Positions 1 through 64,000 of a stretch of DNA of 64,000 nucleotides are shown piece by piece (position 1 is the stretch's first letter; every line of letters starts with the position of its first letter). The notes beneath the pieces were generated by a model. The model was not told the origin of the DNA. It searched no databases and saw only the letters and a program-made list of their open reading frames with translations. The stretch is taken from NCBI GenBank assembly GCA_963720925.1, contig CAVRHE010000003.1:1263-65262 (forward strand). The letters run 5' to 3'. The translations under genes were made by a program, and so were the position numbers. Source of the DNA: an uncultured Acidobacteriota bacterium (GTDB lineage Bacteria > Actinomycetota > Acidimicrobiia > Spongiisociales > ZC4RG35).

Positions 1-403
1 GGGCATCGTCGTCGCCGTAATAGCCCTTTCGTATCCCCACCGGGGCCAGCCCGAGTCGGGCATACAAGCCACGGGCGGCCTCGTTGCGCGACCGCACCTC
101 GAGAGTCAGATGCCGGGCGCCGGCCTCGACCGCGGCCTCGATGAGTGACTTCATCAATTCAAAGCCCATTCCCTGGCGCCTCCGATCGGGGTCCACGAGC
201 AGATTGGTGACGTGGGCCTCATCGGCGACCAGCATCGCCCCGGCAAACCCCACCACGCCGTCCTCGTCGGCGGCCAGGTAGATCCGGTTCTCCGCGGCGA
301 GCTCGTTGCGGAACACGCCTTCGGACCAGGGGGCGGGCGCATTTGCCGCCTCGAGGGCCACCACCGCCTCGAGGTCGTCGATGGTGAGCGGTCGAATGAC
401 CAT
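1..403 (-). CDS. rimI: Ribosomal-protein-alanine N-acetyltransferase RimI (GNAT); 3' end runs off the left edge
   Basis: My own translation of the minus strand from ATG 401-403 gives MVIRPLTIDDLEAVVALEAANAPAPWSEGVFRNELAAENRIYLAADEDGVVGFAGAMLVADEAHVTNLLVDPDRRRQGMGFELMKSLIEAAVEAGARHLTLEVRSRNEAARGLYARLGLAPVGIRKGYYGDDDA... It carries the GNAT acetyl-CoA motif RRRQGMG. Its position directly after tsaE-tsaB matches the conserved tsaE-tsaB-rimI cluster. It is absent from the ORF track because the window edge truncates it. Confidence 0.85.
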   Translation of the reverse strand, partial: MVIRPLTIDDLEAVVALEAANAPAPWSEGVFRNELAAENRIYLAADEDGVVGFAGAMLVADEAHVTNLLVDPDRRRQGMGFELMKSLIEAAVEAGARHLTLEVRSRNEAARGLYARLGLAPVGIRKGYYGDDDA

Positions 404-408
404 GGTCT

Positions 409-1119
409 TCACGCCCCCGCCCACGGGCCCTCCTCACGCAGCTTGGCCCAGTTGATCGTCACGTCGGGCTCGCGGAGATACATGGGGCGGATCTCGGTCG
501 AAGGGGGGAACTCGTTCTTCTCGTACTTGCCCCGGGCCACCTCGGCCAACGCAACCGCATACGGGTACCGGGGCCGGCCCAGCTTCACCCGATGCAACCC
601 ACGCAACAATCCTTTGGGGAGAGCGCCGGTGTCCCCCACCACCAGGCTGTCCTCGGGGGCGGAGTCGAGCTGAGCCCGCAACACCTCGGGCTTGACCAAC
701 TCGGGGTCGGTCGCCCGCACCACCCCGCCCGGAACCGGCTGGTAGCGGGCCACGGCCAATTCACCCCGGCGGACGTCGACAACGGTCCAGATCAGCCGAT
801 GCCCGGTCCTTGCCTCCAGCGCGATGGCGTCGGTCGACACGGCGGGGATGATCGGGATCCCGAAGGCGGCGGCCAGGCCCTGAGCCGTGGCCACGCCGAC
901 GCGGATGCCCGTGTACAGCCCGGGCCCGATGTCGACGGCGACCGCGTCGAGAGCCGAAGGCGACCAGCCGACCTGGTCGAAGCAGAAGTCGATGGCGGGG
1001 ACGAGGAATGTGGCGTGACCGACCGGGTCGATCCGAGACGCTGCCGCCAGGGTCGTAGCGTCCTCGACCAACGCCACCGAAGCCCCAGGGGTGGAAGTCT
1101 CGATGGCGAGCAGCCTCAT
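409..1119 (-). CDS. tsaB: tRNA threonylcarbamoyladenosine (t6A) biosynthesis protein TsaB (YeaZ family)
   Basis: The ORF of 236 aa starts MRLLAIETSTPGASVALVED... and contains AVDIGPGLYTGIRVGVATAQGLA, typical of YeaZ/TsaB. It has a 4-nt overlap with tsaE upstream and lies 5 nt before rimI. Confidence 0.9.
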   Translation of the reverse strand: MRLLAIETSTPGASVALVEDATTLAAASRIDPVGHATFLVPAIDFCFDQVGWSPSALDAVAVDIGPGLYTGIRVGVATAQGLAAAFGIPIIPAVSTDAIALEARTGHRLIWTVVDVRRGELAVARYQPVPGGVVRATDPELVKPEVLRAQLDSAPEDSLVVGDTGALPKGLLRGLHRVKLGRPRYPYAVALAEVARGKYEKNEFPPSTEIRPMYLREPDVTINWAKLREEGPWAGA

Positions 1120-1568
1120 GCCACCAACCCGAGATCGCGCTTGACCCAGTTGCCACTCGGCTCGAGACGAAGGGTGCGGGAACCGTCCTCCTCGACAACG
1201 AAGTCGATCAGGAGGTGGTCCTCCGGGATCTCGCCTTCCAGTGCATCACCCCATTCGATGACGAGCACTCCGTTTACAGCCAGGTCCAGGACCTCGAGGT
1301 CGTCGAACTCGTTGATCGACGACAGCCGATAAACATCGACGTGGACCAGAGGAAGAAACCCGCTCCGGTAGTGGCGCACCAGGACGAACGAAGGGCTCAG
1401 CACCTGCTCCTCGATACCAAGACCGGCAGCGAGCCCCGTGGTGAACAACGTCTTGCCCACGCCGAGGCCGCCGGCGAGGAGGATGATGTCCCCCGGTCGA
1501 AGCGTGGCGGCAAGTTTCCGGGCGACGGCGCGGGTGTCTGCCTCGGTGGGACAATGGATCTCGATCAT
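1116..1568 (-). CDS. tsaE: t6A biosynthesis ATPase TsaE
   Basis: I chose the internal ATG at 1566-1568 (MIEIHCPTEADTRAVARKLAATLRPGDIILLAGGLGVGKT...). It has the P-loop GGLGVGKT and a YRL motif. The 62 upstream codons in the ORF track overlap the UDG gene and are Arg/Pro-rich. Start and stop overlap both neighbours. Confidence 0.85.
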   Translation of the reverse strand: MIEIHCPTEADTRAVARKLAATLRPGDIILLAGGLGVGKTLFTTGLAAGLGIEEQVLSPSFVLVRHYRSGFLPLVHVDVYRLSSINEFDDLEVLDLAVNGVLVIEWGDALEGEIPEDHLLIDFVVEEDGSRTLRLEPSGNWVKRDLGLVA

Positions 1569-2074
1569 CCGAACAGCTCCATTTGAGCAGGATCGGCTTC
1601 GTCCATCGCAGCTTCCTGCTCCGGCTCGGCCGGGGAGTCGAGGATGGTGCGCACCAGAGCGAAGTCCTCGCGCATCTGGTCGGCAACTCGGTCGCCGCCG
1701 CGGAGCGCGGCCGCAGGGTGGAACGTTGGGATGAGGAGCGTCCCCAGCCACCATTGGTGGGGCCGGCCTCGGAGCCGTGTGATCCCGGTCTCGGTGTTGA
1801 GCAGGAGCTTGGTGGCGAAATTCCCCAACGTCATAACCACCTCTGGCGCGATCAGCCTGATCTGCTCTCGGAGATAGCCCTTGCAGGCGTCGATCTCATC
1901 GGGCCGAGGGTCACGATTTCCCGGAGGACGGCATTTGAGGACGTTGGCGATGTACACCTCGGAACGCTGCATCCCGATCTCGCCGAGCAAGGTGTCGAGC
2001 AACTTGCCCGCAGCACCGACAAACGGCTCGCCCTGAAGGTCCTCGTTCTGACCGGGGGCCTCGCCCACGAACAT
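1565..2074 (-). CDS. Uracil-DNA glycosylase, family 4 (Fe-S type); the true 5' end probably lies upstream, near 2216
   Basis: The ORF reads MFVGEAPGQNEDLQGEPFVGAAGKLLD...TFHPAAALR (family-4 motifs GEAPG and HP). The same frame stays open upstream to the TAG just above 2227 and encodes ...WSDSIQILEELKARALVCTKCGLAETRTQVVFGVGDPQARL, the expected Cys-containing N-terminus. That stretch has no in-frame ATG/GTG/TTG. Confidence 0.8.
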   Translation of the reverse strand: MFVGEAPGQNEDLQGEPFVGAAGKLLDTLLGEIGMQRSEVYIANVLKCRPPGNRDPRPDEIDACKGYLREQIRLIAPEVVMTLGNFATKLLLNTETGITRLRGRPHQWWLGTLLIPTFHPAAALRGGDRVADQMREDFALVRTILDSPAEPEQEAAMDEADPAQMELFG

Positions 2075-2274
2075 GAGGCGGGCCTGGGGATCGCCAACGC
2101 CGAAGACGACCTGGGTCCGAGTCTCGGCCAGCCCGCATTTGGTGCAAACCAGGGCGCGCGCCTTCAGTTCTTCGAGGATCTGGATGCTGTCGCTCCACCG
2201 CCACCCATTGTGGCACTGGGCAGTTAGGACCTATCGCCGCACACCTGAGATTTCTGTTCCGGTTTTGTCAGAAA

Positions 2275-3157
2275 TCAGTCGGCGGCGGCCTTCACCGCCC
2301 GCTCTATCGCCGCGGCGGTGGCCCCGAAGGCGGCCTCGGCCAGCGTCTCGACATCCCCCTCGATCCCCCCACAGGCGACTGCGAAGACGATGTCACCGTC
2401 GTATCGGGTGTGTACCGGGCGAATGCAGACCGCCATGGCGTCGTGGGCACGGACTGCGAGTCGGCTCAGAGCTGCTCGGGTCATCACTGCGTCGGTGGCG
2501 ATCACGACCAGAGTCGTGTTGGGGACCGACTCCGGGAAAGGGGCCGGCGGGCCTGGCTCATGGTTCCCTCCTGTGAGGGACTCGCCCGTGATGCTGAAGA
2601 TGTCACCGACGGCGTTGAGCACGACCAGGGCGCCAACATGCGCATCGCCGGCAGGGCGCAGAGCAGATCCCAGACCACCCGGTTGCATGTGCTCGAACCC
2701 ACGCCATTTCGCCACGGTGGTGCCTGTCCCAACCCCTACCCGCCCCGAGATCACCGGGTCGGAGGTGGCGGCGCGGTAGGCCGCCTCGCCATGGTCGGGG
2801 CCGGGCCGGACTCCCCGATGCGGGATCGAGGTCGAACACCACTGCGGCCGGGACGATCGGCACCCGCGCCACGGGTGTGATGTGACCCCGGCCATCAGCT
2901 TCGAGCGCCCTGACCACGCCATCGGCCGCCGCCAAGCCGAAAGCACTACCTCCGGTGAGGAGGATCGCCTGGATCTGCTCGACCCGCATCCCATGCTCGA
3001 GCAGGGCTGTCTCCCTCGACCCCGGTGCGGCGCCACGCACTTCGCCGGCGGCGACGTTCGGCTCCGGGAAAACCACCACGGTGCATCCGGTCCCGGCAGC
3101 GGGGTCCGACCAATGGCCGACCTCGACACCTTCGATCGCGGTGATCGTGTCGTTCAC
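2275..3157 (-). pseudogene. DmpA/peptidase-S58 family aminopeptidase, reading frame broken once (pseudogene or consensus error)
   Basis: The N-terminal part lies in the frame of ORF 2603..3157 (MNDTITAIEGVEVGHWSDPAAGTGCTVVVFPEP...PIVPAAVVFDLD). The C-terminal part lies in the frame of ORF 2275..3129 (...RGVRPGPDHGEAAYRAATSDPVISGRVGVGTGTTVAKWRG...NTTLVVIATDA...). The junction is at the GGG run 2822-2824 (CCC on the coding strand). Removing one C gives the continuous sequence VVFDLDPHRGVRPGPD. Confidence 0.8.
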
Positions 3158-4230
3158 TCCACGTACCTCCTCGGGACCCGGGGGCCGATTTCGCAGACGA
3201 CCTCATACGAGATCGTGTCGAGGGCCCGGGCCCAGTCGTCGGCGGTGATCTCGGCATCACCCTGACGACCCATCAGCACCACCTCGTCACCAACCCCGAC
3301 GTCGGCATCGCCGACGTCGACCACGATCTGATCCATCGTCACGGTTCCCGCGAGTGAAAACGGCTCGCCACCGATCAGGACCCGGCCGGATGCGGAGAGT
3401 CGGCGCCGGTATCCGTCGGCATAACCGATCGGCACCGTCGCCACCAGCGCCGGGCCGGCCAGGGGACGGATCCGCCCGTAGCTGGGACGTGCCCCTGCCT
3501 CGAGCCGCTGAACGTGAGATACGTGGCTGACGATGCGCATGGCCGGGCGCAGGTCGATCATGTCCCGGGTCTCTTCGCAGGGATGGAGACCGTAGATGCC
3601 CAGCCCGACCCGAGCCAGAGAACGTCGGGCGCCGGGAAAGAGGACCGCACCGGCGGTGTTGGCCAGGTGGGCGATTGGAATGTCGTAAGCGGCCGTGATC
3701 TCGTCGAACCTCTCGATCTGGCGTCGGGTGTAGTCAGGGTCCTCGTCGGCTACAGGGAAGTGGGTCCACAGCGCGGCAACCTCGAGCGTCGGCCTGGCGG
3801 TGATCGCGTCCATCAATCCATCGAGCAGAGCCGGGCCAATGCCCACACGATGCATCCCGGTGTCGATCTTGACATGGAGGTCGAATCGGAACCCCGTCTC
3901 GGCCAGGGCCTCGACGAAGGCAAGCGAATAGACCGTCGGCGTCAGACCCCACTTGGCGACCTCGATCGCATCGCGGGGGTCAGGCTCGGACAGGATCAGG
4001 ATCGGCGCCTCGATCTCGGCCTCACGCAGACGGATCCCCTCCTCGAGGAGGGCCACCGCCAGCCAGCCGGCGCCTGCATCGATCGCTGCCTCGGCTACCG
4101 GGGCATCTCCGTGCCCGTAGGCGTCGGCCTTGACCACCACGCACAATTCGCTCGGGGCGATCAGGGCTCTGAAGGCGGCGACGTTGTGACGGATCGCATC
4201 CAGGTCGATCTCGGCATACGTCGGTCTCAC
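3154..4230 (-). CDS. alr: Alanine racemase
   Basis: The start is GTG 4228-4230, overlapping the nnr stop (GTGA). The protein begins VRPTYAEIDLDAIRHNVAAFRAL... and carries the PLP-lysine motif VVKADAYGHG. The C-terminal domain ends ...YEVVCEIGPRVPRRYVE. The longer ORF-track start (4317) overlaps nnr. Confidence 0.9.
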   Translation of the reverse strand: MRPTYAEIDLDAIRHNVAAFRALIAPSELCVVVKADAYGHGDAPVAEAAIDAGAGWLAVALLEEGIRLREAEIEAPILILSEPDPRDAIEVAKWGLTPTVYSLAFVEALAETGFRFDLHVKIDTGMHRVGIGPALLDGLMDAITARPTLEVAALWTHFPVADEDPDYTRRQIERFDEITAAYDIPIAHLANTAGAVLFPGARRSLARVGLGIYGLHPCEETRDMIDLRPAMRIVSHVSHVQRLEAGARPSYGRIRPLAGPALVATVPIGYADGYRRRLSASGRVLIGGEPFSLAGTVTMDQIVVDVGDADVGVGDEVVLMGRQGDAEITADDWARALDTISYEVVCEIGPRVPRRYVE

Positions 4231-5594
4231 CAGGCGAACCGGCCCACGTGCCGGGCCAGTGCATCGGCGGTGAGGGTGGTCGACCCGGCGAGATCGGCCC
4301 CGGCGACCCCATGCCAAAAGGCAGCCGACACGGCGGCGGTGCGGGCATCGAGGCCGCGAGCCCAGAGGGCTCCGATCATGCCGGCCAGGACATCCCCGGT
4401 GCCGATCGTCGCCAGCTCCGGCCCACCGGTGCGGACCAGGATCGGCTCCGAACCGTCGCTGATCAGCGTCGGATTCCCCTTCAACACCACAAGCAAACCC
4501 TTCCTGTGGGCGAATGCCCGGACGGAGAAGGCTCCGCTCCCGACCCCTGCCACCCGCTGGAACTCGGCGGCGTGCGGTGTGACCACGACTTCGGTGCCCC
4601 CTTCGGCTGCCGCTTCGAGTAGAGCGGGATCGAGGCCACCGGCGTCGAGGAGCACCCTTGACGCTTTGCCCAGTATGGGAAGCACCGCGTCACGATCGGA
4701 CTCGTCGAGCCCAGGCCCGACGATGGCCACGTCGAAGCGGTCGAGCCGTTCCTCAGCCTCCTCGAAGGACATCGTGAGGAGCTCGGGAGCCGCGGCGGTG
4801 ACGAGATCGCCGCGTGGCGATGAAACCGCCACCGAGCCTGCGCCGAAGTGGAGCGCCGACCTGGCGGCGAGGACACTGGCGCCGACCATACCGGTGGATC
4901 CACCGGCGACCAGAACCGCGCCGGCCGACCATTTGTGGGAGCGGCGGGGCCGGGGCGGACGGGGAGCATCCTCTTCCTCGGCCAGCCACATCGAAGCCTC
5001 ACCGCCTTCGATCCCGATGTCGGCGACGGTCACCACACCACAGTGGTCGGGGCCCTGTCCCCGGACATGACCCGTCTTGAGCGTCCCGAACGTCACGGTC
5101 TCTACGGCTCGAAAGGCCCGGTCCACGACATCGCCGCTGCTGGGGTCGAGCCCGGTCGGGTAATCGACCGCCACCACCGGGGCGGGAGTCGACATCCAGG
5201 CCACCACCTCACGGGTAAGACCACCCCGGGCACCGCCGCCGAACAATGCGTCGATGACGAGATCGGCGCTGCTCACTGCAGCGAGGCCTCGAATGGGCAC
5301 ACCACGTTCCCGGGCCAGGGCGGCGGCCCTTATCGCCTCCGAAGACCGGGGATCGGTCAGGGCATGGACCTCGACTGCCGCGCCGCGACCCTTGAGGTAC
5401 CGGGCGGCGACGTAGCCGTCTCCGCCGTTGTTACCCGGGCCGGCCAAAACCGCGACCCGCTTCCCGTAGCCGGCGCCGAGACGGGCGGCGGCCAGAGCGA
5501 CGGCGAACCCTGCACGGTCCATTGCTTGATCCATGTCGCCGGTGAAGGCCTGATCGACCCTCCGGTACTCCTCGGCGGTGAGGATCGGCTTCAT
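4227..5594 (-). CDS. nnr: Bifunctional NAD(P)H-hydrate repair enzyme (epimerase + ADP-dependent dehydratase)
   Basis: I chose the internal ATG 5592-5594 (MKPILTAEEYRRVDQ...). The N-terminal half is YjeF_N-like (VLAGPGNNGGDGYVAA). The C-terminal half is carbohydrate-kinase-like (…GTGDVLAGMIGALWARG). Confidence 0.85.
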   Translation of the reverse strand: MKPILTAEEYRRVDQAFTGDMDQAMDRAGFAVALAAARLGAGYGKRVAVLAGPGNNGGDGYVAARYLKGRGAAVEVHALTDPRSSEAIRAAALARERGVPIRGLAAVSSADLVIDALFGGGARGGLTREVVAWMSTPAPVVAVDYPTGLDPSSGDVVDRAFRAVETVTFGTLKTGHVRGQGPDHCGVVTVADIGIEGGEASMWLAEEEDAPRPPRPRRSHKWSAGAVLVAGGSTGMVGASVLAARSALHFGAGSVAVSSPRGDLVTAAAPELLTMSFEEAEERLDRFDVAIVGPGLDESDRDAVLPILGKASRVLLDAGGLDPALLEAAAEGGTEVVVTPHAAEFQRVAGVGSGAFSVRAFAHRKGLLVVLKGNPTLISDGSEPILVRTGGPELATIGTGDVLAGMIGALWARGLDARTAAVSAAFWHGVAGADLAGSTTLTADALARHVGRFAW

Positions 5595-5614
5595 CGCGTC
5601 GAGGCTACATGCGC

Positions 5615-6370
5615 CTAGACGACGCCCCTCGCCGCCCATGCCTTGCCGGTCACCACGAAAGGAGGCGAGGGCAGGAACTTGCGGCAGAGCTCTCGGAGCC
5701 TCGCCCGGGCGGTCGGATCGAGGGTGGCGGCGAAGTCTCCCGCGGGGCCGACTCCCAGAGTGAACGGTTCCCACCACTCGTCGAATGACGGGTGCTCGAG
5801 CGAAACCTTGAGCGAGGTCTCTTCGACCTGCCGCAGCCCCGCTTCACGGAAGATCTCCCCGAGCTCTCCCTGGCGCACGCCAGGGAGATGCGACTCGTCG
5901 TCCACACCCGGGTCGATCTCCCTCGCCGCCTTCCAAAACGACCTGAGGGGGCCTTGGCCACCTCCGTGATCCCACACACAAGCTGTGACCACCCCGCTAT
6001 CACGGGTGACCCGGGCCATCTCGGTCAATCCCGCCACAGGATCCGCCATGAAGTGGACGACGAGTTGGGCGAGGGTGACGTCGAACGTGTCGTCGCCGAA
6101 GGGGAGATTCTCCGCTGAGGAGGTTCGGGCGTCGATGCCGGGGTAGCGCTCACTGGCCGCACCGACGAAGGGCCCCGACGGGTCGACCGCGGCCACCAAC
6201 TCGGCTCCCAGTCGGTCGACCAGCACGCCGGTGAGGGCACCCGGGCCACAACCGACGTCGAGGGCGCGCTGACCGGGTTCTACGCCGGCCAGATCGGCCA
6301 GCTGCGGGCTGAGCAGCGCCGAATACCGGCCCATGAACCGGTCGTAGGCGACGGGAGCCGTGAAGCTCAT
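5615..6370 (-). CDS. Class I SAM-dependent methyltransferase
   Basis: The 251-aa ORF carries motif I ALDVGCGPGALT and the post-I acidic residue (AAVDPS). It has a 4-nt overlap with acpS upstream. Confidence 0.7.
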   Translation of the reverse strand: MSFTAPVAYDRFMGRYSALLSPQLADLAGVEPGQRALDVGCGPGALTGVLVDRLGAELVAAVDPSGPFVGAASERYPGIDARTSSAENLPFGDDTFDVTLAQLVVHFMADPVAGLTEMARVTRDSGVVTACVWDHGGGQGPLRSFWKAAREIDPGVDDESHLPGVRQGELGEIFREAGLRQVEETSLKVSLEHPSFDEWWEPFTLGVGPAGDFAATLDPTARARLRELCRKFLPSPPFVVTGKAWAARGVV

Positions 6371-6747
6371 GATTCGTGCTTCCCCACCGCTATTGCCATG
6401 ACCAGGGCGCTGGTGTCGGTGTGGGTGATCGTGACCATGACCTCAGTGACGCCGAGCATCTCAGCCCGACGTTGTGCGTTGCCAGACATCCGGACCGTCG
6501 GCTTGCCGCCTCCGGTGATCTCGATGTCGGTCCATCGGATCCTGCGCCAGCCGGTGCCCATCGACTTCATCACGGCCTCCTTACCCGCGAACCGGGCGGC
6601 GAATCGCCGGGCAGGATGGGCGAAGCGGAAGGCGTACTCCCGCTCGTGGTCGGTGAAACACCGCTCGGCGAAACGGGGATACTTGCCAAGTACTCGCTCG
6701 ACCCGGTCGACATCGGCCAGGTCGACCCCGAGTCCGATGATCCGCAT
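6367..6747 (-). CDS. acpS: Holo-[acyl-carrier-protein] synthase (4'-phosphopantetheinyl transferase)
   Basis: The 126-aa ORF reads MRIIGLGVDLADVDRVERV...FAGKEAVMKSMGTG...ITHTD, the typical AcpS length and motifs. Confidence 0.85.
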   Translation of the reverse strand: MRIIGLGVDLADVDRVERVLGKYPRFAERCFTDHEREYAFRFAHPARRFAARFAGKEAVMKSMGTGWRRIRWTDIEITGGGKPTVRMSGNAQRRAEMLGVTEVMVTITHTDTSALVMAIAVGKHES

Positions 6748-6748
6748 C

Positions 6749-7864
6749 TCAGGCCCGGCCGAACACGGATCTGATCTCGGTTACGACCCGATCCCGCTGT
6801 GATTCCGTCAGGGAGGACCCGCTCGGTATGCATAAGCCATGCTCGAACAACTGCTGCGAGACGGCGCCTCCGTACACCTCGCAGTCGACGAACACCGGTT
6901 GCAGATGCATCGGCTTCCATACCGGCCTCGCCTCGATATCGAGCGACTCGAGGTGGAGCCGCACCGCCTCCCGATTGACCCCGGCGACCGCGGGATCGAT
7001 GGTGAAGGTCGTCAGCCAGAACGTGGATCGGTTTCCCGGAGCCTCGGGCATGAACTCGACCCCCGGAAGGTCGCCGAGAGACTCCCGATAGAACTTGTTG
7101 TGGGCCCGTCTGATGTCGACCCGCCGCTTCAGGTCGGAGAGTTGAGACCGGCCCAGCGCGGCGAGGAGATTGGAGAGCCGGTAGTTGTAGCCGATGCTCG
7201 AGTGTTGATAGTGAGGGGCCGGGTCCCGGGCCTGGGTCGACAGCCAGCGGGCTTTGGCCGCCCACTCCGCGTCGTCCGTGACCATCGCCCCTCCGCCGCT
7301 GGTGGTGATGATCTTGTTCCCGTTGAAGGAAAGCGCCGCCATCGCCCCAAAGCTCCCGGCCGGCTCTCCCTTGTGGGTGGCCCCCAGGGCCTCGGCGGCG
7401 TCGGAGACCAGAGGCACCTCGTGTCTGGCGAGCAAAGGCACGATGGCGGTGTAGTCGGCACACTGCCCGTAGATGTCGACCGGGATGCAGGCCGCGTACT
7501 CGCCAGAGTCGAGAGCCTCGGCCAGCAAATCCGGATCCATGTTCCAGCTCTCGAGCGTGCTGTCGATCAGCACCGGCCGCGCCCCGACATAGCGAATTGC
7601 ATTGAGCGTCGCCGAAAAGGTGAGGCTTGATACGAGCACCCGATCGTCTTCTCCAACGCCAAGCAAAAGCAGGGCGAGGTGGAGGGCGGCCGTGCCGCTG
7701 GAGAGGGCGACGCCGTGGGACCGATTGCTCACTGATGCGAGCTCGGCTTCGAATGCGTCGACGTCGGGCCCGAGTGGGGCGATCCAGCCGCCCTCGAAGG
7801 CACGGTTGAGGGCCGCCTGGTCGGTGAGTCCGGTGTCGGGTGGGGAGAGATAGATGCGGCTCAT
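6749..7864 (-). CDS. DegT/DnrJ/EryC1/StrS-family PLP-dependent sugar aminotransferase
   Basis: The 371-aa ORF contains ...HGVALSSGTAALHLALLLLGV..., ...DAAEALGA... and SFNGNKIITTSGGGAM (the PLP-lysine context), typical of nucleotide-sugar aminotransferases (PglE/WbpE/EpsN-like). Confidence 0.8.
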   Translation of the reverse strand: MSRIYLSPPDTGLTDQAALNRAFEGGWIAPLGPDVDAFEAELASVSNRSHGVALSSGTAALHLALLLLGVGEDDRVLVSSLTFSATLNAIRYVGARPVLIDSTLESWNMDPDLLAEALDSGEYAACIPVDIYGQCADYTAIVPLLARHEVPLVSDAAEALGATHKGEPAGSFGAMAALSFNGNKIITTSGGGAMVTDDAEWAAKARWLSTQARDPAPHYQHSSIGYNYRLSNLLAALGRSQLSDLKRRVDIRRAHNKFYRESLGDLPGVEFMPEAPGNRSTFWLTTFTIDPAVAGVNREAVRLHLESLDIEARPVWKPMHLQPVFVDCEVYGGAVSQQLFEHGLCIPSGSSLTESQRDRVVTEIRSVFGRA

Positions 7865-7900
7865 CGAATGCCGATGAGGCTACCGGGGAACACGTGTCGT

Positions 7901-10425
7901 CTAACCCGCCGCAATGGCCGCGAGAGCCGCTTCAGTGACGGGAAGCTCCTCCGCAACGCCATTCGACAGAGCGAAGGCACGAACCTCCAAGCTCTCGGCT
8001 GGAAGAAACTCAGGCATTCTCCCAAGGAATCCACTGACCAAGACATCGTCGACGTCGTAGACCCGCTGAATATCTGGTCGTGTGATTTGTAGGCCCGCCG
8101 TTCCAGAGAACACCCCATTGACAAAGAAGACGACTTGCTCTGCGGGTACCGGGCCCCTCTCGTCCACCGCCCAACCCTGAATCTCGAGATCTTCGAATTC
8201 AGAGCTGAGCAGTGCCGAATCGCTCCAAGCAGCATCGTCGACGGAGCCGACGATTGTCGACTCCTCGGCCACTGGCCAAAACGTCCCATCCGAGGCAACA
8301 AGTCGAGTGACTCGTCCGCTTTCTGCGACCTCCATCCCGAACCTCGTGTGGCCAATCAGATCGATTGTCTCGACCACTGGGTCGCCCGGTGGACCCGAGA
8401 CGGCGAGCAGCTCTAATTCGTTGAACCCGGAGACGAAACCATCGTCCGGAAGGAGCGCGTTGAATCGAGCCTCATCCCCGTCGAGGGCGAAAGTCGGGAC
8501 CACGGTTCTGATCGCACCGTTCAATGCGATTGCGACATGCAGCCCCACCTCAGCTGCTCCGGCCAAGCGACCATGAATGAAGCCTGGTACGAACTGACCA
8601 GTGTTGGGTGTGACATGGGCGAGACGCCAAGACTCGTCAACCAGTGCAGTGAGTCCCGATGCCCGATCGGCAACGTTGCTCGGCGAGGCTCCAATGAGGG
8701 AGTCGTATTCGCCGAATGAGTACAGGTCGAAGCCGCCGCCATCCTTGCCGAACAATGATCCAACGTGGGCTATGGCCTCGGCCACGCCTTCCTCCACATC
8801 ATCGAGCAAGACCTGGTTTCCGTCGCTCCCCTCGACGATGAGCGGGCGTGCCTGTCTGGCGCTTTCCGCAAGGGATTGACCATCCTGTACCCATGGAAGC
8901 TCGACTCCCAAGTGCTCCGCAAGGGTCGGCATCACGTCCACGGTGCGTGACGGGATCGTGTCTACGACACCCCGATCCTGATGGGGTGCCTTGATAAACA
9001 GCGGCACTAACCCGACCTCGTGGCCGTTCTGATCTGTGAGCGGACGGCGGGATGACTCAGGTTCGAAGCTGATTCCGTGGTCGGCAGTGACGACAATGAG
9101 GGCCTCGTCGAGGATCCCGATGCCCTCTAAACGGTCAAGCAAGGCCCCGATCATCCGATCGGTCATCTGGACTTGCAACAAATGACGCTGATATGCCTGG
9201 CTCGCTAAGGCTGACTCAATCCAAACCTCGGATTCCAATCCGTCGAGCTCCTCGCCATTGTTGTATTGACTGCCTGACGGGTAGTAGCGGAAGGGCGCGT
9301 GGGGCAGGAAGAGATGAATGAAGTTCAATCCGGCGTTCGAAGGACTGATTCCTTCGAGGAACTGGCCAAATCGGCCGACTTGATCGGTTTCGAACTCGTC
9401 CTGGGCCACGCGTCCGCGCCTCGCCCGGACTGAACTCGTTGAATGGATCAGAAACGGAAGACGGCCCCAGATGCTTTCGGATTGAGCATCATGGAGTAGA
9501 GCCTCATTGAGTCAACCGTCAGTGAGCTGAACCGATCGCCGAACGTCGTCGACTGAGGATCACCGCAGGTCGTTGGCGGACACAGATGTGTAAAGGGTTC
9601 GATGACATTCATTTCGTGGGAGGAATCCAGGAACGTGAACAAGTTCCCTGGATAGTTGGCCGCGGTCGGTAGGCGAGCAGTATCCGGAAAATGACCACTC
9701 AACAATGCCGGGACCGCCCACAAGGTGTTGTCGTGAGCCGCAGCGGTGTACTTGTACCAGGTCGACATCGAAGCCAGGGCGGCGAAGTTCGGGTAGCGAG
9801 TGGCATCGATACCGCCTTGGAGATTGAGAAGCGACACCACCGGAAACTCGTCGAATACGACGAAGACCACGGGCGTGTCAGAAGCAACGCCTGCTTCAAC
9901 TCCGGTGATACTCGACGGAAAAACGAGTGCGGAGACGGGCGGAGTAACGAGGAAATAGGCAGCAAAGATCAGCGGCGCCGGGATCAAGTACGTCAGAAAA
10001 GTCTTGAACCATTTCGACCGCCCGTACGCCCAGGCTGCAACCACGCCGATCAAGGCCGACCCGACCATAAGCACAATCCAATTGGTCGAGGTGAGCCGGA
10101 CGAGTGTGGTGTGCGAAATCAAGGCAACGAAGAGGCCCACAAATATCGATTGGGCGACCCTGCGCGCCTTCTCTGAAAATCCGTCCGCTGCCCATACGAT
10201 CAGATTCGCCATCAACCCGGGAACCAGAGTCAATACGACGACGAGCAGCACGATGTCGATCGGCTCGTTGCGCCGAGCCACGAAATAGCCCGCACCCGCC
10301 CGGAAGTCGCTGAGCAAGGGCTGGGTGACCGCGAAGGCGCCAAGCATCACGAGGATCAGCGGATCGACGAATCTGCGCCATGACCTGGGTTCGGCGGACC
10401 CGATCGCGGCCTCAGTGGAGGACAT
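7901..10425 (-). pseudogene. Membrane-anchored sulfatase-like hydrolase/transferase (alkaline-phosphatase superfamily, LtaS/EptA-like architecture), split into two frames
   Basis: The upstream part runs from ATG 10425 to stop 9448. It has hydrophobic N-terminal segments, then VVFVVFDEFPVVSLL...HDNTLWAVPALLSGHFP. The downstream part (ORF 7901..9409) continues the same fold (NFIHLFLPHAPFRYYPSG...LIVVTADHGISFEP) and adds a roughly 250-aa C-terminal extension. The two frames differ by -1, and the downstream frame is already open from about 9515. GC content is visibly lower than in the flanks. A GAGGGGG Shine-Dalgarno sequence precedes ATG 10425. Confidence 0.7.
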
Positions 10426-10438
10426 CACTCGGTCCCCC

Positions 10439-11926
10439 TCAGCTGCAGATGCCACTACCGGTGTCTGTGAACTGGGTGCTTCCCGGAGGGGTGATGAATT
10501 CCCAGTCGAGACCACCGGGATAGAGGGTGAGGGCGAGCACGCCAAATGCCTCGTTGAAACGCACGCCGCTGTTGGGCGACGGCCCTTCGAAATCGTCCAG
10601 CGACCGCCCACCGGTCCCTGCGGTGAATTGGGTGATCCCGTCGTCTTCCTCCTCACCCGCTGGGTCCTGGGGGAGGAATCGCTCATAGAAGTGGTCGTTG
10701 CCGTTGATCACGACATCGGCGTCGGCCTCGTAGAACGCCTCGAAGATCGGAAGCATCTCGGGATTCGTCCCACCGGAGCGGGAACTGAACAGCGGCTGAT
10801 GCCAGTAACCCAGGGTGCAGGCCGTGGAATGAGCAGCCAGGTCTTCCCGCAGCCATTCCTCCTGTGGCGAGCCCGCCTCGCATCCCACCTCGGTGCAGTT
10901 GGAGTTGATAACCACGATGTGCCAGCCGCCGAGGTTGTAGCTGTACCAGCCTTCGGCCGGGTCCCCCGCGGCGGCGCCAAAGTATTCGAAATAGGCGGAA
11001 GCCCCCGAGGTCCGGTACTCACGTGACCCCGCCGCGGGCCTGGTGATCGCCTTGTGACGCCCCCAGCTCGGGTTGTAACAATCGGCGAAGTTGGCCGCAG
11101 ATCCCGACTCATAGGCGTTGTCACCGGCGGTGAAGACCACGGTCTCCGGGCCCCGGGCGACCACCTCGTCGAGCAGAGCCGCGGTGGCTTCGTCTCCGTC
11201 ACTGTCACAGGCGCCGATGTCACCGGCGCCAACCAATATCGCCTGTTCGCCCGTTGGCGTCTCGCCACCCCCGGCCAATGTGATAACCAGCGTGGGTGGG
11301 GCCTGGGGATTCTCCCTAGAGGCGATATCGATGCCATCCTCGGACTCGGTGCTGACGTAGAAGTCGACACGTCCATTGCCAGTCACCGCTCTCGTCACGT
11401 CGACCTCCACCACCGTCCCGTTGATCGGAGCTACCAAGGGGGCGATCTGGGCGCCGATGGGTGGCGCCGAGGACCAAATCGTCTCGGCCTCGGTCCACGG
11501 CCCATCCACGAGGCTGATCAGACCGCCTTGCTCGGATCCGTCGAGCACGGCGAGGTGGAGGGCCGCCGAGGCGACAGTTGCCCCCTCCGGGATTCCGGTC
11601 ACCTCAAAGCCGATGAGAGCCCTCTTGAACTCGGTTCCATCCTGCTCCGTCTCCATGACCGGAGTCGTCCCCATCGCTGTCGCCAATTCATCGCTGTCGA
11701 CCCAGGTGTCCTCGACCGCCGTGAATGTGATATCGGCATCGCTCGCAGGGACGGTGGTGGTGGTGGTCGTCGGCGGGAGAGTGGTCGGTGGCGTGGTTGT
11801 GGGCGTGGTAGTCGTGGTGGTGATCGGCGCCAGCGTCGTCGTGGTGGGCGGCGTATCGCCATTCGCCACCAGGAACCCGACGATCCCCCCGACCAACAGC
11901 ACGACAACACCGATCAGGACATACAT
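10439..11926 (-). CDS. Membrane-anchored protein: Thr/Pro linker + beta-sandwich (DNRLRE/CBM96-like) module + purple-acid-phosphatase-like metallophosphoesterase domain with degenerate catalytic motifs
   Basis: An N-terminal TM segment (MYVLIGVVVLLVGGIVGFLV) is followed by a PTTTT linker. Next comes ITFTAVEDTWVDSD...ALIGFEVTGIPEGATVASAALHL. The phosphoesterase motifs read GAGDIG, TAGDNAY, GSRE (11018-11029, expected GNH[DE]), WHQP and GNDH (10691-10702, expected GHxH). It is a paralogue of 38149..39744. Confidence 0.75.
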   Translation of the reverse strand: MYVLIGVVVLLVGGIVGFLVANGDTPPTTTTLAPITTTTTTPTTTPPTTLPPTTTTTTVPASDADITFTAVEDTWVDSDELATAMGTTPVMETEQDGTEFKRALIGFEVTGIPEGATVASAALHLAVLDGSEQGGLISLVDGPWTEAETIWSSAPPIGAQIAPLVAPINGTVVEVDVTRAVTGNGRVDFYVSTESEDGIDIASRENPQAPPTLVITLAGGGETPTGEQAILVGAGDIGACDSDGDEATAALLDEVVARGPETVVFTAGDNAYESGSAANFADCYNPSWGRHKAITRPAAGSREYRTSGASAYFEYFGAAAGDPAEGWYSYNLGGWHIVVINSNCTEVGCEAGSPQEEWLREDLAAHSTACTLGYWHQPLFSSRSGGTNPEMLPIFEAFYEADADVVINGNDHFYERFLPQDPAGEEEDDGITQFTAGTGGRSLDDFEGPSPNSGVRFNEAFGVLALTLYPGGLDWEFITPPGSTQFTDTGSGICS

Positions 11927-12051
11927 GATCGCGGTTTGACGATTAGGACTACCGGTGTTGTCAGAAGTGATGATGCCTCCACGACGACTCTGCAGCTGGT
12001 GCCCACTTCAGACCACCCGTCAGAACAAGGAAATTTAGCGGCAGCCACCCA

Positions 12052-13069
12052 CTAGAGATTCTCGCCACGTGGCTGTCGGCGAAAGAGCACCCAACCGGCA
12101 CGCCAGAGCACGCGTTTTGTCTGCCACCGGACCCATTCCCAACCAACCACCAGCGGTGAGACCTGTTTCTTCGATGCTCGCTGGTAGCCCACCGCCTCCA
12201 ACGTCTCGCCGGCGATGGCCTCGAACAGGGCCAGGTCCTCGGCCGACATGGAGTGTTTCCAGTCGATCAGGCCTTTGGTTGGGAGCCATGGTCAGATGCT
12301 GATGATCTGCCGGGTTCTTCGCCTCGGCGAGGAAGCGCTCGGCTGTCCCCTGATAGTCGAGCATCTCCTCGTGGAAATCGAGCCCCAGGTATTCGCACAT
12401 GGAACGCACCGTGGCCTCCGGGTCCTCGATCAGGTCTTCGTAGTGGAACTCCCGATAGCGATCGGGGCCCAGGGTTGCGGCGGCTCGATGCCCCCGAGAG
12501 ACCCGGAGCTTCCAGTGAAAGGCGCCTTCCGCCACCGTGGCCGGGCCCTTGTCCCGTTCGAGATAGGCGAGCACCACATCGCGTCCGTCGCGGACCAGAT
12601 GAACGAACCGGGCCTCGGGGAACAGGCCGGCGATCGGCTCGATGAACGAGATGTAGAGCGGAGTCTTGTCCCCATACATGTCTTTGCCCCGGGTCTGGGC
12701 GTACATGGCGAAGACGATCCTGACCGCATCGGCAAAGCCGGCTGGGCGCTGATCCTCGATTGCCGACCTCACCTCCTCCCGAGGCAGGCCGAGGCGGCGA
12801 AAGTTGGACACGGCGTAGAGGTCGCCGAGGAAGCGATCGATGTCCAGGCCTCCACTCCCCTCGTAGCGGGAGTGATTCGGGGCCATCGTGGCCAAAAATC
12901 GCGGCTCATGGGCGACTGCCAGCTCCGGATGGGAGTCGAAGATCATTCGCAGGAGCGTCAGACCCGATCGTCCGCTGCTGACGAAGATCGGGACCACCGA
13001 TTGCACCGGGATCACGGTAACAGCGGGCAAAATCAGCCAATAACTGCTTGGGTTCTCGCCGGTTCTCAA
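12052..13069 (-). pseudogene. Sulfotransferase-family protein, reading frame broken once
   Basis: It carries the PAPS-loop-like motif PIFVSSGRSGLTLL and ...LFPEARFVHLVRDGRDVVLAY... The frame of ORF 12035..13069 loses similarity after ...HQHLTMAP. The frame of ORF 12052..12249 continues with KGLIDWKHSMSAEDLALFEAIAGETLEAVGY, which parallels PPTKGLRDWRRELSDDQIARFEALAGDLLEDLGY of the paralogue at 48489..49395. The junction is at 12277-12283 (CCCAACC on the coding strand). The start is uncertain: TTG 13069, or one of three in-frame GTGs just downstream. Confidence 0.7.
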
Positions 13070-13099
13070 AGCCCGACGAGGCTCTAATATGTCGCCCGC

Positions 13100-13954
13100 A
13101 TGACGACTAGAACAAGTTGGTGGGGCAAACGTTCACTTTGGCAGCGATTCGTTCTGCTCCTGGTGGTAGTGGGGATCGCCGCCGCAGCCTTTTACTTTCT
13201 GACCCGGGGGCCGGCGCCGCAGCCCTCGATATACCGGATCGCCTCCTCGGGCGAAGGCGAGGCCACAGTCGTGGCCGAGGGCAACGATCCGCAGTGGTCA
13301 CCTGATGGGAATTCGGTCCTTCTCACCGCAGACGACGAGGAAGGTGTCGAAGGCATCTACCTGCTGGAGCTGGGTGGAGGCGAGCCCACCTTCATCACCA
13401 CTGGAGGGAACCCGAGCTGGTCGGCGGACGGTGCCACCATTGCGTTCAGCCTCGAAGACGACCAAGGCGTGTCCGGCATCTACACCATCGACACTGCTGG
13501 TGGTGAGCCTACGTTCCTAGTCGACGGCGATGAGCCGGTCATCTCTCCCGACGGCGCCTTGATCGCCTTTAGCGGTCAGGACCAGGGCGGGAACCCGGGC
13601 GTCTACACGTACGAGGTGGGCACCGAGGCCGTCACGTTGCTCACCCCCGGAAATGAGCCTGCCTGGTCGCCGGACGGGACGACCATCGCCTTTGTCAGCG
13701 ACAACTCCGAGGGCGACGCCGAGATCCAGCTCTTCGACCTGGCCAGCTCCGAGATCACCTTCGTCACCGGCGGCGACGACCCGGTGTGGTCACCGGACGG
13801 ATCGACTCTCGCCTTCAGCGGCGAGGACAGTGCCGAGTTGCCGATCGTGGCCACGGTTGCTCCTGGCTCGACGCCGGCAGAAGTCACCAGCGGCGAGGAG
13901 CCATCGTGGTCTCCGGACGGAACCGAGCTCGTCTTTGTGAGGACACCCGAGTAG
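13100..13954 (+). CDS. Membrane-anchored TolB-like beta-propeller protein (PD40/WD40-like repeats)
   Basis: It has an N-terminal TM segment (FVLLLVVVGIAAAAFYFL). About six diverged repeats follow, of the type P(Q/S/A)WSPDG..IAF...G..(I/V)Y. Confidence 0.75.
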   Translation: MTTRTSWWGKRSLWQRFVLLLVVVGIAAAAFYFLTRGPAPQPSIYRIASSGEGEATVVAEGNDPQWSPDGNSVLLTADDEEGVEGIYLLELGGGEPTFITTGGNPSWSADGATIAFSLEDDQGVSGIYTIDTAGGEPTFLVDGDEPVISPDGALIAFSGQDQGGNPGVYTYEVGTEAVTLLTPGNEPAWSPDGTTIAFVSDNSEGDAEIQLFDLASSEITFVTGGDDPVWSPDGSTLAFSGEDSAELPIVATVAPGSTPAEVTSGEEPSWSPDGTELVFVRTPE

Positions 13955-13964
13955 CAGGTGCTCG

Positions 13965-15584
13965 TTAGGCAGAGTCTGCCTTCAATATGGCCACAGTCGG
14001 AGACTCGTAGAGCCGGTCAAAGGTCGCGGCGACGTTTCCACCGAGCCACGCCGCATCCGGGCCACGTCGATCGACGATGAGGAAGTCGATTCCGTTTTCG
14101 CTGACCAAAGCGTGAGCTTCGGCGGCACCTGTCGATGGAGCGAATATCTCGTTTGCGATCTGTGCCTGATTTCGCTCGTCGGGAAAAGAGAGTGCTCGAA
14201 CGTCGATCCCCGTATAGGTCCGTCTCTTCCCGTAACCCTGGACCCACCAGCCGAGGGGGTTCCCATTGGGGCCGGCAGATGCGGCCATCAAATCCTGTGG
14301 TGAAGAGTTCTCGCCGAGCCAATCGAGTGCTTCCAAGACTTCATCATCCGCCACTCTGTACCAGTCCGTCGCGGCCACATAGGCAACCAGTCCTCCGGCC
14401 AGGATCGCCGATGCCATGGAGATCAAGAGAGTCGCGATGACCGGGAAAGCCCAGCGATTGATCCTTTTGCCGTTTTCGGGATCCCGACGACCAACCTTCT
14501 CGACCAGCCATTGCACCGTAAGGCTGGCGAGAATGATCAGCCCGACCTGTGTCAGCAGCAGGCCGCGCGCCTCACCCGTCACGAGGAAGAACGTCAGACC
14601 GGCCACGGTCCAGGAAGATCCGACAGCTAGTGTCGCTTGTCGCCCGTCCTTCACCCCTCGTATCGCCAGAGCAGCGATTCCGAGCGCGGCCACCAACACC
14701 CAGGGGACGACGGCATCCCGGATAGCCAAGTCGATCGATTCCATGCGGGAGACGTCGTATGGGTTGAGAACTGCAGTCACACCCGCCTCCGCCCCGGCGA
14801 TTCTGGTGAGCACGACGAACAGTCCGCCGGGAATGAGAACGGCGAGTACCACCGCAAACGCCCTCAAGATCTCCCGGCGATTTCTCCTTGCGTTCAGAAC
14901 CCAATGCAGCACCGCAAGTGGCAGTGCCACCAGCAGCAAACCCCCGATCAGGGCGTGGGTGGCGAATGTCAGCGCAGCAAAGACGAGGGTGACAATCAGG
15001 ATCCAGAAGCGATCAAGGCTCAACCATCGAATAGCGAAGTACACAGTCAGCAAAGCAAATGCCGTTCCCATCAGTTGGGGATATCCACCCCAGGCGTAGG
15101 CCTCGAGCTGCGCGCCGGCCACACCGCAACACACCGCGGCCCCAGTCGCGTACCAACGACCCAGGGGTCGGCAGCAGATGTAGACCGCCACCACGAGCAG
15201 CGCCTTTGCAAGGAGCGCGATCACCACAAGAGCGGGAATGGCTCCAAGCAGCTGCACGCCGAGCGCGAGGAGCGCAGGGAATACCGGGGGATAGGCAACG
15301 TCGGAGGCCATTACATCATCGCCAGTCAGGCCACGGGCGATGGCAAGCCAATTCCCACCGTCCGCACCGCTCGGGATCATCCCTGGAATCGAGAGGTGGA
15401 TGCCGACGACGAGGACGACCAGAGCGGTGATTAGGAGGAGATCCCAGAAGTCGAAATGGCTCCCTGCAGCCGACGGCTCGAGGGTTTCGCCTTGTGCTGT
15501 ATCGAGAACGCCTGAGGACATCTGACGTGTGATTTCCTTGAAGTTTGGTCGAACGGACCCAACGGTTACGGGAGTTTCCGCCAT
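13965..15584 (-). CDS. Large polytopic membrane protein, GT-C-fold glycosyltransferase-like, with a C-terminal soluble domain
   Basis: The 539-aa ORF has more than 10 hydrophobic segments by eye. An acidic first-loop motif (SGADGGNWLAIARG) recalls PMT/ArnT-type GT-C enzymes. The roughly 150-aa C-terminal domain is hydrophilic. GC content is lower than in the neighbours. The family assignment is tentative. Confidence 0.45.
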   Translation of the reverse strand: MAETPVTVGSVRPNFKEITRQMSSGVLDTAQGETLEPSAAGSHFDFWDLLLITALVVLVVGIHLSIPGMIPSGADGGNWLAIARGLTGDDVMASDVAYPPVFPALLALGVQLLGAIPALVVIALLAKALLVVAVYICCRPLGRWYATGAAVCCGVAGAQLEAYAWGGYPQLMGTAFALLTVYFAIRWLSLDRFWILIVTLVFAALTFATHALIGGLLLVALPLAVLHWVLNARRNRREILRAFAVVLAVLIPGGLFVVLTRIAGAEAGVTAVLNPYDVSRMESIDLAIRDAVVPWVLVAALGIAALAIRGVKDGRQATLAVGSSWTVAGLTFFLVTGEARGLLLTQVGLIILASLTVQWLVEKVGRRDPENGKRINRWAFPVIATLLISMASAILAGGLVAYVAATDWYRVADDEVLEALDWLGENSSPQDLMAASAGPNGNPLGWWVQGYGKRRTYTGIDVRALSFPDERNQAQIANEIFAPSTGAAEAHALVSENGIDFLIVDRRGPDAAWLGGNVAATFDRLYESPTVAILKADSA

Positions 15585-15635
15585 TAAGGTAGGGGCCGAA
15601 CATCAGGCAAGCATCAAGTCGGGGGACGGGACGCA

Positions 15636-16574
15636 GTGACTCATTCGAGCGAGGAGAGCAGACGAGGGCCGAATTGGGGGCGCCTCGCCATAGTGGTGGT
15701 TGTCCTCGGTGCGATCCTCACCTTCTGGTTCTTGAACACCGGAGACGATGGAGAACCCGGAGCCACGACTACCACCCCTGAGGCGCAAGCCACCACAACC
15801 CCGACCAGTGTGGTGCAGACCCCGACGACGGCAGCCCCTTCGACGACAACAGCACCGACCAGTGCAACGACCACCGCGGCCGCCCCTGGAACCACAGGAA
15901 CCGCGGCCGCCGGGGGAGTTGGCGCCGTCTATGTCGTGGGTCTCGATGGCGCCAATGCCACCTGGCTCACGGATGGGTCAACCCCCACGTGGTCGCCCAA
16001 TGGGGACCAGATCGCTTTTCAAGGCACCGACGGCATCTACGTGATGGGCGCCGACGGGTCCAACGCCACCTGGCTCACCAACGGATCCACACCCGACTGG
16101 TCACCCAACGGCGACCAGATCGCCATCACCGGAACCGACGGGATCTACGTGATGGGCGCCGACGGGTCCAACGCCACCTGGCTCACCAACGGATCCACAC
16201 CCGACTGGTCACCCAACGGCGACCAGATCGTGTTCCAGGGCACCGACGGGATCTACGTGATGGGCGCCGACGGGTCCAACGCCACCTGGCTCACCAACGG
16301 ATCCACACCCGACTGGTCACCCAACGGCGACCAGATCGCCTTCACCGGAACCGACGGGATCTACGTGATGGGCGCCGACGGGTCCAACGCCACCTGGCTC
16401 ACCAACGGATCCACACCTGACTGGTCACCCAACGGCGACGAAGTCGTGTTCACCGGAACCGATGGGATCTACGTGATGGGCGCCGACGGGTCCAACGCCA
16501 CCTGGCTCACCAACGGATCCGCACCAGACTGGTCACCCAACGGCGACCAGATCGTGTTCCAGGGCACCGCCTAG
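15636..16574 (+). CDS. Membrane-anchored six-blade PD40 beta-propeller protein with near-identical blades
   Basis: The start is GTG. A TM segment (LAIVVVVLGAILTFWFL) is followed by a Thr/Ala/Pro linker. Then come six units of 36 aa, GTDGIYVMGADGSNATWLTNGSTPDWSPNGDQI(A/V)F(T/Q). The stop overlaps the stop of the convergent gene at 16571. Confidence 0.85.
   Translation: MTHSSEESRRGPNWGRLAIVVVVLGAILTFWFLNTGDDGEPGATTTTPEAQATTTPTSVVQTPTTAAPSTTTAPTSATTTAAAPGTTGTAAAGGVGAVYVVGLDGANATWLTDGSTPTWSPNGDQIAFQGTDGIYVMGADGSNATWLTNGSTPDWSPNGDQIAITGTDGIYVMGADGSNATWLTNGSTPDWSPNGDQIVFQGTDGIYVMGADGSNATWLTNGSTPDWSPNGDQIAFTGTDGIYVMGADGSNATWLTNGSTPDWSPNGDEVVFTGTDGIYVMGADGSNATWLTNGSAPDWSPNGDQIVFQGTA
15915..16562 (+). 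repeat. In-frame tandem repeat, period 108 bp, six units (the last five nearly identical)
   Basis: Unit boundaries were read directly at 16023, 16131, 16239, 16347 and 16455. Units 2-6 differ only at a handful of positions, mostly in the last four codons. Unit 1 (about 15915-16022) is more diverged. Confidence 0.9.
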
Positions 16575-17596
16575 CCCGAGGATCGGGCGGCTTTCAGGAT
16601 TCGCCCGAGCATCGACACCACCCGAGCGCCGTCCTCACCCGTTATCGCAGGTGCTCGGTCGTGGCGCACGGCCTCGAGGAAGTCCTCGATGATCACGTCG
16701 TGGCCCCAGAACTGCCTCTTGGCCAGATAGCGGGCGCCGGTTGTCACGGTGCCGATCCCGTGACCGAAGACTCCTGCCAGAGAGCTGCGCAGAATCTGAT
16801 GCGGCTTGTGGCCGCCATCGGGTGGGATCACGAACTGGATGTCCCTGAACAGATCGAGGACGACGACACCACGCTCGCACACGATCGAAACAAACCACTC
16901 CGATACCGGCGCCTCGAAGATCATCGTCAGCTCGGCCATCACGTCGATGCCGCCACTGAACTCGGCACCGAGCGACGCGAACGTCGTGGAGTCCTTTTCC
17001 AGCTTGGACCACGCGTGGTCGATGGTGAGACCTCCGAGGAGGGAGTCCAACAGGTAGATCATGTGGGGCGCTTCGTCGAAGAAGAGCCCACCTGGAAGTT
17101 GCGGATACCAATGCGGCAGTCGACGGTTGGGGCTGCTGGCCTGCAACGCGAGAACATGCCGGACGGCTCCGAGCTTGCCCGAGTCGAGGCGTTGTCGCGC
17201 CGAGGAGAACGATCTCGAGAAGAGCAGGTTGTGAGAAACCCCTAGCTTCATCCCGGTCTCCCCGGCGGTTGCGACCATTGCGGAAGCCTCGGCGTCGTCG
17301 AGAGCCATTGGCTTCTCCACGAACACGTTGATCCCTCGTCTCATTGCCGACACGGAGAGCTCGGCATGGCTGAAGGGCGACGTGCACACGAAGACCACAT
17401 CGGGCTGACGATCGAATAGTTCCGACGCCTCGGCAAATGATGACGACTCGTATCGCTCTGCCACGGCCCACGCTCGTTCATGGTTCCGATCCGCTATCCC
17501 GACCAGGGTCACCTGGTCGAGCCGCTCCAAGACAGGCAGGTATCGATCGGCTGCCACCCAACCCGAGCCCACCACACCGACCTTCAACTCAGTCAT
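16571..17596 (-). CDS. Gfo/Idh/MocA-family NAD(P)-dependent oxidoreductase
   Basis: I chose the internal ATG 17594-17596 (MTELKVGVVGSGWVAADRYLPVL...). It has the Rossmann motif GVVGSG and the EKP motif (VFVEKPMAL). The start overlaps the stop of the upstream GT4 by 8 nt. Confidence 0.8.
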   Translation of the reverse strand: MTELKVGVVGSGWVAADRYLPVLERLDQVTLVGIADRNHERAWAVAERYESSSFAEASELFDRQPDVVFVCTSPFSHAELSVSAMRRGINVFVEKPMALDDAEASAMVATAGETGMKLGVSHNLLFSRSFSSARQRLDSGKLGAVRHVLALQASSPNRRLPHWYPQLPGGLFFDEAPHMIYLLDSLLGGLTIDHAWSKLEKDSTTFASLGAEFSGGIDVMAELTMIFEAPVSEWFVSIVCERGVVVLDLFRDIQFVIPPDGGHKPHQILRSSLAGVFGHGIGTVTTGARYLAKRQFWGHDVIIEDFLEAVRHDRAPAITGEDGARVVSMLGRILKAARSSG

Positions 17597-18728
17597 GGCG
17601 CCTCGCCCGCATTTCCTCGAAGAGCTCCAGGTTGGCCGTCGCCGTGGATTCCCAGCTGTACCCGCCCTGGACTCGCTCATGAGCGGCCGCACCCATTTCA
17701 CGACGTTTCCTTGGATCCATGAGCAGTTCAAGCATGGCATCGGCGACGAGAGCCGTGGAACCTGGAGCCACGACGAAACCGGTCACTCCGTGAGCGACGA
17801 TCTCCCGAACGCCACCCACGTCGCATGCAACGACTGGAAGACCAGTCGCCATTGCCTCCAGGATGGTCAGGGGCATGCCTTCGATCTGTGACGGTCTGAC
17901 GAACACGTCGGCCCGACGGAGGACTTCGGCGACGTCATCCCGCATGCCGAGGAATTCGACTGCTCCCTCGAGCCGATGGCCTTGCACATACCGCTGGAGC
18001 GTCGGCAGCATCGGGCCGTCGCCGACGATAACGAGGCGCGAATTTCCAGCCCGGCCGTAGACCATCCGGAACGCCTCCAGGGCGATGTCGGGGCCCTTGT
18101 TCGCAATGAGTCGCCCGACGAAGACAAATCGGACATCACCTTCTCTCTTGGCACCCCCCGGCCGGAATTGCTCCAGGTCGACACCGTTGGGGATCACCCT
18201 GAGGAACTGCTCCGGCCGTGGTTTCGCACCGGCTGCGACCGCCCGGCTCACTGCCACCAGAGCGTCGGCTCGGGCAACGAGTCGTCGTGCCACGGTCGTC
18301 TCGTAGATCCGCGAAACCGCGCCCCTCCACCCGGCAAAATCGTCGAGGCCGGCGATGTGGAGCGTCAGCACGCTCGGGATTCCAAGGGCCCTCGCCGCCG
18401 ACAAGGCCGGAGGAGTGGTGGTGAAGAACTGGTGATGGGCATTGAGCACGTCCGGGTCAAACGCCTCGATTGTCGACTTCATCTTCCGAAACGAATCCAG
18501 CGATACGGTGAGCTCGAGACCCGTGACCCCACTGAGCCGGGTGGATGGAAAACGGTGGACCAAGACACCATCGAGCATTTCTCTAGCCGGCCAGCCGTGG
18601 CGGCCCAGCGTTACGACCATGACATCGTGGCCGCGACGGGCGAGCCTCGTAGCCACCTCATTCACCACGGCTTCGACTCCGCCGCCGATGTGGGGCGGGT
18701 AATAGTCAGTGGTGAACGCGACCCTCAC
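17589..18728 (-). CDS. Glycosyltransferase family 4 (GT-B)
   Basis: It starts at GTG with MRVAFTTDYYPPHIGGGVEAVVNEVA... The C-terminal half has the E..G(M/L)P..ILEAMA motif (QIEGMPLTILEAMATGLPVVA). Confidence 0.85.
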   Translation of the reverse strand: MRVAFTTDYYPPHIGGGVEAVVNEVATRLARRGHDVMVVTLGRHGWPAREMLDGVLVHRFPSTRLSGVTGLELTVSLDSFRKMKSTIEAFDPDVLNAHHQFFTTTPPALSAARALGIPSVLTLHIAGLDDFAGWRGAVSRIYETTVARRLVARADALVAVSRAVAAGAKPRPEQFLRVIPNGVDLEQFRPGGAKREGDVRFVFVGRLIANKGPDIALEAFRMVYGRAGNSRLVIVGDGPMLPTLQRYVQGHRLEGAVEFLGMRDDVAEVLRRADVFVRPSQIEGMPLTILEAMATGLPVVACDVGGVREIVAHGVTGFVVAPGSTALVADAMLELLMDPRKRREMGAAAHERVQGGYSWESTATANLELFEEMRARRHD

Positions 18729-18751
18729 CTACGTCACGGCGGTCGAGCCGT

Positions 18752-19700
18752 TCAGACGTGGTCGACGCGGTCGGCGTTATTCGCCCCGGCGTCGGATCGG
18801 ACCGCCATGACGTCGATAGCCGGCAGGTCCGACCCATGCAGCAGGGTCAGGTCAACGATCGTGTCTGTGCCTGTAGCGAGGGCGGCATGCCACTCACGGG
18901 GCGCTGTCTGGCGGTGATGGTCGTGACCCTGACCCCTCGAGCGAACCAGCATCAGCCCCAGATGTCTGAGACCGTCACGGAAAGTGCGGAGCTTTGGTTG
19001 ACCGCCGGATCGCCGCCGGTATCGAAATCGGGACCTGCTCGATCCTCGCCCCGTGCTGCACTGCCTCGATCAGGAACTCGGAGGCGAACTCCATTCCCGG
19101 GGAAACCAGGTCCAACTGCTCCAGGTAAGGCTTCCTGATGCTGCGAAGACCGCAGTGGGCGTCACCGATGTCGCTTCTGAAGAGGACATTCATTATTCCG
19201 GTCAGAACCGGATTGCCGACGTAGCGGTGAAGCCAGGGCATCGCCCCCTTCTCCATTCCCCGATTGAGGCGGTTTCCGACGACCATGTCCGCGCCATCTT
19301 GAAGTGGCTCGACAAACGCGGGGAGGGCGCCGAAGTCGTATGTTCCGTCTGAGTCACCCATGACGAGATAGCGACCCCTCGCCTCGGAGAGCCCACGACG
19401 GCAAGCGTTCCCGTATCCGCGATCGGGCTCGTGGATCACCCGAGCGCCGGCCGCACGGGCCATGACGACCGAACGGTCAGACGAGCCATTGTCGACAACC
19501 ACGACCTCGCCAGAGATGCCCAATTCGACCAGCGCCCGGCTGGCCTCCTCGACACATCGACCGATTGCCTCCTCCTCGTTCAGACATGGCATGACGATCG
19601 ACACGTCGATGGCGCGGCCGGCGACGGGGACGCCGTTATGGGTTTGCGGAGCCTCGCGAGCTTCCATTCGATTGGACTTGCGGCTCTCGGAATATGTCAC
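18752..19700 (-). pseudogene. Glycosyltransferase family 2 (polyprenol-phosphate sugar synthase-like), frame broken near the 3' end
   Basis: It contains VSIVMPCLNEEEAI...VVVDNGSSDRS...MGDSDGTYD (a DxD-type motif). ORF 18975..19700 ends ...EQVPISIPAAIRRSTKAPHFP*. The +1 frame reads YRRRSGGQPKLRTFRDGLRHLGLML, the usual GT2 C-terminal motif, and stays open to 18752, 24 nt before the next gene start. The junction is near 19021. Confidence 0.75.
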
Positions 19701-20050
19701 GCTGGCTCACCGCCCTCGTCCTCCGCCTCGTTCTCCGGGCCCAAGCTCCACACCCAGCGGAAAACCATCGGGACCACGAAGAACATGCCGGCGACCCCCG
19801 CGGACAAAACCGCGGCCTGACCCCAGAGGGGCAGACGTGCCAGCGGCTCGAACATGCGAAGCCAGCCCGGGGTTTCCACTTCCTGAATCTCGGGCGCCTC
19901 GTACGGCGTTTCCTGCGCCACGACGATGCCAGTGTCAGCGGCGGCGACCAACGCCGGCGCGAAGACCACCATCGCCACAAATGTCAGACCAACTATCAGG
20001 CGCGCCAAACGCAACGCCTTCCGCACCATTACACCCTTCACGAGCCCCAA
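19697..20050 (-). CDS. Small hypothetical membrane protein (two hydrophobic segments)
   Basis: The 117-aa ORF contains LIVGLTFVAMVVFAPALVAA and AAVLSAGVAGMFFVVPMVF. Its stop overlaps the GT2 start (ATGA). I recognised no family. Confidence 0.5.
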   Translation of the reverse strand: MGLVKGVMVRKALRLARLIVGLTFVAMVVFAPALVAAADTGIVVAQETPYEAPEIQEVETPGWLRMFEPLARLPLWGQAAVLSAGVAGMFFVVPMVFRWVWSLGPENEAEDEGGEPA

Positions 20051-20055
20051 CTCTC

Positions 20056-20931
20056 TTATCCAGGCGGGTTCCGATAGCCCCTGACCAGGGCCCTTACCCG
20101 CTCCTCCATCCTCATCCCCCGCGCCATCTTGCGCGCAAAAAAGAACTGCCGGTCGGACCGCTGGACCGGCACCCTGCCAATCCTAAAGGGGTCCGTACTT
20201 TGTGAAACCGGGGATCCTCCCCCCAGCACCGCTGTGTCGTAATTGGCCCGGACCACCTTTTCGGCGGAGTCGTCCCAGAAGCCCTTTGGATATGCAAAGT
20301 GCTTCGGAGCCTGACCGGTTCGCATCTCGATGAGGCGATTCGAGTGGCCAATCTCTTCTTCGATCTGATCCACACCCAGGCCGCGCAGATCCGGATGGGT
20401 ATGAGTATGTGCTCCCAGAGTCACGAGACCGGTTGAGAGCATCTCGTCGACCTGATCCCAACTGAGGGGCCGGTCTCCGGGATGTAACAGCTCTCCGGTC
20501 TCGATGTGACCGCTGGTCAGATACAGCGTGAACGGAATCCCCTGCTCGCGCAGAAGCGGAAAGCCGTTCTCGTAGAAATCGGCATAGCCATCGTCGAAGG
20601 TCAAGACGAACAGACGCTTTGATTCCGGATCGTCGGCCCCAGAGAGGGCGTCACCGAAGCCGACGATCCGGCCATGGTCCAGTAACCACTTGACGTGGCC
20701 CCGGAACATCTCAGGAGAAAGGTCCATCTGGCGCCCGGAGCCCGCCCCCACCTGGTGATAGATCAGGATGCGGGGACCGGGCCAGTCACCCAAGAAGAGG
20801 TCGGTCGCTGCGAACGAGCCTTTGGCTGCCGTCCTGAGAACCTCTCGTGTCGCCGAGCGCAACCCCGACGAGGGTGGCACGACACCGCCCTCGACAGAGG
20901 TGAACGACGGGCTATCTGTCAGCTCGGACAT
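20056..20931 (-). CDS. Polysaccharide deacetylase (NodB homology domain, CE4)
   Basis: I chose the internal ATG at 20931 ([10 protein letters not shown]...). It contains ILIYHQVG, LTFDDGYADFY and GAHTHTHPDL, the CE4 motifs. The upstream 68 codons of the ORF track overlap the co-polymerase gene. Confidence 0.8.
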   Translation of the reverse strand: MSELTDSPSFTSVEGGVVPPSSGLRSATREVLRTAAKGSFAATDLFLGDWPGPRILIYHQVGAGSGRQMDLSPEMFRGHVKWLLDHGRIVGFGDALSGADDPESKRLFVLTFDDGYADFYENGFPLLREQGIPFTLYLTSGHIETGELLHPGDRPLSWDQVDEMLSTGLVTLGAHTHTHPDLRGLGVDQIEEEIGHSNRLIEMRTGQAPKHFAYPKGFWDDSAEKVVRANYDTAVLGGGSPVSQSTDPFRIGRVPVQRSDRQFFFARKMARGMRMEERVRALVRGYRNPPG

Positions 20932-22789
20932 GGGCACCTTCCCGGCCCCGTCCAACCTCTTCGATGTCGACCTCGGCTCCCTCGGCTGGCTCAGCCCCAC
21001 CCGGGTCGCCCTTGGAGCGCCCTTCGGCGAAGCCGTCGACGGTCTTCCACATCTTGGAGCGGAAGCCGGTCGATGCCCAGCGAGTGAGCTTGGTCCGTCG
21101 ACGACGGAGAAGCACCACACCCAGCAGGGTGGCACGGCGGATGGCGAAGTCGCGATCTGCGGCCTCGAGGGAACGGGTCACGGTGTGACCGGCCGAAGCG
21201 ACCAGGATCACGGAGTCAACCCTTTGGGCCAATACATGAGAAGCAGCTTCGCCCAGATTCGTCCCGGCGATGATGACGATGTCGAAGATCTCTCGCGCGA
21301 CCTCGAGCAATAGCTCGAACCGATATCCGGAGAGAACATCGGCCGCGTCTCGCTTGCCGTTGCCGGAGCGAAGGGCTCGCAGCCCGTTCACCACCTCAGG
21401 GGCGGATAGCAGGACTGTCTTGAACTCGGAGATGAGCTCCTCACGCTCGCCACCGGCTCCGCCGAGCAAGCTGGACAAGTTGGCTCCCGCCGCGGGCCCC
21501 CACTCCACCATCTGGTTGGTCTTGTCAAAGGTTGCGTCGAGGAGGAGCACGCTCCGACTCGATACCGCCACTGCGACGGCAATATCGGCAGTCAGCTCAC
21601 GGATGTCCTCTTTGAAGATCCCGCTCCCCTGGAATGCGACGATGGCATTGTCGTGATCGTCCAGTTGGCTGCGAAGCATCTGGATGGCGGCCTTTCGCCT
21701 CCCTCCTGTGCTTTCGAGGTACCAGGGCTGGTTGGTCGGGTGGTGGACGATGCCCAGCGGCCGTGAGGGCAGCTCGACTATGACCGGCGGCCCCTCGTCG
21801 AGGTCCTTGGCGGACCACATCATGCCCCGGCCCCGCTCGAGCGCGATGAGCCCGATCAGTACCGCGCCGATGGCTCCAAGTGTCGCCAGCATCTGGTTGC
21901 TGGATGTCGAAGCGGCATCGAGGGTGACGGGCCTGCTGTCGACACCACCCGAACGAGCAAGGGCTTCCTGCTCGAGAATTCCGGTGAAGAGGTTGTTCCA
22001 CCTGGTCTCGAGCTGCTGAAGCTCGAGCTGCATCAGGGTGAGGGCGGGATCCTGCAGTTCCTGAACAGCGGGATCGACCGGCGCCGGGAGCGTGGCCAGC
22101 TGCGCCTGCAGCTCGGAGAGACGCGCCATGGTCCGGTCCATCTCGGCCTGGATCGATTCGGGTGTCCGCAGCACCAGCTCCGGGTTCATGAGTTGGGTGG
22201 TCAGATTCCCCAGATGGGCCTGCAACGCTGCCACCTGATTCTCCAGGACACTCCGCTCGGTCTGCTGTGCCACCTCATCGGGGGTGGGGGGAGTCGCCGC
22301 CTGGAGGGCTGCGATCTCGTCGCGCGTCGCCTTGATGTCAGTGGAAGTCTGCTCCAGGTCGCTTCTCATCCCGTCGAGGCCGGCACCAACGGTCGACACC
22401 GCGAGGAAGTTCTTCTGCATGTTCTCAGCCAGCGCGTCCGCCTCGGCCTGAGTGAATCCGCGAGCGATGAACTGAAGCTGGTTGGCTTCGGTCTCGAGAT
22501 CCACCTCTGCCATGAGCCATGGGACGAAAGGACCCGGAGTCTCGCCGATTACGTCGGAGTTGACGTCAGTAGCCAGAGCGAACTGTGTGTCGAGGAAAGT
22601 CTCGAAATCCTCCCGCTCGAGCGCCTGCGGGTCCTCGGTGAATGTCACCGAGGACATCGCCTCGAACGGCGGCAGGTTGGCATTGCGATACTCGGCCAGC
22701 TCGCCGGAGACCACGTACGCCAGGATCGCGGCGGCGGCCAGCAGCCACCATCTCGCCTTGGCGATACCTCGAATCGTTGTCATGTCCAC
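20912..22789 (-). CDS. Polysaccharide co-polymerase (Wzz-like) fused to a degenerate BY-kinase/MinD-like domain
   Basis: An N-terminal TM segment ([14 protein letters not shown]) is followed by a long coiled-coil-like ectodomain and a second TM segment ([17 protein letters not shown]). The cytoplasmic domain is arranged like CpsD/Wzc kinases. In that domain, [13 protein letters not shown] replaces Walker A and IVIIAGTNL replaces Walker B. There is no C-terminal Tyr cluster. Confidence 0.7.
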
Positions 22790-24727
22790 TGCTTCACCTC
22801 TTCGGTCTCTCTCAAATCGACGGTCACATCATCAGGCCACTCGTGATTGGCGAGGGCCAACAAGAACTCCTTGAGCTCCTGTCTTCCACCTTTGGTGGAC
22901 ATCTGCTTCAGCTGCCGGACGCTCTGCTTGAGCAGGTCCGGGCCGGGAACCTCTGTCTCGGCGATATTGATCTGGGGGTGCGCGCTACTCAAAAGCGGGC
23001 CATGGGCCAGTTCCTCGAACAGCTTCTCGCCGGGACGGATGCCGACCACCTTGACCTCGATGTCCCGACCGGGGACCAAGCCGCCGAGCCTGATCATTCG
23101 GTGGGCGAGGTCGACGATCCGAACCGGCTGACCCATGTCGAGGACGAAGACCTCACCGCGGTCAGCGAGCGCCGACGCCTGGAGAACTAGCTGGACCGCC
23201 TCTCCGATCGTCATGAAGTAGCGAGTCATGGCCTCGTCGGTGATGGTCACCGGCCCTCCCTTGCGGATCTGCTCCATGAAGGTGGGGACCACGCTCCCGC
23301 GGCTGCCCAAGCACATTCCCGAATCGAACCGACGAATAGATGCAGCCGTCGGTCTCGGTGGCGGAGGCCGACTGCACCAGCATCTCGGCCATCCGCTTCG
23401 AGGCTCCCATGACGCCTTTTGGCTCGACGGTCTTGTCGGTGGAGATCAGGACGAAGCGCTCGACGCCGGTGTCACGAACCACCTTGAGCAGGTTGCTGGT
23501 TCCGACGACGTTGGTTTTGACGGCTTCCTCCGGCCAGTCCTCGAGGATGGGGACATGCTTGTGGGCGGCGGCGTGGAAGATGACCTGTGGTCGATACTTC
23601 ATGATGAGCGCCTTGAGCTTTCTCTTGTCCCGGACGTCGCACAGGACGGGGGTCAGCTCGGTGCCCGCCGGCGCTTCCCACTTGACCATGTTGTCGTGGA
23701 GGTGGGTCTCGTCGTTATCCATCGCCACAACTCGGGCCGGCATGAAGGCGAGGACCTGACTCACGATCTCCGACCCGATCGAGCCTCCAGCTCCGGTGAC
23801 CAAAACAGTCTTGCCGTACAGGATCGATTCGACAGCCTCGAGGTCGGTGCTGACCGCAGGGCGAAGGAGGAGGTCTTCGATCTCGAGGTCCCTGATGTCG
23901 GGACCGCCGTCATAACCGGTGAGCAGCTCATCGAGATCGGGGACGATCCTCAGCCGGACATCGATGTCGACGCAGAGGTCGACCAGTCGGCGGGCGAGAA
24001 CGCTGGCACCCTCCGAGGCAACGATCACCTGTTGGACGTTCAGGTTGGTCACCAGCGAAGCGATGTCTTCGAGCTCGCCGACGATGGGCAGGTTGGCGAG
24101 ACGCTTTCCCTTCGTAGTAGGCCCGGAGCTGACGAACCCGACTACATCGACTTCGTAGGGGCCGGTATAGCGGGCGAGGTCGGCGGCGCGTTTGCTGGTG
24201 CCCAGGATGAGGACACGATCGCGGGCGTCGAGACGGAGACCGCGATGGAAGGAGAAGAGACGGGAGCGGAAGCGGACCGCCCCGAGGAACCCAAGTGAGA
24301 TCATCGAACCGAGGACCAGCACGGACAGGGGAACCGCCCGGTTGCCGGGCCCTTCGATCAGCTCCAGGTCGCCCATGGCGAGGGTGATGAGGATCAGGAC
24401 TGTTGACGCCCAGAACGTGGCGGCGATGACCCGACGGGCCTCGCTGATGCTTGCGAACTCCCAGACATGGCCATACGCACCCATTGCGACGTTGGCCACG
24501 AGATGGACTCCGATGATGACCGGCAGCGCCACGGCGACACGCGTCCACCACACGCCGGCGAGCCTGCCGTCCAAAGAGAGGACACCGAGCGCCGACAGGT
24601 AGGCAACGGCGATGACCATCGCGTCGACGAATGCGAACGAGATATCGGCACGAAGCTGCGCGAGCAGGGTCGCCACCTGTGCCCCAAACGAACTAGCCCC
24701 AAACTTCCCGGTCAACCGCTTCATCAC
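22780..24727 (-). pseudogene. CapD/PglF/WbpM-like membrane-bound nucleotide-sugar 4,6-dehydratase, frame broken once
   Basis: Four N-terminal hydrophobic segments are followed by VLVTGAGGSIGSEI...[21 protein letters not shown] (an SDR YxxxK-type core). ORF 23162..24727 loses similarity after [11 protein letters not shown] 22780..23316 continues [41 protein letters not shown]. The junction is at the CCC run 23306-23308 (GGG on the coding strand). Removing one G gives [13 protein letters not shown]. Confidence 0.85.
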
Positions 24728-24905
24728 GGCATCCGCCCTCTTTTTGTCCCAGTCGGATGCGCGCGACGGCAGTCAAGCCCCAAGCAGCATCCGTAATGCC
24801 TCCCAGAATCCAGTCAGGGAAACGAAACCGAACGAAAGCGATTTCCCCCGACCCAGCCGATGCGTTACGGACGCTTCGACCCGTTGCGTTACCTTAACCA
24901 CTCAG

Positions 24906-24924
24906 CGTGCTGGTTACCAGCACG
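24906..24924. promoter_or_regulatory. Perfect 19-bp palindrome (8-bp arms, 3-nt centre) in the divergent capD/epimerase intergenic region
   Basis: CGTGCTGG-TTA-CCAGCACG was read directly. It is followed 9 nt later by a T7 run (24933-24939). It lies in a 340-bp, relatively AT-rich gap between divergent operons. A direct repeat TGCGTTAC occurs twice, at 24861 and 24885. Confidence 0.4.
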
Positions 24925-25068
24925 TAATTCGATTTTTTTCAGACTCTCGATTTTGCACGATGGGAAGCGGCCTGGGAGGACATGGAAGAGTGCCTCCCAT
25001 TGAGCCGTGATCACCCTCCGTGTTATTCTTCCCGATCTCAGTGGGGGTATTCAGAGGGAGGACTCACC

Positions 25069-25947
25069 ATGAAGGCATTGGTGACTGGGTCTGCGGGTTT
25101 CATCGGCGCGCACGTCTCCAGAGCATTGTTGGGCGACGGATTCGAGGTCACTGGTTACGACCAGAGGGAATCCGCCGCGGCCGGAGTCGAATCGGTCGTC
25201 GGCGATTTCCTGGATCTCGAGGGGCTGACCGCCGCCGTCAAAGGTCATGACGTCATCGTCCATATCGGCGCGATCGGCGACGTGTACCTCGCCGCCACCA
25301 ACCCGGAGCTAGCTGCTTCGGTCAATGTCACCGGGAGCACCAACATCGCTCTCGCCGCCGAGGCGGCCGGGGCCAGAGTGGTCTACGCCTCGACGTGGGA
25401 GGTCTACGGGGAGCCCGTGTACGAGCCGGTCGACGAGAAGCATCCGTGCGAACCCGACCACCCATACAACATCACCAAGCTGGCGGGCGAGCGAATGCTG
25501 ATCGCCGCAGACCGGCTTCATGACGTGCCGGTAGTCGCGCTCAGGCTGGGCACCGCCTATGGCCTCGGGATGCGACCGAATTCCGTCTTCGAGATCTTCA
25601 TCGACAAGGCCCGCAAGGGTGAGCCGATCACGATCCAGGGTGACGGCTCACAGGGTCGCCAATTCACTCACGCCAGGGACATCGCCAGGGCGTTCGTCGC
25701 CGCCGCCAAGAGCCAACTCAGAGGGATCGCCCTCAACGTGGTGTCACCCGAGATGATCTCGATCAAGCAGTTGGCCGACGTGGTCACCGAGCGATTCCCT
25801 ACTGATGTGATCTATGGGCAGCCCCGACCCGGCGATGTGGCCCCGTCGTACGTTTCGGCGGCCCGAATCGAGGAGAAGCTCGGCTGGAAGACCGAAGTGA
25901 GTTTCGAGGAGGGCATGGCGGAGTTGCTCTCCGTCGATCGAGGCTGA
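25069..25947 (+). CDS. NAD-dependent nucleotide-sugar epimerase/dehydratase (SDR, UDP-glucose 4-epimerase-like)
   Basis: The start is ATG 25069, preceded by AGGGAGG. The protein reads MKALVTGSAGFIGAHV... and carries the YxxxK motif (YNITKLAGE). Confidence 0.8.
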   Translation: MKALVTGSAGFIGAHVSRALLGDGFEVTGYDQRESAAAGVESVVGDFLDLEGLTAAVKGHDVIVHIGAIGDVYLAATNPELAASVNVTGSTNIALAAEAAGARVVYASTWEVYGEPVYEPVDEKHPCEPDHPYNITKLAGERMLIAADRLHDVPVVALRLGTAYGLGMRPNSVFEIFIDKARKGEPITIQGDGSQGRQFTHARDIARAFVAAAKSQLRGIALNVVSPEMISIKQLADVVTERFPTDVIYGQPRPGDVAPSYVSAARIEEKLGWKTEVSFEEGMAELLSVDRG

Positions 25948-25948
25948 G

Positions 25949-27052
25949 GTGGGCTCAGAGAAGATCAGCGTTCTGGTCCTGATCAAGGGTCTGGGAATCG
26001 GAGGGGCGGAGAAGCTGATCTCGGAGGGATCCCGGTTCTGGGATCGGGATTCTTTTCACTATACGGTCGCCTACGTGCTCCCATGGAAGGACCAGCTCGT
26101 CGGCGACCTCGAAGGTCAGGGCATCGAGGTGCTCATGATCGGAGGCGACAGAGGGCTCACTCCACCGACCGTGGGCCGGCTGCGCCGCCTGGTGAAGGAT
26201 CTCGACATCGACCTCATTCACGCCCATCTCCCCACGATGGGGATCGTGGCTCGCATCGCGTCGCCGGTCCCGGTGGTCTATACCGAGCACAACATGGCCG
26301 ACTCCTATCGACCCTTGACCCGCGTCATGAACCGCCTCACATATGGGCGGAATGCCGCGACGACCGCAGTCTCCGGAGCCGTGGCCGGCTCGGTCAGCAA
26401 CTGGCCCGGTGAGCCTCCGATCGTCATCCCCAACGGGGTTGCAGTCCACGTCGAGCCAGAGCAGATCTTGGCCGCTCGACAGGAGCTGAGGATTTCGCCA
26501 TCCGATCCGCTCGTGGCCCATGTCGGCAACATCCGGCCCGGCAAGGGACACGATGTCCTGATCGACGCCGTCGGCTACCTCCACCAGCGGATGCCGTCAG
26601 TCCGGTTCGCATCCATCGGCGGCGAGAAATACCCCGGCGATCTCGACCGGGTCCGCAACCGAGCCATCGACGCCGGTCTCGAGGACCACCTCCGATTCAT
26701 GGGGCGGCGCGCCGACGCGCTCAGCTTCGTGGCGGCAGCCGACATCTTCGTCAACCCGTCGAGCATCGAAGGTCTGCCGGTCGCCATCCTCGAGGCGATG
26801 GCTTTGGGCCGTCCCGTGGTGGCAGCAGCTGCCGGGGGCGTGCCCGGGATCGTCAAGGATGGCGAGACGGGCATCCTGGTCGAGCCGAACGAGCCAAAGG
26901 CGCTCGCCGCCGGGATCGAGAAGCTCCTGAACGACCCCTTCCTGGCTGACCGGCTCGGTCAGGCGGCTCAGGACATGGTGGAGAAGGAGTACGGGCTGGA
27001 GCCGATGGTCCAGGCCACCGAGGACGTTTACCGACAGGTCGTACATGGCTGA
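25949..27052 (+). CDS. Glycosyltransferase family 4
   Basis: The GTG start lies 1 nt after the upstream stop. It contains ISVLVLIKGLGIGGAEKL and ...SSIEGLPVAILEAMALGRPVVA. Confidence 0.8.
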   Translation: MGSEKISVLVLIKGLGIGGAEKLISEGSRFWDRDSFHYTVAYVLPWKDQLVGDLEGQGIEVLMIGGDRGLTPPTVGRLRRLVKDLDIDLIHAHLPTMGIVARIASPVPVVYTEHNMADSYRPLTRVMNRLTYGRNAATTAVSGAVAGSVSNWPGEPPIVIPNGVAVHVEPEQILAARQELRISPSDPLVAHVGNIRPGKGHDVLIDAVGYLHQRMPSVRFASIGGEKYPGDLDRVRNRAIDAGLEDHLRFMGRRADALSFVAAADIFVNPSSIEGLPVAILEAMALGRPVVAAAAGGVPGIVKDGETGILVEPNEPKALAAGIEKLLNDPFLADRLGQAAQDMVEKEYGLEPMVQATEDVYRQVVHG

Positions 27053-27995
27053 CACGATCACCACGAGGCAGCTCGACGAGCGTGACGTCCTTCCGGTCCT
27101 CGATCTGTTGCGGGCAGCTCTCGGAGAGCCGCCGCTCCTTCGACGCACCCCGGAGCTCTTCGGCTGGAAGCACTTCGACAACCCCTTCGGCCGTTCCCTC
27201 GCGGTAATCGCCGAGATCGATGACCGCATCGTCGGCCTGCGGGCGTTCATGCGTTGGGACCTGATCACGCCCGGGGGTGGCACCCTGCGATGCGTCCGTG
27301 CCGTCGACACCGCAACCCACCCCGACTACCAGCGTCGGGGCATCTTCCGGAGGCTCACGGAAGAAACGCTCGAATTAGCGGTGGCGCAAGACATTGATCT
27401 GGTGTTCAATACCCCTAACGAGAAATCGGGTGCGGGGTATCTCTCCATGGGGTGGACAGAAATCGGTCAGATAGGTGTAATGGCACGTCCGTCGCCGCGC
27501 CTGGCCACCGATCGCCGCCCCGCCGGAAGCGCCGAGCCAGACCAATTCCTGGCCGATCCCGAGCCGGCGATCCCGCTCACCGTGAATGACAGGTCACCAC
27601 GCGGATTGCGGACTCCGAGGAATGAGGCCTACCTACGCTGGCGGTTCGGCTCTCATCCAACCGCCCGTTACTTTCGCGTGGATTCGGCGGATTCGACCGC
27701 GGTGGTCCGGCCCAACATCAGAAGCGGACGACGCGAGTTGATCGTTGCCGACGTCTACGGCCCGCACCCCTCAGCTGCGATGCGTCAGGCCGCCAAGAAG
27801 TCCCGATCGGGGTATGTCGCCGCCTGGTTCTCCCCCGGTTCCCCAGAACGCGCCGCCGCGCTCCGGAGCGGACTTCTCCCCGTGCCTGGGGTGACCGCCC
27901 TGACCCTCATGGCACGGCCGTTGAAAGATCTGGATGTAGACATCGAGTCGATGGATTCTTGGGACCTCGCCATCAGCGACCTAGAGCTCTTGTGA
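27045..27995 (+). CDS. GNAT-family N-acetyltransferase with a C-terminal extension
   Basis: It carries the motif HPDYQRRGIFRRLTEE (Q/RxxGxG/A-type) and has an 8-nt overlap with the upstream GT4. The roughly 150 C-terminal residues are unassigned. Confidence 0.65.
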   Translation: MADTITTRQLDERDVLPVLDLLRAALGEPPLLRRTPELFGWKHFDNPFGRSLAVIAEIDDRIVGLRAFMRWDLITPGGGTLRCVRAVDTATHPDYQRRGIFRRLTEETLELAVAQDIDLVFNTPNEKSGAGYLSMGWTEIGQIGVMARPSPRLATDRRPAGSAEPDQFLADPEPAIPLTVNDRSPRGLRTPRNEAYLRWRFGSHPTARYFRVDSADSTAVVRPNIRSGRRELIVADVYGPHPSAAMRQAAKKSRSGYVAAWFSPGSPERAAALRSGLLPVPGVTALTLMARPLKDLDVDIESMDSWDLAISDLELL

Positions 27996-29389
27996 TGACC
28001 GCGTTGCTCGCCCTCCACGCACCCTTCCTCGCTCAGGTGGACAACGAGGTCACCACCGATGGCGTCGCCATTTTCGAGGCGCTGCTCATCTCCGCCGCCA
28101 TCCTCATTGCCATGTCATTCGTGAGCAAGGCGGTCGCCACGAGGCAAGACCGCGACTGGCTGCCGACGATGATCATGTGGGCTTGCGCCGCCAAGCTCCT
28201 GGGCGCATTCGGGCGATACTGGATGGTCACCGAGCTCTATCAGACGGGTGACTCCTACAGCTATCACATGTGGGGCGGAATCTTCGCTCAGGTCTGGCGG
28301 GGCATGGCCGTTCCGGTGTCGCAGTCCAGCCAGCCCGGGACCGCATTCACCGAAATCGCCACCGGGCTGATCTACGCGCCCTACACCCCGAGCATGCTCG
28401 GGGGGTTCATCATCTTCGCCTTCATCGCCTTCGTCGGCTTGCTGCTCTTCTTCTTGGCCGGACGCCACTGGCTGGCCGGATATCAGCTCAAGATGTACGG
28501 ACTCGCTGTCTTCTTCGCACCCAGCCTCCTCTTCTGGCCGTCGAGCATCGGCAAGGACGCCCTGATGGTCTTCTTCCTCGGTCTCGCTGCCTACGGGGCA
28601 TCCCGGCTCCTCAAGTTCTATCAGTTCAGTGCGTTGCTACTCATCGCACCCGGGCTCTACATGGCTGCCAGCATCAGATCGCACGTCGCAGCCGTAATGG
28701 GTCTGGCCATCGTCCTCGCCGCCATATTCGGCAAGGCTCCCAAGAAGTACCAGGGATCGGCCAAGCGAGGGATCATGATCCTCGTCTGTGCAGGAGGAGC
28801 TGCGTTGTCGGTCCTCACGTTCACGAGCACCTTCGGAGTGACAGTGGACGGTGGGGAGGGGACTACCAGCCCGGACCAGTTCCTCGCCGACGTCTCTGAG
28901 CGCACGGCGACCGGTGGGTCCGAGGTCGAGGGCGGCGCGGTGGGGAGCCCCGCCCAGCTACCAGGCGCAATCATCAAAGTCCTGTTCCGCCCCCTGATCT
29001 ACGAAGCAGGCAATGCCCAAGCCCTCCTGAGTGCCCTGGAGGGCACCATCCTGCTCGGCATAACCATCTGGAACCTCCCGGCGATGTGGAGGAACAAGAG
29101 ACGTCTGCGTGAGAAGCCATTCCTGATGATGGCCTTCTTCTACACGGGCGGCTTCATCGTGGGGTTCAGCGCGATCCTCAACCTCGGCTTGCTCGCCCGA
29201 CAACGCGTCCAGGTCCTGCCAATGTTCTTCGCCCTCATCGCCGGTCTGGCCTGGGACGAGACCAAGGGCGGGCGGCGGAAGAAGACCGAAGAGGAAGAGA
29301 CGGCTCCGGAGTCGATCGACGAGGCCGTCGAGAAGGTCGTCCGCACCGGACCTTCGCGGAAGCCCCTGCCGGCGGCCAGCGACCACTAG
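27995..29389 (+). CDS. Polytopic membrane protein, possible polysaccharide polymerase/ligase-type (Wzy/EpsG-like)
   Basis: The ATG overlaps the upstream stop (GTGATGA). It has 10 or more hydrophobic segments by eye, a larger loop around residues 290-330 and an acidic/basic C-terminal tail. The functional call rests on context only. Confidence 0.35.
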   Translation: MTALLALHAPFLAQVDNEVTTDGVAIFEALLISAAILIAMSFVSKAVATRQDRDWLPTMIMWACAAKLLGAFGRYWMVTELYQTGDSYSYHMWGGIFAQVWRGMAVPVSQSSQPGTAFTEIATGLIYAPYTPSMLGGFIIFAFIAFVGLLLFFLAGRHWLAGYQLKMYGLAVFFAPSLLFWPSSIGKDALMVFFLGLAAYGASRLLKFYQFSALLLIAPGLYMAASIRSHVAAVMGLAIVLAAIFGKAPKKYQGSAKRGIMILVCAGGAALSVLTFTSTFGVTVDGGEGTTSPDQFLADVSERTATGGSEVEGGAVGSPAQLPGAIIKVLFRPLIYEAGNAQALLSALEGTILLGITIWNLPAMWRNKRRLREKPFLMMAFFYTGGFIVGFSAILNLGLLARQRVQVLPMFFALIAGLAWDETKGGRRKKTEEEETAPESIDEAVEKVVRTGPSRKPLPAASDH

Positions 29390-29471
29390 GAGCTTTTCGA
29401 CTGCCGCCTGAGGTTCGCGGTGCCAAAGTGGCGCCGACCGACACCAACGGCGGGGACGAAGGAATAACCGC

Positions 29472-30419
29472 TTGGCGATCGATCTCAACACATTGGACCA
29501 GACGACAGTCGCGCCGGTCGTTGTTGACGTCCTCAGCTCCTCTTGGTCGATCGACCGCGTCGAGCCCGTGGACACATGGCGGACCCGCAACTCGGCGTTC
29601 TGGCGCTTCCGGGTTCATCCGGCGCATGTGGATGACCCGCCGTTCGAAGTGGTGTTCAAGGTGGAGCGGCGGTGGACCCCGGAGACCGCCAGGGGCACCT
29701 ATGACGCCCTCCGTCGCCTGTCCGATCTACATGGCCTGATCCCCGGGCCCTCCGCCAACATCTCCTTCCCTGAGCCAATGGGCTGGACCCCGGAGCCGCC
29801 AGGAGTGCTGATGCCGAACGTCGAGGGTGTGGAGTTGTTCGACGTGTTGCCGGACACGGGCCATGCCCTTTCGGTCGAACCTGGTCGGCTGCCCGACATC
29901 GTGAAGGCATGCGGTGAAGCCTTCGGATGGATCCATCGCCTCGCAGTGATCGACCCCGCGACCGATGCCGACCGACAGGAGGCACTTCAGCGGTTGCCGG
30001 CAGTCATGCGATGGATCCTCGAGCGCCGGGGCCCGGTGAAGAAGGGCTCATTGATCCGCAGTCACAACTTCTCGCGCAACGACTTCCTCGTGGCCGCCGA
30101 TGCCCAACTCTCGGTGGTCGATCCCCCGATCCTGGGCACTCCGGCGCTGTTGCACGACGATGTGGCGTGGTTCACCTACCAACTGCTCACTCGCGCCGTG
30201 CCCGAGCAACGGCTACGTCTCCGACGCATGTTCCTCGAGGGGTACGAATCCTCCAGCCTTGGCGGGAAATTCGACCGGGAAAGCCTCAGGGCGGTCGGGA
30301 TCTGTGAGGCAGCCCGAGCGTTGGGAACGGCCAAGAGGCTCCTCATGAAGGGAAAGCTGGTCGAGTGCCTTCGATCGATTCAGATCGCACTGAGCACACC
30401 CGGCCGGATCACTACCTGA
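29472..30419 (+). CDS. APH/choline-kinase-fold (phosphotransferase family) protein with a non-canonical catalytic loop
   Basis: It has a beta3-Lys context (EVVFKVERR) and a hinge-like segment. The catalytic-loop position reads IRSHNFSRNDFLV instead of HxDxxxxN. A metal-binding Asp context (LSVVDPP) is present. The start is TTG. Confidence 0.55.
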   Translation: MAIDLNTLDQTTVAPVVVDVLSSSWSIDRVEPVDTWRTRNSAFWRFRVHPAHVDDPPFEVVFKVERRWTPETARGTYDALRRLSDLHGLIPGPSANISFPEPMGWTPEPPGVLMPNVEGVELFDVLPDTGHALSVEPGRLPDIVKACGEAFGWIHRLAVIDPATDADRQEALQRLPAVMRWILERRGPVKKGSLIRSHNFSRNDFLVAADAQLSVVDPPILGTPALLHDDVAWFTYQLLTRAVPEQRLRLRRMFLEGYESSSLGGKFDRESLRAVGICEAARALGTAKRLLMKGKLVECLRSIQIALSTPGRITT

Positions 30420-30435
30420 TCCAAATCCGCCAACG

Positions 30436-31398
30436 TCAGGTTCGGGGTTGGTCGACCCTGAGGAACCCGAGCCGGGCCAGCGCCCCAAGCAGCAGAGCGA
30501 GGATTGCGACGAGGCTGACCAGACCCCACTCGACCCCGAGGAGACGTTCAGCCGCGATGACCAGGGCAAGCAGAACTGCCTGTGTCGTGGCGGCAATCAC
30601 GGCGATCGACCGCACTCCCAACCCGCGGTCACGCAGCTGGTCGTAGATGTGGCTGCGGTCGCCGATGAACAAGGGGCGATGGTTGAGTCGGCGCCGGAGA
30701 AGGGTCACCAGCATGTCGATGGCGAACACTCCCAGAACGCCGGCCGTGAGCACCAACTCCAACGCGGAATCGTTGGTCGAGTCGAGGATCAAGTGGGTCA
30801 GATACAGACCGAGGAAGTAGGCGCCGGCGTCGCCCATGAACACACGAGCCGGGTGCCAGTTGAGCACGAGGAAGCCGGCCAATGCTGCCCCCAACTCGAG
30901 TGGCGATACGAAATCGAGACCACGGCCCTGGGCGATCACGGCCAAGCCAGCCGCGGTCACCAGTCCCACCGATCCGACGAGGCCGTCGAGGCCGTCGAAG
31001 AGGTTGACGCTGTTGATGGCGAAGACCGCGAGGGCGACGCCCAGAACGATGTAAACGACGCCGGGGTTGCCGGCCACATTGAGGACGAGGACGACTGCGG
31101 CCAGGAGTTCTACCCCCAGCCGCACCTTTGGATCGACCCCGATGAGGTCGTCGATGAGGCCAAGTATGAGGACCATGGTCGATGCGATGAGAAGGCCGAG
31201 TTCCAGGTCGCTCCTCATGAATCCGGCCACGTTGACCCCGAGGAAGACCCCCACCCCGCCCAACGGCACTGCCGGTCGGTCGTGGGCTTTCAACGTCGGG
31301 TCGTCGGGCCGATCTACATAGCCGATCGCGGGTCCCAACCAGATAGCCAAGAAACACCAGGCCAGGCTGACGACGCCTGCGACTGTCAGGGCCGCCAA
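30436..31398 (-). CDS. Polyprenol-phosphate:HexNAc-1-phosphate transferase (MraY/WecA superfamily), initiating transferase
   Basis: It contains ILGLIDDLIGV (the DD motif), NSVNLFDGLDGL and VFMGDAGAYFLG, with multiple TM segments. Confidence 0.85.
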   Translation of the reverse strand: MAALTVAGVVSLAWCFLAIWLGPAIGYVDRPDDPTLKAHDRPAVPLGGVGVFLGVNVAGFMRSDLELGLLIASTMVLILGLIDDLIGVDPKVRLGVELLAAVVLVLNVAGNPGVVYIVLGVALAVFAINSVNLFDGLDGLVGSVGLVTAAGLAVIAQGRGLDFVSPLELGAALAGFLVLNWHPARVFMGDAGAYFLGLYLTHLILDSTNDSALELVLTAGVLGVFAIDMLVTLLRRRLNHRPLFIGDRSHIYDQLRDRGLGVRSIAVIAATTQAVLLALVIAAERLLGVEWGLVSLVAILALLLGALARLGFLRVDQPRT

Positions 31399-33176
31399 AC
31401 GAGGACCTCAGAGCTCTCGCCTGCGTGTACCTGGATGCGCTCGGTGTCCATGAAGCCCATCTTCCGATAGGCGCCGATGGCTGTCTCGTTCTCGGAGCCA
31501 ACGGTCACCTTCACCGCGGGCACTCCCCGGCGCGCCAAATCATCGAGCAGCCTCGCCCCGAGCATCAGCGACAAGCCCTTACCCCGCGCTCTGGGGGCCA
31601 CCACCATGGAGAGAAGCTCAGCCGGCACGTCCACCTGATCCTGGCCGTACCGGAATGTCTCCCATGCCCGGCGAAGGTTGCGCGGGCGGATCAACCGGGG
31701 TAATGCGGCCAGTCCTGCACGCAAGCCGTAATGCCTGGAGAAGTGACTGTAGAACTCGCCGACGTCTTCCACTCCTGCCGTGAATCCGACCGGCCCGCCT
31801 CCGTCGTCGACGACCAAGACCACCGCTCCCTTCCAGGCGATGAGCGCCTGATATAGCACCTTCATGAACCCACGACCGAGGAGCGGCAGGAACCCGGTCG
31901 CGATCTGGGAAGCGTGAAGCTCGGCCAGGGCTCGGGCATCACGGGACGTTGCGAGCCGCATCTGTGGTCGCGTCGCCGGAGGGATCATCGTCGGCGGCAT
32001 CAGGTGACCGAGGCCTTTGGCGACAAGCCCATCGCGGTAGGAGTTCATGACTATGTCGACAACTTTTTGCTCGTCGAAGCGCTCACGAGCGATCCGTGCG
32101 CTGGCCTCCGACATCTTCTCTCTCGAAGTCGGGTCGCCACCCACCCTCTTGATCGCCTCGCCCAGTCTGACCGGGTCGAGCACAGGGACAAGAAGCCCGT
32201 TGACGCCGTCGTCGACGACTTGACGACATCCCCTGATGTCGGTGGCGATGATCGGCAAACCCATGGCGGCCGCCTCCATCGCTGCCCTCGGGAAGCCCTC
32301 CCGGTGGGAGGGCAGGACGAAGAGATCCATCGCCGAGTAGAGATCCTCCATGTCGGTGCGCATGCCGAGGAAGCGCACTCCCGCCGCCCTGGCGTTGGCC
32401 ACGGCATCGGGCGGTAGGGCGTCTGACTTCTCGGGGTCGTCGGGTCCCACCACCACGACCACATACCCCTCGCCCAGCTTGGTGGCGGCCTCGAACAACT
32501 CCGGATAGCCCTTCTCGGCGACGAGACGGCCCACCATCCCCACCACGACGTCGCCGTCCCCGGCGCCGAACTCAGCCCGAAGTCGGGAGCGAGCCCCGGG
32601 GTCGACCTCGTCCCGGTCGAATCTCACCAGGTCGACACCATTGCCGAGGAGCTGGCCTTTGCCGGCGGGGAGGATTCGGGTGCGCCGGCAGAACTCGAGA
32701 TCCTCCACGTTCTGATAAAGCTCCACGTCGGAGAACCGGGCCGCGACCGCCTCGAGTAAGTAGACGACGCCGCGCTTGACCGGGGTGTCATCCTCGGTCG
32801 CATAGAGCCCGTGCAACGTGTTGACCACCAGTGGCACCCCGGCGAGACGACCGAGGATCCGCCCGTACACACCCGGCTTCGGATTGTGAGTGTGGAGCAC
32901 GGCGAACTCCTCCTTTCGAAGGACTTTCCTGAGCTGGATGATCGCCCTGAGGTCGTTGCCCACGCTCATCCCCCTCGTCGAAGCTGAGAGAGATACATGC
33001 CGGATGCCATCCCGCTCGAGTTCCTCGACCCAGGGACCCGGGGCACTCACACCGACCGCTTCGCCCCCTGCCTCGTTGACCGCCAATAGCTGGGGCCGGA
33101 CGAGAAAACGCAGACTTAGATCGACAGTGGTGAGGTGTGCAACCCGGAATGCCCGGTCTTCTGAGATCTCAGGCAT
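31386..33176 (-). CDS. Glycosyltransferase family 4 fused to a C-terminal GNAT acetyltransferase domain
   Basis: Residues 1 to about 390 are GT-B (VAHLTTVDLSLRFLVRPQL..., ...SHREGFPRAAMEAAAMGLPIIATD). Residues from about 410 to 596 are GNAT (LLSMVVAPRARGKGLSLMLGARLL, AIGAYRKMGF). The stop overlaps the wecA-like start by 13 nt. Confidence 0.8.
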   Translation of the reverse strand: MPEISEDRAFRVAHLTTVDLSLRFLVRPQLLAVNEAGGEAVGVSAPGPWVEELERDGIRHVSLSASTRGMSVGNDLRAIIQLRKVLRKEEFAVLHTHNPKPGVYGRILGRLAGVPLVVNTLHGLYATEDDTPVKRGVVYLLEAVAARFSDVELYQNVEDLEFCRRTRILPAGKGQLLGNGVDLVRFDRDEVDPGARSRLRAEFGAGDGDVVVGMVGRLVAEKGYPELFEAATKLGEGYVVVVVGPDDPEKSDALPPDAVANARAAGVRFLGMRTDMEDLYSAMDLFVLPSHREGFPRAAMEAAAMGLPIIATDIRGCRQVVDDGVNGLLVPVLDPVRLGEAIKRVGGDPTSREKMSEASARIARERFDEQKVVDIVMNSYRDGLVAKGLGHLMPPTMIPPATRPQMRLATSRDARALAELHASQIATGFLPLLGRGFMKVLYQALIAWKGAVVLVVDDGGGPVGFTAGVEDVGEFYSHFSRHYGLRAGLAALPRLIRPRNLRRAWETFRYGQDQVDVPAELLSMVVAPRARGKGLSLMLGARLLDDLARRGVPAVKVTVGSENETAIGAYRKMGFMDTERIQVHAGESSEVLVWRP

Positions 33177-33273
33177 CTCGGCCGACAGCCCGGCTTGTCA
33201 CGTCTTCAATCGCCGGCATGGATGCCAGAATACGGCCCGTGCATTTCCCGTCCGGCATTGAGCGAACAGACGC

Positions 33274-34527
33274 GTGAGCACGGGTGGTGTGCTGTTCCTG
33301 AACCCAAACCGGGCTGAGGGTCAGAGTGCCCCGGTCGCTTCCTGGATCAGCGTTGCCAGCTGGGCAGCGGCGGCGAGGAGGCTTTGGGGACAGTCCTGGA
33401 TCGTCACCCCCGAAGGCATTCTGGAGCCCGAGGAGATCATGCGAAGGGCATCCGATCCGGTGGCCCTCAAAGGCCCACCGGGCTCACCCTCGCTTAGGCG
33501 CAAGGTGCCCACCACCGTGAAGACCGGGATCAAGGACGCACGCAAGGCCCTGGAGGCTCGCCAATTCCGAACGGCCGGGTTAGAGGGTCCCTGGCGGTCG
33601 GAGGACGTCCGATTCGTCTGGCAGCGCCACGACTTGTTTCACGACGCCGGGGTGACCGCGGCCAGGGCATTGGAACGCCCACTCGTCGTATTCACACCCT
33701 CGCTCATAGTTCAGGAGGCTGCTGGCTGGGGGGTCAGGAGACCTGGTTGGCAGGGCATCCTCGAGCGCTCCGCTGAGGCGCCTTTGCTCAGGGCCGCCGA
33801 TGTAGTGGCCTGCGGCTCGGTCGAGATCGCCGAGCAGGTGGGCCGGCTCGGGGTACCCGAGGAGCGATTACTGGTGACACCGAACGGGGTCGATCCCGAG
33901 ATGTTCTCCCCGGAGCGGCGCGGTGACGAGGTGAGGCGTCGGCTGGGGCTGGTAGGACGGTTCGTGGTCGGCTGGGTGGGCAGCTTTCGCAAGTTTCACG
34001 GGCTGGACATGGCGCTGGAGGCCATGAAGCGGATCGAATCGGAGATTCCCGAGGCGACTCTGCTCCTGGTCGGCGATGGTCTCGAGCGAGCACATGTCGA
34101 AGACACCGTGCGCGACTTCGGGCTCCGCAATGTGGTCATGACGGGAACAGTTGGCTATCTCGAGATCCCCGAATACGTGGCGGCCATGGATGTGGCCGTC
34201 ATCACTGACCGGGGAGCCGGACCATTTCATTACTCACCGCTCAAGCTGAGGGAGTACATGGCAGCGGGCAAGGCCGTCATCGCTCCTCGAATCGGCGAGA
34301 TGGCCCGGTGGCTCGCGGACGGAGAAGACGCGGTCCTCGTCGAGAGCGGCGACACCGAAGGTCTGGCGGATGCTGTCCAGGATCTCCATGGGCGGCCCGA
34401 TCTCAGGGCGCGGCTCGGCGCGGCCGCCCGCCGCAAGATAATCGAGCAAGCGACCTGGGATATTCAGCTCCTCCGCATCGACGACGCGCTTCAGAGCGCC
34501 GCGCCGAGGGCCCGGTCTTCGGAATGA
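33274..34527 (+). CDS. Glycosyltransferase family 4
   Basis: It starts at GTG. The C-terminal half contains ...FVVGWVGSFRKFHGLD..., HYSPLKLREYMAAGKAVIAP (the E..K/R motif region) and ...LLVGDG... Confidence 0.75.
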   Translation: MSTGGVLFLNPNRAEGQSAPVASWISVASWAAAARRLWGQSWIVTPEGILEPEEIMRRASDPVALKGPPGSPSLRRKVPTTVKTGIKDARKALEARQFRTAGLEGPWRSEDVRFVWQRHDLFHDAGVTAARALERPLVVFTPSLIVQEAAGWGVRRPGWQGILERSAEAPLLRAADVVACGSVEIAEQVGRLGVPEERLLVTPNGVDPEMFSPERRGDEVRRRLGLVGRFVVGWVGSFRKFHGLDMALEAMKRIESEIPEATLLLVGDGLERAHVEDTVRDFGLRNVVMTGTVGYLEIPEYVAAMDVAVITDRGAGPFHYSPLKLREYMAAGKAVIAPRIGEMARWLADGEDAVLVESGDTEGLADAVQDLHGRPDLRARLGAAARRKIIEQATWDIQLLRIDDALQSAAPRARSSE

Positions 34528-35036
34528 GCGAGGCACCGCTCGAGGAGTCTCTCAACCCGATCTGGGTTCTTCTCTCCAGAGGGGAAAGCCCAAATCTCTG
34601 GATGCCGCCCCCGGGAGGAAAGGACTGGGCGGGCTCGCTGCAATCGGCATCGGCCTCCCTCGGCGACGACGAGCTCATCGTGTCAGTGGGCCGTCCCTTG
34701 GCCCGTTCGGCCCTGGCCCGGCTTTCGGGCCGGGGAGCCTCGTCTGGCAAGGGCCCCGGCCCGGCCGAGATGAGAGAAGCCTTCGGGAAGGAGAACTTGG
34801 AGGTAGTCGCCAGGTATGGCCTCTGGCCGTCGGCCCGGTCTCCTCGCATTGCCTTCCCCTGGGGCCACATCCACATGCTCTATTGGCTCCAGACCTCCGG
34901 CGTGCTCGGCGGCGGGGGCAAGAGGCTCTGGGCCCGGATATTGGCCAGGTCGATCTTGTTCACTCCGGTGGCCGCCGCCCTTGCCCCGGGTATCGCCTTC
35001 GTCGTCCGCCGGTCAAGCGGCGGAGAAACGACATGA
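34524..35036 (+). CDS. Hypothetical protein (about 170 aa), translationally coupled on both sides
   Basis: There are ATGA overlaps at 34524 and at 35033. The protein starts MSEAPLEESLNPIWVLLSRGES... and has a hydrophobic C-terminal segment (ILFTPVAAALAPGIAFVV). I recognised no family. Confidence 0.45.
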   Translation: MSEAPLEESLNPIWVLLSRGESPNLWMPPPGGKDWAGSLQSASASLGDDELIVSVGRPLARSALARLSGRGASSGKGPGPAEMREAFGKENLEVVARYGLWPSARSPRIAFPWGHIHMLYWLQTSGVLGGGGKRLWARILARSILFTPVAAALAPGIAFVVRRSSGGETT

Positions 35037-36043
35037 TCGACGGGCTGACGGAGTACGCCCGGGAGAACTGGCCGTTCTGGTTCGGGCACTTCCCCGAATC
35101 GGTGGGGATTGCGATCGGGAGCGGGGGACCGGCCCACAGGACGAGGGCAGCGGTGTTCGTGTTCGAGGGCAGACGGAGCCGGCCTACCGCGGTGATGAAG
35201 ATTGCCTTCAGCGAACTCGAGGCTGGGTTTCTCAGACATGAGCACGATGCCCTCACCGAGATTCGGCCGCTTCTACCGGGGCCGATGCGCCGCAGCGTGC
35301 CTCGGGCCCTGGGCTTGGCCGAGATCGGAGGGAACACGGTGCTCACGATGGAGGCGCTGGCAGGGCGACGCCTCCTCGTGCCCGATCTCAACGGTTCCGG
35401 AGGGTCACTGCCCAGATCGTTGATGGGCGACTTCTACCGCAAGTCGTTTGCGTGGAGCAACGATCTCGCTGTCGCTACCAGCAGCAGCGAGCGACTCAAT
35501 GGGTCACATCTCGCCGAAATGGTCGATCGGTACATCGTTTTGGCCCCTCGATCCGCTGAAGCTGGGGGGCGCCTGCGGAGTTTCCGAGATGCAGTGGCTG
35601 AGAGCGGAGTGACCTGGTCCACGTCCTGGCAGCACGCCGATCTGGCGGTCGGCAATGTGCTCATGCATCGAGGCGATCTCCGTCTACTCGACTGGGAACA
35701 CGCATCCGATCGGTCCCAGCCATGGTTCGATCTCGCCCAGTCCGTGGGGGCAACGTCGAGGCTGGCCAAGCGCCAATCGGGCGCTGCGTCGTCACGGTCC
35801 GCGGCCATGTCCGTCCTGGGAAGGTCGGGCTGGGCGGGTCCCGTGCTCCGGGAGGAGTTGGAGCGCTCCTGGGACAACCGGATGCCGCTGGGCTGGGTCA
35901 TCGCTCTGAGCTCGATGGCCACCGCGATCCGACAGGCGGACGACGCCCGAATGGGTGCCGAGGACTGGACCGAGTTCGCCGCTGCACTCGTCGTCGACGA
36001 CGAATTGAGATTTGAGCTTCCGTGGATGGTCCCGGATTGGTAG
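35033..36043 (+). CDS. APH/choline-kinase-fold phosphotransferase (canonical catalytic motifs)
   Basis: It has a beta3-Lys context (TAVMKIAF), a catalytic loop WQHADLAVGNVLM (HxDxxxxN) and a metal-binding LLDWEHA. Confidence 0.7.
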   Translation: MIDGLTEYARENWPFWFGHFPESVGIAIGSGGPAHRTRAAVFVFEGRRSRPTAVMKIAFSELEAGFLRHEHDALTEIRPLLPGPMRRSVPRALGLAEIGGNTVLTMEALAGRRLLVPDLNGSGGSLPRSLMGDFYRKSFAWSNDLAVATSSSERLNGSHLAEMVDRYIVLAPRSAEAGGRLRSFRDAVAESGVTWSTSWQHADLAVGNVLMHRGDLRLLDWEHASDRSQPWFDLAQSVGATSRLAKRQSGAASSRSAAMSVLGRSGWAGPVLREELERSWDNRMPLGWVIALSSMATAIRQADDARMGAEDWTEFAAALVVDDELRFELPWMVPDW

Positions 36044-36060
36044 CTGCCGCCATCCGTCGC

Positions 36061-37032
36061 TCAGCCAGGCGGAAATGCCGCCTTCTTTCGCCAATTCACC
36101 GCCAGACGGAGGTACGCGGGCACTTCGCTTATCTCACGTTGGCGCAGCCGCCGGCGCGCCGTCCACAGACTTCGATGGGACCGGTACAAGGCGAGCAAAG
36201 CAAGATCTGCCGGCGTGTCGAGTGCGACCACGCCGGTCCGGCGGTAACCGTTGTGGAATGACTCGGCCAACCTACCTCTCGCCTCCTCGAAGGCATCACC
36301 CCGGTCCGGTGTGTCCCAGCCCAGACGTCGCTCGAGATTGAAGAGAAACCAGGCGACATCTCGATGCACCGGCTCGAGGGCAGGCGGCGATGGCTGGTCG
36401 ATGATCCAAGCTCTCCCGCCCGAATCGAGCCTGATGTTGTAGGGGGCGAAGTCGCCATACCGTCTCGCAGTGGAGCCGACGAGATCGACGCCCTCGAGAA
36501 ACCACGGCTGAAGCATCACTGCCTTCGCCATCGATTCGATGTCGGCACGCATCGACGCCGGGTCGGGCACCAGGTCCGCCACGGGGCTCTTGCTGTGGAA
36601 AGCTCCCAGGGCGCTACCACAAGCCTCGATCACAGGGCCGAACTCCAGCGCTGAATCGCGATTGGCTCCCCGAAGGAGGTGGCCAAGGTCGTCACCGACC
36701 ACATACTCGATGCAAATCAAAGGCGGCGCGGCATGCCAGCCCATGGGTGATGCGACGCCGAGAGGTGACCCGTTTTCAGCCAACAGTGCAGACATGGCCG
36801 CGAGATCGTGATAGATCCGCCGCGCTTCGCTCTGGTCCCAGCCTCCCCCGATCTTGATCAGGGCGGTGGGCGCATCGTCCCCGGGCGCGCTCAGCTCATA
36901 GAAGGTGGAGGTGTGACTCTCGAATTTCCCCGTCGGGATCAGCGTCCCCAGATCGCGAGCGGTCTCGAAGCTCTGAGCGAGGTCTGCGGCGACAGCCCTC
37001 AACTCGGGCTCGGTCAAGGGATCGGCTCGCAC
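36061..37032 (-). CDS. APH/choline-kinase-fold phosphotransferase (His-to-Tyr variant of the catalytic loop)
   Basis: It contains ALIKIGGG and the catalytic loop RYGDFAPYNIRL (YxDxxxxN), followed by AWIIDQP. It is convergent with the preceding kinase gene (17-nt gap). Confidence 0.65.
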   Translation of the reverse strand: MRADPLTEPELRAVAADLAQSFETARDLGTLIPTGKFESHTSTFYELSAPGDDAPTALIKIGGGWDQSEARRIYHDLAAMSALLAENGSPLGVASPMGWHAAPPLICIEYVVGDDLGHLLRGANRDSALEFGPVIEACGSALGAFHSKSPVADLVPDPASMRADIESMAKAVMLQPWFLEGVDLVGSTARRYGDFAPYNIRLDSGGRAWIIDQPSPPALEPVHRDVAWFLFNLERRLGWDTPDRGDAFEEARGRLAESFHNGYRRTGVVALDTPADLALLALYRSHRSLWTARRRLRQREISEVPAYLRLAVNWRKKAAFPPG

Positions 37033-37041
37033 CGCGCTCGC

Positions 37042-38158
37042 TCAGTCCCGGTCGCGGGCCGTGAAGGGCCCCAGCACCTCATGCCACTGTTCGACCGAGG
37101 CCTGGAGCGTGAACATGTCCATGCAACGGGTACGCGCCTTATGCGCCATCCCCTCGCGAAGTGCCCGGTCCGAAAGCAGCCTTCTGGCCCCATCGATCAA
37201 CCCTGATTTGTCTTCGGTGCCCACGAGGAGCCCGGTGACCCCATCCGCGATGACGTCGCGGGCGCCGGGGACCCTCGTCGCCACCGTGGCCAGGCCGGCC
37301 AGCCCTGCTTCGATCAGCACTCCCGGCATTCCTTCCCCCGGGGGAAGACTGGTGAACACGAAGATGTCACTTTCGGAGAGGAGCTGGGGCACGTCGCTCC
37401 GTCTCCCCAGCATCTCGACGCCGGCTTCGTCGGCGTGGGGTCTGAGCGATTGCTCCAGCGGAGCCATCCCCGACCATCGCCGCGCCGAAGTCGAGACCCT
37501 CGTCCCTCAGCGTCGAAACCAGATCGATGAACCAATCGGGTCTCTTACCGGGATCGAGATGGCCCACGAATATCAACCGCGGCCGCCCGGCTTTGCCGCC
37601 CACATGAGGTGGAAAATCGACCGGGTCACGGGCGTTGGGGATGACCACCAGACGATCCCTGGGCACGTCGAAGAGCCGGTTGGCCTCTTCAGCGACATCA
37701 GTCGAGACCGCAGCCACAACGTTGGCACGCCGGGTATAGAAGCCGTGCAGGGACCGGCTCACCTTGCGCTGAAGAGCCTGATGGGCGGTGCCAATCTTGA
37801 GATAGACCAGGGGAAGGTCGCGGGGCAGGGCGATCGCGGCGTACTTTGCCGATTCGCCACCGTGAGCAACGACGACTGCGGGCGCCATGTGCTTCACCTC
37901 GCCGCGAAGGCGCCAGACGGCTCTCGGGTCAAGGCCGAGACGGCGAAACAAGCCTCGTGGGACGTCGAGCTCGACATCGGGTCTGAGCAGCACGGCGTCG
38001 GCCCGGAACAGGGTCAGGATCTGGTGGGACTCGCCTTCGGCGGCAAGGGCATCGACCAGGGTGCGGGCATAACGCTGTGCCCCTCTCGCCAGGTCATATG
38101 GGAGTACGTGAAGGACAATGGGTGGAGTCGGCGGGCCCGGCATCCTGTTCAGTGACAT
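37042..38158 (-). pseudogene. Glycosyltransferase family 4, frame broken once
   Basis: ORF 37367..38158 ends its homologous part at ...GLDFGAAMVGDG. ORF 37042..37467 continues PLEQSLRPHADEAGVEMLGRRSDVPQLLSESDIFVFTSLPPGEGMPGVLIEAGLAGLATVAT. The junction is at 37461-37472. Removing one base gives MVGDGPLEQSL. Confidence 0.8.
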
Positions 38159-39744
38159 GCGCCGACGCCGACGTCGACAAAGGTCGAACCGGCTTCAGGG
38201 ATGAACTCCCATTCATAGCCGTCCGGATACAGGGCAAGTTTGAGGATCCCGAACGAGTCGGTGTACCGGACTTCGCTGTTCGGCGCGATCTGGTCGAAGC
38301 TGCGATTTCCCGTACCTCCGGTTCCGGCGACGAACTGTCTGATCCCGTCGACCGGATCATGGGTCCCGTCGGGGTCTTGAGGTGCAAAGCGCTCGTAATT
38401 GTGATCGTGCCCGTTTATCACGACTTCGGCATCACCCTCGTAGAGAGCGGCGTACAACGCATGCACTCCCTGATCGCCACCGTGGTCCCCGGAGCTGAAC
38501 AAGGGGTGATGCCAGTAGGCGACAGTGCACGCGGCATCGGATGATTCGAGCTCCCGACGAAGCCACTGCTCCTGTGGCGACCCCGCGTCACACGAGACAT
38601 CCCCGCAGTTCGAGTTCAACACGATCACCTGCCACTCACCCGCTTGGTAGCTGTAGTAGCCCTGACCGGGATCGCCGGCGGCCTCGCCAAAGTATCCAAA
38701 ATACCCGGTCGCATCGGAGGTGTTGTAGTCGTGGTTGCCTGGCGCAGGCCGGGTCCGGTCTTTGTGCCGACCCCATGTCGGGTCGTAACACTGCGCAAAT
38801 TCCTCAGGCGCGCCGTCGGAGTACACGTTGTCCCCCGCAGTGAAGACGATGGTCGACGGGTCCCTGCTGATCACGCCGTCGATGAGCGCGGCCGTCACGG
38901 TGTCGCCGTCGCTCCCGCAATCGGAGATATCGCCCGCGCCGGCGAGGACTACCGGGGTGCCGGAGAGCTGGCCAACCGGGGTGCCCGGGAGTTGGGCGAC
39001 TGGCTCCTCGGCTGCAGGCGAGGCGGCTTCGCCCGACCCCCAATCGAGCACCAGCATCGGGGCGTTGGCACCGCTTTCCAGAGATGCATACTCGGCGCTG
39101 TCGTCACCCGCCATCGTGAGATAGAAGTCGTAGGTCCCGGGCCCGAGCACGACGCCGGTGAGATCGACGTCGACGACCGACCCTTCCGGCGTGCCGGGGG
39201 GGACGGCCCCTACCTGGGCGCCGACCGCTGGGGCATTGGCGCCGTTCGCTTCGGCTTGTGTCCAGGGCCCGCCAACCTCATGAACCGTCACTGCTTCATC
39301 GGTGTCGGCCAGGACGAACAAGCGCATGGTGACGCTCTGGAGCGTCTCCCCTTCGGGAATCGCGCCCACGACGAACCGAATAAGCGCTTGTTTGTTCTCG
39401 GGAGGGTCGTTCTCGATCTCGAGCACGTCCTCCAGCCCGCTGATCTCGTCGGGCTGACCGACGTTGACATAGGTGTCCTCACTGGCGGTGACGGCTAGCT
39501 GTCCCGGGATCTGCGTCACCGACGGCACGGTCGATGGCGGCGTGGTGCTCGCCGTGGTCGAGGCAGGTCCCGCGGAGGGGGTAGTCGTCGACGCCGCTAC
39601 GGGGTCGTTGGAGAGACCGCCCGAGGCGAGGAAGCCAATGATCAGACCCACGAGGATGGTGAGGATCACGGCGAGGACGATGATGATTATCGGCCTGTTA
39701 TCCCGCGGCGTGGTGTCGCCGCCGTTTGTGTTGTTGCCGCTCAT
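38149..39744 (-). CDS. Membrane-anchored beta-sandwich (DNRLRE/CBM96-like) + purple-acid-phosphatase-like metallophosphoesterase, motifs intact
   Basis: I chose the internal ATG at 39744, in an ATGA overlap with the phytase stop (MSGNNTNGGDTTPRDNRPIIIIVLAVILTILVGLIIGFL). The motifs are GAGDIS, TAGDNVY, GNHDY (38728-38739), WHHP and GHDHNYE (38401-38412). Confidence 0.8.
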   Translation of the reverse strand: MSGNNTNGGDTTPRDNRPIIIIVLAVILTILVGLIIGFLASGGLSNDPVAASTTTPSAGPASTTASTTPPSTVPSVTQIPGQLAVTASEDTYVNVGQPDEISGLEDVLEIENDPPENKQALIRFVVGAIPEGETLQSVTMRLFVLADTDEAVTVHEVGGPWTQAEANGANAPAVGAQVGAVPPGTPEGSVVDVDLTGVVLGPGTYDFYLTMAGDDSAEYASLESGANAPMLVLDWGSGEAASPAAEEPVAQLPGTPVGQLSGTPVVLAGAGDISDCGSDGDTVTAALIDGVISRDPSTIVFTAGDNVYSDGAPEEFAQCYDPTWGRHKDRTRPAPGNHDYNTSDATGYFGYFGEAAGDPGQGYYSYQAGEWQVIVLNSNCGDVSCDAGSPQEQWLRRELESSDAACTVAYWHHPLFSSGDHGGDQGVHALYAALYEGDAEVVINGHDHNYERFAPQDPDGTHDPVDGIRQFVAGTGGTGNRSFDQIAPNSEVRYTDSFGILKLALYPDGYEWEFIPEAGSTFVDVGVGACH

Positions 39745-41390
39745 CTGCCCTCCGAATACTCCAGACGAAGCGCAGGAGCCTCCGTGGCATCGGCATCGAA
39801 CGAGACCGCAGCTCGCCGTCCGACACCCTCCGCTCGCACCACCAACGTCAAGCTCCCTCCGGGCTCCCATTCTGGCGAACTGACCATCTGGCTGATGACC
39901 CCGGACAGGTCCGGAGTCTGCTGGAACACACCCCGCTCTCCGACGCTGCCCCATGCTGCCGGTGCCCAGGTCACGACCTCGGTCTCCTCATCGCTCCCAT
40001 CTAGGACACCGTGTAAGGACAGGACCACGTCGGAATCGTCGACCTCGGCGGCAGTGAACTGGACGTGGGTGCTCCTGATCACCGAACCGGCGGGCACACT
40101 CAATCCAGAGAACTCGACGGCGACCGCGCCGGCCGAGTCGAACACGAGGCTGGTGCCGCTTTCCACCGTCCCATCGGCTGCCAGCAGCCCATCACCTTCC
40201 GCGCCCGACACCGCGGCATGCCCCACCGACCAGTTGACAGGTGTCGTGGAGATGTCGGAGGGAAGAGGCCCATGTGGCAGGTCGACCGGGCTGTCGCCTC
40301 GGGGGTTCCAACCGGGCTCGATGGCGAGAGCCGCATTCGGGGACCCGGCGACCACGTCCCACGGCACGAGCTTGAAGTTCTGATTCCCCGAATCGTTGTC
40401 GCCATCCTGGGCCACGAATAGCCCATTGGGAAATCCCGCACCCAAAGGGGCACTCATCACATCGATGCCATCGGTGCTGCTGGTGCCGTCGACCGCAGCG
40501 GAGTCGACGATCTGGAAATTCGTGATGTGCTGGTTGTTCCCCATGCGTTCATAGGCGACGTACTCCCCAGAGCCCTGGCTGGAGGCGATCAGATAGCCGG
40601 CTCCTTCGGGCCCGTAATAGATCGTCAGTCCCTCGACGTCGGCCTCCAAAGTCGAGCCGACCTGATCGACCGGGACGCGCGAAGAGCCTCCGTTGGGCTC
40701 TGCCTCATACTTCCAAATTCCCACGTCCTCCTCGGCCACGTACAAGTAGGCGAGGTCGTCATCGGCGACACAACCCTCGGAAGTGCTATCCGTGGCGATG
40801 TCACGGACCTGGGTCGCAGTCACTCCGCCCCCACCCCCGTCCGAGAGCTGCCATTGGCGCACCGGCCCGGACCCGTCCGAGGTGACGAAGACATAGAAAC
40901 TCCCTGTCTCAGGGCTTCGATAGAGGCAGACCCCGAGAACGTCCAGCCCGGTAGGGATGGGCGGTGCTACCTCGACGAGTTCCCGGCTTTGGGGATCGAC
41001 GCGGTGGATGGTGATGGCATCATCGCCCCGTTCGCTGGTGACCACGAGGTCGACGGACTGCCCGGCCAGGGGAAAGCCATGGCGGATATCGACGTTGTTG
41101 GGACGGATCCCGGCCAGATACTGGATCTGACGACCACTGAGGTCGTAGACGGCGAGACCACCCTCTTTGTCGGTGCCGATGACGGTGGAACTCGACGGAT
41201 CCGTGGGATGAAGCCAGATGGCCGCGTCGTCGGCGGCATCACCGCCGCTTGGGACGGGATCAGTCTCGACGGTGGCGGTCACCTCGGTCGTCTGCGCTCC
41301 CGCTGGCAGCGACGATTCGCCCACCATCAGCGACGCCACGATGACACCGACGACGAGCGCGCTCAGAACCCGCGGGCTCCTCCTCCACAT
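39741..41390 (-). CDS. Secreted beta-propeller phytase (3-phytase, BPP family) with an extra C-terminal beta-rich domain
   Basis: It has a signal-like N-terminus. There is long collinear similarity to Bacillus PhyC-type phytases (AIWLHPTDP..., NNVDIRHGFPLAG, SEGCVADDDLAYLYVAEEDVGIWKYEAEP, DVEGLTIYY, GYLIASSQGSGEYVAYER, DGTSSTDGIDV, GLFVAQDG.N....NFKLVPW). The roughly 190 C-terminal residues are unassigned. Confidence 0.85.
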   Translation of the reverse strand: MWRRSPRVLSALVVGVIVASLMVGESSLPAGAQTTEVTATVETDPVPSGGDAADDAAIWLHPTDPSSSTVIGTDKEGGLAVYDLSGRQIQYLAGIRPNNVDIRHGFPLAGQSVDLVVTSERGDDAITIHRVDPQSRELVEVAPPIPTGLDVLGVCLYRSPETGSFYVFVTSDGSGPVRQWQLSDGGGGGVTATQVRDIATDSTSEGCVADDDLAYLYVAEEDVGIWKYEAEPNGGSSRVPVDQVGSTLEADVEGLTIYYGPEGAGYLIASSQGSGEYVAYERMGNNQHITNFQIVDSAAVDGTSSTDGIDVMSAPLGAGFPNGLFVAQDGDNDSGNQNFKLVPWDVVAGSPNAALAIEPGWNPRGDSPVDLPHGPLPSDISTTPVNWSVGHAAVSGAEGDGLLAADGTVESGTSLVFDSAGAVAVEFSGLSVPAGSVIRSTHVQFTAAEVDDSDVVLSLHGVLDGSDEETEVVTWAPAAWGSVGERGVFQQTPDLSGVISQMVSSPEWEPGGSLTLVVRAEGVGRRAAVSFDADATEAPALRLEYSEGR

Positions 41391-41426
41391 GAACGGGGAT
41401 GGTAATAGCGCCCGGATTCAACCAAT

Positions 41427-42353
41427 TCAGAAGGGGCTAGGCGCCGGCTCGCTGGCCTCCGGGGTCCTGGACCCGAGATAGACCATGAACCACAGGGTGA
41501 GGAGATACCCGACCAGGATGATTGCGAGGGCGGGAAGCATGACGCTGAACCGGGCGGCGATCCGCGAGCAGATGAGGACCAGTGCGAGCTGAGGGAGGGA
41601 TGCCACGATGGCGCCCAGCCAGTTCTGTCTCACCCGATTGACCAGAGCAGACAAGCCGGGGCGGATCCGGAAGATGAGCGGCTCGAGCAGGAGCAGGCCC
41701 AGACATGCGGCGGACCCCGCGATAGATGGCGGACGACCGCCTCCGCCCGCGGCGGCTACCCAGAGGAGGACCGCCACGGCGACGAAGGACCCCTCCGCGC
41801 CCAGGCTGACTGCCACTTTGGGCCATGCGAGAAGCGTGATCGGCAGGGCCGCTGCTATGAGGACGAGGGCCTGCTCGGTATCGGGGACGGCGGCGAATGT
41901 CCCCAGGGCAGCGAGGGTATAGAAGACCACGCCGAGACCGAGACGTTCGTACCGTGTCTCGAAGTCGTTGATGAGAAAGCCACCGACCGGGATCAGAACG
42001 GCCATCAGGACTCGAACCCACGTGAGCTCGGTCACCGGGTTCCCAAACGCCAACCAGACAGCCCCAGGGACCGCGGCCAGGATCTGAACCCACGGGGGAG
42101 CATGCGTCAACCGGACGATCAAGACCCCGAGCACAATCGTGGCGAGGGCGGGGACGGCCAGGCCCAGGGGCTCTCCCATCACGTAGAGACCGCCAACTGT
42201 GGCTGTCGCGATGAGCAGACCTGCGATTGGCATCGGAGGCCGAAAGCGGCCTGTTGCAAAACGGAGCGCCCATCCCAGTGCCAGTGCGAGGACCCCGAAA
42301 CGCAATCCGGTCGTGAAGTAGCCCGACTCGAAGAGAGCTAGGACATCGGCCAC
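41427..42353 (-). CDS. Hypothetical polytopic membrane protein
   Basis: The 308-aa ORF is almost entirely hydrophobic segments (about 9-10 by eye). I recognised no motif. Confidence 0.5.
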   Translation of the reverse strand: MADVLALFESGYFTTGLRFGVLALALGWALRFATGRFRPPMPIAGLLIATATVGGLYVMGEPLGLAVPALATIVLGVLIVRLTHAPPWVQILAAVPGAVWLAFGNPVTELTWVRVLMAVLIPVGGFLINDFETRYERLGLGVVFYTLAALGTFAAVPDTEQALVLIAAALPITLLAWPKVAVSLGAEGSFVAVAVLLWVAAAGGGGRPPSIAGSAACLGLLLLEPLIFRIRPGLSALVNRVRQNWLGAIVASLPQLALVLICSRIAARFSVMLPALAIILVGYLLTLWFMVYLGSRTPEASEPAPSPF

Positions 42354-42377
42354 GGAATCGAGTCTAGAGGTGGAGCC

Positions 42378-44039
42378 TCACCTGCAGCCGTTGGGGTATC
42401 GGAGACGCTGGTCGGCGCCGACATTCGCCAAAACCACCGGATCCGGGTCGCCGGGTGGCACAAGGCGTACGTCGACGGATTCGGTCTCGCCGAGGCCGAA
42501 ATGCGCCACAGCGGCGACCCCCGACGAGTAACCCTGAGTGGTGGTGATCTCACGAGCGCCGAGCAGAGCTGCCGGGTCACCCGCTGCTCCCGCCTCATAG
42601 ACCTCGACCCGCCAGCCGATGCCGGATCCCGACTCGTGGGCGACCGAGACCTCCAACCAATGACCGGACGCGGTCTCGTTCCGCAACATGAGCGAGGGGA
42701 GAGACGGGTCGAACTCCACCAGGAACATGTCGAGTCGCCCGTCACGATCGATGTCCGCGGTCGGGCCGGCCACCCAGTACTGCGGGCTCCCCAGCCCGTC
42801 GGGAGAGCTGAACGTAGGTATGTCGCCGTTCAGCCCGGTGTGGCGGAACACGGCGGGACGGGTCCCGTCTCCGGCGGAGGCAGTGGCGACGAGATCGGGC
42901 CATCCGTCGTTGTCCATGTCGTTCAACTCGACGTGGGGCCCTTTGGTCGGAAGGCCGACGAGGCCGGCTGCCTCGGTCACCTCCTCGAACTGCGCCTCAC
43001 CCCTGTTCAGGAACAGACGCACCGGAACCCTGGCCCCATCGTCGACCGTGCTGTTGAAATGATGTCCGACGGCAATGTCGAGCATCCCGTCCCGGTTGAC
43101 GTCGGCGATCGAAGCCCCGGTCACCAGGTCCTCTTCGCCGATCGGCGGCCAGGCGAACACCGAGCTGTCAGTCGGGAGAAACGACTCGCCGTCGGCGATG
43201 AACAGCTGGTTGGAACCCGCCACGAATATGTCCTGCCGTCGGTCACCCGTGACGTCGCCCACAGCCACGCCGAGGCCGACGAGATCCTGAGGAAGGCCCG
43301 CGGCCGCGGTGACGTCCGTGAAGACCAGGTCCCCTTCGTTGTGCAACAGGACGCTGCCGCCCTCGTCGGCGGTCAGGAACAGATCGAGTTGGCCATCGAG
43401 GTCGTAATCGATGACCGCAACAGAGCGCCCTCCCAGCTGCGTCGGAAGCCCGGTGCCGGCCGGCACCAGCGAGCCGTCGTCGTTGCGCAACACTTGCGTG
43501 CCCGGGGCCGACGGCAGGTCGTCGTCCCAGTTTCGGGAGACGATCAGGTCGAAGTCGCCGTCGCCGTCCAGGTCAGCCGTCGTTCCACCGCTGGTCCGGG
43601 CGAACATATCGGGAAGGCTGTCGTCGGCAGTGAAGCTGGCTTCAGATGAGAGGAGCAGTTGGTCGGGGGCGGGTCCGTCGGCCCCACGAGCTTGATAGAT
43701 CTCGGTGTCCCGATCGGCGAAGGTGCCCATGAAGAGGTCGGGCCGCTCGTCGTCGTTGAAGTCGCCCCACACCCCGGCATGCCCGTACATGCCAATCAAA
43801 GGTGTGACCATTCCCAGTGCCTCCGTCTGATCAGAGAAGCCGATCGTGTCCTCGCCCCCTCCAGGCGTCGCCGTCCAGCAGGACAGGTCTCCAGCCTCGG
43901 TGACCGTTCCCGTCGTTCCCGATGAAGTCCCGCCCGGTTCTGTCTCCGTGGCACTCGTGCCGGTGGATCCCGGCCCGCTGCCCGATGTGCAGGCCGCTAG
44001 CGCGACCAGCGCCGCCGCAGCGATGAACCGGCGAATCAC
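42378..44039 (-). CDS. CRTAC1-family lipoprotein (FG-GAP/VCBS repeats + ASPIC/UnbV domain)
   Basis: It has a lipobox-like N-terminus (ALVALAACTSGS). There are several FG-GAP-type repeats (DFNDDERPDLF, DLDGDGDFDLIV, DYDLDGQLDLFL, DVNRDGMLDIAV, DMDNDGWPDLV, DIDRDGRLDMFL). The C-terminal domain is ASPIC/UnbV-like (GIGWRVEVY...TTTQGYSSG..AVAHFGLG). Confidence 0.8.
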   Translation of the reverse strand: MIRRFIAAAALVALAACTSGSGPGSTGTSATETEPGGTSSGTTGTVTEAGDLSCWTATPGGGEDTIGFSDQTEALGMVTPLIGMYGHAGVWGDFNDDERPDLFMGTFADRDTEIYQARGADGPAPDQLLLSSEASFTADDSLPDMFARTSGGTTADLDGDGDFDLIVSRNWDDDLPSAPGTQVLRNDDGSLVPAGTGLPTQLGGRSVAVIDYDLDGQLDLFLTADEGGSVLLHNEGDLVFTDVTAAAGLPQDLVGLGVAVGDVTGDRRQDIFVAGSNQLFIADGESFLPTDSSVFAWPPIGEEDLVTGASIADVNRDGMLDIAVGHHFNSTVDDGARVPVRLFLNRGEAQFEEVTEAAGLVGLPTKGPHVELNDMDNDGWPDLVATASAGDGTRPAVFRHTGLNGDIPTFSSPDGLGSPQYWVAGPTADIDRDGRLDMFLVEFDPSLPSLMLRNETASGHWLEVSVAHESGSGIGWRVEVYEAGAAGDPAALLGAREITTTQGYSSGVAAVAHFGLGETESVDVRLVPPGDPDPVVLANVGADQRLRYPNGCR

Positions 44040-45484
44040 TGAATATGCACGACGAGGAGGACAACCTCACCGAAGCCGTCGTCCGCCCCCAGGGGACCCG
44101 CGTTAGCCCCGATGTAAACAGTGTCGCCCGCCGGGGACACCGCCATGCTGAAGGTTCCGCCAAGCCGCAACCCGAGACCTTCCTCGGCCAGCGGGTTCAA
44201 CTCGGCGATCACTGTCTGCTCACCCGTGTCGGTGTCGACACTGGTCAAGGCGCCACCGAATTGCCATGCGTCACCGTGGGCATCGGGCATGAAGAAGAAC
44301 CGGGACCCATCAGGGTGGAGAGCCATGGTCGCCGTGTACTCGGCCGGGTTGCCGAGGCCCTCGATGGAACCATCGGGCTGGAGGACGAAGAAGACGTCAG
44401 GATCCCTCGTGACGGCGAACACCCGCCCATCACCGGCCGGGATCGTAGAAGCGCGCAACCAGTCGCCCGGCATTCGGTGAGGGTGGGTGGTGATGTCGTT
44501 CGTCGCCGGGTCGTATACGGAAAGCTCGCCACCGCCGATCGAGTAATAGGCACGGCCCTCGGCGTCGACCATCACATTCCGGAAACCCGAGTGTGGCGAG
44601 GCGGGGCCTTCGAAGACCATCTCGTCGTTGACCACGTCGTAGACGAAGAGCGGGCCGGCGTCGAGATTTTGGCTCTCGGCGATGGGATCGATGGCCTCTC
44701 CGTACACCAACCCCAGGTCGGATGCCCCGGCGAGTGATGGGATGCCGTGCTCCTGGACTGGCACTCCCAGCGCGGCGATTGTCCGCTGATCCGGGTCGAG
44801 GCGGAAGAGATAGTCCCCGGTGTAGGAGGACCCGTATTGAAGATCGCGGTTGGTGCCCCAATAGGAGGCGAAATAGACCTCGCCGCACGGGCCAGGGACC
44901 ATCTGGCCGTGAACCTTCCCATATCCCCACGCCCCAGGCGTGTGCTCGACATAGGAAAGTAGGTCGCCGAGCGTCGCCAGAGACCCGGTCGCCGGGTCGT
45001 ACTCGTACACGAACGAGTTCCCATCCGGGCCGAGATGATCGCCGATCGCCGAGACAAACCGGCCATCGGCCAGGGCGATGCCCTGTCCCCACATGGTCCA
45101 CGGATTGCCCTCGTAGTCGGGCCGGGGATACACCACTCCTTCGACCTGCACGCCGTTCACCTCGCCGAGATCGACGAGCTCGGCGCTGGGGCCGCCCACG
45201 AATGGCTGACCGGGAGGGAGATCACAAGATGGGTCCACCACCCTGGTGGCCGGGGTCGTCTCACCTGTGCCTGTCTGGGTGGTCGCAGTCGATTGCTGGG
45301 TCGTGGGCGATGCGGTCTCGGCAGAGCCAGGATCTGCGCTCTCTCCCCCTGCCAATGTGCTCCCGAGAACCCATCCACCGGCCAGGGCGACAGTCAACCC
45401 GCCGGCGACCAAAAGCCATTTCCACGCCCCCACGGCATGCCCTCCGATCCCGTCCGTGAAACGGAACGATAGTGGGTGCTGCAT
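44036..45484 (-). CDS. Membrane-anchored hypothetical protein, probably a beta-propeller ectodomain
   Basis: A TM segment (WKWLLVAGGLTVALAGGWVL) and a Thr/Gln linker are followed by repeated beta-strand-rich segments (…LFRLDP.., ..LFVYDV.., ..LSVYDP..). The stop overlaps the next start (ATGA). Confidence 0.5.
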   Translation of the reverse strand: MQHPLSFRFTDGIGGHAVGAWKWLLVAGGLTVALAGGWVLGSTLAGGESADPGSAETASPTTQQSTATTQTGTGETTPATRVVDPSCDLPPGQPFVGGPSAELVDLGEVNGVQVEGVVYPRPDYEGNPWTMWGQGIALADGRFVSAIGDHLGPDGNSFVYEYDPATGSLATLGDLLSYVEHTPGAWGYGKVHGQMVPGPCGEVYFASYWGTNRDLQYGSSYTGDYLFRLDPDQRTIAALGVPVQEHGIPSLAGASDLGLVYGEAIDPIAESQNLDAGPLFVYDVVNDEMVFEGPASPHSGFRNVMVDAEGRAYYSIGGGELSVYDPATNDITTHPHRMPGDWLRASTIPAGDGRVFAVTRDPDVFFVLQPDGSIEGLGNPAEYTATMALHPDGSRFFFMPDAHGDAWQFGGALTSVDTDTGEQTVIAELNPLAEEGLGLRLGGTFSMAVSPAGDTVYIGANAGPLGADDGFGEVVLLVVHIQ

Positions 45485-45615
45485 ATTGTTTGACCACGGA
45501 GGGCGGTTAGACTCCCCTGGTCGAGGGGGGCCACACGTAAACCGTGGTTTACTTGGTTCGACGCCGACTTCATTTCGATGCAGCGTCTTGGGGCACTGAG
45601 GGATTTCACCGGCAA

Positions 45616-46620
45616 ATGAGCGAACGCGATCCGAGCATCTCGGTCAAGGACCTGACCAAGGTCTACGAACCCTCGCCCACCTGGATGAAGCTCCTTGTCA
45701 AGAGCAACATCAAGAACGCGGTAATAGCTCTCGACGGCATCACCTTCGAGGTGGGGCCGGGCGAGATCTGCGCCGTGGTTGGCCCCAACGGCGCCGGCAA
45801 GACCACGACCTTCCGCATCCTCCTCGGTCTCACCACTCCGTCGACCGGGACAGCAACAGTGGGCGGATACGACGCTCAACACGAGTCGGTCGCGGTGCGA
45901 CGAATGGTCGGCTGGATGCCCGGCCAGGATGTCAGCCTGCTCGGCCGCCTGACCTGTGTCGAGAACCTCCGCTTCCACGGCCGATTGCAGGGACTCAAGG
46001 GTGAGGACCTCAAAGGGCGGATATATGACTCCCTGGCCAAGGTTGGCCTGTCCCACGCCGCCGAGCATTCCGTGTTCGCCCTCTCCTCCGGGATGCGGGC
46101 ACGGCTACAGCTGGCCCGGGCCCTCCTGCACAGCCCCAGCGTCCTGATCCTCGATGAGCCCACCGGCGCCATAGACCCGGTGGCTGCCCACGAGCTTCTC
46201 GGCCTGATCATCTCCATCGTCGAGGAAGAGCGGCTCGCCTGCATGATCAGCTCGCACCGCCTGGAGGAAATCGAAGCCCTCCACTCTCATGTCGTGCTCC
46301 TCGACAAGGGTCGGATCCGGTACGACGGAGACCTCGATGAGTTGAGAGCTCTCGTTGACCGGGAGCAATTGGAGATCGAGTTCAGATCCGACGAGAGTGC
46401 CCGTCAGGCACGGAAGCTCATCGACGCCGCCGGTCTCGGTGAGTCGATCACCGTCGAGGGGTCCCAGCTGACAACGGTGCTGACCTCATCCGAGACAACG
46501 ACCGGCGACGTCCTCGCAGTCCTCGAGACGGTGATACCCGACGTGGTGCACCTTCAGGAGGCGCAGCGACCGCTCCGCGACATCCTCGCCGACATGTATC
46601 GGGAGAACCAGGCGAAATGA
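45616..46620 (+). CDS. ABC transporter ATP-binding protein (ABC-2/DrrA-TagH-Wzt-like) with a roughly 95-aa C-terminal domain
   Basis: The start is ATG 45616 (MSERDPSISVKDLTKVY). It has Walker A GPNGAGKTT, signature LSSGMRARL and Walker B VLILDEPT. The C-terminal part resembles the accessory domain common in DrrA-type ATPases. Confidence 0.85.
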   Translation: MSERDPSISVKDLTKVYEPSPTWMKLLVKSNIKNAVIALDGITFEVGPGEICAVVGPNGAGKTTTFRILLGLTTPSTGTATVGGYDAQHESVAVRRMVGWMPGQDVSLLGRLTCVENLRFHGRLQGLKGEDLKGRIYDSLAKVGLSHAAEHSVFALSSGMRARLQLARALLHSPSVLILDEPTGAIDPVAAHELLGLIISIVEEERLACMISSHRLEEIEALHSHVVLLDKGRIRYDGDLDELRALVDREQLEIEFRSDESARQARKLIDAAGLGESITVEGSQLTTVLTSSETTTGDVLAVLETVIPDVVHLQEAQRPLRDILADMYRENQAK

Positions 46621-47486
46621 GTGTGGGGACCAAGACCCCCGACGCGGCGGAGCACGGGCGTCGCAAGAAGCGGCGCTCACCGAACAGGCCCACCCCGTCG
46701 ATCGCCGTTGCGTTCCTCCGCATGGACGCCATCGAGGAATTCAGCTACCCGATGTCGCTCATTCTCAGCGAGCTGGGGACCGTCCTCCCGGTGCTGGTCT
46801 CGTTCTTCATCGGCGGCCTGGTCGGTGAGTCGGCCGAGGTGGGTGACGACTATTTCACGTTCGCCGTACTCGGGCTGGCAGTGTCAGCGATTCTCCAGGG
46901 CGCGCTGAGCGGGTTCGGGGGCAACCTGCAGCGAGCACTGAACCGGGGTTCGCTGGAGACCCTGTTGGTAGAGCCGGTGCCGTGGACGTTCCTCCCCTTT
47001 GCCATGAATCTCTGGCACACCATGATGGGAGGGTTCGAGGGAGCCATCATCCTCGGCATGGGTCTCCTGCTCGGGGCGGAGTACCTGGCCTCGGGGTGGT
47101 GGCAATTCCTCGTCCTGCTCGTGCTGGGGATACTGGCCTGCACGGCGATCGGAATCGTCTCCGCTGCCATCCTCATCATCTCGAAGCGGTCCAAGCCGTT
47201 CCTGACCCTCTACGGGATGGCCGCCTCGTTGCTCGCCGGTGCCGTGTTCTCAGTCGACCAGCTGCCCTCCTGGATGCAGACGCTGGCCTGGGCCATCCCC
47301 CACACCTATGTCATCAACGCCAGCCGCGCCGTGCTCATGGAGAATCCGGGCACGTTCGTCGTCCCGTTCGAACTGGCCGTCATCGCCCTCCTCGCCTTCA
47401 ACGTAGTAGTGCTCCCCGGTGGTCTCTGGCTGTTCTCCCGATCGCTCGAATTCGGGCGAAAGATGGGCATGCTGAGCGGCTACTAG
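46617..47486 (+). CDS. ABC-2-type transporter permease
   Basis: It has an ATGA overlap with the ATPase gene, a basic N-terminal tail and then six hydrophobic segments typical of ABC-2 (Wzm/TagG/DrrB-like) permeases. Confidence 0.8.
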   Translation: MSVGTKTPDAAEHGRRKKRRSPNRPTPSIAVAFLRMDAIEEFSYPMSLILSELGTVLPVLVSFFIGGLVGESAEVGDDYFTFAVLGLAVSAILQGALSGFGGNLQRALNRGSLETLLVEPVPWTFLPFAMNLWHTMMGGFEGAIILGMGLLLGAEYLASGWWQFLVLLVLGILACTAIGIVSAAILIISKRSKPFLTLYGMAASLLAGAVFSVDQLPSWMQTLAWAIPHTYVINASRAVLMENPGTFVVPFELAVIALLAFNVVVLPGGLWLFSRSLEFGRKMGMLSGY

Positions 47487-47493
47487 GCCCGCC

Positions 47494-48486
47494 GTGCCCT
47501 TCGACCATCGACCCGAGACCCCGAGCCCCGATCTGCTCGAGGAGGCCCGCCTCAACCTGGCCAACCGGCTCGGCCTCGATCACGACGCACTTCGCTGGAA
47601 GGTGGGTCAACGTCTCGACCGGAAGCGCTCCACACTGTTCCAATTGACCCTGGCTCGGCCGTCGGGCCCGGTCGCCACAGCCTGGTACAAGACCCCCTAT
47701 TTCCCGGCCAACAACCAGGACTCGAGACATCTGGACAGGATGCGGGAGGCCTTGATTCGAAGCGACGAATTGGGCAGTCAGTTGATGGAGCGAGTCGGGA
47801 GTGTGCCGGTATCGGTCAACGTGACGCTGGCCATTGACGACGACTCGCTGGAGGTAGTGACGCTCGGGCTCGATGGTGAGCCAATGGGGAATCCCTTACG
47901 ACTTTACGTCAGCTCCCGGGGGCGCGAACGCGCCCTCGCCGCTTGCGCTTCGGTGGGCGGGGCGATTCGGATCGTCGAGACCCTTCCCCACGACGACCTG
48001 ACCTCCGAGTTAGGGCGTATATGGCAGGACACCGAGCGAAAGCTGGAATCGGTTGGCCCATTGCTCGCCGACGCGGATCGGAGGAGCCTGGAGAGCGCGG
48101 TAGGCGAGCTGTTCGAGTCGGCTTCGAGCGAGCCGAATGGAGTGACGCTGGCTCACGGCGATCTCAGCCCAGGCAACGTGATCTTGATGAAGGATGGCGT
48201 CACCGGGCTGATCGACTTCACCTGGATCCCACAGTTCCGGGGATTCGACCTGTCCCGATTCATCCACCGTCTCCGTTACACGACAGCGTCATACCGACCG
48301 TGGATCTCGGCCCTGAACGAAGCAGTGGTCGAGGGCTACGGAGATCGTGACGCCGCCACCAGACCCGGATGGCGCTTCTCTGAGATCCAGCGCCTGCTCG
48401 CGACCATCCAGCGTCTCGAGCGCAAGGGCGAGGGCGGCAGGAGGTCGGCAGGGCGCGCCCTGGCCGAGATCAGGGCGGGACTCTGA
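47494..48486 (+). CDS. APH/choline-kinase-fold phosphotransferase (canonical motifs), co-transcribed with the ABC exporter
   Basis: The GTG start lies 7 nt after the permease stop. It contains ATAWYKTPYF, the catalytic loop LAHGDLSPGNVIL and the metal-binding GLIDFTW. Confidence 0.7.
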   Translation: MPFDHRPETPSPDLLEEARLNLANRLGLDHDALRWKVGQRLDRKRSTLFQLTLARPSGPVATAWYKTPYFPANNQDSRHLDRMREALIRSDELGSQLMERVGSVPVSVNVTLAIDDDSLEVVTLGLDGEPMGNPLRLYVSSRGRERALAACASVGGAIRIVETLPHDDLTSELGRIWQDTERKLESVGPLLADADRRSLESAVGELFESASSEPNGVTLAHGDLSPGNVILMKDGVTGLIDFTWIPQFRGFDLSRFIHRLRYTTASYRPWISALNEAVVEGYGDRDAATRPGWRFSEIQRLLATIQRLERKGEGGRRSAGRALAEIRAGL

Positions 48487-48488
48487 CT

Positions 48489-49395
48489 ATGAGACCAATC
48501 CCCTTCTTCGTCGGGACCAATGGCTCGGGCACGACGCTGCACCGGGCCATTTTCGACTCCCACCCGGACCTCGCCATCCCGGGTGAGGCCCGGTTCGTGG
48601 CGAAGCTGGCCGATCGATACCGGGACAAGGGATACGACACCCAACTCCTCCTGAAGGACCTTCACGAAGACGATCGGTTCGAGAACTGGGGACTCGGCTA
48701 CGGAGACATCGAGAAGGCCTTGACCGACCCACCGGTAGACCGATATCCGGAAGCGGTCAGACGGCTCTACGGCCTGTACGCCGCCGGACGCGGCAAGACC
48801 CGCTTCGGCGACAAGACGCAGAGCAACATCCACCATCTGCCGCTGCTGGCGGATCTCTTCCCCGAGGCCCGATTCGTCCATGCCGTGCGTGACGGCCGGG
48901 ACGTGGCCTTGGCCCACACCGACGGGACCAAGATCGAACAGGTGGCCGTCTCGTGGAAGCGCCGGGTCGGCGCCGGCCGCGCCGGCGGGCGAGGCGCTGG
49001 GCCCCAACCGCTATATCGAGTCTCGGTTCGAGGAGTTGATCGACGACACCGAAGGATCGGTGAGGCGGTTGTGCGACTTCCTCGAGCTGCCCTTCGACCC
49101 CAAGATGCTCACCTATTACGAGCGGGCGGATGACATCGTGTCGACCACCTCCGTGCCCGACCGGCACAAGGACATCTTCCTCCCCCCGACCAAGGGTCTC
49201 CGGGACTGGCGACGTGAGCTATCCGACGACCAGATCGCCCGATTCGAGGCATTGGCCGGCGACCTGCTCGAAGACCTGGGCTACGAGCGGAGGTACGAGA
49301 AGGTGCCTCTGTCCGCCCGGGCCGCCGCCCTGCGTCAGGTGGCCGCCGACGGGGCGCGATACGCCACCAAGAGGGTGCGCAGGCGGATCCGCTGA
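48489..49395 (+). pseudogene. Sulfotransferase-family protein, frame broken once
   Basis: The ATG lies 2 nt after the kinase stop. It contains PFFVGTNGSGTTLH (PAPS loop) and LFPEARFVHAVRDGRDVALAH. ORF 48489..49133 loses similarity after VSWKRRVGAGRA. ORF 48880..49395 continues GEALGPNRYIESRFEELIDDTEGSVRRLCDFLELPFDP... The junction is at 48981-48990. Confidence 0.75.
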
Positions 49396-49404
49396 CCAAA
49401 TTGA

Positions 49405-49428
49405 AGAGAGCCCCCGAAGGGGCTCTTT
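49405..49428. terminator. Intrinsic-terminator-like hairpin between convergent genes
   Basis: The sequence is AGAGCCCC-CGAA-GGGGCTCT: an 8-bp GC-rich stem and a 4-nt loop, followed by TTCT. It lies between the sulfotransferase stop (49395) and the SLH-LRR stop (49442). Confidence 0.6.
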
Positions 49429-49441
49429 CTAGATCAAGTGC

Positions 49442-51152
49442 TCAGCCGGTCACGGCGCCGGTGGGGGTGCCGGAATTCCACAGTTCTCCCAGCCCTGGAT
49501 CCTCGGCGATGACGTAGTTGTAGATCAGCCAGCACGGCTGGTCCCGAGACACTGATTGTTGTTCAATAGCAACTCCTCCACCACGGCATGCGTCCCGAGA
49601 TCCTGAAGTCGGGGATGGCGGTATCGTTCAACTGAGTTGTTCGAGACGTCCAGCGCCACAAGAGGCCAGAGCAACGATCCCGTCGGGAATCTGGCCGTTC
49701 ATGACGTTGAACGACAGATCGAGCTCGGTCAGAGAACCGAAGATGAGGTGAACTCATGGCTGAACCCACCCAGGGTTGTTCTCGGACAGATCGATGTCGT
49801 CCAGCTCCGGGGCGTTCCCGAATCCGGCCTGGATCCCGGTGAAGTTGTTCACCTGAGAGATCGAGTCGATTGAGGAACTGGCAGGCTTCCGATAACGCCG
49901 GGCACCCCGCCGCCGAAGCCGTTATCCCTGAGATCGATCTGACGCAAGGAGGGCATCTGGCCCACCACGGCGATCGAGCCGGACAGGGTGTTTCCCCCAG
50001 GTCGAGGATCCTCAGACCGTTGAGGTTGGTCAACTGGGGTGGCAACGCTCCTGACAATTGATTGCTGTGCAGGTCCAGCTCGACGGTCAAGTTGGTCAGG
50101 CCACCGATACGAGCCGGGATGGCGCCGGTCAGCGAAGTTCCCCGACAGGTCGAGTGCCGTGCAGATTGCTTCAGCTTGCCGATGGTGGTCGGGATGGTCC
50201 CGGCGAGCTCGCCGGAGGCGAGGTCGAGCGTCCTCAAGCCGGTCAGGTTCCCAAGAGCAGCCGGCAGTGACCCAACGAGATTGTTCCCGGGATCCTCGGA
50301 GTCTGCTCCAAGATGATGGAGACTCACGCGGTTCCCCGGGCAGCCGACACCGAACCAACTGCATGGGTTCGTGTTGACCCCCATCCGGTGTTGGTGGTCC
50401 AGTTGGGCCCACCGGTCGCGTTGAGTACAGGGTTAGCAGGGCCTGGCAGTCGCCCTTGACGATCGTGGTGACGTCGTCACAAAAGGCGCCACTCGGCGGT
50501 GGTGGGGTCACGCCTCCGACCCAGAGCCCGGATGATGAAGGCCGCCATCTGGCCACGTGTGACATTGTCAGTTGGGGCAGAAGTTGGTGTTCGCCGGCGG
50601 GTTGCAGCCGAGGGTGATCCCGGCCTGGGCCACCCGGTTGATCCCGTTCTCGAAGATCGAGCTGTTGTCGTCGACGAAGAAGTCCCGCGACGCGGCGGGC
50701 AGCCTCAGGGTGCGGGTGAGGAAGGCGGCCATCTCGCCTCGGCTGATGTCGTTGTCACCGCAATAACGCCGTGGGCCACACCCCTGGGTCAGGCCGGCCT
50801 CAGCCAGGCGGTTGGCCGCATCCTCGTAGACCTTGCCGGCGTCATCGTCGAAGTAGTCGAACGTGGCCGGCCCGAGGTCGAAGCCGCGGACGATGAATAT
50901 CGCCATCTGGCCCCTGGTCACCGGGTCGTCGGGACAAAACAGGGTGTTCGCGGGAGGGTTACACCCCTGGGTGATGCCGCGAGCCTGCAGCTCATCGATG
51001 GCATTGCGGAAAACACTGTCCGCCGTGTCGGCGAACGCCTGCAGGTCGACAGACTCACCGGAGTCGTCGGCGACCTGAGCGCCGGCGACCGGCATAATCG
51101 AGAGGAGGAGGGCCACCACGAGCCCGAGCATCCCCAATCTTCCACCACGCAT
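49442..51152 (-). pseudogene. Secreted protein with three SLH-like repeats + LRR N-cap + plant-type leucine-rich repeats; multiply frameshifted
   Basis: ATG 51152 has an AGGGGG Shine-Dalgarno sequence and a signal peptide (MRGGRLGMLGLVVALLLSIMPVAGAQV). Three repeats follow of the type F.D....(F/Y)...I..L...G(I/L)T.GC......(F/Y)C....(V/I)(T/S)RG(Q/E)MA.F. Beyond them the coding signal hops between all three frames. Examples are DNVTRGQMAAFIIRALG; CDDVTTIVKGDCQALLTLYS; NPCSWFGVGC...NNLVGSLPAALGNLTGLRTLDLASGELAGTIPTTIGKL; LTGAIPARIGGLTNL..LDLHSNQLSGALPPQLTNLNGLRILDL; GGNTLSGSIAVVGQMPSLRQIDLRDNGFGGGVPGVIGSL. At least six frame changes are needed. Confidence 0.75.
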
Positions 51153-51323
51153 GTGAAACCCCCTGGTGCTTCCCCGCACCGGTCGACCAGGAAGAGCGAA
51201 AGCCCTCCACCCAACGCGGCGGAGCATACATGCCCTCTAATTGCTGTGCCACGTCGCGTGGTCGACGAACGTGATGAGTGAGCAAAGGGACTAGACCGCG
51301 ACTCCTCGAAACCTGCGACGTTC

Positions 51324-51353
51324 TTGACCAGAGGCAAAGAGATCCTCTATCCT
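51324..51353 (+). promoter_or_regulatory. Candidate sigma-70-type promoter for the TauE gene
   Basis: TTGACC (51324-51329), an 18-nt spacer, then TATCCT (51348-51353). It lies about 55 nt upstream of ATG 51411 in an AT-richer gap. This is a pattern match only. Confidence 0.3.
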
Positions 51354-51410
51354 GACTTCTGCATTAAATAGACCTGCATAGTCAACTTTATCCGATAAGG
51401 AACTCCCCAA

Positions 51411-52302
51411 ATGCCATCACTCATCGTTTTCGTCCTCGTCGGCTTCGCTGCACAGATGGTCGACGGCTCGCTGGGCATGGCCTATGGGGTCACGTCCTCG
51501 ACCCTTCTCGTGGCGACTGGCATCGCGCCGGCGATGGCCTCGGCCTCGGTGCACTTCGCCGAGGTGGGCACCACCCTGGTCTCGGGAGCCTCTCACTGGC
51601 GGTTTGGAAACGTCGACTGGCGGACTGTGTTCCTGCTCGGGGTACCTGGTGCCATCGGCGCGTTCGCCGGGGCCACCGTCCTCTCCAATCTCTCCACCGA
51701 GACGGCGCGACCCTGGATGTCGGCCATCCTGCTCGTCCTCGGGGTCTCTCTCCTGATCCGATTTGCCGTCAAGGGCACCAGGACCGACCGCCACCACCTC
51801 GGCTTCAAGTCCAGGTTCCTTGCGCCACTGGGATTGTTCGCCGGCTTTGTCGATGCGAGCGGCGGTGGCGGATGGGGACCGGTCGCCACGCCAACCATGC
51901 TCGTCTCGGGTCGCACCGAGCCGCGGAAAGTGATCGGCTCGGTGTCCGCCAGCGAGTTCCTCGTATCTGTCGCCGCGAGCCTCGGGTTCTTGATCAGTCT
52001 TGGATCACAAGGGATCGACTGGCCGATCGCCGGCGCCCTCCTGGTTGGCGGAGCCATTGCGGCGCCATTCGCCGCCTGGCTGGTGAGTCAGGGTGGCGCC
52101 AAGAGTGCTCGGCACAGTGGTCGGGGCCGTGATCGTGATCACCAACTCGAGGACACTGTTCAACCAGTTCGGGATCGAGGGTTCGACCAGGACCTTGGGC
52201 TATCTGGCCATCTTGGCCGGCTCTGCCATTGCGATCGTTCTCGCGGTGAGGGGAAGCAAGCGGGAACGCGAGCAGTCGGAGCTGATCTCTCAGTCCGTCT
52301 AA
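51411..52302 (+). pseudogene. TauE/SafE (DUF81) family anion (sulfite/organosulfonate) exporter, frame broken once
   Basis: The protein begins MPSLIVFVLVGFAAQMVDGSLGMAYGVTSSTLLV... with repeated hydrophobic segments up to ...APFAAWLVS. ORF 52093..52302 then supplies the last segments (VAPRVLGTVVGAVIVITN...YLAILAGSAIAIVLAV). The junction is at 52086-52092. The 446-aa ORF-track entry is read-through in the wrong frame. Confidence 0.75.
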
Positions 52303-52745
52303 GGCTTGGTGATCAGCCCCACCGACACCCAGGGCCCTCCGGCCTGGGCGGCGAGAGTGGCGAAGTCGGTCCGCTCCAGAATGGCGATGGTGGCGTCGCG
52401 CACCTCGGCCCACACAGTCCGCAGGCTGCACCCGATCTCCATGGAGCATGGCTGCGGCTCATGGCGTGTGGCGCACTCGATCGGCGCCAGCTGACCTTGA
52501 AATATGCGCACGATGCGCTCCAGGGTGATGTCGGCAGGATCGTGATTCAGCCGGTAGCCGCCCGATGGGCCCCGCTCCGATCGAACAACCCCGGCGTCGC
52601 GCAACTGCATGAGGATCTGCTTCATGAATGGCTCGGGGACTCCCACCCTCCGCGAGAGATCTTGGGCGTTCAGACGCTCGCCTTCGGAGATGGCCAAGGC
52701 GAGAACGGCCCGCGTGGCGTAGTCGGTCTTCCGCGAGATCCACAT
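52299..52745 (-). CDS. Rrf2-family transcriptional regulator with a three-Cys cluster
   Basis: It begins MWISRKTDYATRAVLALA... (Rrf2 wHTH) and has C-x8-C-x5-C (IECATRHEPQPCSMEIGCSL), as in Fe-S-binding members. There is no room for a Shine-Dalgarno sequence upstream, so it may be leaderless. Confidence 0.85.
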   Translation of the reverse strand: MWISRKTDYATRAVLALAISEGERLNAQDLSRRVGVPEPFMKQILMQLRDAGVVRSERGPSGGYRLNHDPADITLERIVRIFQGQLAPIECATRHEPQPCSMEIGCSLRTVWAEVRDATIAILERTDFATLAAQAGGPWVSVGLITKP

Positions 52746-52746
52746 A

Positions 52747-52765
52747 GTTGACCATTCTAGTCAAC
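52747..52765. promoter_or_regulatory. Inverted repeat GTTGAC-N7-GTCAAC immediately upstream of the rrf2 start
   Basis: Read directly. A TAGAAT hexamer (on the rrf2 strand) sits inside the repeat, 8 nt upstream of the ATG. This is consistent with a leaderless, autoregulated promoter. Confidence 0.45.
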
Positions 52766-52808
52766 ATTGCGTTTCCTTCCAGGCGGGGAATGAGATTGAA
52801 GATTTGAA

Positions 52809-52824
52809 TGTTGACAGTTCAACA
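52809..52824. promoter_or_regulatory. Inverted repeat TGTTGA-CAGT-TCAACA upstream of yceI
   Basis: Read directly. It shares the TTGAC/GTCAA half-site with the repeat at 52747 and contains TTGACA. AAGGAG lies 7 nt before ATG 52851. Confidence 0.4.
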
Positions 52825-52850
52825 ATCGCTCTGAACGAAGGAGAAATGTC

Positions 52851-53414
52851 ATGTCAGCCGTTCGCAACGTCGATGGCAGAAAAGTTCCTCTAGCGGGAAC
52901 CTGGCGCATCGATCCGCTGCATAGTGATCTCACGATCACAGCTCGCCACTTGATGGTGGCCAAAGTACGAGGCACGTTCGAGGACCTCGATGCCACGATC
53001 GTCGTCGCCGAGGATCCCAGTCAATCAACCGTCGAGATCGAGGCCAAGGCGGCGTCGGTGACGACCGGGACCCGGGATCGTGACGCGCACCTGCGCTCCG
53101 CCGACTTCCTCGACGCCGAGCAACATCCCCTGATCACGTTCAGGTCGACCGATCTAGCCCCGGCCGGGAGGAAGTGGAAGCTGACAGGTGACCTCACCAT
53201 CAGGGGCGTCACCCGGCCGGTTCAATTCGACCTCACATTCGAGGGCGCCACCACCGACCCCTATGGGACCATCAAGGCGGGTTTCACCGCCGTCGGTGAG
53301 ATCGAGCGACGAGACTGGGGGCTGACCTGGAACGTCCCGCTCGAGAATGGCGGCATGCTGGTGTCAGAGAAGTTCAAGATCGAGTTCGACATCGAGGCTG
53401 ATCTCCAGTCCTGA
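52851..53414 (+). CDS. YceI-family (polyisoprenoid-binding-like) protein
   Basis: It contains WRIDPLHSDLTITARHLMVAKVRGTF and ...SADFLDAEQHPLITFRS..., typical of YceI. Confidence 0.85.
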   Translation: MSAVRNVDGRKVPLAGTWRIDPLHSDLTITARHLMVAKVRGTFEDLDATIVVAEDPSQSTVEIEAKAASVTTGTRDRDAHLRSADFLDAEQHPLITFRSTDLAPAGRKWKLTGDLTIRGVTRPVQFDLTFEGATTDPYGTIKAGFTAVGEIERRDWGLTWNVPLENGGMLVSEKFKIEFDIEADLQS

Positions 53415-53432
53415 CGCCGTTCTCCGTACAGG

Positions 53433-53461
53433 GATGAGCCCGGCCACCGGTCGGGCTCATC
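53433..53461. terminator. Bidirectional terminator-like hairpin between convergent yceI and marR
   Basis: The sequence is GATGAGCCCG-(9 nt)-CGGGCTCATC, a perfect 10-bp stem. Confidence 0.6.
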
Positions 53462-53477
53462 TCGTATCCGGAACAGA

Positions 53478-53951
53478 TCAGTCGACCCCTCGCACCTCAT
53501 CGGCGGCATCCGAGCCCGCGACCGCCGCATCACGCAGGAAGTCGCGGACCACCTGGAGCTGCTCGGGGGTCAGGGCGGCGCAGATCTCTGATAGTGAGCG
53601 GTTCATCGGGCCGTAAAGCCGAACCAGCTCCGGACCTCGTTCCCGTCGTGCCTCGAGGCGCACCCGCCGGCGGTCGTCAGGGTCGGGCACCCGGGTCAGC
53701 CAGCCGCGCTGTTCCAATCGATCAACGATTCCGGTGAGGGTGGCAGGGTGGACGCCGGTCGAGGCCGCAACCTCACTCGGGGACATGGGCCCGTGACGAG
53801 CCACCAGATCGAGGATCTCGAGGTCGGGACCCTTCAACTCGACTCTGGCCCCTACAGCATCGTTCAACTGATGGAGGCCTGCGATGAGATCGCGGAGATA
53901 GAGCTGGATCTCCTGTGTCAGCGCGGCCGGGCTGGTTCTTCTGTTTGTCAT
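53478..53951 (-). CDS. MarR-family transcriptional regulator
   Basis: The 157-aa ORF contains LEILDLVARHGPMSPSEVAASTGVHPATLTGIVDRLEQRGWLTRVPDPDDRRRV (wHTH plus wing). Confidence 0.85.
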   Translation of the reverse strand: MTNRRTSPAALTQEIQLYLRDLIAGLHQLNDAVGARVELKGPDLEILDLVARHGPMSPSEVAASTGVHPATLTGIVDRLEQRGWLTRVPDPDDRRRVRLEARRERGPELVRLYGPMNRSLSEICAALTPEQLQVVRDFLRDAAVAGSDAADEVRGVD

Positions 53952-53975
53952 ATAGTATGGTAGTCGTAATATATG
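53949..53975. promoter_or_regulatory. Imperfect AT-rich inverted repeat overlapping the marR start, candidate MarR operator
   Basis: CATATAGTATGG-TAG-TCGTAATATATG. The arms match at 9 of 12 positions. It lies in the 56-bp divergent marR/DUF385 gap. Confidence 0.25.
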
Positions 53976-54007
53976 GGAAACGTACTAGAGGCTAACAGGA
54001 GGCACTT

Positions 54008-54436
54008 GTGAAGTACGCCCGGTTCTACAACCCCATCGTTTCGTTCCTGCTTCGACTCGGGCTCCCTCTTGGGCCCCAGGCTCTGCTCACAGTCCGTGGG
54101 CGGAACTCCGGCCTCCCCCGCACCACACCGGTGGCCCTCAACCCGCACGGAGCCGGCTGGCTGCTGGTGTCCGTCTACGGCCGTGTGGACTGGGTGAAAA
54201 ACCTTCGAGCAGCAGGAGAAGCCGTCGTCACCATGAGAAGGCGCACATTTCCGGTCACCTCACAGGAACTGGCCGCGGACCAGGCGGCCCCGATCGTGCG
54301 GGATCTACTCGCGTCGCTCAGCCCGATCGTGCGCCCGGTCATTGGCTCCTACTTCGTCACCGAGCCGTCGGCGCCGCTCTCCGCCTGGCAGGAGGAAGCC
54401 CGTAACCACCCAGTGTTCATCCTGACCCCCGCCTGA
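54008..54436 (+). CDS. DUF385-family (Ddn-like, F420H2-dependent nitroreductase-type) protein
   Basis: The GTG start is preceded by AGGAGG. It contains LLTVRGRNSGLPRTTPVAL...GWLLVSVYG.VDWVKNLRAAGEAVV. Confidence 0.7.
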   Translation: MKYARFYNPIVSFLLRLGLPLGPQALLTVRGRNSGLPRTTPVALNPHGAGWLLVSVYGRVDWVKNLRAAGEAVVTMRRRTFPVTSQELAADQAAPIVRDLLASLSPIVRPVIGSYFVTEPSAPLSAWQEEARNHPVFILTPA

Positions 54437-54448
54437 TCACGCCCCTGG

Positions 54449-55787
54449 TCATCGTCCGATACCCGCGTACCGCTCGACTGAGTTCTCGTCGAGCATGCGA
54501 CGGCCGTCGAACACGAACGGCGCTCGATCGAGCTTGCGCAGCAGCTCCGGTAGGCGTTCGAACTCGTGCCAGCGGGTGACGATCACGATGATGTCGGCGG
54601 AGGTGACTGCGTCCTCGAGGGATGCGGCGTACTTCACGGGTGTCTCACCGAGTACGAGTCGGGCCGTGTCCATCGCGACCGGGTCGTATGCCGTCACGTC
54701 CGCTCCCGCCGTGACAAGTCGCTCGATGATCGGAAATGCCGGAGATTCGCGAACGTCGTCCGTATCGGGCTTGAACGCCAGGCCGAGCACGGAGACGCGT
54801 GCGTCGTGCAGGTCGCGGACCTCGCGGCGAATCCCCTCGAGCACGCGATCCGGTCGGTCCCTGTTGGTGTCGAGAACGGCCTGGAGCACCCTCATTTCCA
54901 CTCCTTTCAGGGCTCCGTGCGCGATGAGGGCACTGACGTCCTTGGGGAGGCAACTTCCCCCGAATCCGCACCCCGCCTCGAGGAAGCTCACGATCGGCGC
55001 GCGGTTCGACTCGCCATCGGATCCAGGAACGGTGAGATATCCGGACGTGTGCAGGCCGGCCATGACGTCACGGGCGTCGACACCACCGAGTGCGGTGCAC
55101 AAGTCGGCGAACTCGTTGGAGAAGGAGATCATGGTCGCAAGCAGCGCGTTGGACGCGTACTTGATCATCTCGGCCGCCTTGTTGTTGGTGCGGATGATCG
55201 GGACGTCCGTGAAGGCGGCGTACACGTCGGACAGCGTGTCGAGCGTCCGCTCGTCGACCCCGCCGACCACGATTCGGTCAGGGATCCATGAAGTCGGCGA
55301 CGGCCTGGCCCTCGGTCAGGAACTCCGGGTTGACCCCGAGACCGAAGCCCTCACCGGCGCGCCGGCCCGAGGTCTCCTCCAGAGCTTCCCGCACCACGCC
55401 GTCCGTCGTGCCGGGCACGACCGTGCTCTTGACGACGACGACGTGATGCTCGGACTTCTCGGCCAGGGCGGCACCCACCTGGCGAGCCGCATTCACGACA
55501 TATGTCAGGTCGATCGCGGCGCCGTCGAACGGCGTTCCGACGGCTATGAAGGTCACCTCGGAGTCCCGGACCGCGTCGGCGAGGTTGGTCGTTGCCGAGA
55601 ATCGCTTGCCGGCGTGGCGCTCGAGCAAGTCGACGAGACCGACCTCATGGATCGGCGCCTCAGCGCGATTGAGCCGGTCGACCTTCGAACGATCCACGTC
55701 GACGCAGACGACTTGGTGGCCCTTGTCGGCCAAGCACACCCCGGTGACGAGCCCGACATAGCCGGCGCCGATGATGGAGACTCGCAT
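54449..55787 (-). pseudogene. UDP-glucose/nucleotide-sugar 6-dehydrogenase, interrupted at a CCC-TGA site
   Basis: The N-terminal ORF (from ATG 55787) reads MRVSIIGAGYVGLVTGVCLA...GVNPEFLTEGQAVADFMDP*. The +1 frame continues DRIVVGGVDERTLDTL...NNKAAEMIKYASNALLA...FGGSCLPKDV... The junction is at 55278-55284 (coding strand GAT CCC TGA CCG). Confidence 0.85.
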
Positions 55788-56920
55788 CAGGCGTCTTCGG
55801 CATGGCGGTGGTAGTGGTACCACACGAGGGTTCGCCGTAGGCCCTCGTCCACGAGTATCGACGGCTCGTAGCCCAATTCAGTCCGAGACTTCGTCATGTC
55901 CGGGCACCTGCGGTTCGGGTTGTCGACCAGGTAGTCAGCCTCGGTCGACTGGCCGGTCACCACGGTCCCGGAGTATCCGAAGAGGCCGTGCGCCGTCGCG
56001 GTCAGCCGTCTCCCGAGGTCCGCCATCGAGATCTCTGGACGATCGATCCCGATGTTGTAGGCCTCGCCGGCCCGTCCGCGCACGAGCGCCCGGTAGTAGC
56101 CGACGACGGCGTCGGCCACATAGCAGAAGGTTCGCTTCGGGCTTCCATCTGAGAACAGGACGATGTCACGACCGCTGAGGATGTCGCGTGCGAAGTCGGG
56201 AATCACGCGTCGATCGCTGATCTTCAGGCCCGGTCCGTAGTTGTTGAAAGGGCGGACCATCCGCACCGGCACGCCATAGTGCTGGGCGAACACCGAGCAC
56301 AAGGTCTCGCCGTAGCGCTTCGACTCGTCGTAACACGCGCGCGGACCGGTGCACGAGACGTTGCCGCGGTAATCCTCCGATGTGGGGATGCGGTCGGGAG
56401 GCGGGTCGCCGTAGATCTCGCTGCTCGAGTAGAAGATGAAGCCGCCGACCTCGAGGCCTCGCTCGACCCGGTCTCGTGCGTACTCCAGCAACATTCGCAG
56501 CCCGTCGATGTTGGCATCCATCGTCTCCAACGGGTGGGCTCGGTAGTACGTCGGGGACGCGATCCCGGCGGCGTGGACGATGAACTCGAAGTCTGGCATC
56601 GGGTCCGGCAGTGGCTGTCGCATGTCGTGTCGGACCATCGTGAGATCGCTACGCCGGCCGAGTTCATCCAGCCACGGCGGGACGCCCCGCACGTAGTTGT
56701 CGAACACGGTCGTGTTGATCCGCTGATCCTCGACGACGCGGTCGTTCCAGTGGAGCACGCTCTGCACGAGGTAGTAGCCGAGGAATCCGGCTCCTCCGGT
56801 GATGAGGAGACGCTTCCCAGCCATCGCCGTGAAGTCGTCGACGAGCTGGTCGACGATGTAGTCGAGGTCGCGCGCAAGGAGATCGGCAAGGGGCTCGATC
56901 CCTTCCTGCAGGTCTGTCAT
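55787..56920 (-). CDS. UDP-glucuronate decarboxylase-like SDR (UXS/ArnA-C-terminal type epimerase/dehydratase)
   Basis: It contains LLITGGAGFLGYYL, SSSEIYG and CYDESKRYGE (YxxxK). The stop overlaps the dehydrogenase start (ATGA). Confidence 0.75.
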   Translation of the reverse strand: MTDLQEGIEPLADLLARDLDYIVDQLVDDFTAMAGKRLLITGGAGFLGYYLVQSVLHWNDRVVEDQRINTTVFDNYVRGVPPWLDELGRRSDLTMVRHDMRQPLPDPMPDFEFIVHAAGIASPTYYRAHPLETMDANIDGLRMLLEYARDRVERGLEVGGFIFYSSSEIYGDPPPDRIPTSEDYRGNVSCTGPRACYDESKRYGETLCSVFAQHYGVPVRMVRPFNNYGPGLKISDRRVIPDFARDILSGRDIVLFSDGSPKRTFCYVADAVVGYYRALVRGRAGEAYNIGIDRPEISMADLGRRLTATAHGLFGYSGTVVTGQSTEADYLVDNPNRRCPDMTKSRTELGYEPSILVDEGLRRTLVWYHYHRHAEDA

Positions 56921-56956
56921 TGCTTCGGGTCTCCGATCCCCTGGGACGGCTTGTGA

Positions 56957-57114
56957 CCGTTCGGCGCGGTGAATGTAGCGCCGCTCTCAGACTTCGCCGC
57001 CGATCCGCCGGCGCCCCTCGTGGCGTGGCGGGAGGAAGCCCTGAAGCGCCCGGTTTTCATCCTGGCCCCGGCATGGCTGACACCACCCGAGCCGTTCCAG
57101 CCCGCGGACTCTGA
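56957..57114 (+). pseudogene. 3'-terminal remnant of a second DUF385-family gene
   Basis: An open frame after TGA 56954-56956 reads PFGAVNVAPLSDFAADPPAPLVAWREEALKRPVFILAPAWLTPPEPFQPADSE*. Compare the C-terminus of the intact gene at 54008..54436: ...GSYFVTEPSAPLSAWQEEARNHPVFILTPA*. It has no start codon and no N-terminal domain. Confidence 0.6.
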
Positions 57115-57441
57115 GTAACATCAGCGCACTCTGAGTCATATCTTCGTGAGGGGGTCACCTGCACGGTAACCCTCCGTTCGAAGTTGGCGATTACAGATAT
57201 GACCACTGGTGAGCCAACCCTCCCCGGATAGAATCCGGAGTGAGGTGCGGTGCACCTTGGGAACCGATGGGGATGTGAGCCGCGGCTGGGGCCGCATTAG
57301 GGAGGCACACGATGAGGGTGGGGGTATACGCGCACGCGTGGATGCGCCGAAAGCGTGTCAGGGGATATCGCGGGGTAGTCACTTCTGTGGCCATCTAGAG
57401 ACATCGCCGGCGCGTTCGAGCTCTGACGACTCGTTCACGAA

Positions 57442-58753
57442 GTGAAGCTGGCAGTTTTCGGACTCGGGTATGTGGGGTCGGTCACGGCTGCCTGCCTCGC
57501 CGAGGACGGCCATGACGTCGTCGGTGTCGACTCCAACCGGGAAAAGGTCGAGATCTTCAACGCCGGCCGGGGCCCCGATCCGCGAGCCTGGACTCGACGA
57601 ACTGATCGCCTCTGGCGTCTCCTCGGGAAGGCTGCTGGCCACAGACGACTCTGTCATGGCAGTGGAGCAGTCGGATGCCGCTCTGATCTGTGTGGGAACA
57701 CCCAGCCGTGACGACGGAAGCATCGAGCTCGACCACGTCCGCGCGGTGGTGGCCGATATCGGACGCGCGTTGAGGGGCAGGGCCGCGCCGTTCACGGTCA
57801 TCCTTCGGTCCACCGTGCTCCCGGGAACCACGAGAGATGTCGTCCTCCCGATACTCGAGTCGGCTTCGGGTCTCACCGTCGGCGAACAGGTAGATCTCTG
57901 TTTCAACCCGGAATTTCTCCGCGAAGGCTCGTCGATACAGGATTACCGGGAGCCTCCCAAGATCGTGGTCGGCACCGAGCACGGGAAGCACAATGCGATC
58001 ACAGACCAGCTGTATGCCCATTTCGAATGCCCTCGGTCCGACACGGTCTTCGAGATCGCCGAGCTGGCCAAGTACGTAGACAACAGCTGGCACGCCCTCA
58101 AGGTGAGTTTTGCCAACGAGATGGGTCGGCTCGCGCGGGACATGGGAGTCGACGGCAGAGATGTCATGACGATCATGACCGGCGACACCAAGCTGAACAT
58201 CTCGTCTCGGTACCTGCGACCTGGGTTCGCCTACGGCGGGTCGTGTCTGCCCAAAGACATCGCCGCTCTCCAGTCACTCGCCCACAGCCGCCAGCTCGAC
58301 CTGCCGCTCATCTCGGCGATCCCCGAGAGCAACGAAGAGCACATCCGGTCCGCCATGGATCTCATCGAGGATCTGGGCGGCCACAAAGTCGGATTGCTCG
58401 GCGTCACGTTCAAGTCGAACACCGACGATCTGCGGAATAGCCCCTTCCTCGAGCTGGCCCGTCGCATGCTCGATCGCGGCTTGGAGGTTCGGGTCTTCGA
58501 TCCCGATTTCAACCCGAACGACCTAATCGGGGCGAACCTGGCGTTCCTCAGTGAGCAGCTTCCCTCATTCGAGCAAGTCCTCGTGTCCTCCCCCGACGAG
58601 GTGATGGCTTTCGGGGACATAATCGTCCTCGCGAAGACCGACGAGCCGCTGGTCGATGCTGCGCTGAAGCTGGGGCCCGCCCAACACCTGGTCGACCTCG
58701 CCGGGATGTCGGTCAGGCCCGTGGACGGGAGTTACGTTGGCATCGGCTGGTAG
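57442..58753 (+). pseudogene. GDP-mannose 6-dehydrogenase (AlgD)-like nucleotide-sugar dehydrogenase, frame broken once near the 5' end
   Basis: From GTG 57442 the protein reads MKLAVFGLGYVGSVTAACLAEDGHDVVGVDSNREKVEIFNAGR. The +1 frame (ORF 57470..58753) then continues APIREPGLDELIASG...VGTPS...NPEFLREGSSI...YGGSCLPKD...VDGSYVGIGW*. The junction is at the GGGG run 57569-57572. The GLGYVG N-terminus, the length and the G-I-x-W C-terminus recall AlgD, but substrate specificity is not certain. Confidence 0.75.
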
Positions 58754-59969
58754 GCGTGTCCTGATCATCGTCCAGAACCTGCCGGTGCCTTTCGACCGGC
58801 GGGTCTGGCTCGAGGCCACCACCTTGCAGGCCCACGGCTACGAGGTGTCGGTGATTTGTCCCAAGCTGAAGGGATTCAACGAATCCCGCGAGACGATCGA
58901 GGACGTCGAGGTGTTTCGCTATCCGATGCCGTTCGACCCGAGATCCAAGGTTGGCTTCCTGGCCGAGTTCTCGTGGGCCTGGCTCGCCACCTTCTTCCTC
59001 TCCTTCAAAGTAGCGAGGCAGGGTCGTGGCTTCGACGTGATCCACGCCTGTAACCCACCGGAGACATACTGGGCCCTCGCCCTCATTTGGCGGCTGGCAG
59101 GGAAGAAGTTCATCTTCGACCATCACGACCTCTCCCCTGAGATGTTCGAAGCCAAGTTCGGCGTCAAAAGCGGCCTCGTACATCGACTCCTGCTCTTCAT
59201 GGAGCGCCGATCCTTCCGGACAGCCGACGTGGTTCTCGCAACCAATGAGAGTCACCGGACCGTTGCCATCGAGCGGGGCGGCGTGAACTCAGACCGGGTT
59301 GCGATTGTGAGGTCCGGGCCAGATCTGAAGAGGTTGAACGTCTATCCCCCCGACCCGGCGTGGGCAAAGTCGAAGAAGCATGTCATCGCCTATCTCGGCG
59401 ACATCTCGGCCCAAGACGGGGTCGATGGTCTCGTCAGGGTGGTGGCTCGGTTGAGCGAGCAACGGGACGACTTCCACACCGTCGTCATCGGTGGCGGGTC
59501 GGCTTGGGAGGAAGTGAAACGGTACGCACAAGACCAGCATGTGGACCATCTCTTCACCTTCACCGGTGTCGTGTCAGACGATGTTCTTTGCCGGGCGCTG
59601 TCGTCGGCAACAGTGGCGGTGGACACAGTCCCGAAGAACAGCTGGTCGGACCGTTCCACCATGAACAAGATCATGGAGTACATGTACTTCGGGCTGCCGA
59701 TTGTGGCGTTCGACCTCACCGAGACGATGAGGTCCGCCGAAGACGCCGTGGCTACGGCGCGATCCGGCGACGAGTCGGAGTTCGCCGAGATCCTCGACCA
59801 GCTCCTGGACGACCCCGAGCGGCGGAGGCGGATGTCCACCGCGGGCAGGAGTCGACTGGAGAGCACTTTGAGCTGGGAGCACTCGGTCCCTCATCTGTTG
59901 AGGGCCTATCAACGCGCCTTTGCCAATCGACCCCGCGGCCGTGTCGCGGCGAAGTCTCGCCCCGCCTGA
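58737..59969 (+). CDS. Glycosyltransferase family 4
   Basis: It contains RVLIIVQNLPVPFDRRVWLEATTLQAHGYEVSVICP and ...FDHHDLSPEMF..., with a C-terminal E..x7..E-type region (MEYMYFGLPIVAFD). The TTG start overlaps the dehydrogenase 3' end, so the start is uncertain. Confidence 0.75.
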   Translation: MASAGRRVLIIVQNLPVPFDRRVWLEATTLQAHGYEVSVICPKLKGFNESRETIEDVEVFRYPMPFDPRSKVGFLAEFSWAWLATFFLSFKVARQGRGFDVIHACNPPETYWALALIWRLAGKKFIFDHHDLSPEMFEAKFGVKSGLVHRLLLFMERRSFRTADVVLATNESHRTVAIERGGVNSDRVAIVRSGPDLKRLNVYPPDPAWAKSKKHVIAYLGDISAQDGVDGLVRVVARLSEQRDDFHTVVIGGGSAWEEVKRYAQDQHVDHLFTFTGVVSDDVLCRALSSATVAVDTVPKNSWSDRSTMNKIMEYMYFGLPIVAFDLTETMRSAEDAVATARSGDESEFAEILDQLLDDPERRRRMSTAGRSRLESTLSWEHSVPHLLRAYQRAFANRPRGRVAAKSRPA

Positions 59970-59972
59970 CCC

Positions 59973-61964
59973 TCATTGGGATCCAGCAGCCTCAGCGCTT
60001 TCCCCGTCGCCCACGTGAAGCCGTGTCGTCACAGCCTCGCCGGGATCCAGTTCGCCTTCACCTTCGAGGGTGAACGAGGGAATACGCACGTCGAAGCCCG
60101 GCGAATACCAGCCGAGTGGTGCCCTCTCATCGCCACGCACGGCCCGCCATGACATTGTCCCGCTGAGCTCGATCCTGGCCGACCGTGCCGAGCCATCAGC
60201 AGCCCCCCACGACAGCTGAGCCACGGTCCCGTCGAGCACGCATTCGACGAGTGGGCCGAAATGAAAGCGCAGGATGGCCGGGGTAGACCGGTCAACCATG
60301 TCTTCGATCGTCACGCGGGCGTCGTCGACGACCACCTTCCTCCGATGCTCGATCTCCCCTCCGTCCACATGAGCTCGAATGCAATAGCCAGTCCAACTCG
60401 TCACCGAGCCCTCCGACACCTCCGCCACACCAGATCGCTCGGATGAGGACCAGATGAATGGCCCCGTCTGCTGGGGGTGCCGGGCCTTGGCGAGTTCGAG
60501 GGTGTTGTGAGCGCGGTTCGAGCGGAAGTACGAGCGCCAGAATGGCTCCAACTGGTAGCAGTAGGTGCCGGGATCGGCCAGGACGTCCACCCCGCCGTGT
60601 CTCAGCTCGACAGACAGGGCGTCGTCATGGCCGTGGGCCGCGGTCGTCATGAAGCCGAGCGGGCCACCGTCACATCGACACCAGATCTCCGACGGCCGGC
60701 CGGGCCGGGCCCTCAGGATCGTCATTCCGGATTCCGGGAAGGAGGCCGGCCGGCTCGAGGGTCGACCACCAGGCAAGGCGCCGACCGAAGCGAATGAGGC
60801 AAGGACCGAGCTTCGGACGTCGCCTGCGACTCGAGGCGTCGGCCACCAGTCGAGCCGCCCGAACAGCGACGAACCTGTGACGAGCAACGAGGCCCAGCGG
60901 TCAAAGCCCGGTCCATCGACAAGGAGGGCGTTCGCATCATCTGAGTCCCCCTGGCGGGGCGGTCTACCCGAGACGTCGAGGACTGCGGCCACGACGTCGA
61001 CCATCGAGCGAACACGGATCCAGAACTCGTCTCCAAGCCCTGACCCGGCCGCCTCGCCCTCGAGGCCGGCGAGCATGAGGAGTTCCGCCACGAAGCCGTG
61101 ATAGTCCGCGGCCAACTCGCGGTCCACGCCATCGGCGTCGATTTGGCGCCGCGCTTCGGCGATGAGGCCCCGGCCCGCCTTGTCCCGCCACCGAGAAGAC
61201 TCGGGGAAGCTCGGAAAGGCACAAGCTGCGCTGAACAGGCCCGCCCACTCAGCCACGGCATGGTTGTTGGCGGAGGTGCCATGGCTTGGCAATCGGTCGA
61301 GCCACAACTGGTGCGCATAGAGCTGGTCGAGAAAGCTCGGATTCTCCTCGAACCAGGCTGGTGCCCGGTCGTCGTAGTCGAGCAGACGCCGTATCCAGAC
61401 CCAGGAGATCAGCCGCATTCCGATCTCGATGCCGCTCGTCCAATGGATGCCACGAATCGGGGGGTTCGCCTTCCACCAGCTGTCCAGCTGGGCCATGACC
61501 AATCGGCTGGACTCCTCATCACCACTCAAACGGGCGGCGCTTGCCAACACCGTCAGATGCTGATGACGAGAGGGTTCCCAGACGTGCTTCAGGCTGCCCG
61601 GCCACCCCCGCTGGTCTATGCGGAAAGCCGACTCCGTCGCCGAGGCGCGCAACCCGGTCTTCGGGTCCATGAACCAGTCAGGGCTCTCCCCCATGTCGGT
61701 TCGAACGACGCCGAACACCTGGACCCGACCTTGCAGAACCGACTCGACGGCGGCCGACAGATCGCCGAGAGCAGCCGGCGAGGGCGTCTCAGGCGGCCGG
61801 CGAAGTGGAGTGGCAAACCCACCCTCGGCCCGTTTCGCCCCGGCTCCCCTCAGCCTCTTCTCCTCCAGGCCGGTGATCACCTTGACCCCGGCATCCTTGG
61901 CTCGGCGGACGATCTCGCCGGGGCCCATGGCCGCGAGGCGGTGGATGTACCAGCTGAGAGTCAA
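59973..61964 (-). CDS. Heparinase II/III-family (alginate-lyase-like N-domain) protein, no signal peptide
   Basis: The 663-aa ORF has an alpha/alpha-toroid-like N-half (WEPSRHQHLTVLASAARLSGD..., NNHAVAEWAGL) and a Hepar_II_III-like C-half (AAHGHDDALSVELRHGGVDVLADPGTYCY). The N-terminus MTLSWYIHRLAAMGPGEIVRRAKD is not signal-like. The start overlaps the upstream stop. Confidence 0.75.
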   Translation of the reverse strand: MTLSWYIHRLAAMGPGEIVRRAKDAGVKVITGLEEKRLRGAGAKRAEGGFATPLRRPPETPSPAALGDLSAAVESVLQGRVQVFGVVRTDMGESPDWFMDPKTGLRASATESAFRIDQRGWPGSLKHVWEPSRHQHLTVLASAARLSGDEESSRLVMAQLDSWWKANPPIRGIHWTSGIEIGMRLISWVWIRRLLDYDDRAPAWFEENPSFLDQLYAHQLWLDRLPSHGTSANNHAVAEWAGLFSAACAFPSFPESSRWRDKAGRGLIAEARRQIDADGVDRELAADYHGFVAELLMLAGLEGEAAGSGLGDEFWIRVRSMVDVVAAVLDVSGRPPRQGDSDDANALLVDGPGFDRWASLLVTGSSLFGRLDWWPTPRVAGDVRSSVLASFASVGALPGGRPSSRPASFPESGMTILRARPGRPSEIWCRCDGGPLGFMTTAAHGHDDALSVELRHGGVDVLADPGTYCYQLEPFWRSYFRSNRAHNTLELAKARHPQQTGPFIWSSSERSGVAEVSEGSVTSWTGYCIRAHVDGGEIEHRRKVVVDDARVTIEDMVDRSTPAILRFHFGPLVECVLDGTVAQLSWGAADGSARSARIELSGTMSWRAVRGDERAPLGWYSPGFDVRIPSFTLEGEGELDPGEAVTTRLHVGDGESAEAAGSQ

Positions 61965-64000
61965 TCGCCCGACAGACGGCGGAGCGGCTCAGATCGCCCC
62001 GATCCGGCACTCGTCTGCGCCAGCAGGGTGGCCTCGGTCGTGCTCACCAACGATTCGATCGCGATCGGCATATCCGAACCGGTCCGGACTGACTCCACGA
62101 ACGCTCCGATCTGGGCCGCCTGACCCTTGTCCACCTTCCCCCTCGAACGACGAACTGTCTTACCCCGATCCGACCAAATCGTCGCCTCCTTGAAATTGTC
62201 GAGGCGGGCCGTCCGGGATGAACCCGAGACGAGGAACGTCTCTTTCGGGTAGGTACGGCTCCCCCTGGTGAGATACGAGATGAGCCCTATCGAGCCGCCG
62301 GGATAGCGCAGAATCACTTCGAGGTCGTCCACCTCTCCAGGGGACGGATGGCCCGCCACCTCAAGCGGGTCTTCGCCCAGCCACCATGACAAGGCGTCGA
62401 TGAAGTGGCCGCCCTCGCCATCGAAACGGGAACCGTATCGAGAGACGTCCCGGTACCAGCTGTCGTTGTCGAGAGGCCCGGCGTTCACGATGTAATGCAG
62501 GTGCTGCTCGCCATGCCCTACGCCCCAAGATTCCTTCAGCTGGCGCAGGAGGGGCGCGAACCTGCGATTGAACCCGACCATCAGCCGTTGATTCCCTGAC
62601 GATCGGATCGACTCGATGACCTGATCGAGCTCCCCCCTGTTCGTGGCCAGCGGCTTCTCCACGAACACCGCCTTTCCGGCGGCGATCAACTCGGAGACCA
62701 TCCGCGCATGCAGATCGTGGCGTGTGGCGATCACGACGGCATCGATCGCGTCGTCGTCGATCAGGGTCTGGTAGTCAGACGTGATGCGGTCGAATCCGAA
62801 CCTCTGCTGCGCCGTGGCACCGGAGAGGGCAGTGGCTGTAGCAACCACCGAGAGATGCACGTCGGGGTTCGACGCCAGATGTGGCAACAACATGGTGCTG
62901 GCGTAGTTGCCACTGCCGATCACTCCGAGGCCGACCTTGCCGGATCTGGTCCCCATGTCTGCCCGTTTGCCCAGGTGAAGGATCCGCTCTATCGATGTCT
63001 CCTGCGTGTACGCGAACAGGCTCCCGATTGCGCGCGACTCCCCGGAGAGAAGCCGTTCATAGGCTTCGACCGAGCCGTCGAAAGGGATGATCTCGTCGAT
63101 CAGGCTCTCCAACCGGATCTTGTCGGCAGCAACCAGGTCGAGGAAGGACCTCATATTCCGCTGCTCGGTCCATCTCACATACCCGATCGGATAGTCGACA
63201 CCCTCTTCTTCATATCTCGGGTCATACCTTCCCGGGCCGTAAGACCTCGAGAAGCGCACATCGATCTCTTTTTCGTAATAGGGCTTCCACGGGAGATCGA
63301 GCGGCAGCTTGCCGACATCGACGATTCGAGCCTTGTCTCTTGCGATTTCCACCGCCATGCTCACGGGCTGGTCGGAGTCGGTGGCGGCGGCGAGGAAAAC
63401 GACATCGGCACCGTGACCATCGGTGAGCTCGAGAAGCCTTTCTCTCACCCGAGACGCAGATTGTCCATCAGGCGCTCCGGCAGCGCGGGCGCCCGATCGC
63501 TCGGCCAAGCCGCAACGCTCCTCCGACGGGTCCACTCCGACGACGTTGACCCCGGCCGCATCGGCGATCTGCACCAGCAGCTGGCCGATGAGACCCAGCC
63601 CGATCACACAGACCGTCTCGCCGATCGTGGCCTCGGAGCGCCGGAACGCCTGCATGGCGATCGCGCCCACGGTGGCAAAGGCGGCGTGCTCGGCTTTGAC
63701 CCCATCGGGAACGAGCGCGCACAAGTTCCGGGGTACATAGTTGAACTCGGCATGCAGGGCGTACTCGTTTCCGCCACAGGCGACCCGACTGCCGACCGGC
63801 AGTTCTGGGACCGTGGACTCGACGACCGTGCCCGACAGTGAGTAGCCGAGCGGGGTGTAAGAGTCGAGTCGGTTCATGACCTTGCGATAGGTGGCACCTA
63901 CACCCTGCTGGGACACGGAATCGAGCACTTTCCGAACCTGATCGGGCCTGGCCCGGGCCTTGCCGAGGAGAGACATCTTGCTCTCGGCGATCTTCATCAA
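61961..64000 (-). CDS. Bi-domain oxidoreductase: zinc-type alcohol-dehydrogenase (MDR) domain + Gfo/Idh/MocA domain; 5' end beyond the right edge
   Basis: The MDR part contains ...CGGNEYALHAEF..., VCVIGLGLIGQLL and ...VVGVDPS... The Gfo/Idh/MocA part contains VGLGVIGSGNYAS..., VFVEKPLA. The alignment expected for this family suggests about 40-60 N-terminal residues lie outside the window. Confidence 0.75.
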   Translation of the reverse strand: MMKIAESKMSLLGKARARPDQVRKVLDSVSQQGVGATYRKVMNRLDSYTPLGYSLSGTVVESTVPELPVGSRVACGGNEYALHAEFNYVPRNLCALVPDGVKAEHAAFATVGAIAMQAFRRSEATIGETVCVIGLGLIGQLLVQIADAAGVNVVGVDPSEERCGLAERSGARAAGAPDGQSASRVRERLLELTDGHGADVVFLAAATDSDQPVSMAVEIARDKARIVDVGKLPLDLPWKPYYEKEIDVRFSRSYGPGRYDPRYEEEGVDYPIGYVRWTEQRNMRSFLDLVAADKIRLESLIDEIIPFDGSVEAYERLLSGESRAIGSLFAYTQETSIERILHLGKRADMGTRSGKVGLGVIGSGNYASTMLLPHLASNPDVHLSVVATATALSGATAQQRFGFDRITSDYQTLIDDDAIDAVVIATRHDLHARMVSELIAAGKAVFVEKPLATNRGELDQVIESIRSSGNQRLMVGFNRRFAPLLRQLKESWGVGHGEQHLHYIVNAGPLDNDSWYRDVSRYGSRFDGEGGHFIDALSWWLGEDPLEVAGHPSPGEVDDLEVILRYPGGSIGLISYLTRGSRTYPKETFLVSGSSRTARLDNFKEATIWSDRGKTVRRSRGKVDKGQAAQIGAFVESVRTGSDMPIAIESLVSTTEATLLAQTSAGSGRSEPLRRLSGD

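What the first reader, a model, noticed from the sequence alone, without database searches (positions are those of the whole stretch)
12052..13069. Two paralogous sulfotransferase genes inside the glycan locus: candidate sulfated polysaccharide pathway
Genes 12052-13069 and 48489-49395 both carry a PAPS-loop-type motif (SSGRSGLTLL and TNGSGTTLH). They share the block LFPEARFVH(L/A)VRDGRDV(V/A)LA and a C-terminal KGL(I/R)DW...(D/E)(D/Q)...FEA(I/L)AG segment. They sit next to glycosyltransferases and an exporter, not next to lipid or secondary-metabolite genes. Sulfated bacterial polysaccharides are rare. Known cases are mainly cyanobacterial EPS, rhizobial Nod factors and KPS, and mycobacterial sulfolipids. 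I know of no characterised sulfated envelope glycan from this type of organism. No PAPS-synthesis genes (cysDNC) are in the window. Both genes carry a frame break, so their functionality is unproven.
Basis: partly seen in the sequence, partly recalled or inferred. Interest (0 to 1): 0.7.

Follow-up and report, generated by a model that had tools for sequence, protein, structure and literature searches.

The report
Two sulfotransferase genes, glycan locus
An uncultured Acidimicrobiia bacterium carries two related sulfotransferase genes among cell-envelope sugar-polymer genes; their "broken" reading frames are almost certainly assembly errors, a sulfated envelope glycan is plausible but unproven, and similar gene sets are common in related uncultured bacteria.

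Summary
Both genes are real. After one-base repairs, each matches Pfam Sulfotransfer_3 (E 3e-28 and 2e-30). They are 40% identical paralogues, and models of their orthologues match only PAPS-dependent sulfotransferases in the PDB.

The frame breaks look like assembly errors, not gene inactivation. At least 12 breaks lie in about 10 genes of the window. All have the same +1 phase, and every break resolved at DNA level is a one-base insertion missing from independent assemblies of close relatives. Purifying selection continues downstream of the breaks, and intact orthologues are numerous.

A glycan role is plausible but indirect. In 42 of 50 related Actinomycetota loci, the homologue has glycan-synthesis neighbours. 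In three loci it lies beside PAPS-synthesis genes, including a cysC–ST–GT2–ABC-2–ABC operon.

Two caveats apply. ST2's exporter is DrrA/ABCA-like rather than Wzt-like. The whole ST2 clade has lost the catalytic loop arginine (GRSGTT→NGSGTT), which 145 of 146 diverse family domains keep.

No sulfate chemistry or PAPS pathway could be tested.

The parts
12052..13040 (-). ST1: sulfotransferase (Sulfotransfer_3), about 328 aa when repaired. It has a canonical 5'-PSB loop (GRSGLT), the catalytic Glu (AHEPRF) and the Lys (GDKTP). There are two one-base insertions, in T-run 13029-13032 and at A 12279/12280.
48489..49395 (+). ST2: divergent sulfotransferase-fold paralogue, 301 aa when repaired. The loop reads GTNGSGTT (Arg to Gly) and the 3'-PB Ser is Ala, while the Glu and Lys are kept. 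One one-base insertion lies near 48983-48984.
45616..46620 (+). ABC transporter ATPase, DrrA/ABCA-like. It is the first gene of the conserved ST2 operon.
46617..47486 (+). ABC-2 type permease. Its start overlaps the ATPase stop codon.
47494..48486 (+). APH/choline-kinase-like phosphotransferase with an HGDLSPGN catalytic loop. Its stop codon lies 2 nt before the ST2 start.
10439..11926 (-). Secreted CBM96 protein, downstream neighbour of ST1. Pfam matched only its CBM96 domain; the metallophosphoesterase part is inferred from paralogue 38149-39954, whose Metallophos domain Pfam did match. Synteny is conserved in relatives.
13100..13954 (+). PD40 (TolB-like) beta-propeller protein, divergent from ST1. 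Synteny is conserved.
7931..10347 (-). Membrane-anchored alkaline-phosphatase-fold ('Sulfatase'/LtaS-like) protein, about 810 aa. It is split by two +1 frame breaks near 9420 and 9462.
16571..36043 (.). Core glycan-assembly block. It holds a GFO/IDH/MocA oxidoreductase, GT4 17589-18728, GT2 18975-19700, a polysaccharide deacetylase 20059-20727 and Polysacc_synt_2 22780-24727 (frame break near 23445). It also holds an epimerase 24982-25947, GT4 25949-27052, a GNAT, the WecA-like transferase 30436-31398, GT4-GNAT 31386-33176, GT4 33274-34527 and a second APH-like kinase 34883-36043.
51411..52299 (+). TauE/SafE (TSUP) anion permease with a +1 insertion at 52088. An Rrf2 regulator follows at 52302-52745(-). 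The pair is conserved next to the ST2 region in L001, L002 and L007 but absent in L004.
54452..61964 (.). Nucleotide-sugar and glycan genes. These are UDP-glucose dehydrogenase 54452-55787(-) with an insertion at 55284, an epimerase 55787-56920(-) and a second UDP-glucose dehydrogenase 57442-58753(+) with an insertion at 57573. GT4 58737-59969(+) and a heparinase II/III-like protein 59973-61964(-) follow.

Best explanation
The window comes from an uncultured Acidimicrobiia bacterium. ST1 and ST2 are two anciently duplicated, cytoplasmic, PAPS-type sulfotransferase-fold enzymes that are intact in the living organism. Their frame breaks are single-base insertion errors of the assembly. The most likely role is O-sulfation of an envelope glycoconjugate while it is still being built on the cytoplasmic face of the membrane. 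Possible targets are a wall-associated or secreted polysaccharide, or a lipid-linked oligosaccharide. Each protein ends in a cationic amphipathic helix that could hold it at the membrane. ST1 is a canonical enzyme. ST2 is co-transcribed with an ABC-2 exporter and an APH-like kinase and has a non-canonical donor loop, so its exact chemistry is less certain. Shown here: family and fold membership, paralogy, the artefactual nature of the breaks, conserved synteny, and linkage of homologues to glycan and PAPS genes. Inferred: the substrate class, membrane tethering, and the sulfation itself.
For: Family and fold: Pfam Sulfotransfer_3, E 3e-28 and 2e-30. AlphaFold models of intact orthologues have pLDDT 89-90. 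Their top PDB matches are all PAPS sulfotransferases: TPST1/2, the OLS and CurM ST domains, Stf9 and Stf1 (by sequence). The catalytic Glu and Lys, equivalent to TPST2 Glu99 and Lys158 (PMC10951654), are kept in both proteins, and the Arg78 equivalent is kept in ST1.

Breaks are artefacts: at least 12 frame breaks lie in about 10 genes of the 64 kb window, including housekeeping-type genes that are 95-97% identical to relatives. All have the same +1 phase. Every break resolved at DNA level (ST1, ST2, TauE and both UDP-glucose dehydrogenases) is a one-base insertion absent from L001, L005 and L007, and at protein level L004 and L006 read through these sites. dN/dS is equally low upstream and downstream of each break: ST2 0.16 and 0.18, ST1 0.11 and 0.15. 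Dozens of intact orthologues of 301 and 328 aa exist.

Glycan link: the window holds a WecA-like transferase, five GT4s, a GT2, NDP-sugar enzymes and a deacetylase. In 42 of 50 homologous loci of at least 10 kb there is a glycan-type neighbour. L088 has three STs plus an APH kinase inside a Wzx/Wzy cluster, and L087 has an ST beside a Sulfotransfer_2 gene and an MBOAT.

PAPS link in relatives: L036 carries cysC-ST-GT2-ABC-2-ABC. L070 has tandem STs beside a Sat/CysC PAPS synthase and a sulfate-type permease. L045 has cysD 4.6 kb away.

Location: both proteins lack transmembrane segments and signal peptides, and both have a C-terminal amphipathic basic helix.
Against: No chemistry is available. 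No PAPS-synthesis gene or PAP phosphatase lies in the window or in the loci of close relatives, and the rest of the genome could not be inspected. The exporter in the ST2 operon is closest to the DrrA subfamily and to ABCA lipid-transporter NBDs. It shares only 28% identity with a Wzt-like ATPase that sits beside a homologous ST. The ST2 clade lacks the PSB-loop Arg that TPST mutagenesis shows to be important (PMC10951654). ST1's immediate neighbours are secreted proteins, not glycosyltransferases. The nearest solved structures act on peptides and polyketides, not sugars, so substrate class cannot be read from homology. No reads were available to verify the indels directly, and the window's own contig could not be retrieved. 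The neighbour count has no random-locus control.
Confidence: 0.6

Rival explanations
1. The two genes are genuine pseudogenes. The lineage has inactivated its sulfation genes, and the frame breaks are real mutations.
For: The breaks are present in the deposited sequence: the database holds the truncated 214-aa and 344-aa products of this contig (P0084, P0131). No reads were available to check them.
Against: The same kind of break hits about 10 genes in 64 kb, including UDP-glucose dehydrogenases, TauE and Polysacc_synt_2. All breaks (at least 12) have the same +1 phase, and insertions are also in excess in intergenic DNA. This fits an error process, not natural decay. No in-frame stop created by a substitution was seen in the tblastn alignments. 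dN/dS downstream of the breaks is as low as upstream. A 93%-identical MAG (L007) lacks the insertions.
Confidence: 0.08
2. The ST2 operon (DrrA-like ABC, ABC-2 permease, APH-like kinase, ST2) does not act on a polysaccharide. It modifies and exports a lipid, glycolipid, lipo-oligosaccharide or small molecule, in the manner of NodH/NoeE with NodIJ, or of a drug-modification and efflux cassette. Only ST1 would belong to polysaccharide synthesis.
For: The ATPase is best matched by the drrA subfamily, by NodI and by ABCA1/4/7 NBDs. It lacks the DEVLAVGD-type motif seen in the Wzt-like ATPase of L036. The kinase's weak relatives are choline/ethanolamine kinases, the macrolide-binding protein MABP-1 and an antibiotic phosphotransferase. 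The operon is flanked by secreted proteins, not glycosyltransferases. Both STs have weak NoeE hits in NCBIfam.
Against: The operon lies between two glycan gene blocks, and this position is conserved. Homologous STs paired with APH kinases sit inside a Wzx/Wzy cluster. No PKS, NRPS or lipid-synthesis genes are in the window. ABC-2 systems of several subtypes export glycans.
Confidence: 0.2
3. ST2 is not a working PAPS sulfotransferase. It is either a pseudo-enzyme (a scaffold or PAP/PAPS-binding subunit) or a neofunctionalised enzyme that uses another donor or another chemistry.
For: In all 78 clade members the loop Arg is Gly and the 3'-PB Ser is Ala. By contrast, 145 of 146 domains from diverse family representatives keep the Arg. 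Alanine mutants of the equivalent Arg in TPSTs lose most activity (PMC10951654). The clade has its own conserved basic residues (H18, H115, H143, R225, R251) and its own operon partners.
Against: The fold, the catalytic Glu, the Lys, the 3'-PB Arg and the rest of the loop (GSGTT) are conserved under strong purifying selection. Clade-specific basic residues could compensate for the lost Arg. Ala at the 3'-PB Ser position occurs in 19 of 146 otherwise canonical relatives and in ST1.
Confidence: 0.25
4. The enzymes sulfate tyrosines of secreted or surface proteins, as TPST and RaxST do, rather than sugars.
For: The best structural matches are tyrosylprotein sulfotransferases. Many secreted or surface proteins are encoded nearby (LRR/SLH, FG-GAP, CBM96, PD40, phytase-like).
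Against: TM-scores are only about 0.6 and identity about 20%, with CurM and OLS ST almost as close. Both proteins are cytoplasmic, with no signal peptide. Homologues elsewhere are embedded in glycan clusters with Wzx/Wzy, Wzm/Wzt and glycosyltransferases.
Confidence: 0.05

Closest known systems
Synechan (xss) cluster of Synechocystis PCC 6803, sulfotransferases XssA and XssE (PMC8205485)
   Same: Two sulfotransferases of different subfamilies sit inside a bacterial extracellular-polysaccharide cluster. [quoted passage not shown]
   Different: It is a cyanobacterial, Wzx/Wzy-dependent system, and its sulfate content was chemically measured. Here the host is an Acidimicrobiia, the only exporter seen is an ABC-2 system of DrrA type, there is no chemistry, and the two STs are paralogues from one subfamily.
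wps-1 cluster of Actinoplanes missouriensis: WpsB and WpsH sulfotransferases, WpsI protein-kinase-like protein, WpsF methyltransferase (PMC13390465, 2026)
   Same: It is an actinobacterial glycan cluster with two sulfotransferases and a kinase-fold protein. A sulfated polysaccharide was proposed but not chemically verified.
   Different: It is Wzx/Wzy-dependent. Its sulfotransferases are annotated to Gal/GlcNAc-type and heparan-sulfate-type families, not Sulfotransfer_3 paralogues. It has genetic evidence (a sporangium phenotype). Sequence relatedness to ST1 and ST2 was not tested here.
Tyrosylprotein sulfotransferases TPST1/2 and the CurM and OLS polyketide sulfotransferase domains (PDB 5wrj, 3ap1, 4gbm, 4gox)
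   Same: They are the closest solved structures by both sequence and fold. They share the catalytic Glu (H+8 position), the Lys, the 3'-PB Arg and a VRDGR-type motif.
   Different: Identity is only about 20%, and their acceptors are peptides or an ACP-bound beta-hydroxyacyl chain. ST2 lacks the Arg78 equivalent, and both ST1 and ST2 have Ala at the 3'-PB Ser position.
Rhizobial NodH and NoeE with NodIJ, and the LPS sulfotransferase LpsS (PMC12445080 cites Cronan & Keating 2004)
   Same: These are PAPS-dependent sulfations of envelope or secreted glycoconjugates. NodIJ is a DrrA-like ABC-2 exporter, as is the ST2 operon's exporter. Both STs give weak NoeE hits in NCBIfam.
   Different: LpsS belongs to the Stf0 family. 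The NoeE hits are far below cutoff (23 bits against 500). The hosts are Gram-negative, and their PAPS genes (nodPQ) are linked, which is not the case here.
Mycobacterial Stf sulfotransferases (Stf1, Stf9; PDB 2zq5, 2z6v)
   Same: They are actinobacterial cytoplasmic sulfotransferases of the same superfamily that act on envelope glycolipids and lipids. They appear among the fold hits.
   Different: The relationship is much more distant (TM about 0.4-0.47), and the gene contexts differ.

Membership tests
PAPS-dependent sulfotransferase superfamily (Pfam Sulfotransfer_3, PF13469) | Significant match to the family profile across the whole domain | tested here: met
   ST1 scores 99.9 bits and ST2 107.2 bits against a cutoff of 27, covering profile positions 2-216 and 3-216 of 216.
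PAPS-dependent sulfotransferase superfamily (Pfam Sulfotransfer_3, PF13469) | Sulfotransferase alpha/beta fold with a strand-loop-helix donor site | tested here: met
   AF2 models of orthologues P0001 and P0122 have pLDDT 89.8 and 89.0. All top Foldseek PDB hits are sulfotransferases, with E down to 4e-12 and TM about 0.6.
PAPS-dependent sulfotransferase superfamily (Pfam Sulfotransfer_3, PF13469) | 5'-PSB loop with a conserved Lys/Arg (TPST2 Arg78; xRSGTT) | tested here: inconclusive
   Met in ST1 (GRSGLT). Not met in ST2 or its whole orthologue clade (NGSGTT, 78 of 78). The Arg is present in 145 of 146 domains of diverse representatives.
PAPS-dependent sulfotransferase superfamily (Pfam Sulfotransfer_3, PF13469) | Catalytic base (Glu at H+8, equivalent to TPST2 Glu99 and the CurM/OLS Glu of the PPEL motif) and second catalytic Lys (TPST2 Lys158, GDKT) | tested here: met
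   Both residues are present in ST1 and ST2 and are (nearly) invariant in alignments A2 and A3.
PAPS-dependent sulfotransferase superfamily (Pfam Sulfotransfer_3, PF13469) | 3'-PB motif (Arg ... Ser, R-x7-S) | tested here: inconclusive
   The Arg is invariant (VRDGR). The Ser is replaced by Ala in both ST1 and ST2. Among 146 representative domains the position reads S 122, A 19, G 2, so Ala occurs in otherwise canonical members.
PAPS-dependent sulfotransferase superfamily (Pfam Sulfotransfer_3, PF13469) | A PAPS supply (ATP sulfurylase plus APS kinase) and a PAP phosphatase in the same genome | not testable with these tools
   None is in the window or in close relatives' loci, and the rest of the genome is not available. 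Homologues in L036, L070 and L045 are adjacent to cysC, sat-cysC and cysD.
PAPS-dependent sulfotransferase superfamily (Pfam Sulfotransfer_3, PF13469) | Demonstrated PAPS-dependent sulfotransfer to an acceptor | not testable with these tools
   This requires enzymology. No characterised close homologue was found: the named database hits are only 'sulfotransferase family protein' from MAGs.
ABC-transporter-dependent (Wzm/Wzt or TagGH-type) glycan export pathway | ABC-2 permease paired with a Wzt/TagH/KpsT-type ATPase | tested here: inconclusive
   The permease hits Pfam ABC2_membrane. The ATPase is best matched by the drrA subfamily and ABCA NBDs. It has no Wzt_C domain and shares 28% identity with the Wzt-like ATPase of L036. 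A profile search of the permease against the PDB was uninformative.
ABC-transporter-dependent (Wzm/Wzt or TagGH-type) glycan export pathway | Polyprenyl-phosphate initiating transferase and cytoplasmic glycosyltransferases in the locus | tested here: met
   There is a WecA/MraY-family Glycos_transf_4 gene at 30436-31398, plus five GT4s and one GT2.

The most novel reading that the evidence does not exclude
The ST2 clade is a neofunctionalised sulfotransferase-fold enzyme. It has lost the otherwise near-universal donor-loop Arg and the 3'-phosphate-binding Ser. It has gained its own set of conserved His and Arg residues, and it has become fixed in an operon with an APH-like kinase and a DrrA-like ABC-2 exporter. 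It may use a different donor or carry out a different group transfer on an exported envelope molecule, for example working in tandem with the kinase. More broadly, sulfated anionic wall polymers may be a common, unrecognised, phosphorus-free alternative to teichoic acids in uncultured Acidimicrobiia.
Probability: 0.15. Interest if true: 0.7.

Novelty: new member of a known kind. Interest (0 to 1): 0.4.

Why it matters
If confirmed chemically, this would add Acidimicrobiia, abundant and mostly uncultured aquatic and soil Actinomycetota, to the short list of bacteria that make sulfated envelope glycans. That would bear on cell-surface charge, metal binding, phage and grazer interactions, and the pool of sulfated organic matter in the environment. 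The survey done here suggests that such sulfotransferase-bearing glycan clusters are widespread in Actinomycetota metagenome-assembled genomes. Some are physically linked to PAPS synthesis genes, which gives concrete operons to test, for example cysC-ST-GT2-ABC-2-ABC in L036. There is also a practical point: the window shows how insertion errors in an assembly can pass for pseudogenes.

Tried and rejected
1. Programmed +1 frameshifting was rejected. Orthologues lack the extra base, and the break sites share no common slippery motif.
2. A WbdD-like chain-terminator reading (kinase plus modifying enzyme recognised by a Wzt carbohydrate-binding domain) was not supported. The ATPase has no Wzt_C domain and is DrrA-like.
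3. The two APH-like kinases (47494-48486 and 34883-36043) were tested as a duplicated pair matching the ST pair. They share only the catalytic-loop motif.
4. The 'Sulfatase' Pfam hit at 7901-9409 was considered as a true sulfatase partner. It is part of an approximately 810-aa membrane-anchored alkaline-phosphatase-fold protein, with scores far below the sulfatase equivalog cutoffs, so its function is left open.
5. A profile search of the ABC-2 permease against the PDB gave nothing useful.
6. Retrieving the window's own contig to learn its assembly method failed.
7. Permissive Pfam scans of eight unannotated ORFs gave no usable hits.
8. The third large protein search was not spent on locating cysC in the 2.7-Mb relative. 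The 120-hit display limit made success unlikely.
Full report
**Observation**

On the minus strand an ORF runs 12035..13069. Its homology continues in another frame as 12052..12249. On the plus strand 48489..49133 continues in another frame as 48880..49395. Joining the frames with a one-base correction gives proteins of about 320 and 301 aa. These hit Pfam Sulfotransfer_3 at 99.9 and 107.2 bits (cutoff 27), with weaker Sulfotransfer_1 hits. The two align with each other at 40% identity over 304 residues, E 3e-70. The paralogy and the family assignment are therefore confirmed.

**The frame breaks**

Many intact orthologues exist. For ST2 there are 301-304 aa proteins at 77-89% identity. For ST1 there are 328-aa proteins at 84-90% identity. 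Both sets read straight through the break sites.

I fetched syntenic loci from independent assemblies:
- L001-L003 are JGI contigs.
- L004 and L006 lie 38 kb apart on one 2.7-Mb ENA contig.
- L005 is another ENA contig.
- L007 is the NCBI MAG 'Acidimicrobiia bacterium T4R1BO.metabat2.227', 93% identical in DNA over 12.9 kb.

I then compared their proteins with the window by tblastn. The window shows frame changes in about ten genes, not just the two sulfotransferases:

| Gene | Approximate break position |
|---|---|
| Peptidase_S58 | 2780 |
| 810-aa 'Sulfatase'-fold membrane protein | 9420 and 9462 |
| ST1 | 12279/80, plus the T-run 13029-32 just after the orthologous start at 13040 |
| Polysacc_synt_2 | 23445 (Pfam profile split 1-173 and 167-275) |
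| ST2 | 48984 |
| LRR/SLH surface protein | 49852 and 51157 |
| TauE | 52088 |
| UDP-glucose dehydrogenase | 55284 |
| Second UDP-glucose dehydrogenase | 57573 |

From the HSP and ORF coordinates, every one of these breaks has the same phase, one extra base. Each break I could align at DNA level is a single inserted base. These are the ST1 break (against L005) and the ST2, TauE and two dehydrogenase breaks (against L001 and L007). At protein level L004 and L006 also read through the ST1 and ST2 sites. Intergenic DNA shows the same excess of one-base insertions. The affected genes are otherwise 95-97% identical in protein to their relatives.

dN/dS between the window and its orthologues is the same before and after each break: 0.16 and 0.18 for ST2, 0.11 and 0.15 for ST1. 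A uniform insertion bias of about one per 4-5 kb, spread across conserved genes and leaving no trace of relaxed selection, points to an assembly error process rather than gene decay. Several other long ENA contigs of this clade also carry truncated ST2 orthologues, broken at different positions (P0040, P0062, P0072, P0073, P0086). I could not see reads or retrieve the window's own record, so this conclusion is strong inference, not proof.

**What the proteins are**

AlphaFold models of intact orthologues are confident (pLDDT 89.8 and 89.0). In the PDB they match only PAPS-dependent sulfotransferases. TPST1/2 come first, then the OLS and CurM sulfotransferase domains, then mycobacterial Stf9 and Stf1, and then cytosolic and heparan-sulfate enzymes. 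Sequence searches give the same order.

In TPSTs the catalytic residues are Arg78, Glu99 and Lys158, and alanine mutants lose most activity (PMC10951654). ST1 and ST2 compare with these as follows:
- Both keep the Glu, eight residues after the conserved His of DSHP.
- Both keep the Lys, in GDKT.
- Both keep the Arg of the 3'-phosphate motif, in VRDGR.
- ST1 keeps the loop Arg (GRSGLT).
- ST2 does not. Its loop is GTNGSGTT.

The ST2 change holds for the whole orthologous clade. All 78 clade members among the database hits read NG, while all more distant homologues read (G/A)R. I searched the family profile against 1.84 billion representative proteins. This returned 53,020 matches at E ≤ 1e-3 and 3,505 at E ≤ 1e-30. 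In the 146 domains of the 150 best representatives, the Arg is present 145 times. The ST2 clade also has Ala in place of the 3'-PB Ser. That position reads S 122, A 19, G 2 among the representatives, and ST1 also has Ala. The clade carries its own conserved basic residues as well: H18, H115, H143, R225 and R251. So ST1 is a canonical member of the family.

Neither protein has a signal peptide or a transmembrane segment. Both end in a predicted long helix that is strongly cationic and amphipathic. This fits peripheral attachment to the cytoplasmic face of the membrane, which is an inference.

**Context**

ST2 is the last gene of a tight, conserved operon: ABC ATPase 45616-46620, ABC-2 permease 46617-47486, APH-like kinase 47494-48486 and ST2 from 48489.

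On one side the operon is flanked by secreted proteins: a phytase-like beta-propeller, an FG-GAP/ASPIC protein and a CBM96-metallophosphoesterase. On the other side lie an LRR/SLH surface protein, a TauE-family permease, regulators, two UDP-glucose dehydrogenases, an epimerase, a GT4 and a heparinase II/III-like protein.

ST1 heads a minus-strand run. It is followed by a CBM96 protein, the alkaline-phosphatase-fold membrane protein, a DegT aminotransferase and housekeeping genes. A PD40 protein is transcribed divergently from it. This arrangement is conserved in L005 and L006.

Between the two sulfotransferases lies the main assembly block: a WecA-like initiating transferase, GT4 and GT2 enzymes, a deacetylase, Polysacc_synt_2, an epimerase, GNATs and a second APH-like kinase. 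The two kinases are not close paralogues.

The ABC ATPase is closest to the drrA subfamily and to ABCA lipid-transporter NBDs. It has no Wzt C-terminal domain and shares only 28% identity with a Wzt-like ATPase found beside a homologous sulfotransferase. The exporter is therefore of ABC-2 type, but it is not demonstrably a polysaccharide exporter.

**Evidence from relatives**

A scan of GTDB species representatives found at least 567 related loci, essentially all in uncultured Actinomycetota (Acidimicrobiia, Jiangellaceae, Solirubrobacterales, Rubrobacteraceae). Several copies per locus were common. Only the three closest loci (L007-L009) carry the ST2-type protein and its operon.

Among 50 loci of at least 10 kb, 42 have a recognisable glycan-synthesis neighbour within 6 kb. 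No random-locus control was run for this count.

Several individual loci are informative:
- L088 has three Sulfotransfer_3 genes and an APH kinase inside a Wzx/Wzy cluster, together with Metallophos and Phosphodiest genes.
- L087 pairs the sulfotransferase with a Sulfotransfer_2 gene and an MBOAT.
- L036 has APS kinase, sulfotransferase, GT2, an ABC-2 permease and a Wzt-like ATPase in one tight operon.
- L070 has tandem sulfotransferase domains beside a bifunctional ATP-sulfurylase/APS-kinase and a sulfate-symporter-type permease.
- L045 has cysD 4.6 kb from the sulfotransferase.

These links make PAPS-dependent glycan sulfation the most economical function for the family.

**Comparison with what is known**

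Clusters with two sulfotransferases are established for the cyanobacterial sulfated exopolysaccharide synechan (PMC8205485). Sulfated capsules with sulfotransferase genes are described in Vibrio and Cobetia (PMC11641403, PMC11766843). Rhizobia sulfate Nod factors and LPS (PMC12445080). In 2026 an actinomycete EPS cluster with two sulfotransferases, a kinase-fold protein and a methyltransferase was shown genetically to matter for sporangium formation, with sulfation proposed but not verified (PMC13390465). A full-text search found no paper that discusses sulfotransferases of Acidimicrobiia.

The present case is therefore a new, uncharacterised member of a known kind of system. It is not a new kind of system. 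It has one unusual feature, the Arg-less ST2 clade.

**Verdict**

| Claim | Confidence |
|---|---|
| Family and fold membership of both genes | about 0.95 |
| The frame breaks are artefacts | about 0.85 |
| The substrate is an envelope glycoconjugate | about 0.6 |
| ST2 is a conventional PAPS sulfotransferase | about 0.4-0.5 |

Interest is moderate at 0.4.

Noticed in passing
whole window; break sites near 2780, 9420, 9462, 12279, 13030, 23445, 48984, 49852, 51157, 52088, 55284, 57573: At least 12 frame breaks lie in about 10 genes, all of +1 phase (one extra base). Intergenic DNA also shows an excess of one-base insertions against a 93%-identical MAG. The contig appears to come from an unpolished, insertion-prone assembly, so any 'pseudogene' call in it is unsafe.
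   Followed up: yes
window 49470-51231 (-): An LRR surface protein with an N-terminal SLH domain is far more divergent from its orthologues (about 44-67% identity) than the flanking genes (95-98%). It looks like a fast-evolving surface protein. SLH domains usually bind a modified secondary wall polymer, which could be the product of this locus.
   Followed up: partly
window 10439-11926 (-) and 38149-39954 (-): There are two paralogous secreted CBM96 proteins, one beside ST1 and one 8.5 kb upstream of the ST2 operon; Pfam matched a Metallophos domain only in the second. Metallophos and Phosphodiest genes also accompany sulfotransferases and an APH kinase in L088, which suggests a recurring module.
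   Followed up: partly
window 7931-10347 (-): An approximately 810-aa membrane-anchored alkaline-phosphatase-fold ('Sulfatase' Pfam, LtaS/OpgB-like architecture) protein is split into two ORFs by two breaks. It could be an extracellular glycan-decorating transferase rather than a sulfatase.
   Followed up: partly
window 51411-52745: A TauE/SafE (TSUP) anion permease, from a family linked to sulfite and organosulfonate transport, lies convergent with an Rrf2 regulator. The pair is conserved next to the ST2 region in L001, L002 and L007 but missing in L004. A connection to sulfur supply is possible but untested.
   Followed up: partly
P0233-P0238, P0247 (representative library); L070 4138-6912: The family includes proteins with two to four tandem sulfotransferase domains, up to 1298 aa. 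In P0247 the N-terminal domain also lacks the loop Arg (PGSGTT) while the second domain keeps it. This hints that Arg-less domains may work alongside canonical ones.
   Followed up: partly
window 13965-15584 (-), 27959-29389 (+), 41427-42353 (-): Three polytopic membrane proteins (about 9, at least 5, and 9 hydrophobic segments) have no Pfam match. One has marginal similarity to GT-C-like families. They are candidate polymerase, flippase or GT-C components of the glycan pathway.
   Followed up: partly
window 59973-61964 (-): A heparinase II/III-like protein sits at the edge of the UDP-glucuronate and GT4 block. Such proteins are common in uronic-acid-containing polysaccharide clusters.
   Followed up: no

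What the first reader, a model, noticed from the sequence alone, without database searches (positions are those of the whole stretch)
15915..16562. Five near-identical 108-bp tandem units encode the blades of a beta-propeller (very recent amplification or concerted evolution)
Units starting at 16023, 16131, 16239, 16347 and 16455 are almost identical at the nucleotide level. Each encodes one 36-aa PD40 blade (GTDGIYVMGADGSNATWLTNGSTPDWSPNGDQI..). The differences cluster in the last four codons (AIT, VFQ, AFT, VVFT). A more diverged first unit completes a six-blade protein. The neighbouring paralogue (13100-13954) has ordinary, diverged blades. DNA repeats this similar are unstable, so copy number may vary between strains or be collapsed or expanded in the assembly. 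They are also a natural example of propeller evolution from a single blade.
Basis: seen in the sequence. Interest (0 to 1): 0.65.

Follow-up and report, generated by a model that had tools for sequence, protein, structure and literature searches.

The report
Six-blade propeller kept uniform by recombination
A soil bacterium's membrane-anchored six-blade ring protein is encoded by six 108-bp repeats, five nearly identical, and sister species show the same six-repeat layout with their own uniform repeats, so the likeness is maintained over time, not a one-off recent duplication.

Summary
Gene 15636-16574 (+, 312 aa) encodes a transmembrane anchor, a Thr/Pro-rich linker and six 36-aa PD40 units of 108 bp each. 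Units 2-6 differ at 2-11 of 108 bases. Unit 1 differs from them at 33-39.

AlphaFold gives a confident ring (pLDDT 95, 24 strands). Its best structural matches are six-bladed TolB propellers.

Six loci in five species of the genus hold six units at the syntenic site, each with a diverged unit 1 and its own homogenised units 2-6.
- In two species the five units are base-perfect, yet the two arrays differ at two synonymous sites in all five copies.
- This genome and its sister (about 81% DNA identity across the locus) share position-specific unit ends (T,Q,T,T,Q). They also differ by synonymous changes present in all or four of five units.

The array therefore predates speciation and is still being homogenised, with the count held at six.

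I saw no spanning reads. K-mer depth in two related-strain metagenomes gives about five core copies. Two metagenome contigs carry 4- and 2-unit versions, probably collapsed in assembly.

Near-identical propeller blades are a documented phenomenon, so this is a new member of a known kind.

The parts
15636..16574 (+). Gene for a 312-aa membrane-anchored PD40/TolB-like six-blade propeller ('propeller B'), GTG start, TAG stop
   Evidence: ORF listed. Pfam PD40 53.8 bits against cut-off 20.9. Intact syntenic orthologues in G012, G019, G015 and G026. Codon positions 1 and 2 are 97-99% conserved against G012, position 3 is 85% conserved in units 2-6.
15684..15734 (+). Hydrophobic segment LAIVVVVLGAILTFWFL (residues 17-33) after a basic stretch (RRGPNWGR): inferred N-in signal-anchor helix
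   Evidence: Read from the translation. The same layout is seen in orthologues. Topology is inferred, not tested.
15756..15914 (+). Thr/Pro/Ala-rich low-complexity linker (about residues 41-93)
   Evidence: Translation. 84.6% DNA identity to G012 over the N-terminus plus linker.
15915..16022 (+). Unit 1, diverged (GVGAVYVVGLDGANATWLTDGSTPTWSPNGDQIAFQ)
   Evidence: 33-39 of 108 differences from units 2-6. A diverged unit 1 is present in all five species.
16023..16130 (+). Unit 2 (ends ...QIAIT)
   Evidence: Nearest to unit 4 (2 differences).
16131..16238 (+). Unit 3 (ends ...QIVFQ)
   Evidence: Nearest to unit 6 (3 differences).
16239..16346 (+). Unit 4 (ends ...QIAFT)
16347..16454 (+). Unit 5 (ends ...EVVFT)
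16455..16562 (+). Unit 6 (GSAPDW variant, ends ...QIVFQ), followed by GTA and the stop at 16563-16574
   Evidence: The T-to-A change at unit column 67 is shared with unit 6 of G012.
13100..13954 (+). Paralogue 'propeller A': same anchor-plus-linker layout, six diverged blades of about 41 aa, no DNA repeat
   Evidence: It is the syntenic partner in relatives.
13965..15584 (-). 539-aa polytopic membrane protein between the two propeller genes, with no Pfam or NCBIfam match. It is part of the conserved triad used here as the synteny marker
   Evidence: It lies next to the propeller B homologue in G012, G026, G001, G007, G003 and G029, and within about 5 kb in G019 and G015.

Best explanation
This is a real, functional gene for an extracytoplasmic, membrane-tethered six-bladed TolB-like beta-propeller with unusually short (36-aa) blades. 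It sits in a cell-envelope glycan locus. The near-identity of units 2-6 is not a fresh duplication. It is a long-lived six-unit array whose interior units are repeatedly homogenised by intragenic recombination, meaning short-tract gene conversion and/or unequal exchange in register of one or two units. Selection for a closed six-blade ring holds the count at six. Unit 1 borders unique sequence and largely escapes homogenisation. Shown here: the array and its coding capacity; the confident six-blade model; the same six-unit layout at the syntenic locus in five species; genome-specific homogenised units; array-wide synonymous differences between sister species; position-specific marks shared between sister species. 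Inferred: the recombination mechanism, selection on blade number, membrane topology, and the biochemical role. The likeliest role is a binding or scaffold partner of the adjacent polytopic membrane protein in envelope-glycan assembly, held with low confidence.
For: 1. Six units in every locus examined: G000, G012:C8, G012:C7, G019, G015 and G026.
2. In G019 and G015, units 2-6 are 100% identical in DNA within each genome. The two arrays differ at two synonymous columns (63 and 102), each fixed in all five units. Unit 1 differs at 7 of 108 bases.
3. The synonymous Gly codon at unit codon 4 is array-wide and lineage-specific: GGG in G000 (4 of 5 units), GGC in G012 (5 of 5), GGT in G019 and G015 (5 of 5), GGG in G026 (5 of 5). 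Protein-level constraint therefore cannot explain the identity.
4. G000 and G012 are collinear at about 81% DNA identity over 9.1 kb. They share position-specific unit ends: T,Q,T,T,Q at codon 36, A,V,A,V at codon 34 of units 2-5, and Ala only in unit 6 at column 67. Same-position pairing gives the minimal distance, tied with one other of 120 permutations. They also differ by synonymous changes at column 36 (5/5 against 5/5), column 12 (4/5 against 5/5) and column 96 (4/5 against 4/5). Outgroups show that the column 36 change arose in the G000 lineage and the column 96 change in the G012 lineage.
5. G026 unit 5 is a mosaic: its first third matches its array and the rest resembles unit 1 (18 differences against 26-31 for the other units). 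This looks like a conversion tract.
6. Two-unit periodicity at 216-219 bp occurs in G026 (90%) and G012:C7 (97%), so exchange also happens in two-unit register while the total stays at six.
7. Purifying selection: against G012, codon positions 1 and 2 are 97-99% identical and position 3 is 85% identical.
8. Structure: pLDDT 95, pTM 0.90, 24 strands. Best matches are six-bladed TolB propellers (2ojh TMq 0.82, 1crz 0.80).
9. Copy number: summed k-mer depth of the repeat core over the flank is 57.3/11 = 5.2 (run X25) and 44.9/9.0 = 5.0 (run X2) in a strain about 96% identical. Contigs there also join unit end to unit start ('goes back 108').
Against: The positional signal between G000 and G012 lies only in the unit-boundary codons. 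Columns 4-96 carry none. Those codons are mostly non-synonymous, so parallel selection for the same pattern is not excluded. The post-speciation sweeps rest on few sites: three columns in one species pair and two in the other. All the genomes are metagenome bins, probably long-read assemblies, and a systematic base-calling or polishing error in an identical context would be copied into every unit. Polishing with multi-mapping reads can also over-homogenise repeats. No read spanning the array was seen, and the depth ratio comes with the tool's own warning that summed contig depth is not a copy number. Gene conversion cannot be separated from contraction followed by re-expansion, especially for the base-perfect arrays of G019 and G015. 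The consensus of units 2-6 is 2-2.5 times less diverged between species at third codon positions than unit 1. Simple neutral concerted evolution does not predict this.
Confidence: 0.7

Rival explanations
1. Independent re-amplification from a single blade (or a two-blade piece) in each species. This is the 'continuous amplification' model of Pereira and Lupas. [quoted passage not shown]
For: Blades are more alike within a genome than between genomes in every species. Pereira and Lupas read exactly this pattern as recent, independent amplification (PMC9218822). The base-perfect arrays of G019 and G015 carry no positional marks. Positional homologues elsewhere in the genus have other solutions: 7 units of 40 aa at 75-78% DNA identity in G007 and G003, and 7 diverged units in G029. 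The locus has therefore been rebuilt more than once. Two-blade amplification is visible in G012:C7 and G026.
Against: G000 and G012 (and contig L063) share the same order of unit-end variants, which a re-amplification from one blade would have erased. The diverged unit 1 and the count of six are kept in all six loci. An amplification process without a counter should leave other counts in at least some genomes (PMC9218822 discussion).
Confidence: 0.2
3. Assembly artefact: the true unit count differs from six, or the repeats were homogenised by assembly or polishing.
For: Short-read contigs break at or collapse the array. Two metagenome contigs give 4 and 2 units, and an 80-contig genome gives 3. 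An earlier agent judged other broken frames in this genome to be assembly errors (unchecked).
Against: Six independent loci, all in assemblies of 7-40 contigs, give six units. K-mer depth in two other runs gives about five core copies. Six units give a confident closed propeller. The G000 units carry distinguishing bases, and a Logan contig from another run reproduces 16000-16088 with no differences.
Confidence: 0.05
4. The identity reflects only strong selection on the protein sequence and codon usage, without DNA exchange between units.
For: The blades are under purifying selection. GC3 of the array is high in G000 and G012 (85-88%).
Against: Synonymous codons are uniform within a genome but differ between genomes (GGG, GGC, GGT; GGG against GGA; CAG against CAA; GCG against GCA). 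Unit 1 in the same gene uses other codons.
Confidence: 0.02

Closest known systems
Highly repetitive ('recently amplified') beta-propellers, for example the WRAP domain of Nostoc punctiforme (Chaudhuri et al. 2008 as cited in, and Pereira and Lupas 2022, PMC9218822)
   Same: A closed propeller whose blades are near-identical in protein and in DNA. Blades are more alike within a protein than to any other blade. It occurs in bacteria. A locally repetitive layout (one old blade plus amplified ones) and a two-blade amplification unit are both categories named in that paper.
   Different: Here syntenic orthologues from five species can be compared. The count is constant at six, positional marks are shared between sister species, and array-wide synonymous changes separate them. 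This points to maintained homogeneity rather than a young age. The paper's main text never uses the terms 'concerted evolution', 'gene conversion' or 'recombination'. The blades are PD40/TolB-like and only 36 aa long.
High-internal-conservation WD40 repeats of fungal NLRs (het-d, het-e and the HNWD family of Podospora anserina; bioRxiv 10.1101/2025.01.13.632504)
   Same: Propeller repeats are kept 80-100% identical by concerted evolution through unequal crossing-over or other recombination. They are correctly recovered only from long-read assemblies.
   Different: The fungal repeats vary in number between alleles and carry four hypervariable codons under diversifying selection on the binding face. 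Here the number is constant in all long assemblies and variation is confined to two or three boundary codons. The protein here is bacterial, extracytoplasmic and not an NLR.
TolB C-terminal six-bladed propeller (PDB 1crz, 1c5k, 2hqs; putative TolB 2ojh)
   Same: The best structural matches, TMq 0.80-0.82. PD40 sequence motif. Six blades.
   Different: There is no TolB N-terminal domain. A transmembrane anchor and a Thr/Pro linker take its place. TIGR02800 scores 109.5 bits against a cut-off of 343. Blades are 36 aa, against about 44 aa in TolB (my recollection of TolB structures, not measured here). The gene lies in a glycan-synthesis locus, not a tol-pal operon.
Designed fully symmetric propellers such as 'Pizza' (from my own knowledge, not checked here)
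   Same: A six-blade ring made from identical blades.
   Different: This one is natural, has one diverged blade, and has shorter blades.

Membership tests
PD40 / WD40-like beta-propeller repeat (Pfam PF07676) | Whole-protein score above Pfam's gathering cut-off | tested here: met
   53.8 bits against 20.9, E = 1.6e-14. No single stretch passed on its own; the score is the sum over repeats.
PD40 / TolB-like six-bladed propeller fold | Closed ring of six four-stranded blades | tested here: met
   AlphaFold2 pLDDT 95, pTM 0.90, 24 strands. Foldseek best hits are TolB propellers, TMq 0.80-0.82. This is a prediction only. The model's coordinates could not be inspected, so the closure register was not determined.
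TolB (Tol-Pal system protein) | Equivalog HMM TIGR02800 above its cut-off | tested here: not met
   109.5 bits against 343.15.
TolB (Tol-Pal system protein) | N-terminal alpha/beta domain before the propeller, and a tol-pal gene neighbourhood | tested here: not met
   The N-terminus is a transmembrane helix plus a Thr/Pro linker. The neighbours are a sulfotransferase, a polytopic membrane protein, a GFO/IDH/MocA oxidoreductase, and GT4 and GT2 glycosyltransferases.
Highly repetitive beta-propeller (criterion of Pereira and Lupas 2022) | Median pairwise blade identity above 60% | tested here: met
   Median over all 15 blade pairs is 89%. Units 2-6 are 89-97% identical. The criterion is taken from PMC9218822.
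Concerted evolution of tandem repeats | Repeats more alike within a genome than between orthologous arrays | tested here: met
   Within-genome differences among units 2-6 are 0-21 of 108. Between the G000/G012, G019/G015 and G026 lineages they are 19-31.
Concerted evolution of tandem repeats | Lineage-specific substitutions present in all or nearly all repeats | tested here: met
   Columns 63 and 102 (G019 against G015, 5/5 each). Columns 36, 12 and 96 (G000 against G012). The number of sites is small.
Concerted evolution of tandem repeats | The array itself is older than the species split (orthologous array, not re-made) | tested here: met
   Synteny. Same count. Shared positional marks between G000 and G012, with same-position pairing tied for the minimum with one other of 120 permutations. 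For the deeper splits this is inconclusive.
Fungal-type high-internal-conservation recognition repeats | Hypervariable codons within otherwise identical repeats, and repeat-number polymorphism | tested here: not met
   Variation is limited to boundary codons 34-36 plus a few singletons. The count is six in all long assemblies. The shorter versions come only from fragmentary or metagenome assemblies.

The most novel reading that the evidence does not exclude
Near-identical blades here are not a mark of youth. A closed six-blade propeller has been carried as a homogenised array through speciation, across at least the G000/G012 split at about 19% DNA divergence and possibly across the whole clade with 36-aa units. 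Exchange between blades occurs in one-unit and two-unit register while the ring size stays fixed. Blade identity would then be a poor clock for propeller age. Part of what is read in the literature as 'independent recent amplification' would instead be concerted evolution. The array's synonymous divergence between species, 2-2.5 times lower than in unit 1, would point to an extra force such as exchange of the array between species or biased conversion.
Probability: 0.5. Interest if true: 0.55.

Novelty: new member of a known kind. Interest (0 to 1): 0.42.

Why it matters
Propellers with near-identical blades are the main evidence that this fold is still being built from single blades, and blade identity is commonly read as recent origin. 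This genus offers a natural series at one syntenic locus:
- base-perfect arrays of five units;
- 90-98% identical arrays that keep positional marks;
- two-blade periodic arrays;
- 75-78% identical arrays of seven 40-aa units;
- fully diverged blades.

With this series, 'recent re-amplification' and 'maintained homogeneity' can be told apart using ordinary comparative data.

There is also a practical point. Within the genus, the full array was found only in assemblies of 7-40 contigs (5 of 11 such genomes against 0 of 20 more fragmented ones). Two metagenome contigs carry in-frame 4-unit and 2-unit versions. Short-read catalogues probably under-report or truncate such genes.

A natural 216-residue six-blade ring with five identical 36-aa blades may also interest protein designers.

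Tried and rejected
1. N-glycosylation idea. Every unit of G000 carries the sequons NAT and NGS (11 in all), and glycosyltransferases are nearby. The sequons are absent from the G019 and G015 units (SNAV, EGAS) and from most G026 units, so they are not a conserved feature. Dropped.

2. GC-biased gene conversion. GC3 of the array is 85-88% against 64-67% in unit 1 in G000 and G012. In G019 and G015 it is 75% against 61-72%, and in G026 it is 83% against 86%. The pattern is not consistent.

3. Copy-number variants through the large protein database. The best hit was only 45% identical, so no close homologues were returned.

4. Spanning reads. All runs holding the sequence are kept as k=31 contigs, which break at the array. 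Only a depth ratio could be obtained.

5. Expression. Two metatranscriptome runs hold single low-depth contigs of a related strain's gene: 15656-15994 with 13 differences, and 15964-16142 with 3 differences. This is weak support, and DNA carry-over is not excluded.

6. Ring-closure ('velcro') register.

Full report
**1. The observation**

Tandem Repeats Finder finds a single array between 12 and 18 kb. It spans 15952-16559 with period 108, 5.6 copies, 91% matches and no indels.

Units 2-6 (16023-16562) differ from each other at 2-11 of 108 bases. Unit 1 (15915-16022) differs from them at 33-39 bases. Nine of the 14 variable columns lie in the last 15 bases of the unit, which gives the endings AIT, VFQ, AFT, VVFT and VFQ.

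The units are in frame in ORF 15636-16574 (+, 312 aa). The product has these parts:
- a basic stretch followed by the hydrophobic segment LAIVVVVLGAILTFWFL;
- a Thr/Pro/Ala-rich linker;
- six 36-aa units;
- a three-residue tail (GTA).

It passes Pfam PD40 at 53.8 bits against a cut-off of 20.9. In the whole 3.0-Mb, 14-contig genome only five arrays have a period of at least 60 and at least 2.5 copies, and this one has the most copies. The paralogue at 13100-13954 has six motifs about 41 aa apart and no DNA repeat.

**2. Structure**

I ran AlphaFold2 on residues 89-312 with a 48-sequence alignment. The result has mean pLDDT 95, pTM 0.90 and 24 strands, four per unit.

Foldseek against the PDB puts six-bladed TolB propellers first: 2ojh at TMq 0.82, and 1crz and 1c5k at 0.80.

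The protein is nevertheless not TolB:
- TIGR02800 scores 109.5 bits against a cut-off of 343.
- There is no TolB N-terminal domain.
- The neighbours are glycan-synthesis genes.

The ring of about 216 residues is compact, at 36 aa per blade. I could not inspect coordinates, so the register between DNA unit and structural blade, and the closure geometry, remain undetermined.

**3. Relatives**

The genus holds 31 species representatives. Syntenic orthologues with 108-bp units occur in four of the other 30:

| Genome | Protein identity to G000 | Array (Tandem Repeats Finder) |
|---|---|---|
| G012 | 92% | 5.7 copies, 91% |
| G019 | 68% | 5.9 copies, 97% |
| G015 | 69% | 5.9 copies, 96% |
| G026 | 60% | 5.4 copies, 88%; also period 216, 3.0 copies, 90% |

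A second cassette in G012 (contig C7) also has six units, built from a 219-bp two-unit repeat at 97%.

After cutting all genes into six units from the stop codon backwards, every one has a diverged unit 1 and homogenised units 2-6. In G019 and G015 the five units are identical to the base.

The 539-aa membrane protein lies directly beside the gene in G012, G026, G001, G007, G003 and G029. It lies within about 5 kb in G019 and G015. These are therefore positional homologues.

Other members of the genus have different solutions at the same site:
- G007 and G003 have seven 40-aa units at 75-78% DNA identity.
- G029 has seven diverged units.
- G001 has three 36-aa units at 91%.

**4. Recent amplification or concerted evolution**

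Three lines of evidence bear on this.

(a) Synonymous codons are uniform within an array and differ between arrays.
- Gly codon 4 is GGG in G000 (4 of 5 units), GGC in G012, GGT in G019 and G015, and GGG in G026.
- Gly codon 12 is GGG in G000 and GGA elsewhere.

Protein or codon-usage constraint is therefore not the cause.

(b) G019 and G015 are different species. Their unit 1 differs at 7 of 108 bases, and third positions of the N-terminal part are 89% identical. Their arrays differ at exactly two synonymous columns, each in all five units. Point mutation cannot do that. Homogenisation must have acted after the split.

(c) G000 and G012 are collinear at about 81% identity over 9.1 kb. Third codon positions of the flanking genes are only 52-73% identical. 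Yet both arrays carry the same order of unit-end variants:
- T,Q,T,T,Q at codon 36;
- A,V,A,V at codon 34 of units 2-5;
- Ala only in unit 6 at column 67.

Same-position pairing gives the minimum total distance, tied with one other of 120 permutations. The array with its marks therefore existed in their common ancestor.

The two arrays also differ by synonymous changes at column 36 (5/5 against 5/5), column 12 (4/5 against 5/5) and column 96 (4/5 against 4/5). Outgroups place the column 36 change in the G000 lineage and the column 96 change in the G012 lineage.

This is the signature of concerted evolution with short exchange tracts, or with selection keeping the boundary residues. A one-off recent amplification is excluded.

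The model of independent re-amplification from a single blade in each species (Pereira and Lupas 2022, PMC9218822) is not excluded for the base-perfect arrays or for the deeper splits. It fits the variety of solutions seen in the genus. It does not fit the G000/G012 pair.

That paper's main text never uses the terms 'concerted evolution', 'gene conversion' or 'recombination'. Concerted evolution of propeller repeats is described for fungal NLR WD40 domains.

**5. Further signs of exchange**

- G026 unit 5 is a mosaic. Its first third is identical to its array and the remainder resembles unit 1 (18 differences, against 26-31 for the other units).
- G026 and G012:C7 show two-unit periodicity.
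- The A/V alternation at codon 34 is shared by G012 and G026 (A,V,A,V,A) and at 4 of 5 positions by G000. This hints at an underlying three-times-two-blade symmetry, but the evidence is thin.

**6. Copy number and assembly**

Runs that hold the sequence are kept as k=31 contigs, which stop at the array.

A strain about 96% identical occurs in two soil metagenomes. There the summed k-mer depth of the repeat core relative to the flank is 57.3/11 = 5.2 and 44.9/9.0 = 5.0. Contigs also join unit end to unit start. The tool warns that summed depth is not a copy number, so this is rough support for five core copies.

Two JGI metagenome contigs carry syntenic orthologues with in-frame 4-unit and 2-unit versions. 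The junctions run through the identical core, as expected for the shortest path in a short-read assembly graph. I read these as collapse, although real deletion alleles cannot be excluded.

Within the genus, the full array is found in 5 of 11 assemblies with at most 40 contigs and in none of 20 more fragmented ones. Several of those show matches cut at contig ends.

**7. Function**

The gene is intact in all five species and under purifying selection. Against G012, codon positions 1 and 2 are 97-99% identical and position 3 is 85% identical.

Fragments of a related strain's gene occur in two metatranscriptome runs at low depth.

The conserved triad of propeller A, polytopic membrane protein and propeller B sits among a sulfotransferase, an oxidoreductase, a GT4 glycosyltransferase and a polyprenyl-phosphate-sugar-synthase-like GT2. 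This suggests an extracytoplasmic role in envelope-glycan assembly, but nothing here tests it.

**8. Unexplained**

In every species contrast, the consensus of units 2-6 is 2-2.5 times less diverged at third codon positions than unit 1. For example, G000 against G019 gives 9 of 36 against 23 of 36 (Fisher p = 0.002). Against G012, the array's third positions are 85% identical, compared with 72% for unit 1 and the linker.

Neutral concerted evolution does not predict a lower rate. Exchange of the array between species, biased conversion, or selection at the DNA level are possibilities I could not separate.

**9. Verdict**

Near-identical propeller blades are well documented in the literature and appear in many earlier notes of this scan. 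I therefore class this as a new member of a known kind. Its added value is an unusually clean comparative series bearing on how such arrays persist.

Noticed in passing
window 13100-16574; G012, G026, G001, G007, G003, G029, G019, G015: The triad of propeller A, a 539-aa polytopic membrane protein (no Pfam or NCBIfam match) and propeller B is conserved across the genus. The membrane protein evolves fast: 76% aa identity to G012, with third codon positions only 52% identical. Its GC content is lower (60.7% against 64.2% for the window).
   Followed up: partly
window 18975-19700 (-): A GT2 glycosyltransferase resembles polyprenyl-phosphate sugar synthases (AglJ, dolichyl-phosphate hexose transferase, PpgS; E = 1e-35 to 4e-24, all below cut-off). 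Together with the polytopic membrane protein, this hints at glycosylation on the outer face using a lipid-linked sugar.
   Followed up: no
G029:C18:67916-68845 against G029:C18:70295-71731: The G029 oxidoreductase next to the propeller gene is 85% identical to the window's, closer than G012's 80%. Its membrane protein is only 38% identical and its propeller has seven diverged blades. The locus looks mosaic, as if the triad is exchanged as a cassette.
   Followed up: no
G012:C7:6140-8731 and G012:C37:8894-13033: G012 (8% contamination) holds two further triad-like cassettes. The C7 propeller has a 219-bp two-blade repeat at 97%, and its N-terminal part is in another frame. The C37 membrane-protein gene is broken by several stops. 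These are either decaying copies, sequence errors or contigs from another organism.
   Followed up: partly
L010 1495-2238 (-) = G001:C27: The positional homologue in G001 has only three 36-aa units (91% DNA identity) in a 247-aa protein. This is either a real half-propeller that would need to dimerise, or a collapsed assembly (80 contigs).
   Followed up: no
L063 3001-3720 and L064 1960-2460: JGI metagenome contigs carry syntenic orthologues with 4 and 2 units, in frame. They are probably collapsed repeats, and as such would be annotated as truncated but intact proteins.
   Followed up: partly
window 15915-16562; units of G012, G019, G015, G026: Third-codon-position divergence between species is 2-2.5 times lower in the consensus of units 2-6 than in unit 1 of the same gene. 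This is unexplained.
   Followed up: partly
window 16023-16562: The array has GC3 of 88% against 67% in unit 1 and 68-78% in neighbouring genes. Each unit carries two N-x-S/T sequons (NAT, NGS). Both features are shared with G012 but not with G019, G015 or G026.
   Followed up: yes
genome contigs C7:928302-929089, C9:189258-189718, C7:1103430-1103939, C7:295752-296079: These are the other long-period tandem arrays in the same genome: 300 bp x 2.6 at 88%, 186 bp x 2.5 at 97%, 186 bp x 2.7 at 87%, and 103 bp x 3.2 at 89%. They were not examined.
   Followed up: no
An earlier agent called this genome Acidimicrobiia, and the only named hits among the 120 best protein matches listed include Acidimicrobiia and Actinomycetota. 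The taxonomic label was not resolved here.
   Followed up: no
G012:C8:69296-70453: The G012 orthologue of the oxidoreductase next to the propeller gene contains one in-frame TGA. This is either a sequencing error or a pseudogene.
   Followed up: no

What the first reader, a model, noticed from the sequence alone, without database searches (positions are those of the whole stretch)
57442..64000. AlgD-like dehydrogenase, GT4, a cytoplasmic heparinase II/III-like protein and a bi-domain oxidoreductase: a uronic-acid module with an unexplained lyase-fold enzyme
The right end of the window carries four genes:
- a dehydrogenase with GDP-mannose-dehydrogenase-like features (GLGYVG N-terminus, G-I-G-W C-terminus)
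- a GT4
- a 663-aa heparinase II/III-family protein with no signal peptide
- an MDR + Gfo/Idh/MocA fusion, overlapping it

Lyase-fold proteins without export signals inside biosynthetic loci are unlikely to be degradative. They may act on nucleotide-sugars or the nascent chain, for example by epimerisation or 4,5-elimination chemistry at uronic acids. To my knowledge this pairing recurs in capsule and O-antigen loci, but its biochemistry is not established. A second dehydrogenase plus a UXS-like decarboxylase lie just upstream (54449-56920).
Basis: partly seen in the sequence, partly recalled or inferred. Interest (0 to 1): 0.55.

Follow-up and report, generated by a model that had tools for sequence, protein, structure and literature searches.

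The report
Mannuronate sugar-inverting cassette with lyase-fold enzyme
Four real neighbouring genes in an uncultured soil actinobacterium form one more copy of a widespread, biochemically untested cassette in which a signal-less heparinase-shaped enzyme and a two-domain oxidoreductase most likely reshape a mannuronic-acid sugar inside the cell before it is added to a surface polysaccharide.

Summary
The region encodes:
- an AlgD-like GDP-mannose 6-dehydrogenase (57442-58753), broken in this assembly by one extra base at 57577
- a GT4 (58737-59969)
- a 663-aa heparinase III-fold protein with no signal peptide (59973-61964, minus strand)
- an MDR + Gfo/Idh/MocA oxidoreductase that overlaps it by TTGA (61961 to about 64126, running past the window end)

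The oxidoreductase-then-heparinase-like pair is strongly conserved. It is adjacent in 74 of the 80 closest loci, and in 401 sampled Actinomycetota 22 of 28 genomes with the oxidoreductase also have the heparinase-like gene.

It is the same kind of pair as WeeE/WeeF (GnlA/GnlB), ZbdP-HepP of P. aeruginosa PA14, and two genes of the Ralstonia eps operon. None of these has an established biochemistry.

In this subfamily the partner dehydrogenase is AlgD-like. In the divergent subfamilies it is WecB/WecC. Both make D-manno uronic acids. The characterised glycans of the WecB/WecC type contain L-GalNAcA, which is the 3,5-epimer of D-ManNAcA.

My best reading is cytoplasmic inversion of GDP-ManA to an L-hexuronate, with C5 inverted by the lyase-fold enzyme and C3 by the redox fusion. 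This is an inference, not a demonstration.

The scan has noted this cassette at least eight times before on other DNA, including AlgD-linked copies.

The parts
57442..58753 (+). AlgD-like GDP-mannose 6-dehydrogenase. It is read in two frames (57442-57576, then 57578-58753) because of one extra base at 57577.
   Evidence: Pfam N, central and C domains. PDB 1mfz AlgD scores 341 bits end to end, against 202 bits for the best UGDH. The 1-nt insertion is seen against intact L003, L004 and L005.
58737..59969 (+). GT4 glycosyltransferase, overlapping the dehydrogenase stop by 17 nt. It is probably the transferase for the modified uronic acid.
   Evidence: Pfam Glyco_trans_4_4 and Glycos_transf_1. It co-occurs with the heparinase-like gene in 76 of 80 loci, nearly always directly after the dehydrogenase. 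It is homologous to the GT4 directly downstream of the heparinase-like gene in the Ralstonia eps operon (25% identity, 7e-19) but not to the other GT4 there.
59973..61964 (-). Cytoplasmic heparinase III (PL12)-fold protein, 663 aa, with a TTG start. It is the proposed uronate C5 proton-abstracting enzyme (an epimerase-like role).
   Evidence: Pfam Hepar_II_III_N and _C. Profile hits to heparinase III structures 5jmd and 4mmh, whose catalytic N240/Y294/H424 align to family-invariant N234/Y288/H444. AF2 model with pLDDT 84.8. Foldseek finds heparinase III first and human dermatan sulfate epimerase 6hzn at TM 0.55. No signal peptide.
61961..64000 (-). Bi-domain oxidoreductase (zinc-less-looking MDR domain plus Gfo/Idh/MocA domain). 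It continues to about 64126, outside the window. Its stop overlaps the heparinase-like start (TTGA).
   Evidence: Pfam ADH_zinc_N and GFO_IDH_MocA. It is 36% identical over 720 aa to the 713-aa 'zinc-binding dehydrogenase' of the Ralstonia eps operon. Junction sequence; start region.
54449..56920 (-). Upstream neighbours, probably a separate UDP-xylose branch: a UDP-glucose 6-dehydrogenase-like gene (54449-55823, with one extra base at 55283) and a UXS-like SDR (55787-56920).
   Evidence: Pfam and NCBIfam. PDB UXS1 2b69 scores 164 bits. The insertion is seen against L003-L005. The UXS-like gene is present in only 7-8 of the 80 related loci.

Best explanation
This is a cytoplasmic sugar-tailoring cassette for a surface glycan.

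Proposed steps:
1. The AlgD-like dehydrogenase oxidises GDP-D-mannose to GDP-D-mannuronic acid.
2. The bi-domain oxidoreductase and the heparinase III-fold protein then invert stereocentres of that uronic acid.
 - The lyase-fold enzyme uses its conserved Asn/Tyr/His machinery to abstract the acidic C5 proton next to the carboxylate. It returns the proton from the other face, which is C5 epimerisation. No elimination follows, because C4 carries only OH.
 - The Gfo/Idh/MocA and MDR domains oxidise and re-reduce a ring carbon, most likely C3. The precedent is the Gfo-family UDP-GlcNAcA 3-dehydrogenases.
3. The net product would be an L-hexuronate: GDP-L-GalA if both centres are inverted, or GDP-L-GulA if only C5 is.
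4. The adjacent GT4 transfers the product to the growing lipid-linked unit.

Shown: gene identities, the intact catalytic triad, the absence of an export signal, and the conserved linkage.

Inferred: the substrate, the level of action (nucleotide sugar), which carbon each domain handles, and the product.
For: (1) The dehydrogenase is AlgD-like end to end.

(2) The heparinase III catalytic Asn/Tyr/His are invariant across 22 family members. The fold also houses a true C5-epimerase, human DS-epi1 (6hzn).

(3) There is no signal peptide or TM segment. The beta-helix proteins next to the heparinase-like gene in related clusters do carry signal or lipoprotein leaders.

(4) Linkage in the 80 closest loci:
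- The oxidoreductase lies directly upstream on the same strand in 74 of 80.
- Four of the six exceptions are truncated contigs.
- The AlgD-like dehydrogenase is present in 73, the GT4 in 76 and AsnB in about 66.

(5) In 401 sampled Actinomycetota: 22 genomes have both genes, 6 have the oxidoreductase only, 11 have the heparinase-like gene only and 362 have neither.

(6) Divergent copies of the pair sit beside WecB and/or WecC (UDP-ManNAcA) in 11 of 15 actinobacterial loci, and in the Ralstonia eps operon and a Sphingobium plasmid. So both subfamilies follow a D-manno uronic-acid-forming step.

(7) Glycans made by loci with the WecB/WecC-type pair contain L-GalNAcA, which by stereochemistry is the 3,5-epimer of D-ManNAcA:
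- A. venetianus RAG-1 (PMC9676051)
- P. aeruginosa O10 (PMC11200240; hepP/zbdP match only PA14-like and serotype O10 DNA, PMC5732420)
- Ralstonia EPS I, which contains galactosaminuronic acid (PMC3759889; the L configuration is from my own knowledge)

(8) V. vulnificus VV0358, a heparinase-like gene, is needed for capsule (PMC6037467).
Against: - No enzyme of this family has been assayed on a nucleotide sugar.
- The catalytic triad cannot tell a lyase from an epimerase.
- Recombinant HepP cleared heparin in a single protamine plate assay (PMC5732420).
- A 2026 preprint reads the lyase fold of GnlB as 'suggesting a different functional role' (10.64898/2026.07.20.739706).
- Six sampled genomes have the oxidoreductase without a detectable heparinase-like gene, and 11 the reverse. 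A. baumannii KL215 has gnlB alone (PMC9676051). So the two are not obligate partners.
- I know of no report of L-GalA or L-GulA in glycans of these actinobacteria.
- The dehydrogenase is frameshifted in this assembly.
- The AsnB usually found beside the pair lies on another contig here.
Confidence: 0.5

Rival explanations
1. The lyase-fold protein acts on the polymer or on the lipid-linked oligosaccharide at the cytoplasmic face, not on the nucleotide sugar. It would be a polymer-level C5-epimerase (like AlgG or dermatan sulfate epimerase) or a trimming or quality-control lyase (like AlgL). The oxidoreductase would then do an unrelated tailoring step.
For: All structural relatives act on polymers. 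DS-epi1 is a polymer-level epimerase. The V. vulnificus authors proposed a clearing-lyase role (PMC6037467). A rare GT4-heparinase-like fused ORF exists (P0128).
Against: Translational coupling and near-universal adjacency to the oxidoreductase suggest one shared small substrate. The cassette is used with Wzy-type neighbours in relatives, where the polymer forms outside the cytoplasm.
Confidence: 0.2
2. Elimination-reduction chemistry. The lyase-fold enzyme performs a true 4,5-elimination on an activated uronate. The zinc-less MDR domain, of the enoyl-reductase type, reduces the double bond. The product would be a 4-deoxy or otherwise reduced uronate rather than an epimer.
For: The intact lyase triad. 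The MDR N-terminal region reads SLVSAGTE where the zinc-binding Cys motif usually lies (the motif position is from my own knowledge).
Against: The characterised glycans from WecB/WecC-type loci contain L-GalNAcA, not deoxy sugars (PMC9676051, PMC11200240). C4-OH is a poor leaving group.
Confidence: 0.1
3. It is an ordinary degradative heparinase or glycosaminoglycan lyase, as claimed for HepP.
For: The plate assay with recombinant HepP (PMC5732420). Sequence and fold similarity to heparinase III.
Against: There is no export signal and no catabolic neighbours. The gene is locked between a dehydrogenase-GT4 pair and an oxidoreductase in hundreds of genomes of soil bacteria. The HepP assay was a single clearing zone with 28 ug of protein and no product analysis.
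Confidence: 0.03
4. Whatever its chemistry, the module is inactive in this organism, because the GDP-mannose dehydrogenase (and the neighbouring ugd, TauE, Bac_transf and AsnB genes) are real pseudogenes.
For: There are 1-nt insertions at 57577, 55283, 52088 and 64715 relative to a 95%-identical genome. The AsnB on C14 is also split.
Against: Each lesion is a clean single-base insertion in an otherwise 95-99% conserved gene with no other damage. They are spread over unrelated genes. That pattern fits consensus errors of a long-read metagenome assembly (14 contigs, one of 1.1 Mb). The heparinase-like and oxidoreductase genes have no indels.
Confidence: 0.12

Closest known systems
WeeE/WeeF of the Acinetobacter venetianus RAG-1 emulsan cluster, renamed GnlA/GnlB in A. 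baumannii K loci (PMC9676051)
   Same: A gene pair in a capsule locus, postulated to make an L-configured hexuronic acid (UDP-L-GalNAcA). GnlB has since been recognised as heparinase-fold (10.64898/2026.07.20.739706). The chemistry has not been demonstrated.
   Different: I could not obtain these sequences, so similarity was not measured directly. I have not verified from sequence or text that GnlA is the bi-domain oxidoreductase. From my own knowledge, those loci supply UDP-ManNAcA (WeeA/WeeB); here the supplier is an AlgD-like GDP-mannose dehydrogenase.
'Zinc-binding dehydrogenase' and 'heparinase II/III-family protein' of the Ralstonia solanacearum eps (EPS I) operon (CP052087.1, L086)
   Same: Same order and same strand (oxidoreductase, heparinase-like, GT4). 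The oxidoreductase is 36% identical over its full length. The heparinase-like protein is 23% identical, with the NNH, YH and H...DAL motifs kept. The downstream GT4 is homologous.
   Different: The Ralstonia operon has wecB/wecC and a bacillosamine module. Its heparinase-like protein is 612 aa and very divergent. Here the dehydrogenase-GT4 pair is inverted and converges on the heparinase-like gene.
ZbdP-HepP operon of P. aeruginosa PA14 (PMC5732420)
   Same: A 78-kDa MDR + Gfo/Idh/MocA protein is followed by a signal-less heparinase II/III protein in one operon. The genes are found only in PA14-like and serotype O10 DNA, and the O10 O-antigen contains L-GalNAcA (PMC11200240).
   Different: HepP is shorter (about 550 aa) and was reported as a heparinase and virulence factor. 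Its O-antigen role was never examined. I made no sequence comparison.
Heparinase III / HepC (CAZy PL12; PDB 4mmh, 4fnv, 5jmd)
   Same: Fold and the catalytic Asn/Tyr/His.
   Different: Heparinase III enzymes are secreted or periplasmic catabolic enzymes. This protein has no signal peptide, shares only 16-18% identity and sits in a biosynthetic operon.
Human dermatan sulfate epimerase 1 (PDB 6hzn)
   Same: The same lyase-type fold used for uronate C5 epimerisation (TM 0.55). This is the mechanistic precedent.
   Different: It acts on a polymer in the eukaryotic Golgi. Identity is 12%, and it has no oxidoreductase partner.
Alginate pathway (AlgD, AlgG, AlgL)
   Same: GDP-ManA formation by an AlgD-type enzyme, and downstream C5 chemistry on mannuronate.
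   Different: There is no Alg8/Alg44 synthase. A GT4 and Wzy-type logic replace it. In alginate the epimerase and lyase are periplasmic and have other folds.

Membership tests
GDP-mannose 6-dehydrogenase (AlgD type) | End-to-end similarity to AlgD that exceeds similarity to UDP-glucose and UDP-ManNAc dehydrogenases | tested here: met
   1mfz scores 341 bits over residues 47-436. The best UGDH scores 202 bits, Cap5O 91 bits and 4r16 87 bits.
GDP-mannose 6-dehydrogenase (AlgD type) | Catalytic cysteine motif GGSCLPKD and N-terminal GxGxxG | tested here: met
   GGSCLPKD aligns with the AlgD Cys268 region. FGLGYVG is present in the N-terminal frame.
GDP-mannose 6-dehydrogenase (AlgD type) | Uninterrupted reading frame | tested here: not met
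   There is an extra G at 57577. L003, L004 and L005 are intact. This is probably an assembly error.
GDP-mannose 6-dehydrogenase (AlgD type) | Activity on GDP-mannose | not testable with these tools
   Needs an enzyme assay.
Heparinase III / PL12 lyases | (alpha/alpha) toroid plus beta-sandwich fold | tested here: met
   Foldseek top hits are 5jmd, 4fnv and 4mmh, E 1e-20 to 1e-22.
Heparinase III / PL12 lyases | Catalytic Asn240/Tyr294/His424 (Pedobacter numbering, from my own knowledge) | tested here: met
   They align to N234, Y288 and H444, which are invariant in 22 homologues.
Heparinase III / PL12 lyases | Export signal and a catabolic (polysaccharide utilisation) context | tested here: not met
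   No hydrophobic N-terminus. The neighbours are biosynthetic.
Heparinase III / PL12 lyases | Beta-eliminative cleavage of heparan sulfate | not testable with these tools
   Needs an assay at 232 nm.
Biosynthetic heparinase-like / bi-domain oxidoreductase pair (WeeE/WeeF, GnlA/GnlB, ZbdP/HepP, Ralstonia eps) | An MDR + Gfo/Idh/MocA fusion immediately upstream, on the same strand, translationally coupled | tested here: met
   TTGA overlap. Adjacent in 74 of 80 loci.
Biosynthetic heparinase-like / bi-domain oxidoreductase pair (WeeE/WeeF, GnlA/GnlB, ZbdP/HepP, Ralstonia eps) | Sequence homology of both proteins to a named member | tested here: met
   Against the Ralstonia eps genes: oxidoreductase 36% identity, 7e-132; heparinase-like protein 23% identity, 1e-17.
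Biosynthetic heparinase-like / bi-domain oxidoreductase pair (WeeE/WeeF, GnlA/GnlB, ZbdP/HepP, Ralstonia eps) | A linked WecB/WecC module supplying UDP-ManNAcA | tested here: not met
   No wecB or wecC in any of the 80 close loci. An AlgD-like dehydrogenase takes their place in 73. This is why I class it as a variant.
Biosynthetic heparinase-like / bi-domain oxidoreductase pair (WeeE/WeeF, GnlA/GnlB, ZbdP/HepP, Ralstonia eps) | A homologous GT4 linked to the pair | tested here: met
Uronate C5-epimerases of lyase fold (DS-epi1 type) | Shared fold with Tyr and His acid/base residues | tested here: met
   6hzn has TM 0.55. Y288, H289, H444 and H446 are invariant.
Uronate C5-epimerases of lyase fold (DS-epi1 type) | Demonstrated C5 inversion | not testable with these tools
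   Needs D2O exchange and NMR.

The most novel reading that the evidence does not exclude
The heparinase III-fold protein is a nucleotide-sugar-level uronate C5-epimerase. Together with a two-domain C3 oxidise/re-reduce enzyme, it converts GDP-D-mannuronic acid into GDP-L-galacturonic acid. That would be a nucleotide sugar and a route to L-hexuronic acids that have not been described. It would parallel UDP-D-ManNAcA to UDP-L-GalNAcA in Acinetobacter, Pseudomonas O10 and Ralstonia, and it would be used by hundreds of Streptomyces, Amycolatopsis, Acidimicrobiia, Nitrospirales and Alphaproteobacteria species.
Probability: 0.3. Interest if true: 0.7.

Novelty: new variant of a known kind. Interest (0 to 1): 0.45.

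Why it matters
The biosynthesis of L-configured hexuronic acids such as L-GalNAcA has never been demonstrated enzymatically. L-GalNAcA occurs in the P. aeruginosa O10 O-antigen, Ralstonia EPS I and Acinetobacter capsules. The only published activity for a member of this pair is 'heparinase', which has been interpreted as a virulence function.

The comparative pattern found here gives a concrete, cheap test. The pair always follows a D-manno uronic-acid-forming step, either GDP-ManA or UDP-ManNAcA. GDP-ManA can be made in vitro from GDP-mannose with the AlgD-like enzyme.

A positive result would add a new catalytic use of the polysaccharide-lyase fold. It would correct many 'heparinase' and 'alginate lyase' annotations in biosynthetic loci. 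It would also reveal an uncharacterised mannuronate-derived surface glycan in common soil actinobacteria.

This particular copy is one ordinary instance of the cassette.

Tried and rejected
L003, L004 and L005 have uninterrupted frames at that site, and the window simply carries one extra base.
- Natural oxidoreductase-heparinase-like fusions as Rosetta-stone evidence are too weak to use. The long 'open frames' are only stop-poor alternative frames of high-GC DNA. The five fused ORFs are singletons from metagenome assemblies and could be indel artefacts.
- The beta-helix neighbour as an AlgG-type mannuronan C5-epimerase: it has no DPHD motif, though it does have a signal peptide. I left this open.
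- A proper dehydrogenase tree with AlgD, Ugd, WbpA and WecC could not be built. No reference sequences were obtainable, because the control genomes lack Pseudomonas. Bit scores against PDB and NCBIfam were used instead.
- Literature searches that combined heparinase with bi-domain, with asparagine synthase, or with GDP-mannose dehydrogenase and Streptomyces found nothing relevant.


Full report
**What is there**

The right end of the window holds two convergent gene pairs.

Plus strand:
- A nucleotide-sugar dehydrogenase (57442-58753).
- A GT4 glycosyltransferase (58737-59969), which overlaps the dehydrogenase stop by 17 nt.

Minus strand:
- A bi-domain oxidoreductase, from 61961 running past the window end.
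- A 663-aa heparinase II/III-family protein (59973-61964).
- The oxidoreductase stop and the TTG start of the heparinase-like gene overlap as TTGA.
- The two convergent stop codons, of the GT4 and of the heparinase-like gene, are only 3 nt apart.

The window is G000:C3:1263-65262 in a 3.0-Mb, 14-contig metagenome-assembled genome. Its nearest relative in the species collection is labelled Acidimicrobiia (L003).

Reading on into the contig, the oxidoreductase most likely starts at a TTG at window-equivalent 64126, behind a GAGAGGA Shine-Dalgarno sequence. That start matches the start of its Ralstonia homologue and gives 721 aa.

Beyond it lie a Bac_transf initiating-transferase fragment, an RmlC-like epimerase, a DRL/SAF oxidoreductase, a glucose-1-phosphate cytidylyltransferase-like gene and a PIG-L deacetylase. 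The setting is therefore glycan biosynthesis.

**The dehydrogenase**

It aligns end to end with P. aeruginosa AlgD, the GDP-mannose 6-dehydrogenase (PDB 1mfz, 341 bits). The alignment includes the GGSCLPKD catalytic-Cys motif and the C-terminal GIGW. The best UDP-glucose dehydrogenase reaches 202 bits and does not cover the C-terminus. UDP-ManNAc dehydrogenases score about 90 bits.

The gene is split between two frames. Comparison with L003 (95% identical DNA overall), L004 and L005 shows one extra G at 57577 in the window. All three relatives read FNAGRGPIREPGLDEL without a break.

The upstream UDP-glucose-dehydrogenase-like gene has the same kind of lesion at 55283. So do a TauE gene (52088) and the Bac_transf gene (64715, outside the window). 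An AsnB gene on contig C14 is also split.

These are clean single-base insertions in otherwise well-conserved, unrelated genes. I read them as assembly errors, with about 85% confidence. The heparinase-like and oxidoreductase genes have no indels relative to L003.

It accompanies the cassette in only 7-8 of 80 related loci. It is probably a separate UDP-xylose branch.

**The lyase-fold protein**

- Pfam finds both heparinase II/III domains.
- A profile built from 22 homologues hits heparinase III structures (5jmd 2e-22, 4mmh 4e-19). The catalytic residues of Pedobacter heparinase III are N240, Y294 and H424 (numbering from my own knowledge; the chain offset was checked in the printed alignment). 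They align with N234, Y288 and H444, which are invariant in the family.
- An AlphaFold model (pLDDT 84.8) matches heparinase III best. It also matches PL15, PL17 and PL33 lyases and human dermatan sulfate epimerase 1 (6hzn, TM 0.55). So the fold is known to support C5 epimerisation as well as beta-elimination.
- No 19-residue window reaches a signal-peptide or TM level of hydrophobicity (maximum 1.23; 0.67 in the first 40 residues). The N-terminal WY.RRL..M.P.E motif is conserved as part of the protein.
- By contrast, the beta-helix proteins encoded next to this gene in relatives carry clear signal or lipoprotein leaders.

**How conserved is the arrangement**

The protein has more than 5,500 database homologues, many at 45-50% identity over the full length. 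At least 591 species genomes encode a relative.

In the 80 best loci:
- The bi-domain oxidoreductase lies directly upstream on the same strand in 74. Four of the six exceptions are truncated contigs.
- An AlgD-like dehydrogenase is present in 73, the homologous GT4 in 76 and an AsnB-type amidotransferase in about 66.
- The dehydrogenase-GT4 pair either follows the heparinase-like gene (Acidimicrobiia, Alphaproteobacteria, Nitrospirales) or lies about 5 kb upstream (Streptomyces, Amycolatopsis).
- In Amycolatopsis the full cluster reads DH, GT4, unknown, Wzz, AsnB, oxidoreductase, heparinase-like, beta-helix, Wzy, GT4.

In this genome the AsnB, beta-helix, Wzy and tyrosine-kinase-like genes sit on another contig (C14, about 190-200 kb).

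In an even sample of 401 Actinomycetota genomes:
- 28 have the fused oxidoreductase and 33 have a heparinase-like match.
- 22 have both, 6 the oxidoreductase only, 11 the heparinase-like gene only, and 362 neither. The odds ratio is about 120, but related genomes are not independent.
- In 15 of the 22 the two genes lie within 3.5 kb of each other. In four they are on different contigs of fragmented assemblies.
- These counts include two unpublished genomes: G226 (oxidoreductase only) and G174 (heparinase-like only). Without them the counts are 22, 5 and 10 of 399.

**What is known**

The pair already has names.

- WeeE/WeeF of the A. venetianus RAG-1 emulsan cluster were postulated to make UDP-L-GalNAcA, and were renamed GnlA/GnlB in A. 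baumannii (PMC9676051).
- A 2026 preprint notes that GnlB has a heparinase fold, 'suggesting a different functional role' (10.64898/2026.07.20.739706).
- In P. aeruginosa PA14 the same architecture is the zbdP-hepP operon. HepP was called a heparinase on the strength of one clearing zone in a heparin-protamine plate. The O-antigen was not considered. The genes matched only PA14-like and serotype O10 DNA (PMC5732420). The O10 O-antigen contains L-GalNAcA (PMC11200240).
- V. vulnificus VV0358, a heparinase-like gene, is required for capsule (PMC6037467).
- I found the pair in the Ralstonia solanacearum eps operon. The order there is wecB, wecC, two transporters, GT4, acyltransferase, 'zinc-binding dehydrogenase', 'heparinase II/III-family protein', GT4, then a bacillosamine module.
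 - The window's oxidoreductase is 36% identical to the Ralstonia one over 720 residues.
 - The heparinase-like protein is 23% identical, with the catalytic motifs kept.
 - The window's GT4 is homologous to the GT4 directly after the Ralstonia heparinase-like gene but not to the other GT4.
 - EPS I contains galactosaminuronic acid (PMC3759889). That it is the L form is from my own knowledge.
- A Sphingobium plasmid shows the same wecB-wecC ... oxidoreductase-heparinase-like-GT4 order. There the oxidoreductase carries the NCBI name 'bi-domain-containing oxidoreductase'.

**A generalisation**

In the window's subfamily the linked dehydrogenase is always AlgD-like, never WecC-like. In 15 divergent actinobacterial loci with the oxidoreductase, 11 carry wecB and/or wecC within 10 kb, as do Ralstonia and Sphingobium.

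Both routes end in a D-manno-configured nucleotide uronic acid: GDP-ManA or UDP-ManNAcA. By Fischer projections, L-galacto differs from D-manno at C3 and C5, and L-gulo differs at C5 only. These are the same relations as in the GDP-mannose 3,5-epimerase reaction. So L-GalNAcA is the 3,5-epimer of D-ManNAcA.

This suggests a division of labour:
- The lyase-fold enzyme removes and returns the acidic C5 proton. On a nucleotide sugar C4 carries only OH, so the outcome is epimerisation rather than elimination.
- The two redox domains invert C3 by oxidation and re-reduction. Gfo/Idh/MocA enzymes such as WbpB/WlbA oxidise C3 of UDP-GlcNAcA (my own knowledge).
- A 4-keto route is less attractive, because 4-keto-hexuronates decarboxylate, which is the UXS chemistry.

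For this locus the predicted product is GDP-L-GalA, or GDP-L-GulA if only C5 is inverted. The GT4 would transfer it. All of this is inference.

**Rivals**

I considered action on a lipid-linked or polymeric substrate, elimination followed by enoyl reduction by the apparently zinc-less MDR domain, and a true degradative lyase. The last is very unlikely given the cytoplasmic location and the context.

**Novelty and score**

The observation and the interpretation stand, but this is one more copy of a cassette that recurs across phyla. The scan itself has noted it at least eight times on other DNA, including AlgD-linked versions.

Relative to the published WeeE/WeeF-type pair it is a variant, linked to GDP-ManA instead of UDP-ManNAcA, and the heparinase-like protein shares only about 23% identity.

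Its value lies in the open biochemistry of the family, not in this instance.

Noticed in passing
window 52088, 55283, 57577; window-equivalent 64715 (L002): Single-base insertions relative to the 95%-identical genome L003 break four unrelated conserved genes: TauE, ugd, the AlgD-like dehydrogenase and Bac_transf. This looks like consensus error in a long-read assembly rather than gene decay.
   Followed up: partly
window 55270-55290: The CCC-TGA-C site in ugd was proposed earlier as a programmed +1 frameshift. It is not conserved: L003, L004 and L005 read straight through (FMDPDRI / MEPDRI) with one base fewer.
   Followed up: yes
G000:C14:188000-206000 (L085): A second glycan locus holds Wzy_C, a tyrosine-kinase-like P-loop protein, a GT2, an AsnB-type amidotransferase (split into two ORFs) and a signal-peptide-bearing beta-helix protein. 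These are the genes that flank the oxidoreductase-heparinase-like pair in Amycolatopsis and Streptomyces, so the conserved cluster appears to be split over two places here.
   Followed up: partly
L002:2696-7113 (window-equivalent 64433-68850): Beyond the window end lie a Bac_transf fragment, an RmlC-like 3,5-epimerase (at the NCBIfam cut-off), a DRL/SAF-domain oxidoreductase, a glucose-1-phosphate cytidylyltransferase-like gene (below the cut-off) and a PIG-L deacetylase. This is probably a CDP- or dTDP-deoxysugar branch. The nucleotidyltransferase and PIG-L genes recur about 7 kb from the heparinase-like gene in about 30 of the 80 related loci (Streptomyces and Kitasatospora).
   Followed up: partly
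window 59967-59975: The stop codons of the convergent GT4 and heparinase-like genes are 3 nt apart, which leaves no room for terminators. In relatives the dehydrogenase-GT4 pair is co-directional with the heparinase-like gene, so this lineage (also L003-L005) carries an inversion of that pair.
   Followed up: no
proteins P0123-P0128: Rare database ORFs fuse the bi-domain oxidoreductase with the heparinase-like protein (1340-1428 aa). One fuses a GT4 with it (1431 aa). All are singletons from metagenome assemblies. They may be real fusions or indel artefacts at overlapping stop/start sites.
   Followed up: no
L083:11934-13463 and L085:11234-12448: Secreted or lipoprotein beta-helix (NosD-like) proteins accompany the cassette in 57 of 80 loci. 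They lack the DPHD motif of mannuronan C5-epimerases. A 2024 paper names actinobacterial proteins as the closest bacterial relatives of brown-algal ManC5-E (PMC11468063). I did not test whether these are the same proteins.
   Followed up: partly
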